NCBI GenBank assembly: GCA_951406725.2
Contig: OX597833.1
Coordinates: 58,156,001 to 58,220,000 of the forward strand
Direction of reading: 5' to 3'
DNA from: Octopus vulgaris
Lineage: Eukaryota
DNA length: 64,000 nt
Numbering within the stretch: the stretch's first letter is position 1; each line of letters starts with the position of its first letter. Made by a program: the position numbers and the translations under genes. Positions 1 to 64,000 of this stretch are shown here, in pieces. Below the pieces are notes generated by a model. It saw nothing but the letters and a program-made list of their open reading frames with translations. It did not search any database and was not told the origin of the DNA.

Positions 1-28
1 TTGAATGCTTGTTACTATGTTCTCATTC

Positions 29-1240
29 TTAATTTTATCAATCAATTTAGCCTTCCATATCTTAGGCATTGATTAAAATAGTCCCAGTGAAGTATTGGAG
101 TCAGTCATTGACTTGCCTTCTTACCTCAAAATTTTTGGTCTTAATTTCATCAATCAATTTAGCCTTCCATATCTTAGGCATTGATTAAAATAGTCCCAGT
201 GAAGTATTGGAGTCAGTCATTGACTTGCCTTCTTACCTCAAAATTTTTGGTCTTAATTTTATCAATCAATTTAGCCTTCCATATCTTAGGCGTTGATTAA
301 AATAGTCCCAGTGAAGTATTGGAGTCAGTCATTGACTTGCCTTCTTACCTCAAAATTTTTGGTCTTAATTTTATCAATCAATTTAGCCTTCCATATCTTA
401 GGCGTTGATTAAAATAGTCCCAGTGAAGTATTGGAGTCAGTCATTGACTTGCCTTCTTACCTCAAAATTTTTGGTCTTAATTTTATTAATCAATTTAGCC
501 TTCCATATCTTAGGCGTTGATTAAAATAGTCCCAGTGAAGTATTGGAGTCAGTCATTGACTTGCCTTCTTACCTCAAAATTTTTGGTCTTAATTTTATCA
601 ATCAGTTTAGCCTTCCATATCTTAGGCATTGATTAAAATAGTCCCAGTGAAGTATTGGAGTCAGTCATTGACTTGCCTTCTTACCTCAAAATTTTTGGTC
701 TTAATTTTATCAATCAATTTAGCCTTCCATATCTTAGGCGTTGATTAAAATAGTCCCAGTGAAGTATTGGAGTCAGTCATTGACTTGCCTTCTTACCTCA
801 AAATTTTTGGTCTTAATTTTATCAATCAATTTAGCCTTCCATATCTTAGGCGTTGATTAAAATAATCCCAGTGAAGTATTGGAGTCAGTCATTGACTTGC
901 CTTCTTACCTCAAAATTTTTGGTCTTAATTTTATCAATCAATTTAGCCTTCCATATCTTAGGCGTTGATTAAAATAGTCCCAGTGAAGTATTGGAGTCAG
1001 TCATTGACTTGCCTTCTTACCTCAAAATGTTTGGTCTTAATTTTATCAATCAGTTTAGCCTTCCATATCTTAGGCATTGATTAAAATAGTCCCAGTGAAG
1101 TATTGGAGTCAGTCATTGACTTGCCTTCTTACCTCAAAATTTTTGGTCTTAATTTTATCAATCAGTTTAGCCTTCCATATCTTAGGCATTGATTAAAATA
1201 GTCCCAGTGAAGTATTGGAGTCAGTCATTGACTTACCTTC
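29..1240. repeat. Tandem array, 112-bp unit, about 10.8 near-identical copies
   Basis: Unit TTAATTTTATCAATCAATTTAGCC...ATTTTTGGTC recurs at 29, 141, 253, 365 and onward (period 112) with only scattered substitutions. Confidence 0.97.
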
Positions 1241-1594
1241 TTTCCCACCATGGGAAAAGTTTTGTTGCAGTGTTAATTTAAATTCGGCTATGGTGGATCG
1301 AATCCTCTTCATGCTAGCAAGATCCACTACAAACATTTACAGCAAAATCTCTTTTATTTCAACATACCTTGTAGTTATGGCTTCATGCAATGGAAATTTT
1401 CAAGAATCAACTGGGAAATACAAGCAAGAAAAGGAACTTAGTTTCTTTACATAAGCTGAAAGATATGTAAATATTTAAATCTTAAATCAATAATTTAACC
1501 TGAATATCTGCTGATATTTCTGTGACAAATTCCAATAACTTCCCTAGATCTGATCCACTTAGTGGCTTAAATACCAGTATGTGGTATTTATAAA

Positions 1595-1824
1595 GGCACG
1601 AGCTGGCAGAAACGTTGGCACGCCAGGCGAAATGCTTAGCGGTATTTCGTCTGTCGTTACGTTCTGAGTTCAAATTCCGCCGAGGTCGACTTTGCCTTTC
1701 ATCCTTTCGGGGTCGATTAAATAAGTACTAGTTACGCACTGGGGTCGATGTAATCGACTTAATACCTATGTCTGTCCTTGTTTGTCCCCTCTGTGTTTAG
1801 CCCCTTGTGGGTAATAAAGAAATA
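1595..1824 (+). mobile_element. tRNA-derived SINE, family A (GGCGAGCTGGCAGAAACGTTAGC...AATAAAGAAATA)
   Basis: A-box-like head and B-box-like GAGTTCAAATTCC. Highly similar copies at 11964, 18127, 22095, 46137, 47035-47641, 61542-61956 and 62428. Confidence 0.9.
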
Positions 1825-2166
1825 GGTATTTATTTTCAACTGTTAACTGAAGTCAGACTAACCACATAGTGGTTTGGTTTGGCTGGTCTGATTTTCCCTA
1901 TAGCATCTGGACTGTTACTCCCTGCAGGGGTTTTGGTTTTATTTGGTCAAACTTGTGGTGGTTCAGTTACACTTACCTGGTTAGCCCCACACAGGGTCTG
2001 TTTGCTTGGCTTAACCTTACAAAGGTTTGATTTCTGTCTATGTATAACTTGTAGAATAAACTTCCATGTAAAAAGCCTACAGCCCACACTGTAAAGTGGT
2101 CAGCATTTGGAAGGGCATCCAAGCTGTAAAAATCTTACAAAGACTGATCTTGCCTGTGCTTGTGCC

Positions 2167-2550
2167 ACATCATCATCATCGTTTAGCGTCCGCTTTCCAT
2201 GCTAGCATGGGTTGGACGGTTCGACTGGGGTCTGGGAAGCCAGAAGGCTGCACCAGGCCCAGTCTGATCTGGCAGTGTTTCTACGGCTGGATGCCCTTCC
2301 TAACACCAACCACTCCATGAGTGTAGTGGGTGCTTTTTACGTGCCAGACGAGTCTGGCAAACGGCCACGATCGGATGGTGCTTTTTATGTGCCACCATTT
2401 GGCCCGGCCCACTCTGCTGGGTGGCTGGAGTTAGCGGGGACATCCAGCCGTAAAAACCATGCCAAAACAGAAGTCTAGAGCAGGCTTCTGTCAAACTGTC
2501 CAACCCATGACAGCATGGAAGGTGGATGTGAAATGATGACTGACGATGAT
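2167..2550. mobile_element. Two oppositely oriented fragments of a SINE with GGAAGGGCATCCAGCCGTA core and (GAT)n tail (family E)
   Basis: The CATCATCATCGTTTAGCGTCC...GGCTGGATGCCCTTCCTAAC block also occurs at 6363. An inverted, diverged version lies at about 2430-2550. Confidence 0.7.
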
Positions 2551-3339
2551 ACACTGCTGAAAGACTGATTTAGTACTGACCTTACGGCATCTGTATAAAT
2601 GTTGGCATCTATTCACCAGCCACCACCTCAGTGTTGTGTTTAATTTCTAGTATCTTCTGGGAAGAATTTTTTGAAACATTTGTAATTTGCTAATTTAAAG
2701 AATTTTCCTTCCTGTAATTTCTAAACATCCCCTGCTGATTTAAAACAAATTTTTTTATTTTATTTATTTATTTATGGTATGTAATAGTGAGTGTAAGGTT
2801 TAGCCCCTCACTATGCAACACTTTGTGGGAGGCTTTTCATGACTTCAGGAATTGACCTATGGCTATTGTCCAGTCCATCCTGTCTCTTCAGAGGTGGTGT
2901 ATGTCTGAGACTATATTGTCTTTTTCTTTTTAAATTGTGGTAGGATGTGATTTGAGAGATTTGGCTGCTGTTTCTAGCAGTTTGATGACTGTCATTATCT
3001 TAGGAATAAACAGGTGTGGCAAAAGTTATTTCAGAATATTCTTTAAATTATTTTTTTTCCCCTTCATATCTTAAGACTTAGTTTATGCAGGGAATTTTTT
3101 TTGTCTTTTTTAACCCTGATCATTTGTAAACTGCATATCTTGTCACAGCCGGCTGGTTCTAAGTGGTTTCTAGTTTAAGCAAAGAGAAGACTACTTCACC
3201 TGTTCCAAGAACAGACGGACCTTATAAAATCTGCCGCCAAAACCACAACTCTCCCTACTCTCTCCCTATTTGATTTCATAGGTATGATCCTTATGGGTTA
3301 CATCATTCAGTTGTCCTGGGATCCCCCAATTTTTTTTTT

Positions 3340-3500
3340 TCTTTTCAATTCAATTTTTATTGGCTCAAAAAGCAAAAAGCAAGGCCATCTAGGGGGACAG
3401 GGAGTTATGTACAGGGAGGGTGGCCATACAAAGAGTTCAGGCCATTTCTGGTCAAGAGAGACTTTGAACCGAGCGGTCGTCGGCATCTTCACTATCTCTT
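3340..3500 (-). mobile_element. CR1-like LINE 3' end with 3'UTR
   Basis: Translates EIVKMPTTARFKVSLDQKWPEL, followed by AATAAA and an ATTGA-type tail. Same sequence family as 3790-3990. Confidence 0.65.
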
Positions 3501-3789
3501 CATCTCTATATGTAATGTTATCAAATACGGAGGCGTACTTGCCAGGCAAAGTGATTTGATCAGAGACAGTGTGTTGGAAGCAAAAAATGATTGCGATGTG
3601 ATAGACACATGCTATTCATTCAGGAAGACACCAATAAATACGATAAACAAGTACTGGGTTTGATCTGTTCAACTAAAACCCTTCAAAGCGGTGCTCAAGC
3701 ATGGACGCAGTCCAATGGCTGAAACAAGAGATAAAAAGATTAACGTAATATACTCGTCATCTCAAGCGAAACTCCGGAAAATTTTCATT

Positions 3790-3990
3790 GAAGTTCAGGC
3801 CATTTCTGGTCAAGAGAGACTTTGAACCAAGCGATCATCAGCATCTTCACTATCTCATCCGGCAGCTTATTCCACGGATCCGCAACCCGGACAGAGAAAG
3901 CTCCTCTCCTTCGACTGAAATGAAATCGTCGTCGATAGAGCTTTTCGGAGTGACCCCCGAATGCTTACCTTGGGCTTCAAGCTAGGATTG
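3790..3990 (-). mobile_element. CR1-clade LINE ORF2 C-terminal fragment
   Basis: Translates RGHSEKLYRRRFHFSRRRGAFSVRVADPWNKLPDEIV, matching the typical CR1/L2-group C-terminus (RGH...FS.RV...WN.LP). Confidence 0.75.
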
Positions 3991-4439
3991 GCCTTCTGCT
4001 ATTGACATTATACTCAGACTTTATTTCGTAAATTGGCCTTCTGCAGCCTTACAAAGACGTAGCTGCGGTTTGGACAAAGACACAAATGATAATGGAATGA
4101 AAAGATGGTTGGTGGGGGAAGCAGACACTGTTCACTGATTGCTGCTTCCTGAAAACATTCTCTCTTTCTCGACAAGACAAAATGAGGTATTGAACCTCTT
4201 ACCAAAGTTCAAAGAATGGACGCAATCATCCTTAGAAATTGAGGTGCTGATCCTCTTACCAAAATATAACATTCAGGTTTCAATTTAAGGCACTAAGGTC
4301 TCTTACCTTTCTTCCCCAACCAGGTAATTTGCAACCCCCAGGCAATCCTGCAGTTCTAAGTCGGGGCTCCAGAAAGCAAAACTGTATGGACTTTTTGGTC
4401 TCTATTCCCTTTGTTTATAGTGGGTGGTCCTACTTTGTG

Positions 4440-6200
4440 CCTGTGTCCTGTGCACATCACTAATGGTGAGGTATAATTATGTTATGGCCAGGACGATCCT
4501 ACTGTCCCAAAAGATATTAAAGCAGTAAAAACAAGCTAAAACATTTTCAAGACGATATCCTAAATAGTCAAATTCAGTTTTCTTTTTTATTTTAATTTGG
4601 AGCCCATCCCAAATATGTCGTTTCAACCCTTTCACCAGCGGTTGTTTTATCAGGTGTAAATATCTGAAAAATATGTGCTTCAGGTCCCAGCAACAAGTCA
4701 TTCACAATAACGAAAGAAACATATCATTTCCCATTATGACCTGCGGAGGCTAATCCGGGTCTTCCGTACAGGACAGGACCCATTCCCTCTGGCCCTCTAG
4801 CTTCTTCAAAAAGCTCTGTACAGCCCCTCCCTTATGAAAGATCACATTCATCCTAATGGGAGGGGGCCACAGTTTCCTCTGTCGGTGGCACAATTCCCAC
4901 CGACGAGGTTTCAGAACCTGCCAGCAATGTCCCTTTTTTTTTTTCTCCCATATGCTATAGAAGGGTGTAGTTCTTCTGCTTTATCAAGATGTTCCCTCCC
5001 CCTCCTCATAGCCTTGGGGTCCTTCGGTGGGCAACAACGGTTGTCCACCTTTTCCTTTTTTTGGAGGAGGTCTCACCTCCTTGACTGCCTCCATCTGTCC
5101 CTCTGAAGGAGGAGCGGAGGCACTACTTTTACTAAGTGCTCCAGGACCCTACTTTGATCCTGGGAACAGTTCTTCTTATGGCCCAGTTCCAGGCGCCGGT
5201 AACACTTGGGATGGGGGCGTCCCTCAAGTATCACTGGGTACCTGCAGCCGGCCATTTTCAAAAAATCTGGAAATAGCAGTTCTTTGGAGGCTGATTGGGA
5301 CCATAGGGTCAAAACCACTTTTGACCCCACCCAATCAGCCGCCGGCAACAATTTCACATTTAAAAGCTTGGGCCCACTGCCACCCAGACTTATCCAACGT
5401 CTTCCATTTCCACAAGAGATTGGTTAGCTCACAGCTTAAGATATGCTGATCATTCAACATTGATGAATCCTTGTCTTGCAACTTGTTCTCTATCCGTGGA
5501 ATGGTCAACAGGCAGGGAATTAGCAGTCTTTAGGGCGTCAGATAGAAACACTCCTTTACCTGTTTGGATTTGTCGCAGGTTGTGTGTGTATGCGTACGTA
5601 CGTACTAGGGAGTTAAGAAATTCGTTTTGCAATCGCAAGGTTCTGAGTTCAATCCTATTGTATGGCATGGAAAGAGCTTGACATTTTTCTTTTAATTCTT
5701 TCCCTGAAAGGAACTTGAACCTGGGATTGCACTTATATTCAGAGCTGAAATTATCAGTGAACTTTGCCATTCATTCTTTTGAGTTTTTTTTTTTTTTTTT
5801 TTTTTTTTTGTTAAATCAAAGCCGTGGCAGTGCTGTGGCAGAACTGTAAAAACATTAGCCTGGATCCCTTGTATTTTTTCTGGTTCTTTGTGTTCTGAGT
5901 TCAAATCTTACATGGCCTACTGGCAGAAGATACTTAACCCATCACCCAATTTAAAAGCACTCCCTTGCACCCCTTGGTTCCTTTTTAGCAAAATCCAGTC
6001 ATAGGTATTTGGACCTGCTTTCTGGTTTGAAGAGGTCTGCCTCTCTCCCTCACACAAATCTTGCAGGCCCTGTAAAAGGGTCTATTGCTCCCCACTCCTG
6101 AATAAAAGGTAAAATCCAATAGGGCACCTTGCTAGAATCCCAACATGCAAACAGTTTAAAGACCCAGTAGAGGTAGAATCAACGAAAAAAAAAACGTACT
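4440..6200 (-). pseudogene. Decayed ORF1 (gag-like) region of a Tx1-like LINE, interrupted at about 5450-5920
   Basis: YPVILEGRPHPKCYRRLELGHKKNC resembles MRVSVEGRRPRCFKCGQKGHVRSEC in the ORF1 at 32558-33664. Boundaries are approximate. Confidence 0.5.
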
Positions 6201-6362
6201 CCTCCATCTAGGGGAAGATATCACTTTAACTACACAATTGAAAGAGCTACTCAGTTTCATGCTGTTATGATACTTGAGCTGGAATATTCATAAAATACAT
6301 CAAGTATCTCAAAGCAGTCTTTCAGGCTCTACTTATGCATTAGGGTGCTTCATATGGCATTT

Positions 6363-6810
6363 TCATCATCATCATCATCATCGTTTAACGTCCATTCTCC
6401 ATGCTAGCACAGGTTGGACGGTTCGATCGGGGATCTGGGAATCCAGAAGGCTGCACCAGGCTCCAGTCTGATCTGGCAGTGTTTCTACAGCTGGATGCCC
6501 TTCCTAACGCCAACCACTCCAGGAGTGTAGTGGGTGCTTTTTACGTACCACCAGCACAGATGCCAGGTGAGGCTGGCAACGGCCATGGTCGGATGGTGCA
6601 TTTTACGTGCCACCGGCACGGAAGCCAGTCAAAGTGGCACTGGCATCGGCCACGATTCGGATGGTGCATTTTACGTGCCACCGGCAGGGAAGCCAGTTTA
6701 GGCGGCGCTGGCATCGGCCACGATTCGGATGGTGCTTTTTACATGCCATTGGCACAGGGATCACAACTGCAGTTTCCATTGATTTTTTTGATGTTGATGT
6801 ACTTGACTCA
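6363..6810 (-). mobile_element. Family E SINE with internal GC-rich minisatellite
   Basis: (CAT)n tail and core as at 2167. Repeated CGGATGGTGCATTTTACGTGCCACCGGCA units. Confidence 0.75.
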
Positions 6811-6998
6811 ATTTTATATATAAATAGATGCCCTAACTCCAGCCAAACTCTCAACTGTCATATCTTCACTGTGGTGCTGCAGTTAGCTAGCTGGTTCCTA
6901 TGCTTCACTATTTCCGAAGTTTTTTTTCCAACAGTCACATTGTTAATGTGACTAGAGAGGAGACCAAAAAAAAAATAATAATAAATAAGCTATATATA

Positions 6999-7160
6999 GG
7001 CGCAGGAGTGGCTGTGTGGTAAGTAGCTTGTTTACCAACCACATGGTACCGGGTTCCGTCCCACTGCGTGGCACCTTGGGTAAGTGTCTTCTACTATAGC
7101 CTCGGGCCGACCAATGACTTGTGAGTGGATTTGGTAGACGCAAACTGAAAGAAGCCCGTC

Positions 7161-7221
<61 letters not shown>

Positions 7222-7430
7222 GTGTGTGTATGTTTGTGTGTGTGTTTGTCCCCCCAGCATTGCTTGACAACCGATGCTGGTGTGTTTATGTCCCCGTTAC
7301 TTAGCGGTTCGGCAAAAGAGACCGATAGAATAAGTACTGGGCTTACAAAGAATAAGTCCCGGGGTCGATTTGCTCGACTAAAGGCGGTGCTCCAGCATGG
7401 CCGCAGTCAAATGACTGAAACCAGTAAAAG
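6999..7430 (+). mobile_element. tRNA-derived SINE, family B (GGCGCAGGAGTGGCTGTGTGG...TGACTGAAACAAGTAAAAG) with internal TA/TG tract
   Basis: A-box TGGCTGTGTGG, B-box-like GGTTC(A/C)GTCCC and CORE-like ACCTTGGGCAAGTGTCTT. More than 15 copies in the window. Confidence 0.9.
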
Positions 7431-8099
7431 GAAAGAAAAGGAAAAAGAAAAGAATAACCGGAATGTTTTTGTATATAGGTTTGTTTGATGATGGTCAAAC
7501 AACTGATCTGCTTTTTGATGCGTTGTCGTATTTGCAGCTTCATGAAACCTGTTGTCTGGAATATGTATTACTGTGCCGTGAGGCTTTGGACATACCTGGC
7601 CTATATCTCACGTTTGACTGTAAACCATTTGTTGAAGTATGGTCACTATGAGAATTTCCTCGTGTGTAGGGCACCTCAGTTGCTGATATGCAGTCACTTC
7701 AAAACGCCCTTTATCTGTTCGGATTGGCCTCAAGCTGTGTGTATGTACTTACGAGGGGGTTAAATAGTTCGTTTCGCAATCAAAAGGTTCGGAGTTCAAT
7801 CTTATTGTATGGCATTATGAGAGTTTTTTTTTTTTTACGTTGGCTTCTTGTTGATCAAAGTCTTCTGAATGAAATTCACTTGAGGAAAATCTATTTGCAG
7901 TCCTGTGGCTGGACAGTGCCATTAATTTAAAGGGTCAGCCTTGTCACACTGTCTTGCTAATCCACTTGCCTTATAATTCAATGAGTAGGTAGTTTGGTTG
8001 ATGGAATAATCGGAGCGTTCTTTGTCGAAACTGACAATGGTTCCTTTCAGTTTTGCATTTCCATTTTGGAACCGCCCTCTTCTCCATTGAAACCATTCT

Positions 8100-10330
8100 G
8101 GTGGTTTCTTCTGTAGAATCAGCCGAATCCAGTCTTCGTATGCATAGGAAGGCAGGCCCTAACTTGCCGAAGGTTTAAGACCGGTTGGCTACCCTCACTT
8201 GGTTTAGCCGGCTAGTTGAAGCCGTTGCCCGGGGTGTGGCCGCTGTTGCATACAAATAGCTACTAGGAGCCACAAGCAAGAGCTGAGTGCAGGTGGGGAC
8301 CAAGGCGGATCAACTACTCCGAGGAGGAGCACAACTGTTGTCCCGTCAGAGGTACTACCCCTCCCGTACAATCCCGCTGTCCCAATTTTTTATTATGGCA
8401 AAGTAACATTTAGCAATAACCCTATTACAACTGTTTATTCACCAACACAATGTCTGTCGCTCGACCTTCAGCCGTATAAAAGCTTCATATGGGAATGGGT
8501 CAGGGCACACTCGGGGGCCACTGGAGTCACTGCACCGACTAGTGGAACCTTATTGAAGTGAAGGTTGTTACCACTCTCTACCACATTTGCTGCATCGGTA
8601 GACAGGTTTTTGCTTGTAGGCGGCTAGGCCCGAAAAGTGTTGCGGGCATGATACCGAGACCAACGCGCATGGGATCTTGAAGGTGAGGTCATATACAAAA
8701 GGGGCCTGGTCTGCATGTTCGAGTGCGGAGTCAGAGGGAAGACCCGAAAGTGAGGGCAGGATCCTCGGTGAGGCAATTGGGAGTAGCTCACCTGAGAACC
8801 AGAGTAGAAACCGTAGTTTAGAACAAATCGATCGAGATTCGACCTGCAAAGAACCAGATCTTGATCTCTTGGAACTGGATGGCTACGTTGATCTTTCGGT
8901 AACCAGCTGCCAATAACTCGATGGGGATCGGAATCTCATCGGACCAGCAGCTTCTACGGGCACGGTTTTTTTTTGGTTTTTTTTTTTTTTAGCACGTTTG
9001 CGAGCTAGTTCTTTGCACCGTGCTATCCCGCGAGCATTAGCTATAACAGGATGCCGGTGCCGCGATCTCCCTACAACCGTCATAAAAGGAACAGCTTCAG
9101 TGATCGCATTGGAAGGATAGTGCCGAACTCAACGCACCACTGCATTTTCCTGTATGGGCTTCTCATGGAATAAGGTGTCCAGACTCCTTACCACACTTTT
9201 TGCATTTGAAAACGGGTCTCGCGCCATGTCTACATTCCAAATGTTCTCCCCACTTTCATGGGGGACGAGAAAAATTGTGGACATAAGGGACAAGTTAGTC
9301 ACCAACGAGCAAGGAACGGGAAGACAAAGGCCGTCCCCGACCGGAGTAGGATTCACCCCATCCGACACTTCTGAGCACATCTTAGAATAGGATAGGGCAT
9401 CCTCGCCAAAACCAGGCGGAAACTGACTTCCATTCAACACCAAGGAGTGTGTCCTGTATCGCAACTCAAACCGGCCAGGTCTCTTCCTGAAATATACTAG
9501 TGTCTAAATCTGGACATGTCTGACCTGTAAGGAGTCACTATTTGTACCATGGGGTGGATGTGACTTTTTATCCACCCTGAAAGTCTCTTAGGCTCGACAT
9601 GAAATTACTCCATGCCGGGTCTGACCTGTGGGCTCCATCTCCGACCTATAGGCTACTGGTTTATCAGTGCCCGGCTGCCGCATGATTCTTGTTTTATCAT
9701 TTTTCATCAAACTGATTTGCGGCATCTTCCAGATGTAAATGCCTGATCGATTAAGGTAACCTACAGAGGCGCAAGGAGCCACATCACCGGCACAAAACTG
9801 CCAGCAACCAGTCTCGCCCAGATCATAAACAACACCTCCCGATGCAAGCCGCTTCTGGTCAACGTGCCAACCGGGCCCGATTGCATCTCTCCCGTACATT
9901 CTCAAAACCCTCCCTAATTCTCTAACATGAGAGTTTCAAGCTCAGATCACCCCCACACAAGCACAGACCCACACTAATGTCGTATGAAAAGCCAGAGCCA
10001 GCCTCGGATTAGAAGCGGACAAAGCACCAAAAGATGCAGCTCACTCACTGGGCCGACCTGTGAAACTCGGTCGGTGAAGGACTCATGGTCGCAGGCTCCA
10101 CGACCAGAACATCCCACGCCTTCCAGCCAGATCACCCATGCACAACTTGGTCTCCCATCAACTGGAACCGCTTTGGGAGAATGGAGCACATTTAGTTTGT
10201 CCAAAATGAGAGAACCAATTCGCTGTGGTAGAACCTGTCGGCATAGCTCCTCCCTCAGATGTCAGCTCTCTCATAACGTCAAAGTACTGTTCCTTGGGAC
10301 AACAGAGATGGTTATATGATGAAAGTCGTT
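8100..10330. mobile_element. Unclassified, decayed GC-richer element, possibly a non-LTR retrotransposon relic
   Basis: Abrupt compositional shift and many short broken ORFs. Part of it is duplicated at 10810-11191. No diagnostic motif is intact. Confidence 0.3.
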
Positions 10331-10809
10331 GACGTGTATGTGTGTAGTAATTCATATCGTTTGCTTCTTTACAGAACTACTTAGCAATCTAAAAATTCCT
10401 GTTGAACTAGTTCCGTAACCAACCAGTAACTTGAGGCCCCACGATCGCTCGTTATTTTCCCACAGGTCAGCTTTGACTCAGTTCACCTATGATCAAACTT
10501 TTTCCAGAAATGTTAGGTCTTTTTCTCTTTTTCAAGATGGTAAATTGTTTTTGGCTGCTATTTCTAACAAACCGACCGATCACTTGGAGGTCCCCCGCAT
10601 GGAATCAATGTTTCTGATTTGGCATTGCGATATTTCATTGTCCTCAGATTTCTCTCTTGCAGACATAACAGTGCGTAACAAGACAAATATTTAAACTTTC
10701 TAAACTTTTTTTTGTTAAGCTAGTTCAAAGGAGCTAATTTATCCTTTTCTTTTCTCGTCTTGCTCTTTTGTGCCTTGGCCGAATGGTGAGTTTTGGACAA
10801 TTTTGGACA

Positions 10810-11191
10810 GGTCTCGCGCCATGTCTACATTCCAAATGTTCTCCCCACTTTCGCGGGGGACGAGAAAAATTGTGGACATAAAGGACAAATTAGTCACCAA
10901 CGAGCAAGGAACGGGAAGACAAAAGCCGTCCCCGACCGGGGTAGGATTCACCCCATCCGACACTTCTGAGCACATCTTAGAATAGGATAGGGCATCCTTG
11001 CCAAAACCAGGCGGAAACTGACTTCCATTCAACACCAAGGAGTGTGTCCAGTATCCTGAAATATACTAGTGTCTAAATCTGGATATGTCTGACCTGTAAG
11101 GAGTCACTATTTGTACCACGGGGTGGATGTGACTTTTTATCCATCCCGAAAGTCTCTTAGGCTCGACATGAAATTACTCCATGCCGGGTCT
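10810..11191 (+). repeat. Direct duplicate of 9215-9622 with a 26-bp deletion
   Basis: GGTCTCGCGCCATGTCTAC...CCATGCCGGGTCT is present twice (408 vs 382 bp). Confidence 0.92.
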
Positions 11192-11199
11192 CATATCAC

Positions 11200-11850
11200 T
11201 TTTTTTTTTTTACTTTTTACTTCAGGTTTATTTCAGTCAGTACTATTTACAATTTAAAAATTTAAATGAAGGGGGGAAAAAAACGGGGAAGGCAAATTCA
11301 GAATTAAATAATGAAAGGGAGAGAGAGGGAGGGACACTCCACTCTCGACCCCTCCCTTAGTCCGCCACGCAGACAAGATAAAGGCATTACCACGGAGAAG
11401 GCGTGTGACATGTGCGGCAACAACCACACCACTTCTTTTCTGATTTTGTCGAAGAAATCGGCCGTGCAGGTCTGGAGGTCAGCAGAAGTCTCGACAGTGA
11501 CTGGTAATGAATAGGAGTGGGCAGTTTGGGTTTGCTGCCGAAGCAACAAGGCCAGAGGCAGACAAGTCGCAACATGTCCTGTCTTTTACTCCCTTCGAAT
11601 GGGGAACAGGGTTATTCCGTTGGGCGCTTACCATCGCTACGGTCGAAGTCAGTTGGTTCCAGTTGCGGCGAGAAGCCGGCTACATCGGGGCTCTCTCCTT
11701 GATGGCGAACGAGTACGGCTTGTTGAGGGAACTGGCCTGCACTAAGTCGGCATAATAGCGGGTGCAGGCCGAACTCAACAACAGCTTCGACATTTGTATG
11801 GTTCGCACAAGCGGAGGCGCTCATCTTCTCCAAAGCAATGCACCCTTCAT
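11200..11850 (-). mobile_element. 3' end of a CRE-clade non-LTR retrotransposon (restriction-like endonuclease) with poly(A)
   Basis: Frameshifted pieces GLHPLLCRLSAG, LEPTDFDRSDGKRP and YSLPVTVETSADLQTCTADFFDKI match the CRE-type CCHC, DGKRPDG and P.AVET motifs. T-run at 11200-11211. Confidence 0.7.
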
Positions 11851-11963
11851 TTAAGAGTACAGGTTGATGAGAACCATGAATTCAGCCCCGTGTCGTTGTT
11901 TGGTTGTAAGACAGAGCAGAGGCATGCTAGACTACAACTATCACTGCTACTGTAGTCGTGCAA

Positions 11964-12195
11964 GGCGGCGAGCTGGCAGAAACGTTAGCATGCCGGGCGA
12001 AATGCGTAGCCATATTTTGTCTGCCGTTACGTTCTGAGTTCAAATTCCGCCGAGGTCGACTTTGCCTTTCATCCTTTCGGGGTTGATAAATTAAGTACCA
12101 GTTACGCACTGGGGGTCAATGTAATCGACTTAATCCGTTTGTCTGTCCTTGTTTGTCCCCTATGTGTGTAGCCCCTTGTGGGCAGTAAAGAAATA
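11964..12195 (+). mobile_element. SINE family A, full length, with TSD
   Basis: Flanked by TGTAGTCGTGCAA and TGTAGCCGTGCAA. Confidence 0.9.
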
Positions 12196-12614
12196 TATTG
12201 TAGCCGTGCAAAAACCCGGCAAGCTATTGACTGAATGAAACTACGATCAAAAAGCATATTCCAGTTATAACAAGTCCTTCTCTCTGGCATTGCCTATCTA
12301 AGACTACATCATCTAATGTGTCCTTTTCTTTTCTAGACCGTATCTTCAGATTAGACCTTTTTCCAGCAGGTTGAAGTGTCACAACTTTATGCATGTTACC
12401 CCTATTTACATGCATAATAGATATTACAACGGTTCCATTACTGTCACCAACTAGCCGTATATAAATGCAAGTTTTAACCCTTGGTCATTCATGAACCAGG
12501 AAACCCACAATCAAAGGCGTTCCACTGAGATTATCCTGTCGTATGTCTTAAAGAAAATGACAATAGGATGTGATTTGAAGGAGATTTGACTGTTATTTCT
12601 AGCAGGAGCGTGAC

Positions 12615-13150
12615 TATGTAATCCTTTTTGCCCCTTGTGGAGCATAGGGCCTCAACAGTTGTTTTCTGTTTTTTGCGGTCACTGGCATGTTTCTTGGTTG
12701 CTTCCCATGTCAGGCCGGTGGTCCTGAGCTCGTCCAAAATGCTCCGCTTCCATGTCTGCTTCGGGTGTCCTCGCTTCCTTTTTCCCCTGCGGGTTCCAGT
12801 CAGGTGCTTGTCGTGTCACATTTGACGGTTCTTTCCGCAGTGTGTGTCCGATCCATCTCCATGTACGGGCTCTTGGTTGGTCATTCCCCCCCCACACACA
12901 CACACACACAGGTCGGTGTTTGGCACTCTCTCGAACCACTTCAGATGAGATGGAGGATCTGCCGGAGACATTCATTCATCATGAAGGTCTGGATCTTCTT
13001 GTAGTTGCTGCAGGTGGCTCTCCATGTTTCAGAGCCATACAAAAGCACAGATTTTACGTTTGAACTAAATAGGCGGAATTTAGTTCGAGTTGAGATGGCA
13101 GAGGACTTCCATACCGGCTTAGTTATGCTTAATGCTTATCGAGGGTTTCT
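12615..13150 (-). mobile_element. RTE-clade LINE 3' fragment
   Basis: WRWIGHTLRKEPSNVTRQAPDWNPQGK is the typical RTE C-terminal motif. Confidence 0.8.
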
Positions 13151-13317
13151 AAGTATGCCAGAGGTATTAAGTAAAATTGACTTAAAAACAGGACTGTTTT
13201 ATTACTCTCATCACCTTAAATTGGTCTTAATGACACTAGTTTTGATTCTCAGATATCCACTTATTGCTAATTACGGCCAATTAATATACTTAGGTGGATC
13301 TGGTAGTAGTTATATTG

Positions 13318-13535
13318 GTTGGCATCCTTTCTGTCTCGGGAGACAATGGAGTTGCGCATAAAGTAGTCTAGTCCAGCTTTTATATTTCATGTCCTGATAC
13401 ATTTCCTGCTGTGGCTGTGTAGTCCTATCCTAGACAAACACTCCCTCTGGCAGGTACCGCAAATGTAGCGAAGACTGTTCCTGGCTAGTTGTAGTGCCAT
13501 AGTCTCTTGTTTACGTCTCTTCCTTTCTTTCCATT

Positions 13536-13570
<35 letters not shown>

Positions 13571-13680
13571 ACTCCTTTGTATTCCCTCTTTTACGGTACG
13601 TCGCCATTCTCCACGGTTGCCGGCAACTGCCTCACAACCGCTAATATTGATGTTGCAGGCCTTCATGTCCCTTTTGGTAG
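13318..13680 (-). mobile_element. RTE/BovB-like LINE 3' end
   Basis: YICGTCQRECLSRIGLHSHSRKC zinc-finger-like tail, then TCCATTGTCTCCCGAGACAGAAAGGATGCC. Confidence 0.75.
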
Positions 13681-15329
13681 TAGTTAAGTCTTAGTATAAC
13701 TGAAGTACATTACAGAAAATTAATCTGTAAAGTAACTCACCCACCCAAAGCTATTAAAGGGACTTAATCAAGGAAGCATATTATTAGAGCTGAAAAGGGA
13801 GGGGAAACTGGCAGAATCGTCAGAGCGTCTGTTCAGTTTCAACTTTGCCTATCGTCCCCCCAGGATTAAAGTACCAGTGAAGTATAGGGTCCTTCCCTCT
13901 CCTCAAATTTACTGGTCTTATTTCCAAATCAGAAACCACTACTACCGTCATTATTATGAAGGTGGGGAGATGGCAGAATCATTAGCGTGTTGGACGCAGT
14001 GCTTAGTAGTATTCCGCCTGTCACTACATTACGAGTTCAAATTCCTCCGAAGTCGACTTTCATCGCCTTTCATCCTTTCGGGGTCGATAAGTACCAGTTG
14101 AACACTAGGGTCGATGTAATCGACTCATCCCCCCTCCTCCAAATTTGCTGCCCTTGGGGCAAAAATTTGAAACCATTATTACGAAGTCTGCGAGGTGGCA
14201 GAACCATGAGCGCACCGGACAAAATGCTTATTTCTTACGAGTTCAAATGCTGCCGGGATCGACTCTTTGGTGTACCTTATTTTTAGGATTGATAAAAGTA
14301 GCAGTTGATCGCTGAGGTCCATGTAATCAACTTCCGGCCCATCTTCACATGTGTACACCTAGATTTTGTTTCCTTTCTCGCTTTCAGAAAGCGAGCAGTT
14401 TTCCTGAAAATTGCTACAAGTACTTTTCGGATAGTGTAGAATCTGATTAAATCAGAATTTAGGGGTGGAAAAAAAGTGGCTCGACTCGTACACTTTCGTT
14501 CTAAAACACCTCACATTTTTACAAGATTTCGAGTTTCGTTTTGTAGACAGTGTACGTGTGCGTGCACCAACTTTTTTTTAAACATTCCAAATCAATTGTA
14601 ATTTTCGCACCATATGTAAGGTATTTGCAGAAATTTTTAGGAAAATATTTTTTATGAAAGACATGAAGAAACAGTCTACCCATATTAATTTATCCAAAAC
14701 CTCTCTTCCCAGTAGAAAAAACTTTAAATTTCAATATAATAGCTATCTACAAACTGAGAAGTATCTGTAGACAATTCTAGTAAAGAAAAAACAAAAATCC
14801 GTTTTCCAGAAAATTAAGGAAGCCGTCGTGTAAGTGGGTAGGTTTTCCCTACTTCCTCCTCCACTCAAAATTGCTCTTGATTGCAGATTCAAGGTATTAT
14901 TACGCAGTAGATTCTGGATAAAATATTTTACGGTTTCAGTTCAAATACTTCCATGGCCAACTTTTCCCTCTACTGGTTAGCTGGGGAAGGGGTGCATTCA
15001 TTGAGGTTAATAATCGTCTGCTCCTCTTCCAACGAATTTCTGTTGAACATATGTTAAATTATTAGGACGTCGGGCAAAATACTTTTGCGGTATCTCTCGG
15101 CTCTGCTTTATGCTCAGATTCTGTTGCGGTCAGCTTTGTAAAATCTAGTATTAAGGTCTGTTTAATCAATTATTACCCTCACCTTTGTACTAGTTTGAAA
15201 GTATGACAGCAGAATCAGACGGCATCTTGGTAGAACCGTTATTACGCCTCCATAAAATGCTTAATGGCATTTCTTTGGTTATTTCGGTTCTGGCTTGAAA
15301 TTCCGCTGAATCCGGCTTTGCTTTCCATC

Positions 15330-15530
15330 CTTCCATCTCTACTGGTAACATTGTTTTGTCCTTTCCTACTTGTTCTTCCTGGGGGTCTTCCTCTTGTGGT
15401 TGTTCTCTTTTTGGTCTGTGGATGGCAGTCCACTCTAATGTTGCCTTTCAGACCACATTTAAAGCAACGAGGGATTCTGCCCTCCACCCTGACCCTCGCT
15501 ATGTCGTCCATCGTTATAGTTTGTTATATT
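15330..15530 (-). pseudogene. LINE ORF1 zinc-knuckle fragment
   Basis: RVRVEGRIPRCFKCGLKGNIRVDC. Near-identical to 19630-19828. Confidence 0.65.
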
Positions 15531-16907
15531 ATTGAGGCCAATGTTATCAAATAACCTCGACTCTCCAAATTATTGGCCTTCTGCCTGTTGTAGAAATTAC
15601 TTATGATGATAAATTGACAGAATCGTGAGAACGTCAGACAAAAGGACTTGCGGCACTTGTTCTCACACTCCACATACAGGTTTCAAATTCCGTCTCTTGC
15701 AAAACTTCAACCCCGCTTAAAAAGCAGTTCACCTTTTGATGTCTCTTTTACGTTCAGATAAGAATATAAAAAAATTTGTTTTCGAAGACGGTTAGCAATC
15801 ATTTGAGAATCTTGGTACTCTATCTATCCGAGTTCGCTTTTCATGACAAGGAAGTTTTTCTTTTCTGTACTTCATTTCCTTCAGAGAGTCCACTACATTG
15901 ATTACAGATTTGAGGTATTGCAAACCCTTTCTAACTGTCAGCAAACTCGTTTTCGAGGAATTATTGTTGGACCAGCAGATCGAAAAACTTTTTAGGCTCT
16001 TTCAAGTCTACTGGATCGATATCAGAAGTTAGATGGATTCCTTTAAGTGAGAAATCATTTTTTTTAAATCTTATTTTGCTTAGTTTTTAAAACCAGGCTT
16101 TATTTCGTACGAACAAACTTGAGGGTGATATGCGTCAAGAAATTTGGAGAAATTCTTCGAGGCTGACGACCAGTCCAGGTTCGATATATGCATGATAGAG
16201 AAAAAGTCAGTCATCCCTCTACTGAGTGTTCTGAGTTCTTGCTCGATGGTCACGTTGTCCTCATGAGATGCATGAGCATAGAATTCGATGACACAGCCCT
16301 GTGAGAAATCGGAGTTAACTTAGCGGTACATCAACTGAGCCTTTCTAACAAGAACCTTTTGCGGATATACCATTGGAAAGGCTTAGTTGATGTACCACTA
16401 ACAAGAACCTTTTGCAGACATGTCCTCATGAAGTAGTCTCAGAAGTTTGAATTTCTGCCGGGAATCAATAGTTCGCTAGAGAAAACTACACTGACTACTA
16501 TCAAATGCCTTCGTCGTTTCTATGAAGCTTAGATACGGCGGTCGATGAGGTTTCCAACACTTTTGCTGTTGTTGAAAATATCAGACGTTCCACACGATGT
16601 TTTAAATTTTAAATCATCGATTTTGCGACTGGAATATGTTGGTCTCTGTGAAATGTAAATCGATTGTTAAAAATTCGAACTTGAACTTGTCCTGCCCCCC
16701 ACCATAAATAAGCCTGCTTTGTCTTTTTCTTGTTGACGGTAACAATCGGAGAAGTTTTCTTCTTGGGTCTCGATCATGACAAGTCGATGAAATCCTTCTG
16801 GGAGAAGAATACGCCTCTCGTTTATAGACATCAATTGGAATGCTGTTTATTTCGGTGGGTTTATTACTATTTAAACTTACAATCGCAAAGAAAACTATCA
16901 TTTTTAT

Positions 16908-17298
16908 AGTAGCTTGCTAACCAACCACATGATTCCGGGTTCAGTCCCACTGTGTGGCATCTTGGGCAAGTGTCTTCTGCTATAGCCCCGGGCCGACCAA
17001 TGCCTTGTGAGTGGATCTGGTAGACGGAAACTGAAAGAAGCCTGTCGTATATATGTATATATATATGTGTGTGTGTGTGTGTATATGTTTGTGTGTCTGT
17101 GTTTGTCCCCCTAGCATTGCTTGCCAACCGATGCTGGTGTGTTTACGTCCCCGTCACTTAGCGGTTCGGCAAAAGAGACCGATAGAATAAGTACTGGGCT
17201 TACGAAAGAATAAGTCCCGGGGTCGATTTGCTCGACTAAAGGCGGTGCTCCAGCATGGCCGCAGTCAAATGACTGAAACAAGTAAAAGAGTAAAGAGT
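16908..17298 (+). mobile_element. SINE family B, 5'-truncated
   Basis: Matches 6999-7430. Confidence 0.9.
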
Positions 17299-18126
17299 AT
17301 AGTCGTGTGATAGAGACGTTCATTCTGCAACTTGTTTCGGCTTCTGTCGTCCCACTGCAGCGTGGCAATATGAAAAATATCAGGTTAACTAAAAGCTTCA
17401 TAGTTCAACGTGGTAGATGTCGTTGCGTGTGTAATTGATCGCGACAGACTGTGATCCTGTTCAACACCAATGCCTGCGCCCCCGCGGTTTCTTTTCAGTA
17501 GAGTTTGCCAAGTAACGAGCATTCAAAATTCTTCTGCTTCCTGAGATAAGGTCTTCCAATAGGTTTCAAAGGGCGTAGAAAGGGACCGCAATCTCCCTAT
17601 TACTTATTTGGTTTAGGAACTGTAATTTCAAACATTTTAACAGCTGAACGATTTTTTATGTGTGTGAGAAAAGTACTATTAATATTTAAGCATTTATTAC
17701 CCATAAGGATATTCTTATTAATGTTAGCTATATTATTACGGTTTTTGTTCCTGTTACGTTCTGGGTTCAAATCTCACTGAGATCAACTTTATTTTATCGA
17801 CTCCAAAAGAATGAAAAGCAAAGTACCAGTTCATCACTGGGGTCCATGTCGGCGTCTTTCTCCTCTACTTAAAACTGATGCCTTTGAGCCGAGATTTAAA
17901 AGAATTATTTTTACGGCATATCTGTTAGATCGTCTTGGAGTATTTACATCGATCCATTGCATTTCTTTGTTCAAATCCTGAAGTTAGTTTGTCTTTCATC
18001 CTTCCGGTGTTGATAAAATCCGGTATAAGGTTCGATTTAGTCAACTACTTCCCTTACATTTCAGGTTTTCAGGTGAGCTGGTAGTCGTTACTGCGCCGGA
18101 AAAAATGCTTTGCGGTATTTGTTTCC

Positions 18127-18354
18127 GGCGAGCTGGTAGAAACGTTAGTATGCCGGGTGAAATGCTTAGTGGTATTTCGTCTGCCGCTACGTTCTGAGTT
18201 CAAATTCCGCCGAGGTCGACTTTGCCTTTCATCCTTTTGGGGTCGATAAATTAAGTACCAGTTACGTACTAGGGTCAATCTAATCGACTTAATCCGTTTG
18301 TCTGTCCTTGTTTGTCCTCTCTGTGTTTAGCCCCTTGTGGGTCGTAAAGAAATA
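18127..18354 (+). mobile_element. SINE family A inserted in an older SINE, 13-bp TSD
   Basis: GGTATTTGTTTCC at 18114-18126 and 18355-18367. Confidence 0.9.
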
Positions 18355-18779
18355 GGTATTTGTTTCCAGTTCTTTCCGTTCTGGTATCAAATTCTGCTGA
18401 ATTCAAGTTTGCAATTCATCATTCTACTGTCGAGAAAATAAAGTATCAATCAGTTTTAGGGGCCAGTGTTATGAAATAACCATAGCTTCTCGAATTGCTG
18501 ACCATATGCCTGTTGTAGAAATCATGTTATGTATTAGCAGAATGGTGAGAGTGTCTGAAAAAAAAGGACTTGTACTTGTTTCTCCTCATGTTCAGGTTTC
18601 AAATCGCGTTGACATCAGCTCTGTTTCATTTCTCCGGGGTCGATATAATTGATTATTCCCTCTTTCAAAATTGTTAGCCTTATGCTAACGTTAGAAACCA
18701 TTACGGCAGAATTAAAACGTTGGACAAGCTGCTTTGCAGTAGAGCATTTTCAATACAAATATCACATAGACGACACTTT

Positions 18780-19370
18780 ATTTCATTCTTCTGGAATCTA
18801 AGAAATAACATGAACATCGAAATAAATATCAATGGAAATAGTAGTTGTGGTACCTGTGCCGGTGGCACATAAAAAGCACCATCCGAACGTGGCCGATGCC
18901 AAAAGCACCATCCGAACGTGGCCGTTGCCAGCACCGCCTCAACTGGCTTCCGTGCCGGTGACACATAAAAAGCACCATCCGAACGTGGCCAATGCCAGCG
19001 CCGCCTCGACTGGCTTCTGTGCCAGTGACACATAAAAAGCACCATCCAAACGTGGCCGATGCCAAAAGCACCATCCGAACGTGGCCGTTGCCAGCGCCGC
19101 CTCAACTGGCTTCTGTGCCAGTGACACATAAAAAGCACCATCCGAACGTGGCCGTTGCCAGCGCCGCCTCGACTGGCTTCTGTGCCTGTGACACATAAAA
19201 ACCACCATCCGAACGTGGCCGATGCCAAAAGCACCATCCAAATGTGGCCGTTGCCAGCGCTGCCTTGACTGGCTTCTGTGCCGGTGACACATAAAAAGCA
19301 CCATCCGAACGTGGCCGATGCCAGCTCCGCCTTGGCTGGCTTCCGTGCCGGTGGCACGTTAAAAGCACCA
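18780..19370 (+). repeat. GC-rich minisatellite from the family E SINE
   Basis: Repeated AAAAGCACCATCCGAACGTGGCCG units; reverse complement of the units at 6520-6810. Confidence 0.85.
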
Positions 19371-19579
19371 CTCTTCCTTCCTCCATTTCACTATTTTGTT
19401 AACCAGTTCCTCATCCACATCCCCAAACACGCATGCAAAGCAACTTTCAGTGGGAGGGGAAGTTTGTGGGTTCCTGTGTATCAATGCCTTTTGTGTGTGT
19501 GTGTGTGTGTGTTGAAGGTGGGTGGGAAGGTTTGGTGTCTGTAGGGTGTGGGTGGTTATAGTGTGGGGTTCTGTGTGCA

Positions 19580-19930
19580 TTGCACTTTCTCCTTTTCCTT
19601 GTGGTCTCCTATTCTTTTCCTGTCTTTTCTTCCACCTCTACTGGTAACATTGTTTCGTCCTTTCCGACTTGTTCTTCCTGGGGTCTTTCTCTTGTGGTTG
19701 TTCTCTTTTTGGTCTGTGGATGGCAGTCCACTCTAATGTTGCCTTTCAGACCAGATTTAAAGCAACGAGGGATTCTGCCCTCCACCCTGACCCTCACTAT
19801 GTCGTCCATCGTTATAGTTTGTTATATTCTCTATAGGGTCGACCCCTCAATTATATTCAGGGTCTTACCTTTCCAGTGTACACTTTTCATTTTTGTGGCC
19901 CGGAGAAACCGCAATCTTGTGACCATCATG
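19580..19930 (-). pseudogene. LINE ORF1 fragment
   Basis: RVRVEGRIPRCFKSGLKGNIRVDC, similar to the ORF1 at 32558-33664. Confidence 0.65.
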
Positions 19931-20143
19931 CATATTTAGTAATGCTACGTATTGCATTATCGACTGTACTCTTAAGGCGGTGAGCTGACTGAATTGTTAG
20001 TACACCGGATAAATGCTTAGCGGCGTTTCGTCCGTCTTTACGTTCGGAGTTCAGATCCTCTAGTTGGAATGTAAAATTGGAAGAAATACCGCTAACAATT
20101 TCATCCGGCATGCTGAGCTCAAATAAAGTTGATATCAACCTTA

Positions 20144-20550
20144 GGATCTTTTCGGTTTGAACGGCAGTTTTTTCTAGCGGTGTCATATGAAATTGTCACC
20201 CATAATTATGACCCTAGAATCGATCTATTGCATTTCAATCTGTTTTAGGGGTGGGGGGAAGGGTATCTTTTTTTCTTCACAAATGTAAATAAACCCAATC
20301 TGTTTCTTAAACGAGGGACATATTCATATGGCACAGAATGTTTTTTTTACCTCAATAGACATCAGTGATTGGTTGAAATTGCAGAAATTGAAGAAAAAAA
20401 AAACAACAAATATCTTACAAACCATAGAATTTTCGTAATAAAGCCAAGAGAAAAAGATGTTTTATAAACGCATTCTACCAGTATACGAAGTTTGAGTGTT
20501 TAGTTACCTAGAAATTATGTTAAAAACTGCCGTTCAAACCGAAAGGATCC
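20144..20550. mobile_element. MITE with GGATCTTTTC TIRs and 8-bp TSD (Merlin-like)
   Basis: GGATCTTTTCGGTTTGAACGGCAGTTTT / AAAACTGCCGTTCAAACCGAAAGGATCC. TSD CAACCTTA / CAGCCTTA. Confidence 0.85.
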
Positions 20551-20787
20551 CAGCCTTATTAATCTCAAAAGGATGAAAGGTAAACTATTGGTGAGGTATT
20601 GGATAGATGTAATCAACAAACCGTCTTTCTCAAAAATTACTGGCCTCCTGTTGAAATTTGAAACGATTAAGATAGCTATTTCCAAGAGGCCGAGTCGCCT
20701 CATAGATGTTGATTAACGTAAATGAAAAATAAAATTGCTTTTTAAAATTTTATTATTTACAGTATATTTTTTTAATGTAGTTTTATA

Positions 20788-21188
20788 TCTTTATATATAA
20801 AAGTGAAGTTGTGTGAGTGTCTGTCTCCTACGATTTATATTCCTAACTACTCCCACATTTTGCGGTGCAGTTTAACCAAAACCGGGTATCTTATAGTCGT
20901 GATTCATATCGAGCCCTTCTGGGTATTAGCGCGCGTCTACGATGAGTAGTCTACGATTTTAAAAATAATTTACCATAATTTTTTTCCATTTTAATGCATT
21001 TTTTCGCTATTGTATAAGGGAAGTAACTCTCTAAAAATGTCTACGATGAGTCAACGATTTAAAAAAAATTTACCATTTTTTTTTCCATTTTTTATGCATT
21101 TTTTTGCTATTTCTTGGCTATAACTCTCTAAAAATGCTTTATAGTTATTTCCCTTACAAACCCGAGCAACGCCGGGCGATACTGCTAG
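20788..21188 (+). mobile_element. Non-autonomous Helitron
   Basis: A|TC start, 3' hairpin CCCGAGCAACGCCGGG and CTAG|T end. A second copy lies at 43156-43462. Confidence 0.85.
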
Positions 21189-21550
21189 TTTTACATAAAT
21201 ATCTGAACAATGCAAACTGCTGAAAACGTCTGATAAAACGACGTAACTTTGCGTTTCAATTTTCCAGGCCTAATTTTGTATGATACTTAAGCAATCACAG
21301 TATAACAATAGTTACTTCCCTTGTCATAGCAGATAACTTCAAATTTGTGATGTTTGCGACTTTAGTCCATTGTATCTTTTTTTGTTTTTCTTCCTTTTTA
21401 TTTTTCTAATAAAATTTGTCTGTCCTGAAGTCATTGCCGACACCTACAAAATATCAGTGGTGCCAATGGCTTCAGTTCATTTTGTATTCTGTGTATTTTT
21501 AAAAATAAAATATTTGTCCTTCACAGTATCGTATTAGTATTTAATTTCGT

Positions 21551-21964
21551 GGATCTTTTCGGTTTGAACGGCAGTTTTTTCTAGCGGTGTCATATGAGAT
21601 TGTCACCCATAATTATGACCCTAGCATCGATCTATTGCATTTCAATCCGTTTTAGGGTTGGCTAGAGGTGGGGGAAGGGTATCTTTTTTCGTCACAAATG
21701 TAAATAAACCCAAACTGTTTCTTAACCGAGGGACATATTCATACAGCACAGAATGTTTTCACCTCAATAGACGTCAGTGATTGGTTAAAATTTCAAATTT
21801 TTTTTTTTTTTTGTTCAAATATCTTACAAACTGTAGAATTTTCTCAATAAAGCCAAGAGAAAAAAGATGTTTTATAAACACATTCTACCAGTATTCGAAA
21901 TTTAAGAGTGTTTAGTTACATGGAAATTATTTTTTAAAAACTGCCGTTCAAACCAAAAAGATCC
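21551..21964. mobile_element. MITE, same family as 20144-20550
   Basis: Same TIRs; perfect 8-bp TSD AATTTCGT. Confidence 0.9.
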
Positions 21965-22094
21965 AATTTCGTTCATTTTCGCGACCATATCTTGACTGTG
22001 TTAATTAAAATATTTGTCCTATTTTTTTAACACACAAATGCACTGGGATCGATTAGGTTCATACTTGCAAAATAAAAATTAATTAATACTATAG

Positions 22095-22460
22095 GGTGGT
22101 GAGCTGGCAGACACGTTAGAAGGTCAGGCAAAATTTCGTCCGTCTTTACATTCAGAGTTCAAATTCCGCTGAGGTCGACTTTGCCTTTCATCCTTTCGGG
22201 GTCGATTGAATAAGTACCAGTTACGCACTGGAGTCGATATAATCGACTTAATCCGTTTCTCTGTCCTTGTTTGTCCCCTCTGTGTTTAGCCCCTTGTGGG
22301 TAGTAAAGAAATAGGTATTTCGCCTCTCTTTACATTCTGAGTTCAAATTCTGCTGAGGTCGACTTTGCCTTCCGGAGTCGATAAATTAAGTACCAGTTAC
22401 ATACTGGGTCCAATCTAATCGACTGGCTCCCTCCCCCGAATTTTGGGCCTTGTACCTAGA
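22095..22460 (+). mobile_element. SINE family A followed by a partial, older related copy
   Basis: The tail AAAGAAATA is joined to GGTATTTCG...GAGTTCAAATTC. Confidence 0.8.
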
Positions 22461-22489
22461 ATAGAAAAGATTTACCATCCATATTTATA

Positions 22490-22813
22490 GGAGCACTCCG
22501 TCGGTTGCGACGATGAGGGTCCCAGCTGATACGATCAACGGAACAGCTTGCTCGTGAAATTAACGTACAAGTGGCTGAGCACTCCACAGACACGTGTATC
22601 CCTAATGTAGTTCTCAGGGGAGATTCAGCGTGACACAGTGTGTGACAAGGCTGACCCTTTGAAATACAGGTACTACTCATTTTTGCCAGCTGAGTGGACT
22701 GGAGCATCGTGAAATAAAGTGTCTTGCTCAAGGACACAACGCGTCGCTGGTAATTGAACTCACGACCTTACAATCGTGAGCTGAATGCCCTAACCACTAA
22801 GCCACGCGCCTTC
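22490..22813 (-). mobile_element. tRNA-derived SINE family D (GAAGGCGCGTGGCTTAGTGGTTAGGG)
   Basis: tRNA-like head and CORE-like GTGTCCTTGAGCAAGACACTT. Second copy at 59628-59925. Confidence 0.85.
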
Positions 22814-22931
22814 AGATATCCCTATTAATATATAAATTACTACAGTTAGCCGTCATTTTTGACAGCACAGGGCCAGCTAGGGTAACTAATAGTAACTGAC
22901 TAGAAACAGTAACATATCATAGTTTGGGGCT

Positions 22932-23131
22932 TACTCTTTTACTTGTTTCAGTCATTTGACTGCGGCCATGCTGGAGCACCGCCTTTAATCGAGCAACTCG
23001 ACCCCGGGACTTATTCTTTTGTAAGCCCAGTACTTATTCTATTGGTCTCTTTTGCCGAACTGCTATGTGACGGGGACATAAACACACCAGCATCGGTTGT
23101 CAAGCAATGCTAGGGGGACAAACACACACAT

Positions 23132-23166
<35 letters not shown>

Positions 23167-24210
23167 CACGACGGGCTTCTTTCAGTTTCCGTCTACCAAA
23201 TCCACTCACAAGGCTTTGGTCGGCCCGAGACTATAGTAGAAGACACTTGCCCAAGGTGCCACGCAGTGGAACTGAATCTGGAACCATGTGGTTGGTAAGC
23301 AAGCTACTTACCACACGGCCACTCCTACGTGCATATTTGAATATTTAAAAAAATTAATTCGTTTTTACTGCGGTTTTTCGTTTCTATAAATATTACAAGT
23401 TAATAGACCGGGATTTTCCGTTTGGCTGCTAACACGCAGTGGGACTGAACCCGGAACCATGTGGTTGGTAAACAAGCTACTTACCACACAGCCACTCCTG
23501 CGGCTTGTTGTGTCTTATGTGTTTATTGTTGAAACGTTTGTCAATCTCTGATGGGTTTTGCCGCACTCTGTAAGAAGGTATATAATGTTCAAAGTGCCGT
23601 GAGGTGGGATCGAACCAAAAGCATGTATAGTTGCGAAGCGAACCTTTTAATCATAATGGCAAATAGTGTATGTGTTTGTGTGTGTATAAATTATTTAACC
23701 CAATGTCGCCAGCTCTGATCAGGTGAGGTTAGTTTAATTCGGAGCGGTGACGCCACCCACGCTCACAAGCTGCTGTTAGCAGCCAAACGGAAAATCCCGG
23801 TCTATTAACTTCCTTGTAATATTTATAGAAACGAAAAACCGCAGTAAAAACGAATTAATTTTTTTAAATATTCAAATATGCACATAGGAGTGACCGTGTG
23901 GTAAGTAGCTTGCTTACCAACCACATGGTTCCGGATTCACTCCCACTGCGTGGCACCTTGGGCAAGTATCTTCTCCTATAGCCTCGGGCCGACCAAAGCC
24001 TTGTGAGTGGATTTAGTAGAGAGAAACTGAAAGAAGCCTGTCGTATATATGTGTGTATCTGTCTTTGTCCCCCTAACATCGCTTGACGACTGACGCTGGT
24101 GTGTTTACATCCCCGTAATTTAGCGGTTCGGCAAAAAGAGACCGATAGAATAAGTACTACGCTTACAAAGAATAAGTCCTGGAGTCGATTTCCTTGACTA
24201 AAGGCGGTGC
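22932..24210. repeat. Two family B SINEs in inverted orientation sharing the same roughly 105-bp unique flank
   Basis: 23330-23433 is the reverse complement of 23774-23883. Confidence 0.85.
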
Positions 24211-24562
24211 CATCTTACAAACTATAGAATTTTCTCAATAAAGCCAAGAGAAAAAGATGTTTTAAACTTCGTATACTGGTAGAATGTGTTTATAAAATTT
24301 TTTAGTTACCTAGAAATTATGTTAAAAACTGCCGTTCAAACCGAAAAGATCCAGATCCAAAAATGATACTCAATAAAGAAAACACTTAGTAACGCTCAAA
24401 TGCTTTTGACTTATACCCCGATGTCTACGGGCTAAAGAGTGGCTATTAGATAAATCCGAGTGGACAGATATGGCGATAATCATGCAAGCAAACAGATAAA
24501 ACAGCTTCGAGAGAAAACAACGAATTAGAATATTCAGACGATGAATATTCATGTATCTTTGG

Positions 24563-24941
24563 AAGCACTCCGTCGATTACGACGACGAGGGTTCCGGTTG
24601 ATCCGATCAACGGAACAGCCTGCTCATGAAATTAACGTGTAAGTGGCTGAGCACTCCACAGACACGTGTACCCTTAACGTAGTTCTCAGGGATATTCAGC
24701 GTGACACAGAGAGTGACAAGGCCGACCCTTTGAAATACAGGTACAACAGAAACAGGAAGTAAGAGTGAGAGAAAGTTATGGTGAAAGAGTACAGCAGGGA
24801 TCACCACCATCCCCTGCCGGAGCCTCGTGGAGCTTTAGGTGTTTTCGCTCAATAAACACTCACAACGCCCGGTCTGGGAATCGAAACCGCGATCCTACGA
24901 CCACGAGTCCGCTGCCCTAACCACTGGGCCATTGCGCCTCC
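24563..24941 (-). mobile_element. tRNA-derived SINE family C (GGAGGCGCAATGGCCCAGTGGTTAGGG)
   Basis: tRNA-like head with GGTTTCGATTCC; 3' half shared with family D. Related copies at 27570-27831 and 45235-45533. Confidence 0.85.
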
Positions 24942-25092
24942 ATTCATGTATAAATATATAGATAAATATATAGTACTAAGTGAGATAGGGGTTAGTTAAT
25001 AAATTATATGAATTGGTATTATCTGGAAGTTGATGATTGAAAGAAATCTATTCCTCCATTTTCTTATTTTGTATATATAAATATATATATAT

Positions 25093-25497
25093 AGGTGCAG
25101 GAGTAGCTGTGTGTTAGGTAGCTTGCTTACCAACCACATAGTTCTGGGTTCAGTCCCACTGCGTGGTACCTTGGGCAAGTGTCTTCTACTATAGCCTTGG
25201 GCCGACCAAAGCCTTGTGAGTGGATTTGGTAGATGGAAACTGAAAGAGGCCCGTCGTATATATGTATATATATATATATATATATATGTGCGTGTGTGTG
25301 TATGTCTGTGTTTGTCCCCCCATCATCACTTGACAACCGATGGTGGTGTGTTTACGTCCCCGTAACTTAGCGGTTCGGCAAAAGAGAACGATAGAATAAG
25401 TACTAGGCTTACAAAGAATAAGTCCTGGAGTCGATTTCCTCGACTAAAGGCGGTGCTCCAGCATGGCCGCAGTCAAATGACTGAAACAAGTAAAGAG
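25093..25497 (+). mobile_element. SINE family B
   Basis: Matches 6999-7430. Confidence 0.9.
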
Positions 25498-25931
25498 AGA
25501 GTGAGAGAGATTTATATATTAAGAGAGCAAACCTACACAGAGTATAAAGACACAGAAAATGAAGCGAAAAAGGTATGGTGTTACAGGTTCTACAGCCGTT
25601 TCTGGGGGCTGAAAATTGCTTCATAATATTGGCAGATGTCGTTCGTAAAAATAAGCAAACAGTAGTGGAAGTGTATAACCATTAGGTTGATCCGGCCGCC
25701 GTCTTCAGGAGGTTTGACTAATATCTCGTTTTGATAATATCTCGACTTGGCCAACACCTCAGTTTCGACCACAATTACCGGTTGACCCATTATTTTCTAT
25801 GTAGAATTGTATAGGCAAAAATAGCGTAACCGGGGATAACAAGCGTTTCTTTTCTTGCATGATAGCCTTAATTCGTTGCCCAATTCAACTCCTCTGCACG
25901 GCCCGGGGTCAAACCTCTTGTCTGGCTATAG

Positions 25932-26527
<596 letters not shown>

Positions 26528-26776
26528 GATTCCTCCTCTCCCACCCCACAACAAGCGGATTATAGTCATTGCTATTCTACCTCTAAATAAGCCATTTAAG
26601 GAAGAAAAAAATGAAAGAAAAGAAAACAGAGCAACACATGATTACAGGTTTTGGTAGACGGAAACTGAAAGAAGCCTGTCGTATATATGTATGTGTGTAT
26701 GTATATATGTTTGTGTGTCTTACATGTGATTCGAGAGAAAACAATGAACTAGAATATTCAGACGATGAATATTCAT

Positions 26777-27237
<461 letters not shown>

Positions 27238-28146
27238 GGCACCTAATTTTTTAAACTTTTTCTTTTCAGGCCTAGTGTACCGTGGACTACGTGATCTAAT
27301 ACATTCCTGTTATTTCATCAGATGCTATTTTTAGTTGGTCGATTCAATAATGTAGCAGCTCTGTGGAGTGACACAGGAGTGGTATATTGTATTTGGTGAG
27401 CGTGGGAGGATAGTTCAATTGACTAAATCGATCTCAATACCTGTCTAATATCGATCACCGACATATTTATATATATATGCATGTGTCTGTGTGCGTGTAG
27501 GTCAGTGTTAAATATGCTGTAGAAAACATTTTGATAAATATGCTTTGGATGTGAATAAAATCTCCACTCTCGCCAGGCCCATGGGTATGTGTTCCCCCCC
27601 AGCTGGACGGGACGCCAGTCCATCGCAGCGTTACTCAAGAAACAGGAAGAGAGAGCGAGAGAAAGTTGGGGCGAAAGAGTACAACAGGGGTCGCCACCCA
27701 CCCCCTGCCGGAGCCTCGTGGAGCTTTAGGTGTTTTCGCTCAATAAACACACAACGTCCGGTCTGGGAATCGAAACCGCGATCCTCCAAACGCGAGTCCA
27801 CTGCCCTAACCACTGGGCCATTGCGCCTCCACACAACGTTGGATTTATTAACTTGAAAGATTGTACCCACATGGAACAAGTAGAAAACACCCTCTGTAAA
27901 GCCAATTAATAAACGGCGTTGTGACACTTATCCTTCCATAGTCGACACATATCTCTGCGATTTTATTTGGCGAAAATTGCAATTTATTTCACAAAATCCG
28001 AGAGTGCATTACAAAATTTCGTTTTCGAAATTACGCTTTTCGTATCGTATCCATGAACTGAAGAACGGTTTGTCTTTTCCTAATTTAACGTTTTCGCTGC
28101 TAAATATGTTGTGTTTGCTCCTTTTTTGGTCATTTTTCGCATTAAA

Positions 28147-28352
28147 TGTTACGACTTTTACTTCCTCTAAGCGATCGGATTCGGTCGTCTTCTCCGGGCC
28201 ACCAGAGAACGCGCCGACGACGGCGCGGAACGCTGCCGCGCGTAAGCGGACTCGTCGGCCAGATCCGAGGACCTCACCGGACCGTTCGATCGGTAGTAGC
28301 GACGGGCGGTCTGTACAAAGAGCAGGGACGTGATCGACGTGGGCTGATGACC
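28147..28352 (-). rRNA. 18S rRNA 3'-region fragment (helix 44 region), non-functional copy
   Basis: Minus strand reads GTCATCAGC...ACGTCCCTGCTCTTTGTACAGACCGCCCGTCGCTACTACCGAT...TAGAGGAAGTAAAAGTCGTAACA, the conserved eukaryotic SSU motifs. Both ends are truncated. Confidence 0.93.
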
Positions 28353-28366
28353 TATATATATCTGCA

Positions 28367-28411
<45 letters not shown>

Positions 28412-28417
<6 letters not shown>

Positions 28418-28594
28418 GTTATCGCCATACTAATATGGCATTCTTATAAAAATAAGAATAAAGCTGTCCGCTTATTAGCTCCATGAGGCCATCGCCTTAA
28501 GTTAGCTATTTGATACACAAACTGTATCCATATAACCTTCGAACAAGGGAGGTCAGTCGCTCCACACTACTTGACCGGCAGCTACAGACGCGTT
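28412..28594 (-). repeat. 183-bp terminal direct repeat, 3' copy
   Basis: Identical by eye to 33962-34144 (offset 5550); abuts (TA)n. Confidence 0.97.
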
Positions 28595-28622
28595 TCGGGG
28601 TATTGCCCCTTTTCAATGCAGC
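28581..28622 (-). ncRNA. Minimal type I hammerhead ribozyme, U3-A8 variant
   Basis: GCUGCA-UUGAAAA-GGGG(CAAUA)CCCC-GAAA-CGCG-UC^UGUAGC: 6-bp stem I, 4-bp stem II and palindromic stem III. Predicted cleavage between 28587 and 28586. Confidence 0.85.
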
Positions 28623-28905
28623 GTAGCCAGACCAGTAGGTGTCGCTTCTAAAATCTTTATTATGATTATAAAAATCTTACAGAGATAGTACATTACAATA
28701 CAAAACATAATTACAAAAAGTTTACGTTGTTCGTTTGATATTTACATATGTTGATTATTGATTATGATACTAGACTTTACTTTTCTCCTTTTTGTTTTTA
28801 AATTAAAAATGATTTTGGCCAGCTTGGTATATCACAGTCAGGATTCTTACCCGACAGCCTAAGAGCCCAGAGACTATTTTCTCCCTTCATGATGACCAAG
28901 CAGGG

Positions 28906-31900
28906 TTACTCACACCCACCTTTTTTATCACATCCTTCCATCGATTCACATACTTTTTCTGTGTCAGGTTCCTCTTCTCTAAATCCATCTTGCTCTTTAG
29001 ATGGTATCTGAAGTATTTTAACATACCATATTCCAGAGACAAAGGATCCTGACACCAAACCTTCCAATCTAGTTCTCCACACACACTCTTTCAGTACTGC
29101 CACCGTACAGTGAAAACAAGCCTCACCTTCCTTTGAGAGTCCAGCTGGCGGTATCATCTTTATTATAGAACCAGCCGATAGCTGTACTCGTCCCAGATGC
29201 GACAACACGTGTTCTACGTAACTTATTAAGCCTGACAGCTCCTGACAATGTACAAAAGCGTGCTGGACGGTTTCATCGTCCAACCCACATCTTGGACATG
29301 TCGGTGGCATTGACATTCCATGCCTATATAACTTATCGCGAACAGGTAGAGCATTCCTATAGCACTGCCAAGTCAGGGATTTTTGGTAATTGTCCAAATA
29401 CCCCGGCTTGAAAGTCTTCTTAAACAGGTCGTATAGTTGATCCTCATCGAACCCTAGAGCCCCTCTTAGGATGTCGTCATTTTTTGCCTCTACCATCCTT
29501 CTATAAAATGTCGAGGTGGTATTCCCGCAGCCGGCTTTGCCTATCTTGTGGATCAGCCAGAGTGCCTGTCGGCACTCTTTCTGCCATAAAGTCAGATTCC
29601 GTCTTTTAATGAAACCGGGTTTAAATCTCTCCATAGAGTCCGGTTGCGGGAAGAAATTATCTGCCAGCGGACTCCACACCTTATCACCTTCCAGGTGAAA
29701 CCAGAGATGTCTCAGTCTCAGCGCATGCCTGCGCATCATTAACCAAGGCATCCCCAGCCCACCCTTTAGTGGTTCCTGGCAACACACGGAGCGCCTTACA
29801 AGTGGCTTTCCTCCCTTCCACAAAAAGCGGAAAAGGAGTCGATCCAACTTGCTTAGCCACAAATCGGGGCAAGGCACGACAGTCAGGCGATAGGTGATTA
29901 CAGATGCTATAAACACCTGTACCACCTCCGCCCTCCCTTTCAAGGAAAGATGCCTTCCGGACCACTCCCGAACTATGGCTTCTACCTTGGTCACTACCTC
30001 GCTCCAATTTTTCTCCGTCTGGGAGTCTGAACCAAACCAAACTCCAAGCAATTTAACAGGACCATATGTCCAGTGTCCAACAACACTGGACGATATCGGC
30101 TTGTTCCTCCAGGTGCCGAGGCGCAAACCAGTGGACTTGTCCTTGTTAACTTTTGCCCCAGCCACCGCTTCGTATCTTCGGAGAGCACCTTCTACACGAG
30201 TTAGTTGTGCTTCGTTGGACACGATGAAGGTGACGTCATCCGCATACGCAGAAACAGACTTACCGCATCCGATTTCATTAGGATTGCATCTCACCGTCTC
30301 CAACTCCCGCAGCAATGGCTCAAGAGCCAAAACGTACAGGAGAGGGGACAAGGGACATCCTTGACGAACTGAACGCTTAATCGAAAACGGTTCCGTTAAG
30401 TAACCGTTTATCTGGACTGTGGATTTGATACCGCTGTACATAGCTGATATCCACCCGCGAAAGTCAGGACCTAGCCCAGCCGCTTCGAGAACCGTCGCCA
30501 GGTACTGATGATCTACCCTATCAAATGCTTTACTTTGGTCTAAATGGACCAATGCCCCTCCTTTGCCGGCTAATTGCCCAACCCTGTCTATAGTGTAGCG
30601 TAGAAGGTGAAGATTATCTTCGATCGACCTTCCTGGGATTGCACATGTCTGTGCCTTTCCGACAAGTTTTTCCATGACGACCTTCAACCTTTCTGCTAAC
30701 ACCTTGGCCAAAATCTTTAACTCTACATTAAGTAGAGTTATGGGCCTATAATTACTAATATTATCCCCCTTGCTCGGGTCTTTCTGGATCAGCGTCACAA
30801 CTCCCCGGCTCACAGAACTGGGAATCTTCCCATTCTGTTGCCAGTTTGCGTAGACGCTTGCCAGTATGTCCCCGAACAAGTCCGGCATACAACAATAAAA
30901 CTCATAGGGCAGACCATCCAGTCCCGGCGACTTTTCCCGGGCGCATTCAGCCAAAACCCCTCTTACCTCCGCGGGAGTAATCGGTCCTTCACAGCGTTCC
31001 GCTCTGCGTGGCGAGAGCCGATGCCCACCAGCTAGGAAGTTCTGTAAGTCCTCCCCTCGCTCGAGTGGATCGCCCTCCCCAAACAACCGAGCGAAATGCT
31101 GTTGAAAGACCTTCTGTATCTCCTCCTGTCCATAGATTTTGCGTCCCTGTTCGTCAGTTAAAGACTTAATAGAGGACTTTTTGCCCTTCTGACTCTCCAC
31201 ACGACGTGCCCATCCGGCAACATTAATACCTTCTCGTTTCACTGCACGTAGCTTAGCTCTGACTCTACATCCTTCATGCTTGGCATTGAGGTGACGGTAC
31301 AAGATCGTTCTCTCTGCTAACACTCTAGATGCACAGCCAGATCCCATTGCCTCGTCTAAGTTCTTAACTAAATCGCCCTCTATTCTAGTCCTATCTAAAC
31401 TTAGCTGGTTGCTAAATCTAATGGACTCGAAACGGATGGCTCTTTTGAGGGCGATCCACCATCTATTATTAATGATGGTTCCACATAATGCCCTCTGGAC
31501 TAATTCCATAATCCGGTTACGGAAAGCTTCACAAGCCAAAATAGACTTGTTCATTTTCCAGTATCCGGGTCCCTGTCTATGGCATTTATCTACATGTACC
31601 TCACACGTCACTAATTTGTGATCCGTGTAAGGCACAATACAAAATTGTGGACAGCTAATGCTATTCCTATCTCGTTCTTTAACAAATACCCTATCTATAT
31701 ACGATCTGCGTGAGCCGTCATTGTTACTCCACGTCCACTGTGGAATGCTCGGCTCATCCATTCGAAACCGATCTACTAGATTAAGGCTCGTCAGTAGACC
31801 CTTGAGGCAAGGATTTCCCCTTCTATCAGACGAGCCCACACTATCTATCCGCGCATCGATGATAGTGTTGAAATCCCCTACCAATACTACCGTTTTAGAC

Positions 31901-32286
31901 GTCACTAGAAAGTGCTCCAAGTTCCGATAAAAACCAGTCTGCCTACCCTCATTAGGAGCATAAACAGCTACCAACCTGAAGGACTGCTTACTCACGTGAG
32001 TTACATCGAGGACAACCAGCCTACCTTCTGGGTCCATAAAGACAGTACTTACCTGTAAGTCCAAGTTCTTCTTGATAAGGACTGCCACGCCTGCACTTCC
32101 TCCTCGGCTAGGAGAAATAAATTTCTCGTAACCATTGAGAAGATGCGAGAACGCTTGGGTTCCTCTCATCTTGGACTCGGTGACAATGGCTACATCTATT
32201 CTGTGTGTCCTGAGGTCGTCCAGCAAGCAAGCCTGTTTCCATTTCGACCCCATTCCACGCACATTTATACAGCCCAACTTAATCAT
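28906..32286 (-). CDS. LINE ORF2: AP-like endonuclease, reverse transcriptase and C-terminal zinc finger (Tx1-like)
   Basis: 1126 aa. APE motifs INVRG, VYAPN, GDFN, IDRVF, TDHKLV. RT motifs SPGLDG, YRPITLLN, DQSKAFDRVDH, VRQGCPLSP, YADD. Zinc finger CPRC...ETVQHAFVHC. Probable frameshift near 29030. Confidence 0.96.
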   Translation of the reverse strand: MIKLGCINVRGMGSKWKQACLLDDLRTHRIDVAIVTESKMRGTQAFSHLLNGYEKFISPSRGGSAGVAVLIKKNLDLQVSTVFMDPEGRLVVLDVTHVSKQSFRLVAVYAPNEGRQTGFYRNLEHFLVTSKTVVLVGDFNTIIDARIDSVGSSDRRGNPCLKGLLTSLNLVDRFRMDEPSIPQWTWSNNDGSRRSYIDRVFVKERDRNSISCPQFCIVPYTDHKLVTCEVHVDKCHRQGPGYWKMNKSILACEAFRNRIMELVQRALCGTIINNRWWIALKRAIRFESIRFSNQLSLDRTRIEGDLVKNLDEAMGSGCASRVLAERTILYRHLNAKHEGCRVRAKLRAVKREGINVAGWARRVESQKGKKSSIKSLTDEQGRKIYGQEEIQKVFQQHFARLFGEGDPLERGEDLQNFLAGGHRLSPRRAERCEGPITPAEVRGVLAECAREKSPGLDGLPYEFYCCMPDLFGDILASVYANWQQNGKIPSSVSRGVVTLIQKDPSKGDNISNYRPITLLNVELKILAKVLAERLKVVMEKLVGKAQTCAIPGRSIEDNLHLLRYTIDRVGQLAGKGGALVHLDQSKAFDRVDHQYLATVLEAAGLGPDFRGWISAMYSGIKSTVQINGYLTEPFSIKRSVRQGCPLSPLLYVLALEPLLRELETVRCNPNEIGCGKSVSAYADDVTFIVSNEAQLTRVEGALRRYEAVAGAKVNKDKSTGLRLGTWRNKPISSSVVGHWTYGPVKLLGVWFGSDSQTEKNWSEVVTKVEAIVREWSGRHLSLKGRAEVVQVFIASVITYRLTVVPCPDLWLSKLDRLLFRFLWKGGKPLVRRSVCCQEPLKGGLGMPWLMMRRHALRLRHLWFHLEGDKVWSPLADNFFPQPDSMERFKPGFIKRRNLTLWQKECRQALWLIHKIGKAGCGNTTSTFYRRMVEAKNDDILRGALGFDEDQLYDLFKKTFKPGYLDNYQKSLTWQCYRNALPVRDKLYRHGMSMPPTCPRCGLDDETVQHAFVHCQELSGLISYVEHVLSHLGRVQLSAGSIIKMIPPAGLSKEGEACFHCTVAVLKECVWRTRLEGLVSGSFVSGIWYVKILQIPSKEQDGFREEEPDTEKVCESMEGCDKKGGCE

Positions 32287-32557
32287 CGATGAATGAAGAA
32301 AGTTTGTTACTTACGGTTGTGAGAGGGAGCATGGCAGCTTTTGTCTGCCTGCCTCCCCACACTCTCCGTTGTTGCTGGGCATTTAACCGGCGTTGCCACC
32401 GGGCTCTGGGATGGAGTGGCTGCCGGGCTAATATTCAATTTTCCAGCTATCACCTCTTGTGTGACATCTTTAATCAGGTTGTCCCTCACGTGTAGTTGGA
32501 AGAGTCTCTCCTTCCATTCCTCCTCTCCAACCTTCGCATACCTCCAATCCGGGTTTT

Positions 32558-33664
32558 TTATTCCGATGATTTGAAACATTTTATGTTTGGTTTCGCCTTT
32601 ATGTACCAAACTACTCTCTCGTTTTTTGTGTTATAAGCAATGCACCTATCGGTTTTTTTTAATCCTTTTAAAGTTGGGGGCTGGGGTTTAATGAAATGCT
32701 GGCCTACAAAAGTAGTGCCAGCGGGGTGGGATTGGATAATTTTTTTGTGTTGCTCTTCTGCGTTTGTTTTTCTTTTTGTTTGGGGTGGGGAGTCTGGGGT
32801 ATTGGATTTCTTCCTTTTGTTGGTTACAGTCGTATATTCCATCACTTCCAGTTCTTTTCCATTTGATAAATTATTTTCCACCTCGTTTTCGTTTTCGTTT
32901 TGTTTTCCATTCATTTTCTTTTCCTCCTTTTGACTTTCATTTTGCTTTTTCCGGGTATTCTCTTTTGTTGTTGCTGTGATGTCTGCTTTGTTCTCCACAG
33001 CGGTTTGAATGGGGGCATTAACGGGTTTTTTCTTTTTGCACTCTGAGCGGACGTGACCCTTCTGCCCACATTTGAAACATCTGGGCCTACGTCCCTCCAC
33101 CGATACCCGCATAGTGTGTCCATCCCCCACGAAGACCCTGTATGGCAAACTCTCCAGCGTTGCATTGTCAGCTTGAACGATCATTTCAAGCTGCTGACCT
33201 TTCCAAAATTTTGCCTCTTTCATCCTCATGTTTAAAATGTTTAATTTCTCTTCTACGTCGAATACGACCGCTGTTGCTGCCCACATTACATCGTAACCTG
33301 TTGGTATATCCTCTATTGTTACCTTAGCTGTTCTGCGCCCTAAGTACGTGGGCAGCAACAGGATGTCTGCACTCTTCAACGTTTGAGTTGAAATTTCCTT
33401 CGCTATGCTAGCCGACTCGAAATGCGCTTCAATAGTAGCGCTTCTCACTCCTCGGCCAACATAGCGAACCTTGTTCCAAATTGGTGCCATGCACCGTTCT
33501 ACCAATTCATTTTTTACATCTGCAATCTTTTTTTCCTTAATATTATATACCTTATAAATTACCGTCTTCTCACGGATTGCTTGTAAGGTGTCAGGGGGCG
33601 GTATTATTCTCGTTTCTTCTCCATTCCTTTGTATGAACTTTCTGAACTTGAAGAGATCCCCCAT
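32558..33664 (-). CDS. LINE ORF1, gag-like nucleic-acid-binding protein with CCHC knuckle
   Basis: 368 aa with CFKCGQKGHVRSEC and a basic, low-complexity tail. Probably continues to 32307 through a frameshift. Confidence 0.88.
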   Translation of the reverse strand: MGDLFKFRKFIQRNGEETRIIPPPDTLQAIREKTVIYKVYNIKEKKIADVKNELVERCMAPIWNKVRYVGRGVRSATIEAHFESASIAKEISTQTLKSADILLLPTYLGRRTAKVTIEDIPTGYDVMWAATAVVFDVEEKLNILNMRMKEAKFWKGQQLEMIVQADNATLESLPYRVFVGDGHTMRVSVEGRRPRCFKCGQKGHVRSECKKKKPVNAPIQTAVENKADITATTKENTRKKQNESQKEEKKMNGKQNENENEVENNLSNGKELEVMEYTTVTNKRKKSNTPDSPPQTKRKTNAEEQHKKIIQSHPAGTTFVGQHFIKPQPPTLKGLKKTDRCIAYNTKNERVVWYIKAKPNIKCFKSSE

Positions 33665-33961
33665 TGCTACTTCCAGTTCTATAACATTGCCTCCAACACT
33701 TCCGAAAAACTTTGTTTCTCCTTTGTATCCTTTTGCTTTCCATTATTTATAACTTCTCCCATCTCGGGAAAATCAGAATTTGACGTTAAGTCAAGATCCA
33801 TATTAAAATGCAATGACTTGTCACAAGAGACAAGATAAAAATTAATTCCACACTGAATTAAAGTTCATATATAAAAAGAAATTTTCTACCTGTTTTCAAT
33901 AATAGAAATATTAAAATTACTAAGTCTCTCTAAAAGAGAACAACGGCAGCGTTCCCGAAAA

Positions 33962-34144
33962 ATAATAGTTATCGCCATACTAATATGGCATTCTTATAAA
34001 AATAAGAATAAAGCTGTCCGCTTATTAGCTCCATGAGGCCATCGCCTTAAGTTAGCTATTTGATACACAAACTGTATCCATATAACCTTCGAACAAGGGA
34101 GGTCAGTCGCTCCACACTACTTGACCGGCAGCTACAGACGCGTT
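33962..34144 (-). repeat. 183-bp terminal direct repeat, 5' copy
   Basis: On the minus strand it begins AACGCGTC^TGTAGC directly after (TA)n. Confidence 0.97.
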
Positions 34145-34185
34145 ATATATATATATATATAATCTTGCACAACAAATATTTAAAC

Positions 34186-34285
<100 letters not shown>

Positions 34286-34546
34286 ATGTATGTATGTATG
34301 TATGTATGTATGTATGTATGTATGTATGTATATATGTATGTATGTATCGGGGAAATGGTCACAGCTGAAATAATCAGTTTTTAACATATGGGCGATTGCT
34401 GATCGATCGGAACTGGCCTGGAGCACAGTAACAACAAAAACAATAATAACTACAACAACTAGAACAACAACAACAACAACGACAATGATAGTGAGAACTA
34501 CAACAACGTTTTTTTAAAATTATCTATGGACCCTTTGATTACTATT

Positions 34547-34931
34547 TTACTTTACTCTTTTCTCTTTTAATTGTTTCAGTCATTTGACTGCGGCCATGCT
34601 GGAGCACCGCCTTTAGTCTCGACTTATTCTTTGTAAGCCCAGTACTTATTCTATCGGTCTCTTTTGCCGAACCGCTAAGTGACGGGGACGTAAACACACC
34701 AGCATCGGTTGTCAAGCAATGCTAGGCGGGCAAACACAGACACACAAACATATACATGTATACATATATACGACAGGCTTCTTTCAGTTTCCGTCTACCA
34801 AATCCACTCACAAGGCTTTGGTCGGCCCTAGGCTATAGTAGAAGACACTTGCCCAAGGTGCCACGCAGTGGGACTGAACCCGGAACCATGTGGTTGGTAA
34901 AGAAGCTACTTACCACACAGCCACTCTTGCA
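34547..34931 (-). mobile_element. SINE family B
   Basis: Reverse complement match to 6999-7430. Confidence 0.9.
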
Positions 34932-35116
34932 CTTTGGTGCAACCCCTTTTAGACATTCGATCTCTGGTAACTAGTTTTATAGAAACCTCTTTCAGAATTC
35001 CTATTTTGGTTTTTACACATTAACTTAAATAGGTTGAACTCTGTAAAATGTTAGAGAAAACAACAACAAAAACCAAGCAGTTTCTTGCAATAAATACCAA
35101 TACATACAGTCTAAAG

Positions 35117-35706
35117 CAGTGCCCCGAAACCAGTATGCCGCGGCACACCAGTGTGCCACGAGACGATGCTAGGTGTGCCGCAGTGTAATCTGAATATAAT
35201 TGTTTTCCCCTATACTTTTAGTTATATTTTTTAGTTCAGGTGTGCCGCCGAATTTTGCAGGAGTGGCTGTGTGGTAGGTTAGCTTGCCTACCAACCATAT
35301 GGTTCCGGGTTCAATCCCACTACGTGGCATCTTGGGCAAGTGTCTTCTGCTATAGCCTCGGGCCGACCAATGCCTTGTGAGTGGATTTGGTAGACGGAAA
35401 CTGAAAGAAGCCCGTCGTATATATGTATACATGTATATGTTTGTGTGTGTGTATGTTTGTGTGTCTGTGTTTGTCCCTCTAGCATTGCTTGACAACCGAT
35501 GCTGGTGTGTTTACGTCCCCCGTCACTTAGCGGTCCGGCAAAAGAGACCGATAGAATAAGTACTGGGCTTACAATGAATAAGTCACGGGATCGATTTGCT
35601 CGACTAAAGGCGGTGCTCCAGCAAGGCCACAGTCAAATGACTGAAACAAGTAAAAGAGTAAAAGAGTATAAATGTGCCGCAATTGAAAACAGGTTGCGGA
35701 GCACGG
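35117..35706. mobile_element. hAT-like MITE interrupted by a family B SINE (35257-35668)
   Basis: Ends CAGTGCCCCGAAACC / GGTTGCGGAGCACGG with repeated GTGTGCCGC subterminal motifs. Imperfect 8-bp TSD GTCTAAAG / ACCTAAAG. Confidence 0.6.
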
Positions 35707-36099
35707 ACCTAAAGCAGACATTTTTCAGGCGCTCTTAAAATACTATTGTGGGTCACCAATTTACTATTTTGTGGCGTGGATCTTCCCCTCCAAAAAAAAA
35801 AAAAAAAAGAAAAATCTTATTTAGTCCCTAAGGAGCCGAATGAACTCGGTTGAGAAACACTCGTTTAAACGATAATTATTACATGTCACCATACAGGGAA
35901 AAATTGAAGTAATTATTAAATTATTATCATTTTTTTTTTTTTGACAACGGTAACTTACTGTATTTGATGGTATAACAAATGCCCAGGTAATATTAGAGGC
36001 GATCCTAATCTCACATATTCAGGAAAAGAAGAGTTTTGTGCACTAAAACATGTAATATAGGCCCAACTTTGCATTAAAAGGACCTGAAGTGATTTATCA

Positions 36100-36170
<71 letters not shown>

Positions 36171-36580
36171 AGATGGAAGATATGTGTGTGTGACCGACCA
36201 TTAGCTTGATCTCACGTAAAATCAATATTTTTCATCCGATTTCGTTCACACTTGATACATACATCACTTATATTCCACAGATGGTTGTACACTCTTGAGA
36301 GCTTTCACTTATGGAGTAATATGGAGTATGGAGCTTCTAGGGTCAGAAGCTAAGAAAAACATATATATATATACATATATACGACAGGCTTCTTTCAGTT
36401 TCCGTCTACCAAATCCACTCACAAGGCTTTGGTCGGCCCGACGCAGTGGGACTGAGCCCGGAACCATGTGGTTGGTAAGCAAGCTACTTATCACACAGCC
36501 ACTCCTGCACCTATACATATATATATATATATATACATATATAAAAATATATATATATATGTATGTATGTATGTATGTAT

Positions 36581-36653
<73 letters not shown>

Positions 36654-36710
36654 ATATATATATATATAAATATATATATATATATTAAAAATATATATAT
36701 ATATATATTT

Positions 36711-36825
<115 letters not shown>

Positions 36826-36858
36826 CAGGATTTGTAAGACTGTTTATAGATAAATGCA

Positions 36859-37190
36859 TTAGCCAATTAAATTTCAGCATAGTACGACTTCCACATTTTA
36901 CTTTTGTATTTTTGTAATTTTTCAATGTTGCATTTTACAATATTACATGTACTTTCATGTTTTATAGAAGTAACAAAATATTTTTTTAAAAAAACCACAT
37001 TTCAAACAGAAGCAGTATGTTTTATTGTTATTAACGAGAATGCTTTTATTCGAAAAGTCGTGTATTTTACTTTTGTCATTTCAGCAAAACAAGGTAGGAC
37101 TTGTAAAATTGCCATACATAATATTATTAAATTGTAAAGCTATAAAAATAAAATGTAGAAATCAAACTATGCTGGAGTTTACTCGAGTAA
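36859..37190. mobile_element. Old fold-back element or MITE
   Basis: Degenerate inverted ends CAGCATAGTACGACTTCCACATTTTA / TAAAATGTAGAAATCAAACTATGCTG. Confidence 0.5.
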
Positions 37191-37192
37191 TA

Positions 37193-37406
37193 TACGAGGG
37201 CGTACTGAAAACTTCCTGGCTTTGGGTAACAGAACATATAGTCAAAAGAGTTATTATGATTTTATTTAACATATTTACCTCTCAGAGTTACACACTTGTT
37301 GCAGTGATCCTTCAGTTTTACTAAGTCCTGTAAAAGGACTCGGAAGGTTGGGCCTCCAACCAGGCCTTTCGCGACACCCTTAAAGGAGCTTTTCAACATC
37401 CCTTGT
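37193..37406. mobile_element. Tc1/mariner-type MITE
   Basis: TACGAGGGCGTACTGAAAACTTCC / GGAGCTTTTCAACATCCCTTGT inverted ends in a TA context. Confidence 0.65.
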
Positions 37407-37417
37407 GTATGTATATG

Positions 37418-37449
<32 letters not shown>

Positions 37450-37491
37450 TGTATGTATGTATGTATGTATGTATGTATGTATGTGTGAATG

Positions 37492-37548
<57 letters not shown>

Positions 37549-37551
<3 letters not shown>

Positions 37552-37944
37552 CGCAGGAGTGGCTGTGTGGTAAGTAGCTTGCTAACCAACCACATGGTTC
37601 CGGGTTCAGTCCCACTGCGTGGCACCTTGGGCAAGTGTCTTCTGCTATAGCCCCGGGCCGACCAATGCCTTGTGAGTGGATTTGGTAGACGGAAACTGAA
37701 AGAAGCCTGTCGTATATATGTATGTGTGTTTGTTTGTGTGTCTGTGTTTGTCCGCCTAGCATTGCTTGACAACCGATGCTGGTGTGTTTATGTCCCCGTT
37801 ACTTAGCGGTTCGGCAAAAGAGACCGATAGAATAAGTACTGGGCTTACAAAAAGAATAAGTCCCGGGGTCGAGTTGCTCGATTAAAGGCGGTGCTCCAGC
37901 ATGGCCGCAGTCAAATGACTGAAACAAGTAAAAGAGTAAAGAGT
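37549..37944 (+). mobile_element. SINE family B, full length
   Basis: Matches 6999-7430. Further copies at 39309-39731, 44188-44600 (minus), 44783-45117, 46386-46765, 47718-47920 (minus), 55290-55457 and 57890-58007. Confidence 0.92.
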
Positions 37945-37958
37945 ATATATATTATGTA

Positions 37959-37994
<36 letters not shown>

Positions 37995-38259
37995 CATAAG
38001 ATGGCCAGTATGGGAATAAAAACCTACAAAGGTAATAATTATTATTGAAATTATAATTTAAAGCTTCTAAGAGATACCACCGCGCTGGAAATAGCAGCTA
38101 AAATTTGATTCTAAAACCACATTAAACGTTCATACAACACCAGGAGAGAAGACAAAAGGACAAAATAAACTAGCAAAAATTTACTGGATAATTCAAGATC
38201 CCGGATTTATATACATACATACATACATACATACATACATACATACATACATACATACA

Positions 38260-38291
<32 letters not shown>

Positions 38292-38422
38292 AGTTCAGCA
38301 AAAATTTAGATTCAAATGAATATGGTACTTAATTTAGATGCACCAGCATTTTGTATGGTGTTATCTATAAAATCCGTGGGGTGATTATAATCAAAATAAG
38401 CAATAAGAAGGACTCCGGCAAT

Positions 38423-38508
38423 TTGGTACGATCGTTTCGTACTACATCATTTTATTAAATGTTGTTAGTATTACAACATATTTAAGATGCTGAGTACTCA
38501 TCAGCCAA
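38423..38508 (-). ncRNA. Type I hammerhead motif with long stem II, in a Penelope-like end (38291-38600)
   Basis: UUGG-CUGAUGA-GUACU...AGUAC-GAAA-CGAUCG-UA^CCAA. An inverted partial copy lies at 38538-38598. Confidence 0.75.
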
Positions 38509-39132
38509 TTATAGAGGTTTTCCATTAATACAAAAAAATGATGTAGTACGAAACGATCGTACCAAATTGCTGGAGTCATTCTTGTTGTTTATTTTGATAT
38601 ATATATATATATATATACCGGAGTAAACACATAAATGTGAAACAAGGTGGAAAAAAGAGTACTCAAATACCAGTGGTAGAGTAATATGCTTTATTTTCTG
38701 CTGCTTAAAATAAAGTATATATATATATATATATATAGGTTATCAGTGACTTTAAAGTTTAACCTGTCTCTCATCTCTCTATGTGCGACGTAGGTGAAAC
38801 TTCGGAGTTACTATCGACCTGTATTTTTTCTCTTTTTTATTTGTAAATAATAAAGTCTTATACGTTGACATGTAATGCATTGAGGTGAATGTAAACAAGT
38901 TTTGCAGAGCGTTGTTGAGTAACAAAAATATAAACAAAGAGAGAAAAAGGAAAGAGAAAGGATAGAAAAGGAAATAATATGATTGCGGCTGCGGCGGTGG
39001 TCGTGTTGGTGGTGGTGGTCGTCGTCGTCTTCGTTGTGGTGGTGGTTGTGGTAGGGAAAGACATTGATAGAACAAGGAAAACAGTGACCGTTGCTTAAAT
39101 AAAGATAATAATAATAATAATAATAATAATAA

Positions 39133-39170
<38 letters not shown>

Positions 39171-39439
39171 ATAGCGTTAATCCAATAAAATAAATAAGAA
39201 GAATAAAGTTAACAGGCATACAAGGCTTATTTTATTGTATTTATTTAGGCAATTATCAAAATGTTTCCACTGCACGAAAGTATGTATATATATATATATA
39301 TATATATATTGCTAACCAACCACATGGTTCCGGGTTCAGTCCCACTGCGTGGCATCTTGGGCAAGTGTCTTCTACTATAGCCCCGGGCCGACCAATGCCT
39401 TGTGGGTGGATTTGGTAGACGGAAACTGAAAGAAGCCTG

Positions 39440-39517
<78 letters not shown>

Positions 39518-39797
39518 TTGCGTGTGTGTGTGTTTGTCCCCCTAGCATTGCTTAACAACCGATGCTGGTGTGTTTACGTCCCCGTCACTTAGCGGTTCGG
39601 CAAAAAAGACCGATAGAATAAGTACTGGGCTTACAAAAAGAATAAGTCCCGGGGTCGAGTTGCTCGATTAAAGGCGGTGCTCCAGCATGGCCGCAGTCAA
39701 ATGACTGAAACAAGTAAAAGTGTAAAAAGAGTATGGCGGTGCCCCAGCATGGCCACAGCTCATAAGCTGAAACTAGAATCAATCAATCAATCAATCA

Positions 39798-39835
<38 letters not shown>

Positions 39836-40183
39836 CAGCAAAACAATTTAGATTCAAATGAATATGGTACTTAACTTAGATGCACCAGAATTTTTGGAAT
39901 TTTTCTTGCAACAGTTAGATGCGATCTTTATCGTGGCCTGACTGGCATCTTTCTTCATGTTTCCTGAAATTTATATCCACAACTTTATGAGTATATTTAC
40001 CTTCTCTGGGATGTCACTAATTGATTTGAGAACTTTACATTGTTGGAAAGCATATATGGTTTGCTTGGAATCTTGCTTCAAGTTCCTGGAACTCACATCT
40101 ACAACTTTATCGGTATATTTACACTCTCTAAGATGTTACTAATTGATTTGAGAACTTTACATTGTTGGAAAACCTATATGAAA

Positions 40184-40268
40184 TTAGCTGAAGATTACTT
40201 GACATATTATATTTGCTGTAATATTTGCAGCTTTAATAAATTGTTATAGTATGAAACAATTGTACTAA
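40184..40268 (+). ncRNA. Type I hammerhead motif with long stem II, in a Penelope-like end (39831-40303)
   Basis: UUAG-CUGAAGA-UUACU...AGUAU-GAAA-CAAUUG-UA^CUAA. Downstream flank resembles 38575-38598. Confidence 0.65.
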
Positions 40269-40573
40269 ATTATCGATCCATTCTTGTTGCTTATTTTTTG
40301 GTTATATATATATGTGTGTGTGTGTGTGTTCAAACCGGCCAAAATTAATTCCCCTTTATTTGTTCAAACCGGCCAAATCCGGCCGTTTCCGACCGCTCTA
40401 CGAAATCGCTATAAAAAAAACAAACAAATCACGTTATTAAATTCTCATAGCTTTGAGACAATGCGAGATGAAGCCTTTCCCGCCTTTATTCAAGTATAAA
40501 TACTGTGAAATTGTTTAGACCACATGGTTATTTCCACGTTTGAAGAGAAGCGTTTACGTTTGTTGTGAAAGAA

Positions 40574-41076
40574 ATGGCGTCGGCAAGTAGCGATTCCGAC
40601 TTTGAAGGTTTTACCATTGATGATATTGAAGATATCAACGAAAACAAAAGTATTTTGGCTTCGGATGAATCTGATATTGATATCAGTGATTACTCGTCGG
40701 ACGAAGAAGATTTCGATAACGAAAGTGACGAAAATGAAAGTGATGAAAACGGATATTGTAAACAAGGCAACATGGTCGAAAATTACGACACCAGTCACAA
40801 TTTCTGATTTTACAGAAAACACTGGGGATCTTTTCTGTTTGATAGACGGAATTTTCTAGTTAACTAAAAATTTTGAAACTTCGTATACTGGTAGAATGTG
40901 CCAAAAGAAAACATTATTGTTGAACAAAATTGAAAACAAAATTGTAATTCGTAACTTAAACGTAGTTTAATTTTACGAATTTTAACCAATGAAATCCCAA
41001 CATCTTCGAATTTTAACCAATGAAATCCCAGCATTGCTGCGTTATTGATATTGATAAAGAAATATAGCAGACGCAC

Positions 41077-41166
<90 letters not shown>

Positions 41167-43123
41167 CACATGCATATACATTTGCACAAGCACATAGTAA
41201 TTAATATATAAGCGTACACATACATACAAACGGACATATACATACACACACATACGCACACAAGCATACACACACGTTGTTCGTGTTTTGCCACTTGCCG
41301 CAACAAATTTGCACAAAAGGTAAATAAACCATCATTGTTTCGGGGTCGATAAATTAAGTACCAATTACGCACTGGGAGACGAAATTCATCGATTTAAGAG
41401 ATATAGCTGTTATTTCTATCACATGTAGAAGACAGAAGAAGAGACAAGGATGAATAAGACGTGTGCGTGTGAGTTTTTAGACGCAGTAAATAATTTGAGC
41501 TCGAATGCTGCGATTTCATTGGTTAAAATTCGTAAAATTAAACTACGTTTAAGTTACGAATTACAATTTTGTTTTCAATTTTGTTTACAATAATGTTTTC
41601 TTTTGACACATTCTACCAGTATACGAAGTTTCAAATTGTTTAGTTAACTAGAAAATTCGGTCCATCAAACAGAAAAGATCCAACACTGGTCCACAACACA
41701 ATTTACCTCCTGATGCTCAACCACTGGACTATCTGTTTTTATTTTTGCCTGAAAGTTGTTTTGAAAATATTGCGGAGGAAACGAACAAGTATGCGCAACA
41801 TTTAATTTCTGTTCGAGGAAGAAACGATCCACCATGGCAGCCAACTAATACTGCGGAAATGAGAGCGTTTTTCACAATTAACATTATGTTTGGAGTTAAA
41901 CAGCTTCCTCGACTGTGAAACTATTGGAGTCCCGATGTAAGGTATGGCGACCCATATATTTCGAACATCATGTCGAAGACGAGGTATTCGAAAATATTTC
42001 AGTATTTGCATTTAAATGATTCTGCCAATGTCCCCAACAAAAACGACCCAAACTACGATCCCCTGCACAAAGTACGTCCTGTGATAGATTTACTTGTAAA
42101 TAATTATAAAACTGTTTATTTACCTGGGAAAAATCTCAGTGTAGATGAAGCCATGATAGGCTATAAGGGCAGAGTACATTTTCGGCAGTACATGCCTGCC
42201 AAACCTACTAAATGGGGGATCAAGGTATGAGAAGTTTGTGAATCGGAGACGGGATACTGTGTAAACTTCGATGCTTACACAGGTAAGAAGTATAATGGGA
42301 AAAGACCGCATGGATTGGGACATGATGTTGTATGGTCTCTTACACAACCTTTTCACCATCAGCACCGACACCTCTATTTCGACCGTTTGTTTTTCTTCAG
42401 TGGCTTTGGCTGAAAATCTTGCCCGTGTAAAGCACTTACATGTGCAGCACTGTTATAGGAAACCGTAAAGGTTTACCCCAGAAATAAAAACAAAATTTTA
42501 AAAAAGAGGGGACATTTTGCAAATGCAAAAAGAAAATTTATTAGTTACTGCATTTAAAGACAAAAGACATTTTATTTCTGTCTTCTAACGAACAACCTGG
42601 TGTTGGTGCTGAGGGGAAACCCCTTGTGAATATTTGTTACAACAAATATATGGGTGGGGTAGATAAATCCGATCAATATCGGGCATATTACCCAGTTGGT
42701 CGACCTGGGAAGAAATGGTAGAGGTACATTTTGTGGTTTTTAGTTAATTTAACAATAGTAAATGCACACATTGTATATGTAAAAAGCCACAAGGTACCTC
42801 CGCCACCAAAAGTCTACGACCACTTGAAATTTCGGGTTGACATCGCATCTCAGTTACGTGAGGGCTTTTCTTCTAGAAAGCACAGAACTGGGAGAAAAGC
42901 AAAATTAACTGAGGTGGATGTCAACAGAGAAAATATTGACTTTCATCAAGTCGAAAAAATAAACGGACGAAAACAAAGTTTGCAGACTGTGTTCGCAGCA
43001 AAAAAGAAAATCTGCAAAAGGGTACCAGGTCGAGACCTCATATATGTGTTCGTTTTGCCAAGTGCCCTTCTGAAAAGGGTGCTTTGGACAATTTCACGAC
43101 AGAAATATGCCATAAATGTATAA
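40574..43123 (+). pseudogene. piggyBac transposase (PGBD4-like), disrupted
   Basis: Acidic N-terminus; DPLHKVRPVID, LSVDEAMIGYKGR, QYMPAKPTKWGIK and YNKYMGGVDKSDQ motifs. Interrupted by stops, frameshifts and a MITE. Confidence 0.92.
40826..41681. mobile_element. Long-TIR MITE (GGATCTTTTC family) inserted in the transposase
   Basis: About 170-bp TIRs; perfect TSD AACACTGG at 40818-40825 and 41682-41689. Confidence 0.92.
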
Positions 43124-43155
43124 TTTTGCATATTCCTTTTCATTTCATAATATAA

Positions 43156-43462
43156 CTATCAGTGTCGCCCGGCGTTGCTCGGGTTTGTAAGGGAAATAAC
43201 TATATAAGCATTTTTAGAGAGTTACTTCCCTTACATAACCCGAGCAAAAATCATTAAAAATGCGGAAAAATGATGGTAAATTTTTTTTTTAATCGTAGAC
43301 TTATTGTAAACGGGCGCTAATACCCAGAAGGGCTCGATATGAATGACGTCTATAAGATACCCGCTTTTGGTTAAACTGCACCGCAAAATGTGGGAGTAGT
43401 TAGGAATCTAAATCGGAGGAGACAGAGTCTCACACACACAACTTGAATTTTATATATAAAGA
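43156..43462 (-). mobile_element. Non-autonomous Helitron, family of 20788-21188
   Basis: Reverse complement match including the TC start and 3' hairpin. Confidence 0.82.
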
Positions 43463-44094
43463 TATGTGAAAGTGAGAACTACATGTTAATTTTCAGTATG
43501 TTACACACCTGTATTCACCTTAGTCTCACCTGTTAATGAGATTTTTTTTATTAGATACATTCTGTTACGTGAATGAATTCATTAAATTGTATAAGAGTGC
43601 ATAGCCAATGGTACATTGACTAGTAAAATAGTTTTGTACTTTCTTTTCAATGATGACATTTGAACGAAATATAGAAAAATAGTAAAATCTTGTACCAATT
43701 ACACCTGTATTTTAATTAATTCAAATTAACGTACCTCATCTTGAAAAATGTAAAATTGTTGGCCGTTGACATCTGGGATAATTTTAGCAGCAAACCAAAC
43801 AGGTAAGATGTATTAAGAATATGAATTTTAGTGTTTATTCATAATGTTATTGTTTTTACACCTGTTAATTAAATTTACCTGTCCATCAAAATCAAATTTC
43901 GTCAGAAAGATCAGCTAAAATTACGTAATTATAAACCACTGGCATATAAGCACCCATTTACAAAGTTTCAAAGTTGTATGTAGAAAATTAACAAAGTTAC
44001 AAGTAAATATTGTGGACACCCCTCTTGAACTTGAATAAATCAAAATTAATGTGAACAGATAAGTATTGCATTTGACAAATTAATCTGAACACTA

Positions 44095-44189
<95 letters not shown>

Positions 44190-45658
44190 TTTACTCTTTA
44201 CTCTTTTACTTGTTTCAGTCATTTGACTGCGGACATGCTGGAGCACCGCCTTTAATCGAGCAACTCGACCCCGGGACTTATTCTTTTGTAAGCCCAGGAC
44301 TTATTTTATCGGTCTCTTTTGCCGAACCGCTAAGTAACGGGGACATAAACACACCAGCATCGGTTGTCAAGCAATGCTAGGGGGACAAACACAGACACAC
44401 AAACACACACACGCAAATATATGTATACATATATACGACAGGCTTCTTTTCAGTTTCCGTCTACCAAATCCACTCACAAGGCTTTGGTCGGCCCGAGGCT
44501 ATAGCAGAAGACACTTGCCCAAGATGCCACGCAGTGGGACTGAAACCGGAACCATGTGGTTGGTAAGCAAGCTACTTACCATGTAGCCACTCCTGCGCCT
44601 ATGTATATATATAATATAATATAAGAAAAGAATTTGAAATGCAGGAGTCATATTAAAGTATTTATTTACTTAACCGGTTTCATTTATTTAAAAAGATTTT
44701 CAAAAGTAGAGAGCGAGGCTCTGTATATCCTCTGTGGTGGCAAAAATTAGTTTACGTAAATGTATTCAAATAAAGTTACAGAGTGGCATCTTGGGCGAGT
44801 ATCTTCTGCTATAGCCCCGGGCCGACCAATGCCTTGTGAGTGGATTTGGTAGACGGAAACTGAAAGAAGCCTGTCGTATATATGTATATATATGTATGTG
44901 TGTGTGTGTGTTTGTGTTTGTCTCCCTAGCATTGCTTGACAACCGATGCTGGTGTGTTTACGTCCCCGTAAATTAGCGGTTCGGCAAAAAGAGACCGATA
45001 GAATAAGTACTGGGCTTACAATGAATAAGTCCCAGGGTCGATTTGCTCGACTAAAGGCGGTGCTCCAGCATGGCCGCAGTCAAATGACTGAAACAAGTAA
45101 AAGAGAGTAAAAGAGAGTCTTTGACGATGATAAGAAAAGGTTTGAAGCTTTGTGTGTCCTTTGCGATGAGTCAATAAATAATTTACATAAAAACATTCAA
45201 ACCTGGTAATGATTTTTTAAAATAAATATATGTTGTTCCTTCTCGCGACATGCCTGGCTCATAAGTGCTGGTTTTCCCGGTTTCCTTAGCGTAAAGGTTC
45301 CCCACCTGGACAAGACGCTGGTCTGTCGCAGGTGAGCTGCAAGATGCAGGAGGAAAGAGTGAGAGAAAGTTGTGGCGAAAGAGTCAGCGGAAGTTTCGCC
45401 ATTACCTTCTGCCGGAGCCGCGTGGAGCTTAGGTGCATCGCTCATAAACACACACACTGCGCGGTCTGAAATTCGAACCCGCGATCCCTCGACCGCCTGT
45501 CCGCTGCTCTAACCACTAGGCCATGTGCTTCCACTTTTGTAAATATAAGAAGATAAGAATTAGTCTACATGAATATATCCCGATCAAGTAGTAGTCTTTG
45601 ACAAGAAGATAAAACTCTACACAATCTAAAAGTCACAAGAAACACTCACAGACACACG

Positions 45659-45721
<63 letters not shown>

Positions 45722-46070
45722 GCACATACATGTATATACACACGCGCATGCACACACACACGCGTGAGTACACACACATATATACACATACACCCTAACG
45801 AAAGCAACACACACACACACTTATATGCACACATACGCACACATGCACACCACCCGACAAACGTAATACACACATGCACACACACACGTACACATACAGC
45901 ACCCTGGCAAATATAACACAGACATACACACACATACTCGCAACACACACCACCCTTATAAATATAACACACACATACACAGGCCTACATATACACGCGT
46001 GCACACGTACACACACACACACCGCCCTGACTACCAAAACACACACATACATGCGCACATACACATGTAT

Positions 46071-46112
<42 letters not shown>

Positions 46113-47034
46113 TCGTAGACACACACGTACACTTAAGGAGGCGAGCTGGCAGAAACATTAGCACGCCGGGCGAAATGCATAGCAGTATTTCGTCTGCCGT
46201 TACGTTCTGAGTTCAAATTCCGCCGAGGTCGACTTTGCCTTTCATCCTTTCGGGGTCGATTAAATAAGTACCAGTTACGCACTGGAGTCGATGTAATCGA
46301 CTTAATCCGTTTTTCTGTCCTTGTTTGTCCCCTCTATGTTTAGCCCCTTGTGGGTAGTAAAGAAATAATAAACACACGTACACATAGGAGTGGCTGTGTG
46401 GAAAGTAGCTTGCTAACCAACCACATGGTTCCGGGTTCAGTCCCACTGCGTGGCACCTTGTGCAAGTGTCTTCTGCTATAGCCCCGGGCCGACCAATGCC
46501 TTGTGAGTGGATTTGGTAGACGGAAACTGAAAGAAGCCTGTCGTTTATATGTATGAGTTTGTGTGTCTGTGTTTGTCCCCCTAGCATTGCTTGACAACCG
46601 ATGCTGGTGTGTTTACGTCCCCGTCAATTAGCGGTTCGGCAAAAGAGAGACCGATAGAATAAGTACTGGGATTACAAAAAGAATAAGTCCCGGGGTGGAT
46701 TTGCTCGACTAAAGGCGGTGCTCCAGCATGGCTGCAGTCAAATGACTGAAACAAGTAAAAGAGAAAGAGAGAGAGATACACACAAATGGAACACCCTCAT
46801 ACATGCATATATGTTCACACACACGCAAACTCGCTAACCACATTTCCCAGAAAACACATACACACACGCAGACATACACACATACACTTACACACAAATA
46901 CACACCGTTCTTTACTTATGAGTCGTACATACAAACCCCAAAACCTTTCAACAGTCAAAAACGATGACCAAATTAAAGGCACTCAAAACCTTTTTATCTA
47001 TCGTCAACTACTTTTTGACAAACGTGACTACCAT

Positions 47035-47641
47035 CCTATTTCTTTACTGCCCACAAGGGGCTAAACACAGAGGGGACAAACAAGTACAGACAAACGGATT
47101 AAGTCGATTATATCGACTCCAGTGCGTAACTGGTACTTAATTTATCGACCCCGAAAGGATGAAAGGCAAAGTCGACCTCGGCGGAACTTGAACTCGGAAC
47201 GTAACGGCAGATGAAATACCTATTTCTATTTCTTTATTACCCACAAGGGGCTAAACACAGAGGGGACAAACAAGTACAGACAAACGGATTAAGTCGATTA
47301 TATCGACCCCAGTGCGTAACTAGTACTTAATTTATCGACCCAGAAAGGATGAAAGGCAAAGTCGACCTCGGCGGAATTTGAACTCACAACGTTGTGACAG
47401 ACGAAATACCTATTTCTTTATTACCCACAAGGGGCTAAACACAGAGAGGACAAACAAGGACAGACATAGGTATTAAGTCGATTACATCGACCCAAGTGCA
47501 TTACTGGTACTTAATTTATCGACCCCGAAAGGACGAAAGGCAAAGTCGACCTCGGCGGAACTTGAACTCGGAACGTAACGGCAGACGAAATACCGCTAAG
47601 CATTTCGCCCGGCGTGCTAACGTTTCTGCCAGCTCGCCGCC
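47035..47641 (-). mobile_element. Head-to-tail trimer of SINE family A
   Basis: Three units of about 190 bp joined at AAAGAAATA-GGTATTTC. Confidence 0.9.
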
Positions 47642-47963
47642 TACCATCCGCCACCCGAACTGTTTTTACATCTGAAAACGAATACTCGATGACATTGGTA
47701 TTTAAAGGGTATATACCCTTTTACTTTTTTACTCTTTTACTTGTTTCAGTCATTTTGATTGCGGCCATGCTGGAGCACCGCCTTTAGTTGAACAAACCGC
47801 CCCCAGGACTTATTCTTTGTAAGCCCAGTACTTATTCTATCGGTCTCCCTTTTGCCGAACCGCTAAGTTACGGGGGACATAAGCACACCAGCATCTGTTG
47901 TCAAGCGATATTGGGGACACACACACACACACACACAAATACACATACATACATACTTGTATG

Positions 47964-48048
<85 letters not shown>

Positions 48049-48448
48049 CTATATATATATATATAAAACTGAGAATGTCTGTCTGTCTTTGTGCTTCCCT
48101 AAAACTTGAGAACTACACAACGAATTTCATTCAAATTTTACACATGCCTTACTTAAGGTCCGGAGAGTGTCATCGGCAAAACAATGTTAACTTTTTCCCA
48201 CAGCAATATCATATCTTCTCCACTATTTCAGTATTACGTGTTAAAAGTGAAACAAAAAACACCTCTCTATTGTAATGCAGACACTTTCATTTTAATACTG
48301 AAACTATTAAAATGAAAGTATTATATAACAGGGATGAACCATTAATAGTGGTCATCCTTTTTGCTAGAAGATCCGCTATGGTCTTATATGCTACACCACT
48401 GGTTTTCAATTCATATTAATCAAATTAATATTCAATTTTCACCCTTAT

Positions 48449-48523
<75 letters not shown>

Positions 48524-49160
48524 TAGCAATTCGTATAAAATTGCATCAATGACTTGAATTTGAATAAGTGGTTTCACATAAATGGGGATACATTAAAAAG
48601 GTTTGTTGTTATTATTATTACTGTTTGACTATTGTAATCACGTTTGTTGGTTCCTCGTCAGAGAAACGTTGTTGTGTTGCATTTGTTAAATAATTGTAAA
48701 CCGTAACCCTCCCCCTTTCGGAGAAGGGGCTTTGGTTATTGTTTAAAAATTGAATTGTGTCCTTGTTTGGGAAAATTGACAATATTTTCACCGTCTTTAC
48801 GGAAGCATTTTTGTTAAAATGCCTTCGATAGAAGAAAGTCCAAAAATGAATTTCGCTGCAGCCGTACACTTCTATACAAGAGGGAGGACAAGATCCAATT
48901 GATCGAAATTGCAAGAGACGGGCCTACAATTCCAGTCTGTTATATATTTTGAGTTTTGTTATCACTAGCGATATCAAGATGTAACTTTGTATTTTGTATT
49001 TTATGTGTAGATGTCTATATATAGATGTACATGTAATATGTACATATATATATACACATATATACATGCATAATATATCTACCCATACACACATACGCAC
49101 ACACATACACAGGGGCAGGTGTGGCTGTGTGGTAACAAACTACGTTCCAAACACATGGTC

Positions 49161-50034
49161 CTGGGTTCAGTCCCACTGTGTGGTGACTTGGCATGTGTCT
49201 TCTGCTGTAACCTCAGACCAACAAAAGCCTTCTCAGTGGATTTTGTACATATATACAGGCATACATATATATACATGCATACGTACATATTCGGCATAAA
49301 CACTCTACCACTACAACTAATAACTGTTGGGAACACTTTCAAACCTGCCTTACATTCGAACCGGAATCTCAACGCCCGAGTTTTCCATCTGAAGTTAATC
49401 TCTCTCATGATCCAGCTTTAGACAAAGAACTATACGAAATAGTTAAAGCAAACATGGTACATGGTCCATGTGGGCGTGGATTCAACATAAACACACCATG
49501 CTTGAAGGACAGCATATGTTCAAAAAGATTTCCAAGGAGGTTCCTACAAGAAACTCAGACAGGTGCTGATGGGTATCCATCATACAGACGCAGAAAACTG
49601 GGTTCAGTCCCACTGTGTGGTGACTTGGCATGTGTCTTCTGCTGTAGCCTCAGACCAACAAAAGCCTTCTCAGTGGATTTTGTACATATATACAGGCATA
49701 CATATATATACATGCATACGTACATATTCGGCATAAACACTCTACCACTACAACTAATAACTGTTGGGAACACTTTCAAACCTGCCTTACATTCGAACCG
49801 GAATCTCAACGCCCGAGTTTTCCATCTGAAGTTAATCTCTCTCATGATCCAGCTTTAGACAAAGAACTATACGAAATAGTTAAAGCAAACATGGTACATG
49901 GTCCATGTGGGCGTGGATTCAACATAAACACACCATGCTTGAAGGACAGCATATGTTCAAAAAGATTTCCAAGGAGGTTCCTACAAGAAACTCAGACAGG
50001 TGCTGATGGGTATCCATCATACAGACGCAGAAAA
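49161..50034 (+). repeat. 437-bp tandem duplication (SINE relic plus start of the Rep fragment)
   Basis: 49161-49597 repeats at 49598-50034; matching ATGs at 49454 and 49891. Confidence 0.95.
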
Positions 50035-50430
50035 CCAGAAGACGGAGGTTTCACAGCAACTATCGGACAGCACGATATTGATAATAGATGGATTGTTCCA
50101 TACTGCCCACTCCTGTCAAAGACTTTCAATGTCCACATCAACGTTGAGTTTTGCAACTCCGTTAAATCCATCAAGTACGTTTGCAAATATGTAAACAAGG
50201 GTTCTGACACTGCAATGTTTGGACTTCAACAAGAATACTGCCAGGATGAGGTGACGCATTATCAAGTGGGACAGTACATAAGTAGCAACGAGGCTTTCTG
50301 GCGCATCTTTGGCTTTCCAATTCACCAACGACACCCCGCCATTCAACAGCTTGCAGTGCACCTGGAAAATGGTCAAAGAGTGTACTTCACCGATGCTAAT
50401 GCTTCTCTGTTGGCAGAGGAACCAAGGGCT
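49891..50430 (+). pseudogene. Helitron Rep (HUH) domain fragment
   Basis: MVHGPCG...CSKRFP...DGYPSYRRR...[34 protein letters not shown]. Confidence 0.93.
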
Positions 50431-50432
50431 AG

Positions 50433-50544
50433 GTAGATAAATAGATATATAAATAGCTAGATAGATCGATAGATAGATAGACAGACAGATAGACAGGCAG
50501 ACACAAAGATAGATAGATAGATAGACAGATAGACAGGCAGACAC

Positions 50545-50617
<73 letters not shown>

Positions 50618-50850
50618 TTCTTTATTAGCCACACAGGGCTAAACACTGAGGGGACAATTACAATGTAGAGCTTTTCTTTTCGAGGGGCGCGAAAAAAAAG
50701 GGTCGGGACAATGGTTAAAATGGATCCAAATCGTTGGGAATATAAGCAAAAAATGTCGAAACAGTATAAAAAGTTCCCAAGAAATGGGGAGGTATGTCTC
50801 TGGAAAGAAAAACCTACGAAAAGACCACAGTAACCTCGGGCAATTACGTC
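50433..50850 (-). mobile_element. LINE-like 3'UTR with (ATCT)n tail
   Basis: ...TTGTCCCCTCAGTGTTTAGCCCTGTGTGGCTAATAAAGAAATT followed by (ATCT)n; it truncates the Rep ORF. Confidence 0.55.
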
Positions 50851-50949
50851 ACATATTAATTTATATTTACGAATAAGTAACTCTCTGTATTTAATTTTTT
50901 TACGGTTCATTGGATCATGTTCAATGTGGGGTCGTCATTCATGCGTGCC

Positions 50950-53900
50950 AAATATTATCCAAACTCACAAAAGTGGGTATGCTTCAGTTCTGCTGCCAGT
51001 TGCAGTACACCGCTGCCAAGACGTCTCAAAACAAGTCTGGGATACAATTGCAAAGCGAGACACTGTGGTAGTGGTGACGGTGGTGGTGGCTGCGGTGGCG
51101 GTGGTGATGGTGGTGGTGGTGGTGATGGTGGTAGTGGTGGTGGTGGTCACAATGATGGTGATTGTGGTGGTGGTCGTCGTCGTCGTGGTGATGGTGGTGG
51201 TGTTTGTGGCAGAGTTGTCCTTTGACTGTGAAGCTGTCGTCTGGGTTCTTCCAATTTTTGTCGGTGGCGGAGTTAGCGTCCATGCTCGCACCTGCACCTG
51301 TGTTGCTCCTCCCCTTCCCCCCTCCTTCATGAAGCTGTGGTGAAGGAAGGGTAGGGAAATCAACGTCGAAAAGCGTTGTCAAGGAGACCAGCGTTCTTTT
51401 AGAACGACTACTTCATGGCTTTGAAGTTACCAAAACAGAAATGGCTAAGAAAACCGAAAGCAAATTCTATAAAATCTGGAATCACGCCACACAGGGCAGG
51501 TTTCCCGTGCAAAGAATTTGCACAACCGAATGTTTTAGTTGTTGCACAACTTTTACATAAAAGATATTATCCAAACACAAACTTTTGAAGACAATATTGT
51601 ATAGCGATGGCACTTGTGAAATATGGTAATAGATTTAGTAGCCAAAAGGAGAGAGCAGCGATATAGTATGGTGGTGTTGGTGGCGGTGGAAATAGCGACG
51701 GCGGAATGGTGGTAGTGGCAGCGGCGGTGGTGGTGGTGGTGGTCATGGTGGTAGTGGTGGTGGTGGTGGTGGTGGTCATGGCGGTAGTGGTGATGGTGGT
51801 CGTGGTAGTGGTGGTGGTGGTGGTGGTGGTAGTGGTGGTGGTGGTCATGGTGGTAGTGGTAGTGGTGGTGGTCATGGTGGTAGTGGTGATGGTGGTAGTG
51901 GTCGTGGTGGTAGTGGTGGTGGTGGTGGTCATGGTGGTAGTGGTGGTGGTCATGGTGGTAGTGGTGGTAGTGGTGGTGGTCATGGTGGTAGTTGTGATGG
52001 TGGTGGTGGTCATGGTGGTTGTTGTGGTGGTGGTAGTAGTGGTTGTGGTCATGGTGGTAGTGGTGGTGGTGGTCATGGTGGTAGTGGTGATGGTGGTGGT
52101 GGTCATGGTGGTGGTGCTGATCATGGTGGTAGTGGTGGTGGTGTTAGTGGTGGTAGTGGTCATTGTGGTAGTGGTGGTGGTGGTCATGGTGGTAGTGGTG
52201 GTCGTCGTCGTGGTGATGGTGCTGGTGTTTGTGGCAGAGTTGTCCTTTGACTGTGAAGCTGTCGTCTGGGTTCTTCCAATTTTTGTCGGTGGCGGAGTTA
52301 GCGTCCATGCTCACACCTGCACCTGTGTTGCTCCTCCCCTTCCCCCCTCCTTCATGAAGCTGTGGTGAAGGAAGGGTAGGGAAATCAACGTCGTAAGCGT
52401 TGTCAAGGCGACTAGCGTTCTTTTAGAACGACGACTTCATGGCTTTGAAGTCGCCAAAACAGAAATGGCTAAGAAAGCCGAAAGCAAATTCTACAAAATC
52501 GGGAAACACGCCACACAGGGAAGGTTTCCCGTGCAAAGAATTTGCACAACCGAATGTTTTAGTTGTTGCACAACTTTTACATAAAAGATATTATCCAAAC
52601 ACACACTTTTGAAGACAATATTGTATAGCGATGGCACTTGTGAAATATGGTAATAGATTTAGTAGCCAAAAGGAGAGAGCAGCGATATAGTATGGTGGTG
52701 TTGGAAATAGCGACGGCGGAATGGTGGTAGTGGCAGCGGCGGTGGCGGTGGTGGTGGTGGTGGTCATGGTGGTAGTGATGGTGGTGGTCATTGTGGTAGG
52801 GGTGATGGTGGTGGTGGTAGTGGTGGTGGTGGTCATGGTGGTATTGGTGGAGGTGGTAGTGATGGTGGTGGTGGTCATGGTGGTAGTGGTGGTTGAGGTA
52901 GTGGTGGTGGTGGTCATGGTGGTAGTGGTGGTGTGGTGGTGGTGGTGGTGGTGGTGGTGATCATGGTGGTGGTGGTCATGGTGGTAGTGTTGAAGGTGGT
53001 GGTGGTGGTCATGGTGGTATTGGTGGTAGTGGTGGTGGTGGTGATGGTGGTAGTGGTGGTGGTGGTCATGGTGGTAGTAGAGGTTGTGGTAGTGGTGGTG
53101 GTGGTCATGGTGGTAGTGGTGATGGTGATAGTGGTGTGGTGGTGGTGGTGGTCGTCGTGGTGGTGATGGTGGTGGTGTTTGTGGCAGAGTTGTCCTTTGA
53201 CTGTGAAGCTGTCGTCTGGTTTCTTCCAATTCTTCGTGTGTCGGTGGCGGAGTTGACGTCCATGGTCGCACCTGCACCTGTGTTGCTCCTCCCCTCCTTC
53301 CCTCCTTCATGAAGCTGTGGTGAAGGAAGGGTAGGGAAATCAACGTCGTAAGCGTTGTCAAGGAGACCAGCGTTCTTTTAGAACAACGACTTCATGGCTT
53401 TGATGTCGCCAAAACAGAAATGGCTAAGAAAGCCGAAAGCAAATTCTACAAAATCGGGAAACACGCCACACAGGGAAGGTTTCCCGTGCAAAGAATTTGC
53501 ACAACCGAATGTTTTAGTTGTTGCACAACTTTTACATAAAATATATTATCCGAACACACAAACTTTTGAAGGCAATAAAAAGGCAAACTTGAAGACAATA
53601 TTGTATGGCGATGGTACTTGTGAAATATGGTTATAGATTTAGTAGCCAAAAGGAGAAAGCAGAGGTATAGTATGGTGGTGTTGGTGGCGGTGGAAATAGC
53701 GACGGCGGAATGGTGGTAGTGGCAGCGGCAGTGGCGGTGGTGGTGGTGGTGGTGGTGGTAGTGGTGGTGGTGGTCATGGTGGTAGTGGTGATGGTGGTGG
53801 TCGTGGTCGTGGTCGTGGTCGTCGTCGTCGTGGTGATGGTGCTGGTGTTTGTGGCAGAGTTGTCCTTTGACTGTGAAGCTGTCGTCTGGGTTCTTCCAAT

Positions 53901-54245
53901 TTTTGTCGGTGGCGGAGTTGGCGTCCATGCTCGCACCTGCACCTGTGTTGCTCCTCCCCTCCTTCCCTCCTTCATGAAGCTGTGGGGAAGGCAGGGTAGG
54001 GAAATCAACGTCGTAAGCGTTGTCAAGGAGACCAGTGTTCTTTTAGAACGACGACTTTATGGCTTTGAAGTGACCAAAACAGGAAATGGCTAAGAAAGCC
54101 GAAAGCAAATTCTACAAAATCGGGAAACACGCCACACAGGGCAGGTTTCCCGTGCAAAGAATTTGCACAACCGAATGTTTTAGTTGTTGCACAACTAATA
54201 CATAAAAAATATTATCCAAACACAAACTTTTGAAGTTTAGTATTG
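50950..54245. repeat. Four-unit tandem array: about 510-bp conserved block plus variable (GGT)n-type tract
   Basis: Anchor GTGTTTGTGGCAGAGTTGTCC at about 51200, 52225, 53175 and 53845. Confidence 0.92.
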
Positions 54246-54441
54246 TCTTTTTTTTTGTTTTTAACGCTTGTGCAAAATTGGATTTGTTTCTGGTGGTAGT
54301 GTTGGTGGTAGTGTTGGTGTCACTTGTAGTGGTTGAGGTTGTAGTAGTGGTGTCGTTGTTGGCAGTAATGGTAGACGGCAAAACGACGATATCGTTGCTG
54401 TTGTTGTTGTCGTTGGTGGAGGTGGTGGTGACGGTGGTGGT

Positions 54442-54890
54442 GGAATTTCTCAATTCACTGGAGCCTCTTGGACTACCTATACATATTAGCACTTAAAGTT
54501 GGAACTCCTGTAATGCTACTCCGCAATCTGGAACCACCAAGACTTTGCAATGCAACACGACTGGCGATAAAGAAAATGATGTCACACGTTATCGAGGCGA
54601 TCATTCTTTCTGGATGTGGAAAAGCTGATGACGTCTTTATTCCAAGAATTCCTCTTACTCCATCAGGAGCAGAAATTCCATTTACATTCAGAAGACTGCA
54701 ATTCCCCCTTTGTGTCAGCTTTGCCATGTCCATTAACAAATCTCAGGGTCAAACCCTCTCTGTAGCTGGTCTTCTCTTGGAAGAGCCCTGCTTCTCGCAT
54801 GGGCAACTGTATGTTGGCTGCTCAAAAAACCTTTTTGTATATGCTCCACAAGGAAAAACAAGGAACATTGTTTACAACGAGGTGTTATAA
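54442..54890 (+). pseudogene. Helitron PIF1-like helicase C-terminal fragment
   Basis: EFLNSLEPLGLP / LKVGTPVMLLRNL..PRLCN.TRL...RLQFPL..SFAMSINKSQGQTL...FSHGQLYV. Confidence 0.93.
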
Positions 54891-54943
54891 TCTCAACAGC
54901 CTCTTTTTTTTTAACAAACTTCATGTACTTTCATGTATTTATA

Positions 54944-54987
<44 letters not shown>

Positions 54988-55135
54988 CCGGAGTAAACAC
55001 ATAAATGTGAAACAAGGTGGAAAAAAGAGTACTCAAATACCAGTGGTAGAGTAATATGCTTTATTTAAAGCAGCAGAAAATTCAACAAAATCTGTTACTC
55101 TGAGTTTCTCGTTGCCGTTCATCAGACAGTTTTTG

Positions 55136-55138
<3 letters not shown>
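54988..55138 (-). mobile_element. Penelope-like pLTR fragment with hammerhead motif (55092-55129)
   Basis: CUGU-CUGAUGA-ACG(GCAA)CGA-GAAA-CUCAGAG-UA^ACAG, inside (TA)n. Same family at 38618-38717 and 56960-57194. Confidence 0.7.
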
Positions 55139-55195
<57 letters not shown>

Positions 55196-55659
55196 CCATA
55201 TATATATATATATAACAGAATAGTCTAATTCTTCAATTGAATGTAACCGGGCAACGCCGGGTATCTCTGCTAGTATATATATATATATATGGTGTGTTTA
55301 CGTCTCCGTAACTTAGCGGTTCGGCAAGAGAGCGACCGATAGAATAAGTACTAGACTTACAAAGAAGTAAGTCTCGGGATCGATTTGCTCGACTAAATGG
55401 CGGTGCTCCAGCATGGCCGCAGTCAAATGTCTGAAACAAGTAAAAGAGTAAAAGAGTATATACATTTATGAGCACACACACAGACACACACACACATTCA
55501 TAAACTAAGTGTTTATGTTGTTAAAGAAACGTGTATATATATAAATATCCGCATATAAACACGCACACATATACATATAGATTAATTTTAGTGTATCAGT
55601 TTAAATATAGGTGTATATGTAAATTAGAGCGCGCGTAAAAAAGAAGAAAAAAACTATCT

Positions 55660-56390
55660 CTAAACGCGGAGAGAGAAAGATAGAGAGAGAGAGAGAAAAG
55701 GAGAAAGAGAGAGAGGGAGAGGAAATAGTGGGGGGGGGGAGAAAAAGAGCGGTAAAGAGAGCAGGCGATTGAAAAAAAGAGCGATGGAGAGAGATAAAGC
55801 GAAAGCGAGAAGTGCAAGAACTCGAAACATACACCAAGCGAGGAATGTTTCTTTCAGAGAGAGAGAGAGGGAGAGAGAGAGAAAATAAGATAGAGAAACA
55901 GAGAGAGAGAGAGAGACAGAGAAAGAAAGAGAGAGAAACAGTAAGAAACAGAGACAGAGAGAGAGAGAGAGAGAGAGATTCGGTGGGGGGGGCAGAAGCG
56001 GAGAAAGAGTCTTTCAGAGAGAGAGAGAGAGAAAAGATAGAAAAACAGAGAGAGAAAGAGAAAGAAAGAGAGAGAAACAGTAAGAGACAGAGAGAGAGAT
56101 AGAGAGAGAGATTCGGGGGAAGGGAGGGGAGGCAGAAGCAGAGAAAGACAAAAAGAGAAAGAAACAGAGAGAGAGAGAGAGACAGAGAAAGAAAGAGAGA
56201 GAGAAACAGTAAGAGACAGAAGAGAGACAGAGAGAGAGAGAGAGATTCGGGAAGGGGGGGGCAGAAGCAGAGAAAGACAAAAAGAGAAAGAAACAGAGAG
56301 AGACAGAGAGAGAAACAGTAAGAGACAGAGACAGAGAGATAGAGAGATTCTGCGGGGGGGGGGGGGGCAGAAGCAGAGAAAGACAAAAAG

Positions 56391-56421
<31 letters not shown>

Positions 56422-56428
56422 AGGAGAG
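55660..56428. repeat. GA-rich low-complexity and minisatellite region
   Basis: Repeated GAGAGATTCGG...GGGGGCAGAAGCAGAGAAAGA units. Confidence 0.9.
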
Positions 56429-56812
56429 ATCTACAAGTGACCGTGACCTTTATGTTATTGCCTTATATCTCAGCCAATAGGAAGTGAAGTAATAGATGGG
56501 CTGATGTGATCGTTTATACATATACAAACAAACAAGACTTATATACTATAACGTGCCTTGCTGCTCTCTCTCTCTCTCTCTCTATAGCAAGCCTTACATC
56601 CCCCCCACGTCCGCCACCTTGCTGCTTCTATCACCTTGATATTCTTCTGTAATTTTTTACCTCATGTGTATGTATACGTATATGCATGCTCTGTTTGCTA
56701 GTGTGTGTGTGTGTGTGTGTGTATAAGTAGTGAAGCTAAAAAAGCTATTCAAGGTCCGAGGGTTTGCATTGCACATTCTGTCTAACATTTTTGTTGAGAA
56801 TGTGTATGCACT

Positions 56813-57280
<468 letters not shown>

Positions 57281-57419
57281 AGAGATGTACTTGCATAGCA
57301 AGTGATTTGATCTGAGATCGTGTGTGCTGAAACGAAAACAATTGCAGCGTGGAAGGTGTTTGTAAGCCATTTAAGAAACACACAAAAGCCGTTCGAGTCA
57401 CTTCAACACTTAAGTTTAA

Positions 57420-57471
57420 TTTTGTCAAAATATTTTCGTCGTTAAAATCCGCGACCTGTTCACTGACAAAA
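57420..57471 (-). ncRNA. Hammerhead-like motif, G3-C8 variant, in a TA-embedded repeat (57278-57483)
   Basis: UUUUGUCA-GUGAACA-G-GUCG...CGAC-GAAA-AUAU-UU^UGACAAAA; 8-bp stem I. Confidence 0.6.
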
Positions 57472-57479
57472 ATCCGTGC

Positions 57480-57539
<60 letters not shown>

Positions 57540-57766
57540 TATATGTATTCAAAACTATTGAAAAGGTTTGCAAGATGCAACGAAAATTTTAGGAAGATAC
57601 AAAAAAAAATTTTTTAAATGGAAATTTTACCGGTGAAGTGTGTTAAATAATAAGGCACTAAAAGAGAATGACTCTCCCCAGACACAACAGAATATGCTTC
57701 AACACACGAACTCATATAAAGAATCTTGCAAATCCCAAAACGAAATATATATATATATATATATAT

Positions 57767-57806
<40 letters not shown>

Positions 57807-57855
57807 TATTAGTTTCGTGTAGTGACATGTATGTGTATGCTTGTGTGTGTGTATT

Positions 57856-57892
<37 letters not shown>

Positions 57893-58140
57893 TTGTCCCC
57901 CCCCCCACATCGCTTAACAACCGAAGCTGGTGTGTTTACGTCCCCGTAACTTAGCGGTTCGGCAAAAGAGCGCCCGATAGAATAAGTACCAGGCTTACAA
58001 AGAATAAGGCTGAGAGACTAGTGCATTGATTACAAATACATTGTACAGTATTGAATATGCCAGTGATTAATGCAGCAAGGCTGAGGCTGCCAGCCGGTGC
58101 ATGAGGTATTATATGCCTCGATCGTGAAGGAACAAATGTG

Positions 58141-58721
58141 GGATCTTTTCCGTTTGAACGGCACATGTCAACACAATTTCTAGTTGACTAAACACTTTAA
58201 AACTTCGTATACTGGTAGAATGTGTCAAAATAAAGCATTTTTTTTTCTCTTTGCTTTCTTGAGAAAATTGTAATTCGTTTGTTTAACGTAGTTTAATTTT
58301 TCGAATTTTAACCAATGAATCGCCTCTAATTGAGCTAAAATCATTTGCTGCGTCTAAAACTGCGACAACATCCTGTCACTAACCCTAACCCTAATTTTTT
58401 TTTCTTAATTGTTAAATTAATTTAATTGTTACGCGTGTAAAAAAAACGGAAGCCTTTTTAGGGTTAGGGTTAGGGTTAGGGTTAGTGACAGGATGTTGTC
58501 TCAGTTTTAGACGCAGCAAATGATTTTTGCTCAATTAGAGGCGATTCATTGGTTAAAATTCGAAAAATTAAACTACGTTAAACAAACGAATTACAATTTT
58601 CTCAAGAAAGCCAAGAGAAAAAAATGTTTTATTTTGACACATTCTACCAGTATACGAAGTTTTAAAGTGTTTAGTTAACTGGAAATTGTGTTTACATGTG
58701 CCGTTCAAAAGGAAAAGATCC
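58141..58721. mobile_element. Long-TIR MITE (GGATCTTTTC family) containing TTAGGG repeats
   Basis: About 250-bp TIRs; CCCTAA repeats at 58379-58394 and (TTAGGG)4 at 58458-58481. TSD is unclear. Confidence 0.88.
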
Positions 58722-59010
58722 CAATGCAGGGTTTGTACGCCAGGACGAGACGAAAAGCGTGTGTGTGCCGAAAGGGTCGCATGTGCGGGCTTCCGTAGTT
58801 TCTTCCAGTTAGTTTTTGGGTATGTAGCTGTTGAAATGATGCATTTATTGGCGGCATTCATTGTGCGTCGGCTGTCAAATCCACTCGCAAGGCTTTGGTC
58901 GGCCCGAAACTATAGTAGAAGACACTTGCCCAAGGTGCCTCGCAGTGGGACTGAACACGGAATCGTGTGGTTGGTAAGCAAGCTACTTACCACACAGCCA
59001 CTCCAACGCC

Positions 59011-59018
59011 TATATGTA

Positions 59019-59054
<36 letters not shown>

Positions 59055-59627
59055 TGTATGTATGTATACATGTGCGTATGTATGTATGTATGTATGTATG
59101 TATGTATGTATGTATGTGTGTATATATGTATGTGTGTATGTATGTATGTATGTATGTATGTATGTATGTATGTATGTATGTATGTATGTGAAAGTATGTG
59201 TATGTGTGTGTATGTATGTGTGTATGTATGTATGTATGTATGTATGTATGTATGTATGTGTGTATATATGTATGTGTGTATGTATGTACGTATGTATGTA
59301 TGTATGTGAAAGTATGTGTATGTGTGTGTATGTATGTGTGTATGTATGTATGTATGTATGTATGTATGTGTGTATATATGTATGTATGTGAAAGTATGTG
59401 TATGTGTGTGTATGTATGTGTGTATGTATGTATGTATGTATGTATGTATGTATGTATGTATGTATATGTATGTGTGTATGTATGTATGTGTGTATGTATG
59501 TGTGTGTGTCTGTATGTGTGTATGTATGTATGTATGTGTGTATGTATGTATGTGTGTATGTATGTATGTGTGTATGCATGTATGTATGTGTGTATGTATA
59601 TATGTATGTGAAAGTATGTGTATGTGT
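59011..59627. repeat. (TATG)n microsatellite
   Basis: Direct reading. Confidence 0.97.
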
Positions 59628-59925
59628 GAAGGCGCGTGGCTTAGTGGTTAGGGGAATCGGTTCCCGATCGTAAGGTCGTAAGTTCAATTCCTGGCGACGC
59701 GTTGTGTTCTTGAGCAAGACACTTTATTTCACGTTGCTCCAGTCCACTCAGCTGGCAAAAATGAGTAGTACCAGCCTTGTCACACTCTGTGTCACACTGA
59801 ATCTCCCCCGAGAACTACGTTAAGGATACACGTGTCTGTGGAATGCTCAGCCACTTGCACGTTAATTTCACGAGCAAGCTGTTCCATTGATCGTTGGGAC
59901 CCCCGTTGTAACCGACGGTGTGTTC
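59628..59925 (+). mobile_element. SINE family D
   Basis: Reverse complement match to 22490-22813. Confidence 0.85.
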
Positions 59926-60093
59926 CTTGCATGCATGCATGCATGTATGTATGTATGTATGTATGTATGTATGTATGTATGTATGTACACACGCATGCAT
60001 GTACACACACGCACGCACACACGCTTACAATCACATACACACACACACGCAATTATACAGAAAACTACACACCAGTCGTATACTCACACATTC

Positions 60094-60499
60094 AGAAAGA
60101 AAGAAAGAAAGAAGGAAAGAAAGAAAGAAAGGAAGGGAAAAAGAAAGAAAGAAAGAAAGGGAAAAAGAAAGAAAGGAAGGAAGGAAGGAAGGAAGGAAGA
60201 AAGTAAGGAAGGGAGAAAAGAAGAAAGAAGGAAGGGAAGGAAAAAAGGAAAAAAAGAAAGAAAGAAAGGGAAAAATAAAGAAAGAAAGAAAGAAAGGAAG
60301 GAAGAAAGAAAAAAAGAAAGAAGAAAGAAAGGAAGGAAGAAAGAAAGGAAGGGAGAAAGAAAGAAAGGAAAGAAGAAAGAAAGGAAGGGAGAAAGAAAGG
60401 AAGGAAAGAAGAAAGAAAGGAAGGGAGAAAGAAAGGAAGGAAGAAAGAAAGGGAGAAAGAAAGAAAGGAAGGAAGGAAGGGAGAAAGAAAGAAAGGAAA

Positions 60500-60531
<32 letters not shown>

Positions 60532-60567
60532 GAAGAAAGAAAGAAAGGAAGAAAGAAAGAAAGGAAA

Positions 60568-60603
<36 letters not shown>

Positions 60604-60892
60604 GAAGGGAGAAAGAAAGGAAGGGAGAAAGAAAGAAAGGAAAGAAGAAAGAAAGAAAGGAAGGGAGAAAGAAAGGAAAAAAGAAAGAAATAAAGGGAAA
60701 AAGAAAGAAAGGAAGGGAGGGAGAAAGGAAGGAAGAAAGGAAGAAAGGGAGAAAGAAAGGAAGGGAGAAAAGAAGAAAGAAAGAAGGGAAGGAAGAAAGG
60801 AAAAAAGAAAGAAAGGAAAGAAGAAAGGAAGAAAGAAAGAAAGAAAAAAAGAAGAAAGAAAGAGAGTGAGTGAGTGAGTGAGTAAGAGAGAG

Positions 60893-60930
<38 letters not shown>
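60094..60930. repeat. (GAAA)/(GGAA)/(GA) purine tract
   Basis: Direct reading. Confidence 0.97.
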
Positions 60931-60934
<4 letters not shown>

Positions 60935-61541
60935 TGGGTTATTAAACTGCTAACTTCATTGGAAGTAAAAAACGAAAGAGGTAAAAAAACGAAAAAAAAA
61001 AACAAAAACCACAGATGAGGAAACAAAAAAAAACAACAAAAAACAAAAAAACACAAAAAACAAAAAACAAAAAAAACAAAAAAAACAAGCATAAACAAGG
61101 AAATACAAACCCAAAACATAGCGGAAAAAAAAGCGGAAAAAAAAAAAAAGCCAAGGAAAAGAAACAAATACGATCTCCACAGCGTTTCACCTTGACATAA
61201 TGGAACATTCCATCGCCGAGGAGTCTGACTCTCAAAGAATGCGTTTCCTTTTCTCCATACAATTGTAGCATGATTCCTTCATGGTTTCGCCAACTTTCAC
61301 ACTTAAAGAGTGTTGTTCTCTTACCGCCAAGATGATACCTGCCAGTGAATAATCTGATCGTTTGGATGACTTTAATGTAAAAGAGGGTCTCCCACCCTGC
61401 CCCTCCCCGCTCATTCCCTTCTCCTCTTTCACTCCCCCTCTTTCTCTCTTTTCCTTTCTTTCTTTCTTTCTTTCTTTCCTTCAATCTCTCGCTTTGTATC
61501 TTCATCTCTCTCTGTCTCTCTCACTCTCTCTATTTGCATAA

Positions 61542-61956
61542 ATATTTCTTTACTACCCACAAGGGGCTTAAATAGAGAGAGGACAAACAAGGACAGACAT
61601 ACGGATTAAGTTGATTATATCGACCCCAGTGCGTAACTGGTACTTATTTAATCAACCCCGAAAGGATGAAGGGCAAAGTCGACCTCGGCGGAATTTGAAC
61701 TCAGAACGTAGCGGCAGACGAAATCCCTATTTCCTATTTCTTTACTACCCACAAGGGGCTAAACATAGAGAGGACAAACAAGGACAGACATACGGATTAA
61801 GTTGATTACATCGACCCCAGTGCGTAACTGGTACTTATTTAATCGACCCCGAAAGGATGAAGGGTAAAGTCGACCTCGGCGGAATTTGAACTCAGAACGT
61901 AACGGCAGACGAAATACGGCTACGCATTTCGCCCGGCGTGCTAACGTTTCTGCCAG
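61542..61956 (-). mobile_element. Head-to-tail dimer of SINE family A
   Basis: Two units joined at the tail / ATTTCGTCTGCCG junction. Confidence 0.88.
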
Positions 61957-61981
61957 TGTGTCTCCCTCTGTCCCTCTTTGT

Positions 61982-62064
<83 letters not shown>

Positions 62065-62169
62065 TATATCGTAAAAAGAGAGAAAATATTTTTTCGAGCA
62101 AAGCTTTAGGCGAAGTGCTCAAAAAAACTGAAAAGACTATATTTTATAAATGACTCGCAAGAGATACTT

Positions 62170-62409
62170 CGAAATATAAAGATCTTATTCACACTGAATG
62201 AATCAGTAAGTCTCACCTACATGCGCACAGTGGCCTGCTTCCCTCTGTCCTCCCACCTCGGGATCTTTCTTTCTTCTATGTTTCCGACGAAGAGCTCCGC
62301 TCGAAACGTCATACCCTCCTTCTTCCCTTCTTTCCTGAGCGCCCAATAATACTTTATTTGTTCCACATCCTCGCGTTGTTGTCTTTTTGTTTTCTTGTTT
62401 GGATTAACT
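62170..62409 (+). mobile_element. Penelope-like end with degenerate hammerhead motif (62284-62310)
   Basis: CCGACGA-A-GAGC(UCC)GCUC-GAAA-CGUC; the segment ends at (TA)n. Confidence 0.5.
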
Positions 62410-63169
62410 ATATATATATATATATTTATTTACTACCCACAAGGGGCCAAACACAGAGGGGACAAACAAGGACAGACAAACGGATCAAGTCGATTAGATC
62501 GACCCCAGTGCGAAACTGGTACTTTATTTATCGACCCCGAAAGGATGAAAGGCAAAGTCAACCTCGGCGGAATTTGAACTCAGAACATAACGACAGACGA
62601 AATACCGCTATGCATTTCGCCCGGCGCGCTAACGTGTCTGCCAGCTATAAGTATGCATGTTTATCTATCCATATTATATATATATCATCCATCTTTCTTT
62701 TCCTCACGTGATCACCTTCCTTTACTTTCAGGGCTGTCCTTGAGGTTGGATGCCTCCTATCTATTTCTCTCTTCTAATCTTTTCTCTTGTCAAAGAAAAT
62801 ATTTCTCCAGCGTTCGCTATTTTCCTCTCATTCTGGTCTAACAACCATCCATATCTGTTTTCGTTCGGTTTCCTTGTATGTCTCCACTGTCCTGTTTTTG
62901 TTCACAGACGTTGACCGTCCCTAAATTCCGAATTCTATTTTGGTATTTGTGGACGGAGCTGCCTTCGAAGACTCATACAATGCTCGAAATGAGGAATAGA
63001 CAGGCAGCCAACAACTGATGAAGGGTCGTTCTTTATGTTACTTGTCCTATTTTCCATTTGTTTCTCTCATTGTCTGCGTATTGAACTCATTTGTTTTCGT
63101 ATTCCATATATCTATCTATCTATATATATATATATATATATATACATATATACATGTATATATATATAC

Positions 63170-63202
<33 letters not shown>

Positions 63203-63860
63203 TGTATGTATGTAGGTAGGTAGGTAGGTAAGTAGATAGGTAAGTGAGTAAGCGAGCAAGGGAGCAAGCGAGCGCAGACATGGCTGCGTGGTAAGAAGCT
63301 TGCTTCCGGTTGAACTGAGAGGACGCCTCGGTCTGAGCTCCGTCCTAAAAAGAAAAAAAGAACAAAAACAGTGTTCTTCACGCACCTGTTAAAAGTCGTC
63401 ACGCTGGTATGCAGCTGGCGAAAGTTGAACTGAAAGACGCTGTAAGGTAAGACTTTTTGCTTTTTAAGTCCGGTAGGATTTGTTGCCTCTTGGTTTTTTT
63501 GGTTTTTTTGAACAGGCAGGGAGTCCTTTCTGAATTCGAAGCTTTTTGTCTGCCTTGCGGCGGAGACGTGTGTGTTGTCTCACATAATTGTGAGAAATTG
63601 TATTTGAAAATTTTTGTGCCCACGTGGATTAAAAGAATTGGCCAGGAGTACCTTTGGGTCGAAAATGTATTTCTTTGCCTGGATTTGAACTTTCTTTTCA
63701 CAGCTATCATTTATTTAAAGAAAAAAAAAGAACTTTATTTGAACTGTTACTTTTATTTTTTTCTTCCCTTCTGTTGTGTCTTCTTTCTTTTTTTGGTGTA
63801 TCTTTCTTTATTTGAAAACGTATTGACGAACTATATTTGAACTTTTTATTTAAAAAAAAA

Positions 63861-64000
63861 AATGGCAAAGGAAATATTAGTGTGGGAATTAACTCCTCCC
63901 AAATCATGGCTCCCAAATCGAAAGGAAGACGGTGGTGTTGAGGACTTATTCAAAATTGCTCGATACCATAACCGTCTTCCCGAAAGCCACAATTTTGAAA
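63861..64000 (+). pseudogene. Possible start of another Tx1-like ORF1, frameshifted, running off the window
   Basis: ELTPPKSWL / ERKTVVLRTYSK resembles IIPPPDTLQAIREKTVIYKVYN in the ORF1 at 32558-33664. Confidence 0.35.

What the first reader, a model, noticed from the sequence alone, without database searches (positions are those of the whole stretch)
28412..34144. L1/Tx1-clade LINE enclosed by identical 183-bp direct repeats that carry a hammerhead ribozyme
Seen: a near-intact APE-RT LINE without a poly(A) tail is bracketed by two identical 183-bp repeats (28412-28594 and 33962-34144), and the whole unit sits in (TA)n. On the coding strand the 3' repeat overlaps a complete minimal type I hammerhead, GCUGCA-UUGAAAA-GGGG(CAAUA)CCCC-GAAA-CGCG-UC^UGUAGC. 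Its C3-G8 pair is replaced by the compensatory U3-A8. Known: minimal hammerheads in terminal repeats characterise Penelope-like elements and retrozymes, while LINEs such as R2 and RTE are mostly associated with HDV-like ribozymes. I know of no described L1/Tx1 element with hammerhead pseudo-LTRs, but I could not search for one. Inference: this may be an autonomous LINE whose RNA is ribozyme-processed, possibly as a 5550-nt cleavage-to-cleavage unit that could circularise.
Basis: partly seen in the sequence, partly recalled or inferred. Interest (0 to 1): 0.92.

Follow-up and report, generated by a model that had tools for sequence, protein, structure and literature searches.

The report
Tx1 LINEs hijacking hammerhead retrozyme promoters
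The ribozyme-bearing repeats are not the ends of this jumping gene: they belong to a small self-cutting parasitic RNA element, and the jumping gene's family keeps inserting at the predicted transcription start of such elements and of U1/U2 snRNA genes, apparently to borrow their promoter.

Summary
The 183-bp repeats, the APE-RT LINE and the hammerhead are real, but the pseudo-LTR reading is wrong. The repeats are two neighbouring units of a 363-nt tandem retrozyme (RZ1, about 1,080 target sites in this genome). A 5.37-kb Tx1-type LINE sits inside it, with a 17-bp target duplication 32-33 nt upstream of the ribozyme core. All 21 young 3' ends (at least 97% identical) use this site. The window copy alone has lost about 198 bp at its 5' junction, which creates the LTR look. 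Sister subfamilies insert at the first base of U1 and U2 snRNA genes and of three other hammerhead retrozymes. In all four retrozymes the best or near-best match to this genome's U1/U2 upstream motif lies 57-60 nt before the insertion site. Leaders carried between target types show that LINE RNA starts at the target site. Best reading: these LINEs insert at +1 of snRNA-type promoters and switch targets quickly with almost no change in the endonuclease loop. LINE-plus-retrozyme RNA is sometimes also copied as retrozyme cargo. Cleavage, start sites and targeting mechanism are untested. I found no description of this in ten literature searches.

The parts
33891..34144 (-).
33885..33896 (-). One-off deletion junction (break at 33891/33890, about 198 bp lost): removes most of the snRNA-type upstream motif, the upstream target duplication and the first 127 bp of the LINE
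28650..33890 (-). Tx1-type LINE body (positions 128-5369 of a full-length copy, 98.9% identical), no poly(A), AATAAA at 28661-28656
32307..33801 (-). ORF1, CCHC zinc knuckle; broken by indels in this copy (about 490 aa from the first ATG in intact copies)
28890..32286 (-). ORF2: APE endonuclease, RT, zf-RVT; open for 1126 codons, last about 40 codons out of frame
28633..28649 (-). Downstream copy of the 17-bp target duplication = predicted +1 to +17 of the retrozyme transcript
   Evidence: +1 inferred
28560..28649 (-). Canonical type I hammerhead of RZ1 (core 28616-28587, U3-A8, 4-bp helix II, 2-bp palindromic helix III); predicted cut 28587/28586
28412..28649 (-). Downstream piece of RZ1 (unit 1-237), ending at one of the retrozyme's two preferred 3' ends in (TA)n; holds the 3' repeat 28412-28594
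28370..28413 (.). (TA)n insertion site of the retrozyme array, left side
34145..34160 (.). (TA)n insertion site of the retrozyme array, right side

Best explanation
Two nested parasites. The outer one is a non-coding tandem hammerhead retrozyme (RZ1) that lands in (TA)n with Penelope-like inverted structures. Each unit carries an snRNA-type promoter element about 57 nt before the base of its ribozyme hairpin (motif shown; promoter function inferred). The inner one is a Tx1-type LINE that nicks at that +1 base and inserts by target-primed reverse transcription with a 17-bp duplication (shown by junctions). It thereby sits 17 nt behind the host promoter, so its RNA starts with the target's first 14-17 nt (shown by leaders carried to other targets) and needs no promoter of its own (inferred). 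Read-through gives a target-derived 3' tail; in retrozymes the hammerhead would trim it about 60 nt past the LINE end (inferred). I think position is set by the promoter-bound start site, and choice of promoter mostly by pairing of tail and leader with the nicked DNA (about 0.45), ahead of endonuclease sequence preference (0.3) or tethering alone (0.25). The window copy is a decayed member whose 5' deletion mimics LTRs.
For: Same 17-bp duplication at 16 full-length copies, a 5'-truncated copy (L034), a 70-bp copy with 10 bp of it (L066) and three LINE-duplication-LINE tandems. 21 of 29 3' ends of this type lie at the RZ1 site, all 21 at least 97.4% identical; the other 8 (82.5-96.8%) start ATAC (7) or ATAT (1), one being a whole U1 gene (Fisher p 2e-7, copies not independent). 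About 1,082 target sites against 21 junctions. Sister LINE-2: 12 of 15 printed 3' ends (18 loci examined) at +1 of RZ2. LINE-3: of 12 ends, 5 at U2 +1, 3 at RZ3, 3 at RZ3b, 1 elsewhere. U1/U2 upstream motif in 28 of 37 genes examined; its best match in the units lies at -58, -60, -59 (rank 1 of about 700 in all six weight-matrix settings for RZ2, RZ3, RZ3b) and at -57 for RZ1 (rank 1-3); RZ3b was found after the model was built. Leaders: U1 1-17 on L078 at a non-U1 site; four U2-inserted copies carry a 14-nt leader one base from RZ3b +1..+14; L211 carries the start of another RZ2 variant. Endonuclease hairpin loop the same in RZ1, U1-type and most RZ2 copies, one R-to-L change in most RZ3/U2 copies. 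RZ1 clade nests inside U1-type copies at 99/95. Precedents: newt satellite 2 has an snRNA promoter (passage in PMC2220036); downstream target RNA improves R2Ol integration (PMC6795142).
Against: No start site, cleavage or transposition was measured. The first 25-nt matrix did not place the RZ1 site in its top three and gave RZ2 a weak score (P 0.48 against shuffles); the 16-nt width was chosen after I had seen the sequences, and a nearest-neighbour score ranked RZ1 second and RZ2 fifth. RZ1 departs from the ATCAGT core at two bases. The U1-type endonuclease rests on one decayed copy (11 of 240 residues differ from RZ1 type). PMC1950540 shows the loop is not the only determinant. Off-target copies keep a subfamily-specific 4-mer, which an endonuclease preference explains equally well. 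7 of 12 long LINE-2 loci have no retrozyme directly upstream of the LINE, so targeted insertion is not the only route. The tree's bootstrap had not converged and is midpoint-rooted.
Confidence: 0.75

Rival explanations
1. Cargo model: the LINE entered the retrozyme only a few times, and most LINE-bearing arrays are new retrozyme insertions copied by the retrozyme's (probably Penelope) machinery from uncut or circular LINE-plus-retrozyme RNA.
For: L058, L203 and L208 have LINE 3' parts inside head-to-head arms ending at retrozyme 3' ends, with no target or duplication upstream; L208 joins two different LINE families this way. Five more LINE-2 loci lack upstream RZ2. 16 of 21 RZ1 copies are full length. 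The six youngest loci share one RZ1 haplotype.
Against: That haplotype is the commonest among LINE-free arrays (7 of 13 sampled). A young truncated copy sits in another haplotype with a perfect duplication (L034); LINE-duplication-LINE tandems and truncated copies with duplications (L066, L210) need real targeting; at least three LINE families converge on the RZ2 site.
Confidence: 0.15
2. Targeting by the endonuclease alone: each subfamily's enzyme reads a short sequence, changes fast, and only insertions that happen to fall at a promoter start survive as masters. (A rival for the targeting step only; it accepts the nested anatomy.)
For: Off-target copies begin ATAC (U1 type) or ATCT (LINE-2); LINE-3's three targets share ATCG. 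Tx1L endonuclease is sequence-specific in vitro (PMC1950540). Subfamilies differ at 5-13% of endonuclease residues.
Against: The switch from ATAC to (A/G)GAAG came with an unchanged hairpin loop and about 3-5% DNA divergence. It does not explain why the nick is at +1 in six different targets.
Confidence: 0.3
3. One reading: an autonomous LINE with its own hammerhead pseudo-LTRs that moves as a 5,550-nt cleavage-to-cleavage, possibly circular, unit.
For: Identical 183-bp repeats and a plausible ribozyme; every young copy has the hammerhead just downstream; composite RNA is sometimes copied.
Against: The layout needs a deletion seen once; the repeat is about fifty times more common without the LINE; target duplication and true ends lie inside the retrozyme; close relatives use U1/U2; retrozyme arm starts are scattered and none of 76 is at the cut site.
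Confidence: 0.04

Closest known systems
Target-specific Tx1-clade LINEs: Tx1L (in Tx1D), Keno (U2), Tx1-Mar, Kibi/Koshi (PMC4494074, passages and section 15 read; PMC4640811, passages read)
   Same: APE-RT LINE, fixed site in a multicopy RNA gene or another mobile element, long target duplication, tandem re-insertion.
   Different: Targets here are hammerhead retrozymes and the first base of U1/U2. [quoted passage not shown] One lineage here moves among six different target sequences.
Metazoan non-LTR retrozymes and newt satellite 2 (PMC7229834, passages; bioRxiv 10.64898/2026.07.22.740005, first fifth and passages; PMC2220036, passage citing Coats 1994, which was not held)
   Same: 330-365-nt AT-rich non-coding tandem units, one type I hammerhead each, short helix III, snRNA-type promoter as reported for the newt.
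   Different: Four families in one invertebrate genome carry the motif at a fixed distance; Penelope-like inverted arms in 32 of 41 arrays; parasitised by LINEs. The passages I read mention neither feature.
Penelope-like elements with pLTR hammerheads (PMC4209133; bioRxiv 10.1101/2021.04.23.441226; passages)
   Same: Hammerhead with U3-A8 (seen in Cercyon), tandem/inverted 5'-truncated insertions, microsatellite bias.
   Different: The coding part here is L1/Tx1-type, not PLE RT with GIY-YIG; the ribozyme is canonical, not minimal; no partner PLE was identified.
R2 elements (PMC6795142, passages)
   Same: No own promoter, co-transcribed with the target, ribozyme processing, target-derived flanks aid precise integration.
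   Different: R2 encodes its own 5' HDV-like ribozyme and has a restriction-like endonuclease; here the ribozyme belongs to the target and lies 3'.
Ty3 and TRE5 targeting of Pol III start sites (recalled; PMC5911963 seen as a search listing only)
   Same: Insertion position tied to a promoter class rather than to one sequence.
   Different: Those use TFIIIB/TFIIIC tethering at tRNA genes; tethering is untested here and each subfamily keeps to its own targets.

Membership tests
L1/Tx1-type LINE | ORF1 with CCHC knuckle and ORF2 with APE endonuclease, RT and C-terminal zinc motif | tested here: met
   Pfam; PDB hits are L1 endonucleases
L1/Tx1-type LINE | RT groups with named Tx1-clade elements | tested here: inconclusive
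   Named homologues are a Ciona pol-like protein and a Chlorella RT at 25-27%; the tree places it beside unnamed U2-internal elements; no named Tx1L or Keno sequence was available
Target-specific Tx1 family | Same repeat type in more than 20% of flanks (criterion of PMC4494074) | tested here: met
   21 of 21 young 3' ends, 21 of 29 overall
Target-specific Tx1 family | TPRT marks: fixed 3' junction, target duplication, variable 5' truncation | tested here: met
Target-specific Tx1 family | Endonuclease itself nicks the target sequence specifically | not testable with these tools
   needs a nicking assay; loop comparison argues against a simple code
Non-LTR retrozyme (RZ1) | Non-coding tandem units of 150-450 nt, low GC, one type I hammerhead per unit | tested here: met
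   362-364-nt units, arrays of several copies
Non-LTR retrozyme (RZ1) | Self-cleavage and circular RNA | not testable with these tools
   only contigs of runs not on record as RNA were available
Non-LTR retrozyme (RZ1) | Shares its end with an autonomous Penelope-like element | not tested
   no genome-wide search made; the one adjacent PLE (L211) shares no retrozyme sequence
Penelope-like element with pLTR hammerhead | PLE RT with GIY-YIG endonuclease between pLTRs | tested here: not met
   APE-RT ORF2
Penelope-like element with pLTR hammerhead | Terminal repeats are the element's own ends in independent copies | tested here: not met
snRNA-type (PSE) promoter in the retrozymes | Motif shared with U1/U2 genes at the same distance from +1 | tested here: met
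   weakest for RZ1
snRNA-type (PSE) promoter in the retrozymes | Motif-dependent transcription starting at +1 | not testable with these tools
   leader carry-over is indirect support

The most novel reading that the evidence does not exclude
An APE-type LINE lineage whose target is programmed by RNA: it nicks at snRNA-type start sites, and a target-derived leader and tail (trimmed by the host retrozyme's hammerhead) decide which promoter it uses, so a single landing at a new promoter founds a new specificity without a change of enzyme; the same RNA can also travel as retrozyme cargo.
Probability: 0.35. Interest if true: 0.92.

Novelty: new variant of a known kind. Interest (0 to 1): 0.76.

Why it matters
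How site-specific LINEs change target is an open question, and it bears on using them for gene insertion. Here one genome holds several recent switches (U1-type to RZ1; among RZ3b, U2 and RZ3) between nearly identical, partly intact elements, so endonuclease, RNA-pairing and tethering models can be tested by simple swaps. The junctions also point, for the first time as far as my searches reach, to how invertebrate retrozymes are transcribed (an snRNA-type promoter at the base of the ribozyme hairpin), and they show a three-level parasitism: LINE in retrozyme, retrozyme on a Penelope-type helper.

Tried and rejected
Rfam found no hammerhead in the window or in five retrozyme loci; the call rests on my own scan, folding and variants. 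Assembly artefact: rejected, 16 loci on 11 contigs share the junction. Retrozyme as an internal deletion of the LINE: rejected once the 17-bp duplication and true ends were seen. A shared 32-nt distance to the ribozyme core as the targeting rule: rejected, RZ3 and RZ3b have 25 nt. LINE/retrozyme haplotype congruence as proof of cargo transport: not decisive. First 25-nt matrix failed for RZ1. Exact search for the foreign U2 leader found four LINE junctions and two chance-level hits; its near-exact source appeared later. Expression: no RNA holder listed; four runs were contigs only and show no ends or strand, so no evidence either way. No hammerhead beside any of 80 distant metagenome relatives, bar one weak hit inside an ORF. 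One tree run returned nothing and was redone with FastTree on 48 rows. Coats 1994 could not be read. No structure prediction was run. Earlier-finding look-ups by sequence and by place were empty.
Full report
Observation. The two 183-bp repeats are exact and sit in (TA)n. Between them on the minus strand lies an APE-RT LINE with a CCHC ORF1, without poly(A). It is the canonical metazoan type I form, not a minimal one: PMC4209133 (passages) defines canonical as helix I 6 bp, helix II 4 bp, short palindromic helix III. Variants from other loci keep every pair, including two double changes (five distinct rows, 16/500 shuffles, so modest). The host genome is 2.8 Gb in 227 contigs; I take it for an octopus-like animal from its repeats (recalled, unverified).

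The repeat belongs to a retrozyme. A search with the repeat plus ribozyme gave 967 candidates, 40 scored; of 30 loci fetched, 25 had no LINE within 1.5 kb. They are tandem 362-364-nt units (RZ1) with one hammerhead each. A 32-base pattern across the target site matches 1,082 times. Of 41 LINE-free arrays (25 picked by likeness to the window, 16 by position), 32 have inverted arms; 48 of 76 arm ends fall on two positions and 68 of 76 abut AT-rich repeats; arm starts are scattered, none at the cut site. This fits non-LTR retrozymes (PMC7229834, passages) moved by Penelope-type enzymes (bioRxiv 2026.07.22.740005, first fifth and passages; inverted structures in bioRxiv 2021.04.23.441226, passages). 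I did not find the partner element.

The LINE is inserted in it. Full-length copies are about 5.36 kb with their own ends, flanked by a 17-bp duplication of RZ1 sequence 32-33 nt before the core. There are 21 such 3' junctions at 16 loci: 16 full length, three 5'-truncated, one 70-bp fragment and the window copy. One truncated copy has the whole duplication, the fragment has 10 bp of it, and three copies follow another LINE separated only by the duplication. These are marks of repeated target-primed insertion. Several copies have both ORFs open. The window copy has lost about 198 bp across its 5' junction; that junction occurs once in the genome. With the spacer gone, the two neighbouring retrozyme units look like LTRs.

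Target switching. All 29 matches to the family's 3'-end pattern were examined: the 21 at least 97.4% identical lie at RZ1, the 8 older ones start ATAC or ATAT, one at base 1 of a complete U1 gene (Rfam 125 bits). A further old copy carries U1 bases 1-17 at its 5' end. LINE-2 (about 88% over the 3' kilobase) lies at one site of a second retrozyme in 12 of 15 printed junctions from 18 loci, with duplications in four full-length and one truncated copy. Two more LINE types use that site. LINE-3 has 12 pattern matches: 5 at base 1 of U2, 3 in RZ3, 3 in RZ3b, 1 elsewhere, with 14-bp duplications where both ends were seen. On a 950-column tree of 34 rows the RZ1 copies form a clade (99/95) inside the U1-type copies, and U2- and RZ3-inserted copies are almost identical (100/100); the bootstrap had not settled and the root is the midpoint.

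What the targets share. I fetched 17 of 18 U1 and 20 of 59 U2 matches; 28 of 37 have an ATCAGT-like core 56-61 nt upstream. The same motif lies 58, 60 and 59 nt before the LINE site in RZ2, RZ3 and RZ3b, ranked first of about 700 positions in six matrix settings, and 57 nt before it in RZ1, ranked first to third. My first matrix missed RZ1 and scored RZ2 weakly, and the narrower one was chosen afterwards; RZ3b was found later and is an out-of-sample check. Leaders give independent support that transcripts start at the site: four U2-inserted copies carry 14 extra bases that differ by one from the first 14 of RZ3b, and L211 carries the start of another RZ2 variant. An snRNA promoter is reported for newt satellite 2 (passage in PMC2220036; original not held). 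The window deletion removes most of this motif, so this copy is probably silent (inference).

Mechanism. Shown: nested anatomy, fixed junctions, duplications, leaders, motif position. Inferred: promoter capture, 3' read-through, trimming by the hammerhead, pairing of leader and tail with the target. The endonuclease hairpin loop that affects L1 specificity (PMC1950540, passages; located by alignment to L1) is the same in RZ1, U1-type and most RZ2 copies and differs by one R-to-L change in most RZ3/U2 copies (my notebook says S-to-L, which is wrong). Pure tethering does not explain why young copies ignore U1, U2 and RZ2. Pure enzyme preference does not explain the +1 rule. Off-target copies keep a subfamily 4-mer, which fits either enzyme preference or tail pairing; the latter has precedent in R2Ol (PMC6795142, passages). 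In L034 the downstream duplication matches the recipient haplotype, so the tail is not itself copied in.

Cargo route. At L058, L203 and L208 truncated LINE ends sit in head-to-head arms that finish at retrozyme ends, with no target upstream; 7 of 12 long LINE-2 loci lack directly upstream RZ2. So uncut or circular LINE-plus-retrozyme RNA is probably sometimes copied by the retrozyme's machinery; later deletion could explain some of these. Haplotype congruence could not size the route: the young copies' RZ1 haplotype is also the commonest, 7 of 13 sampled arrays.

Elsewhere. Among 80 metagenome loci with distant relatives (27-38%), five have the 3' junction at the start of U1 and two show U1 bases 1-17 at the 5' junction; they form a lineage that is not sister to this one (FastTree, 48 rows). 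None had a hammerhead nearby. An unchecked note from this scan reports Tx1 copies at a fixed site in a Penelope hammerhead end in another genome (e1-7851933); I did not test it.

Literature. Ten searches gave no paper describing Tx1 insertion into retrozymes or at snRNA start sites. PMC4494074 lists Tx1 targets including unnamed satellites and U5; PMC4640811 lists the snRNA-targeting elements known in 2015; PMC13282606 counts L1-Tx1 families in an octopus without target analysis. Figures, supplements, Repbase and subscription papers were not seen and could hold a precedent.

Verdict. The window element itself is a broken copy and not a LINE with pseudo-LTRs. The family behind it is a new variant of target-specific Tx1 LINEs, tied to snRNA-type start sites of hammerhead retrozymes and snRNA genes, with fast and testable target switches. 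Interest 0.76.

Noticed in passing
window 28147-28352, minus strand: Fragment of the 3' end of 18S rRNA (Rfam 72 bits) with a long helix-44 insertion, lying directly beside the (TA)n that holds the retrozyme; probably an older processed piece.
   Followed up: partly
L211 (reverse strand 5330-7002) and L208 3996-5830: A roughly 1.7-kb element with only an ORF1-like frame (28% to this LINE's ORF1) inserted at the RZ2 site, at two loci 87% alike: a candidate non-autonomous partner.
   Followed up: partly
L211 4727-7383: Frameshifted Penelope-like RT/GIY-YIG-type ORF with its own terminal repeats next to an RZ2 array; shares no RZ2 sequence. Family assignment is by eye.
   Followed up: partly
L262, L267, L268, L275, L322, L324: A separate Tx1-like lineage in marine metagenome contigs inserts at the start of U1 with a 17-base 5' overlap; not in the 2015 list of snRNA-targeting elements.
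   Followed up: partly
L305, L310: Tx1-like copies preceded by the first about 35 bases of U4; in L305 that U4 piece is fused to a U5 gene.
   Followed up: no
L080 (G000:C18:48996000-49005999): Stack of diverged Tx1 pieces behind a U1/U2-like upstream motif, within 50 kb of U1 genes: an old, repeatedly hit site.
   Followed up: partly
L078 901-1094 and 7485-7678: The U1-leader LINE copy lies between two convergent U2 genes.
   Followed up: no
L198/L197 (G000:C4:124.12-124.14 Mb): Two full-length LINE-3 copies head to head, one in each arm of an inverted RZ3 array.
   Followed up: partly
U1/U2 loci L216-L252 and RZ1-RZ3b: An AT-rich, TATA-like box 20-30 nt upstream of +1 in U1, U2 and the retrozymes; polymerase type not determined.
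   Followed up: no
window 27-1334: Tandem array of a 112-bp unit, about 98-99% identical copies.
   Followed up: no
window 6976-7446, 16862-17303, 23858-25512, 35232-39734, 44691-46775: Many copies of one interspersed SINE-like repeat (families D16, D17, D19).
   Followed up: no
window 49211-50433: Two open frames 437 bp apart begin with the same translation: a short tandem duplication.
   Followed up: no

What the first reader, a model, noticed from the sequence alone, without database searches (positions are those of the whole stretch)
28412..33961. Alternative reading: the Tx1 LINE inserted into a 268-nt retrozyme-like unit
Seen: TCTAAAA occurs at 28647-28653, just beyond the LINE's AATAAAGA, and again at 33929-33935. 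Removing the LINE and one copy leaves about 1.7 tandem monomers of a 268-nt hammerhead-containing unit. The rejoined junction can fold as GUUG-UUCU(cuuuu)AGAA-G-CGAC. Known: metazoan non-LTR retrozymes are short tandem units of a few hundred nt with type I hammerheads, and many Tx1-clade LINEs target specific repeats such as snRNA, tRNA, 5S genes or other transposons. Inference: this may be a LINE that targets a retrozyme family. A 7-bp match in AT-rich DNA could also be chance.
Basis: inference. Interest (0 to 1): 0.72.

Follow-up and report, generated by a model that had tools for sequence, protein, structure and literature searches.

The report
LINE targeting hammerhead retrozyme start sites
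A family of jumping genes inserts again and again at one exact base of a small self-cleaving RNA repeat, and its relatives do the same in other such repeats and at the first base of U1 and U2 snRNA genes, so it likely homes to the start site of snRNA-type promoters and would borrow the host's promoter and ribozyme to make its own RNA.

Summary
The idea holds; the details do not. The hammerhead repeat is a 363-nt retrozyme (at least 1,100 LINE-free sites), not 268 nt. TCTAAAA is no duplication: the second copy is native repeat sequence and the predicted empty junction was never found. The window copy has lost the LINE's first 128 nt and 54 nt of target, hiding the real 16-nt duplication. Genome-wide, 21 LINE 3' junctions at 16 loci sit at this same base; 5'-truncated copies and mismatched LINE/flank haplotypes show repeated independent insertion. 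Sister LINE families (about 80-85% identical) insert 26-36 nt upstream of hammerhead cores in other repeat families (40 of 84 flanks; shuffles 5 of 1,680) and at nucleotide +1 of U1 and U2. An ATCAGTG box lies 57-61 nt upstream of U1/U2/U5 genes and, at the same distance, upstream of the retrozyme sites. Two displaced copies carry 14-16-nt heads starting exactly at a host +1. Best reading: an L1/Tx1-type lineage targeting start sites of snRNA-type promoters, likely transcribed by the host promoter and 3'-cleaved by the host ribozyme. Start sites, cleavage and tethering are inferred, not shown.

The parts
28369..28414 (.). (TA)23 microsatellite into which the retrozyme locus is inserted
   Evidence: LINE-free copies also end at m1 or m301 against (TA)n
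28412..28649 (-). Retrozyme monomer m1-238, downstream of the LINE on the sense (minus) strand
   Evidence: 99.2% to a LINE-free monomer
28581..28622 (-). Type I hammerhead: core UUGAAAA (28616-28610, U3-A8 variant), stem II GGGG/CCCC, GAAA, palindromic CGCG stem III, predicted cleavage after GUC between 28587 and 28586; stem I extends to 28649
   Evidence: sequence, fold z -2.98; related family and Penelope ends show the same UUGA core with changed stems; no Rfam hit at gathering score; cleavage untested
28634..28649 (-). 16-nt target (duplicated in intact copies); 28649 is the predicted transcription +1 of the retrozyme
   Evidence: +1 inferred
28650..33890 (-). L1/Tx1-type LINE, no poly(A) tail (4-nt tail 28650-28653), lacking its first 128 nt
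28906..32286 (-). ORF2, 1126 aa, open: AP endonuclease, reverse transcriptase, zf-RVT
32314..33801 (-). ORF1 with CCHC zinc knuckle; broken in this copy (frameshifts and a stop), 493 aa in intact sister copies
33891..33961 (-). Retrozyme m293-363; includes the native TCTAAAA (m331-337). The promoter-like box (m288-295) and AT-rich box (m258-266) are lost or cut in this copy
33962..34144 (-). Retrozyme m1-183, identical to 28412-28594, truncated inside the hammerhead, followed by (TA)n

Best explanation
This is an L1/Tx1-type LINE that inserts repeatedly, in the sense direction and with a 16-nt duplication, at one base of a 363-nt hammerhead retrozyme, a base that is likely the transcription start of an snRNA-type promoter inside the repeat. 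Shown: one insertion base in 21 junctions; independent insertions; the same behaviour of sister families in other hammerhead repeats and at +1 of U1 and U2; a shared upstream box at -57 to -61. Inferred step 1: the box is the proximal sequence element (PSE), so the retrozyme is transcribed like U1/U2 from this base. Inferred step 2: a LINE placed at +16 is transcribed by the host promoter, reads through its tail-less 3' end, and is cut by the intact hammerhead 63 nt further on, so host promoter and host ribozyme would set both RNA ends. Inferred step 3: target choice combines position (tethering to, or nicking of DNA opened by, the PSE-bound initiation complex) with pairing of the read-through RNA to the nicked target strand. 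The retrozyme, itself likely spread by Penelope-like elements, supplies a renewable, harmless pool of targets. The window copy is a dead example: ORF1 broken, 5' end and promoter box deleted.
For: Same site: 21 of 22 pattern matches are LINE junctions, the 22nd is a LINE-free deletion; 21 of the 22 scored 3' ends at 96% identity or more lie there (40 of 68 candidates scored). Independence: truncated copies L093 (2047 nt, about 16-nt duplication), a 66-nt copy in L100 (10-nt duplication) and a 2245-nt copy in the C2 array (small target deletion); L093's LINE is 1.5-2.9 substitutions/kb from most of the youngest group but lies in a different flank haplotype; flank sub-haplotypes G186A and G188A also occur in LINE-free loci; three LINE-16nt-LINE tandems. 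Sister families: hammerhead 15-50 nt from the LINE end in 15/28, 18/29, 7/27 flanks versus 0/560, 4/580, 1/540 shuffles; U2 +1 in 5 of 29; U1 +1 at two junctions in the U1 cluster. Promoter box: a matrix built from U1/U2/U5 upstream regions scores best at -57 among 726 positions of the monomer, and in the top two at -57 to -60 in 12 of 14 sister 5' flanks; absent (3-5 mismatches) at the off-target sites listed. RNA start: L112 sits off-target with a U1 nt 1-16 head; L260 sits in U2 with a 14-nt head from a retrozyme site. In both, the new target shares 6 nt with the head, as RNA pairing predicts. The U1-headed copy's endonuclease is 95.4% identical to the retrozyme-located one, like its RT (95.6%), although the two targets share almost no sequence. 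Precedent: newt satellite 2, a hammerhead repeat, has an snRNA-type promoter (cited in PMC2220036).
Against: No raw RNA reads: start site, cleavage and expression are not shown. The window family's box is degenerate (ACAAGTGG, 2 mismatches to ATCAGTG) and the ATCAGTG seed was chosen by me after seeing the flanks. 44 of 84 sister flanks fail the strict hammerhead scan (some are U2, tandem LINEs or decayed ribozymes; many are true off-target sites), and most sister targets begin AT[CT], on- or off-target, so plain sequence preference contributes. Several truncated sister copies in hammerhead-type sites show no box upstream (L218, L281, L285, L291-293; causes not examined). 16 of 21 junctions are full-length, LINE age tracks flank subfamily, and L094 and L099 look like Penelope-type copying of a LINE-bearing retrozyme, so not every copy is an independent insertion. 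No insertion at U5 +1 was met (not searched for directly).
Confidence: 0.7

Rival explanations
1. Repeated targeting is real but needs no promoter factor: each family's endonuclease preference plus pairing of its read-through RNA returns it to the same sequence, and only lineages that once landed at a +1 were transcribed and survived.
For: Sister targets and off-targets mostly start AT[CT]; older window-lineage off-targets start ATAC; L112 and L260 moved to sites sharing 6 nt with their donor flank; known Tx1 specificity is attributed mainly to the endonuclease (PMC4494074).
Against: The switch from U1 (ATACTT) to this retrozyme (AGAAGC/GGAAGC) kept the distance from the box but not the sequence, with an endonuclease no more diverged than the RT; it would need one lucky landing followed by selection.
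Confidence: 0.22
2. One LINE landed once in a retrozyme and the composite was then copied as cargo by the Penelope machinery that spreads the retrozyme.
For: All 16 full-length copies share the same 5' junction; composite loci have the same (TA)n ends and inverted arms as LINE-free loci; L094 (LINE cut at 690 nt, joined by 6-nt microhomology to an inverted arm) and L099 (discordant 3' flank) fit this route.
Against: Truncated copies with their own duplications, a young LINE in an old flank haplotype, LINE-16nt-LINE tandems, and parallel targeting of several other repeat families and of U1/U2 by sister LINEs.
Confidence: 0.07
3. The flanking repeats are the LINE's own pseudo-LTRs, or the target is a 268-nt unit with a 7-bp duplication.
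For: In this window alone the LINE is bracketed by identical repeats and TCTAAAA occurs twice.
Against: At least 1,100 LINE-free sites, 363-nt period, native TCTAAAA, 0 predicted empty junctions, older LINE copies without the repeat.
Confidence: 0.01

Closest known systems
Target-specific Tx1-clade LINEs (Tx1L in Tx1D, Keno in U2, Tx1-Mar in Mariner-N4_AMi; PMC4494074 passages and part 3 of 5, PMC4640811 passages)
   Same: Two ORFs with AP endonuclease and RT; preference for multicopy RNA genes or other transposons; tandem insertion; some Tx1-Mar families carry U1/U2-derived 5' heads.
   Different: Targets here are hammerhead retrozymes of several families plus U1 and U2, united by position relative to an upstream box rather than by one sequence; insertion is at nucleotide +1. 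No retrozyme target was found in the papers searched.
Metazoan non-LTR retrozymes / newt satellite 2 (PMC7229834 passages; bioRxiv 10.64898/2026.07.22.740005 part 1 of 5; PMC2220036 passage citing Coats 1994)
   Same: Tandem monomer of about 360 nt with a type I hammerhead, strongly folded, non-coding, co-existing with Penelope elements; snRNA-type promoter reported for newt satellite 2.
   Different: U3-A8 core variant; hosts an autonomous LINE at its predicted start; no matching Penelope pseudo-LTR found among 30 GIY-YIG loci examined.
Promoter-tethered retrotransposons TRE5-A (L1 clade, ORF1 binds TFIIIB) and Ty3 (1-4 nt from the Pol III start) (PMC5911963 passages)
   Same: Position-specific integration relative to a small-RNA promoter.
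   Different: Those use Pol III tRNA/5S promoters; here the box is shared with Pol II snRNA genes, the LINE lies in sense just inside the transcript, and tethering is untested.
R2 elements (abstract listing PMC3414825)
   Same: Co-transcription from the host gene and release by a self-cleaving ribozyme.
   Different: R2 encodes its own 5' ribozyme; here the ribozyme belongs to the target and would set the 3' end.

Membership tests
Non-LTR retrozyme | Short tandem monomer (a few hundred nt) | tested here: met
   362-364 nt in 20 of 20 monomers, dimers to hexamers
Non-LTR retrozyme | Type I hammerhead in each monomer | tested here: met
   Core and stems present by sequence and fold; variant core, no Rfam hit
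Non-LTR retrozyme | Self-cleavage and circular RNA | not testable with these tools
   Only contigs were available
Non-LTR retrozyme | Related to a Penelope pseudo-LTR | tested here: inconclusive
   Penelope family with 781-aa ORFs and UUGAUAA hammerheads present, but no pseudo-LTR similarity in 30 of 148 loci examined; inverted arms and (TA)n ends are Penelope-like (recalled)
L1 group LINE | ORF1 plus ORF2 with AP endonuclease, RT, C-terminal zinc domain; nearest solved protein L1 ORF2p | tested here: met
   (L1 ORF2 E 1e-65 versus R2 E 5e-23)
L1 group LINE | Target-primed insertion marks: fixed 3' end, 5' truncation, target duplication | tested here: met
Tx1 clade | RT groups with named Tx1 elements | not tested
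   No named Tx1 sequence came; the tree has none. Label rests on architecture and recall
Tx1 clade | Target specificity (over 20% of flanks, criterion of PMC4494074) | tested here: met
   21 of 22 young copies; 26-62% in sister sets
snRNA-type (PSE) promoter | Upstream box shared with U1/U2/U5 at the same distance | tested here: met
   degenerate in the window family; not seen in 12 U6 loci
snRNA-type (PSE) promoter | Initiation at the predicted base; SNAPc dependence | not testable with these tools
   Indirect only: two displaced heads begin at +1
LINE with pseudo-LTRs | Repeat found only attached to the LINE | tested here: not met
   At least 1,102 LINE-free sites

The most novel reading that the evidence does not exclude
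A LINE lineage is tethered to the snRNA transcription machinery (SNAPc/PSE), inserts at the start site of any PSE-driven unit whatever its sequence, and has become a hyperparasite of hammerhead retrozymes that outsources both ends of its RNA: the host promoter makes the 5' end and the host ribozyme makes the 3' end in place of a poly(A) tail.
Probability: 0.45. Interest if true: 0.88.

Novelty: new variant of a known kind. Interest (0 to 1): 0.74.

Why it matters
It would be a promoter-guided route to site-specific LINE insertion for Pol II snRNA-type genes, parallel to TRE5/Ty3 at Pol III genes, in an animal genome that holds seven copies with both ORFs open. The insertions also act as natural start-site mapping for retrozymes, extending the newt satellite-2 promoter result to many families in a mollusc-like genome, and they suggest how target switches happen without endonuclease change. 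Safe-harbour LINEs are of interest as gene-insertion tools.

Tried and rejected
268-nt unit, 7-bp duplication, pseudo-LTR model: rejected. Rfam did not detect the hammerhead. Search for an autonomous Penelope with a matching pseudo-LTR: none in 30 loci; one locus held only a related 81-84% retrozyme; no convincing box upstream of five Penelope hammerheads. Sequencing runs: no RNA holder listed on record; contigs covered repeat and LINE and one bridged the 3' junction, which says nothing on start, cleavage or level; none of the listed contigs from four runs bridged the window's own 5' deletion junction, and loose ends showed the undeleted forms, so whether that deletion is an allele or an assembly feature is open. 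Named Tx1 references were not obtained. Two rows of the RT tree (L197, L214) were contaminated by other RT hits and were ignored. Coats 1994 was not held. Earlier findings of the scan: none returned. The adjacent 18S fragment is unrelated to the element.

Full report
Observation. The window holds a minus-strand LINE (ORF2 1126 aa with AP endonuclease, RT and zf-RVT; ORF1 with a zinc knuckle) between two partial copies of a repeat with a type I hammerhead (core UUGAAAA, predicted cut between 28587 and 28586; fold z -2.98). Both TCTAAAA heptamers exist. The genome is 2.8 Gb; the nearest named protein is from Argonauta hians (63%), so an octopod host is my inference.

The unit is 363 nt. A genome search with the left repeat gave 970 candidates; most scored copies matched only its first 238 nt and continued GACAATC. 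Complete monomers are 362-364 nt (20 of 20) and fold with z -6.27. Exact empty sites number 761 (CC type) and 341 (CT type) (these counts include the 5' sides of filled copies). Copies are tandem or inverted and end against (TA)n. The second TCTAAAA is native monomer (m331-337). The predicted empty junction follows none of 22 pattern matches and is absent from 362 loci.

One insertion base. 21 of those 22 matches are LINE 3' ends, at 16 loci; the other is a LINE-free deletion. Of 22 scored 3' ends at 96% identity or more, 21 are at this site; none of the nine older loci examined (L052-L060) is (40 of 68 candidates scored). Sixteen copies are full length with a 16-nt duplication whose last base (T or C) matches the local haplotype on both sides. 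The window copy lacks 128 nt of LINE 5' end and m239-292 of target, which produced the apparent 268-nt unit. Seven of the 21 have both ORFs open.

Independent insertion or cargo? I used the test of PMC4494074 (truncated copies). L093 is cut at 2047 nt and still has the duplication; a 66-nt copy in L100 has a 10-nt duplication; a 2245-nt copy ends a five-LINE array in which three LINEs are separated by the bare 16 nt. L093's LINE belongs to the youngest group and carries its TAAA tail but lies in a CT flank, while the rest of that group lies in CC flanks; CC sub-haplotypes beside LINEs also occur in LINE-free loci. Against this, L094 and L099 may be Penelope-type copies of a LINE-bearing retrozyme, and LINE age tracks flank subfamily. 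Repeated targeting is needed; some cargo copying may add to it.

The behaviour is lineage-wide. Sister families, about 80-85% identical in DNA and monophyletic with this one against outside proteins, were surveyed through 90 loci from three searches (30 of 40-41 matches each; 6 dropped because the match began inside the 3' UTR). A tolerant hammerhead scan found a core 15-50 nt from the LINE end in 15 of 28, 18 of 29 and 7 of 27 flanks, against 0 of 560, 4 of 580 and 1 of 540 shuffles; hits cluster at 26-36 nt and belong to several repeat families that do not align with the window's monomer. Five of 29 flanks in one set are U2 from nucleotide 1. Two junctions of an older window-lineage copy lie at U1 nucleotide 1 in the U1 cluster, one with a 16-nt duplication in a tandem. 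The remaining flanks are off-target sites, tandem LINEs or decayed ribozymes that I did not count as hits.

What the sites share. Upstream regions of U1, U2 and U5 genes carry ATCAGTG at -57 to -61; 12 U6 loci do not (two U2 loci preceded by a LINE were left out). A matrix from these genes scores best, among all 726 positions of the 363-nt monomer on both strands, at -57 from the insertion base, and is in the top two at -57 to -60 in 12 of 14 sister 5' flanks (14 of 20 fetched loci had a usable flank, three off-target ones lacked the box, three were unusable; for six of the 14 the hammerhead side was not seen). Truncated sister copies with 11-17-nt duplications in hammerhead-type sites show the box with 0-2 mismatches in seven cases and lack it in about six; off-target sites have 3-5 mismatches. 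I call the box a PSE from its position (recalled knowledge); the seed was chosen after seeing the data. Newt satellite 2 has an snRNA-type promoter according to a passage in PMC2220036; the original paper was not held.

Where the RNA starts and ends. Among 21 distinct full-length 5' junctions, two have foreign heads: L112 lies off-target but begins with U1 nt 1-16, and L260 lies in U2 but begins with 14 nt of a retrozyme site. Both heads start exactly at the host's predicted +1, and both new targets share 6 nt with the head. This supports transcription from the host promoter and pairing of read-through RNA with the nicked target. No copy has a poly(A) tail and the 3' end is fixed; the hammerhead is left whole 63 nt downstream, so it would cut the read-through. 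The endonuclease of the U1-headed copy is 95.4% identical to the retrozyme-located one, as is the RT (95.6%), though the two targets share little sequence, which favours a positional signal. Most sister targets begin AT[CT], so sequence also matters.

Comparison with print. Tx1 elements that target RNA genes or other transposons, U1/U2 heads on Tx1-Mar, retrozymes, and Pol III-tethered TRE5/Ty3 are known (PMC4494074: passages and part 3 of 5; PMC4640811, PMC7229834, PMC5911963, PMC2220036: passages; bioRxiv 10.64898/2026.07.22.740005: part 1 of 5). Eight full-text searches listed no paper whose title or abstract describes a LINE targeting retrozymes or snRNA start sites; subscription papers, Repbase entries and supplements were not seen and could hold it. 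Tx1 membership by RT phylogeny was not tested.

Verdict. Site-specific targeting of retrozymes is well supported (about 0.9); the link to an snRNA-type start site is likely (about 0.75); tethering and ribozyme-made 3' ends are untested (about 0.45). New variant of a known kind; interest 0.74.

Noticed in passing
window 28147-28345 (-): 3'-terminal fragment of 18S rRNA right beside the (TA)n; one of many dispersed rDNA fragments in the genome (78 candidates), not part of the element.
   Followed up: partly
L095-L098 (G000:C2:73.04-73.07 Mb): Array of five LINE copies, three separated only by the 16-nt target, inside one retrozyme locus.
   Followed up: yes
L260, about 1700-1800; L112 5' end: LINE copies with foreign 14-16-nt heads (retrozyme head in U2; U1 head off-target).
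   Followed up: yes
L171, L176, L187, L190 and others: Abundant Penelope-like family with many open 781-aa frames and hammerheads with a UUGAUAA core; its ends do not match the 363-nt unit.
   Followed up: partly
L183:1-292: A sister retrozyme family 81-84% identical to the 363-nt unit, with changed stems II and III; also seen as loose ends in public runs.
   Followed up: partly
L226, L229, L231: Three sister-family LINEs inserted at the start of ORF2 (ATCAATG...) of another copy of the same LINE lineage, with 18-nt duplications.
   Followed up: no
L225 and L091; L271 and L099: LINEs of different sister families lie within a few kb of each other, each in its own retrozyme family: nested hot spots.
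   Followed up: no
L255: A sister-family LINE inserted next to TTAGGG-like repeats with a 17-nt duplication.
   Followed up: no
window 27-1242: 112-nt tandem repeat, 10.9 copies, 98% identical.
   Followed up: no
window 49161-54890: Broken frames resembling a Helitron helicase (recalled motif, not tested), with a 437-nt duplication and long (TGG)n tracts.
   Followed up: no
window 6976-46702 (nine places); 47035-47594, 61543-62644: Two families of dispersed SINE-like repeats, one in 190-nt tandem units.
   Followed up: no
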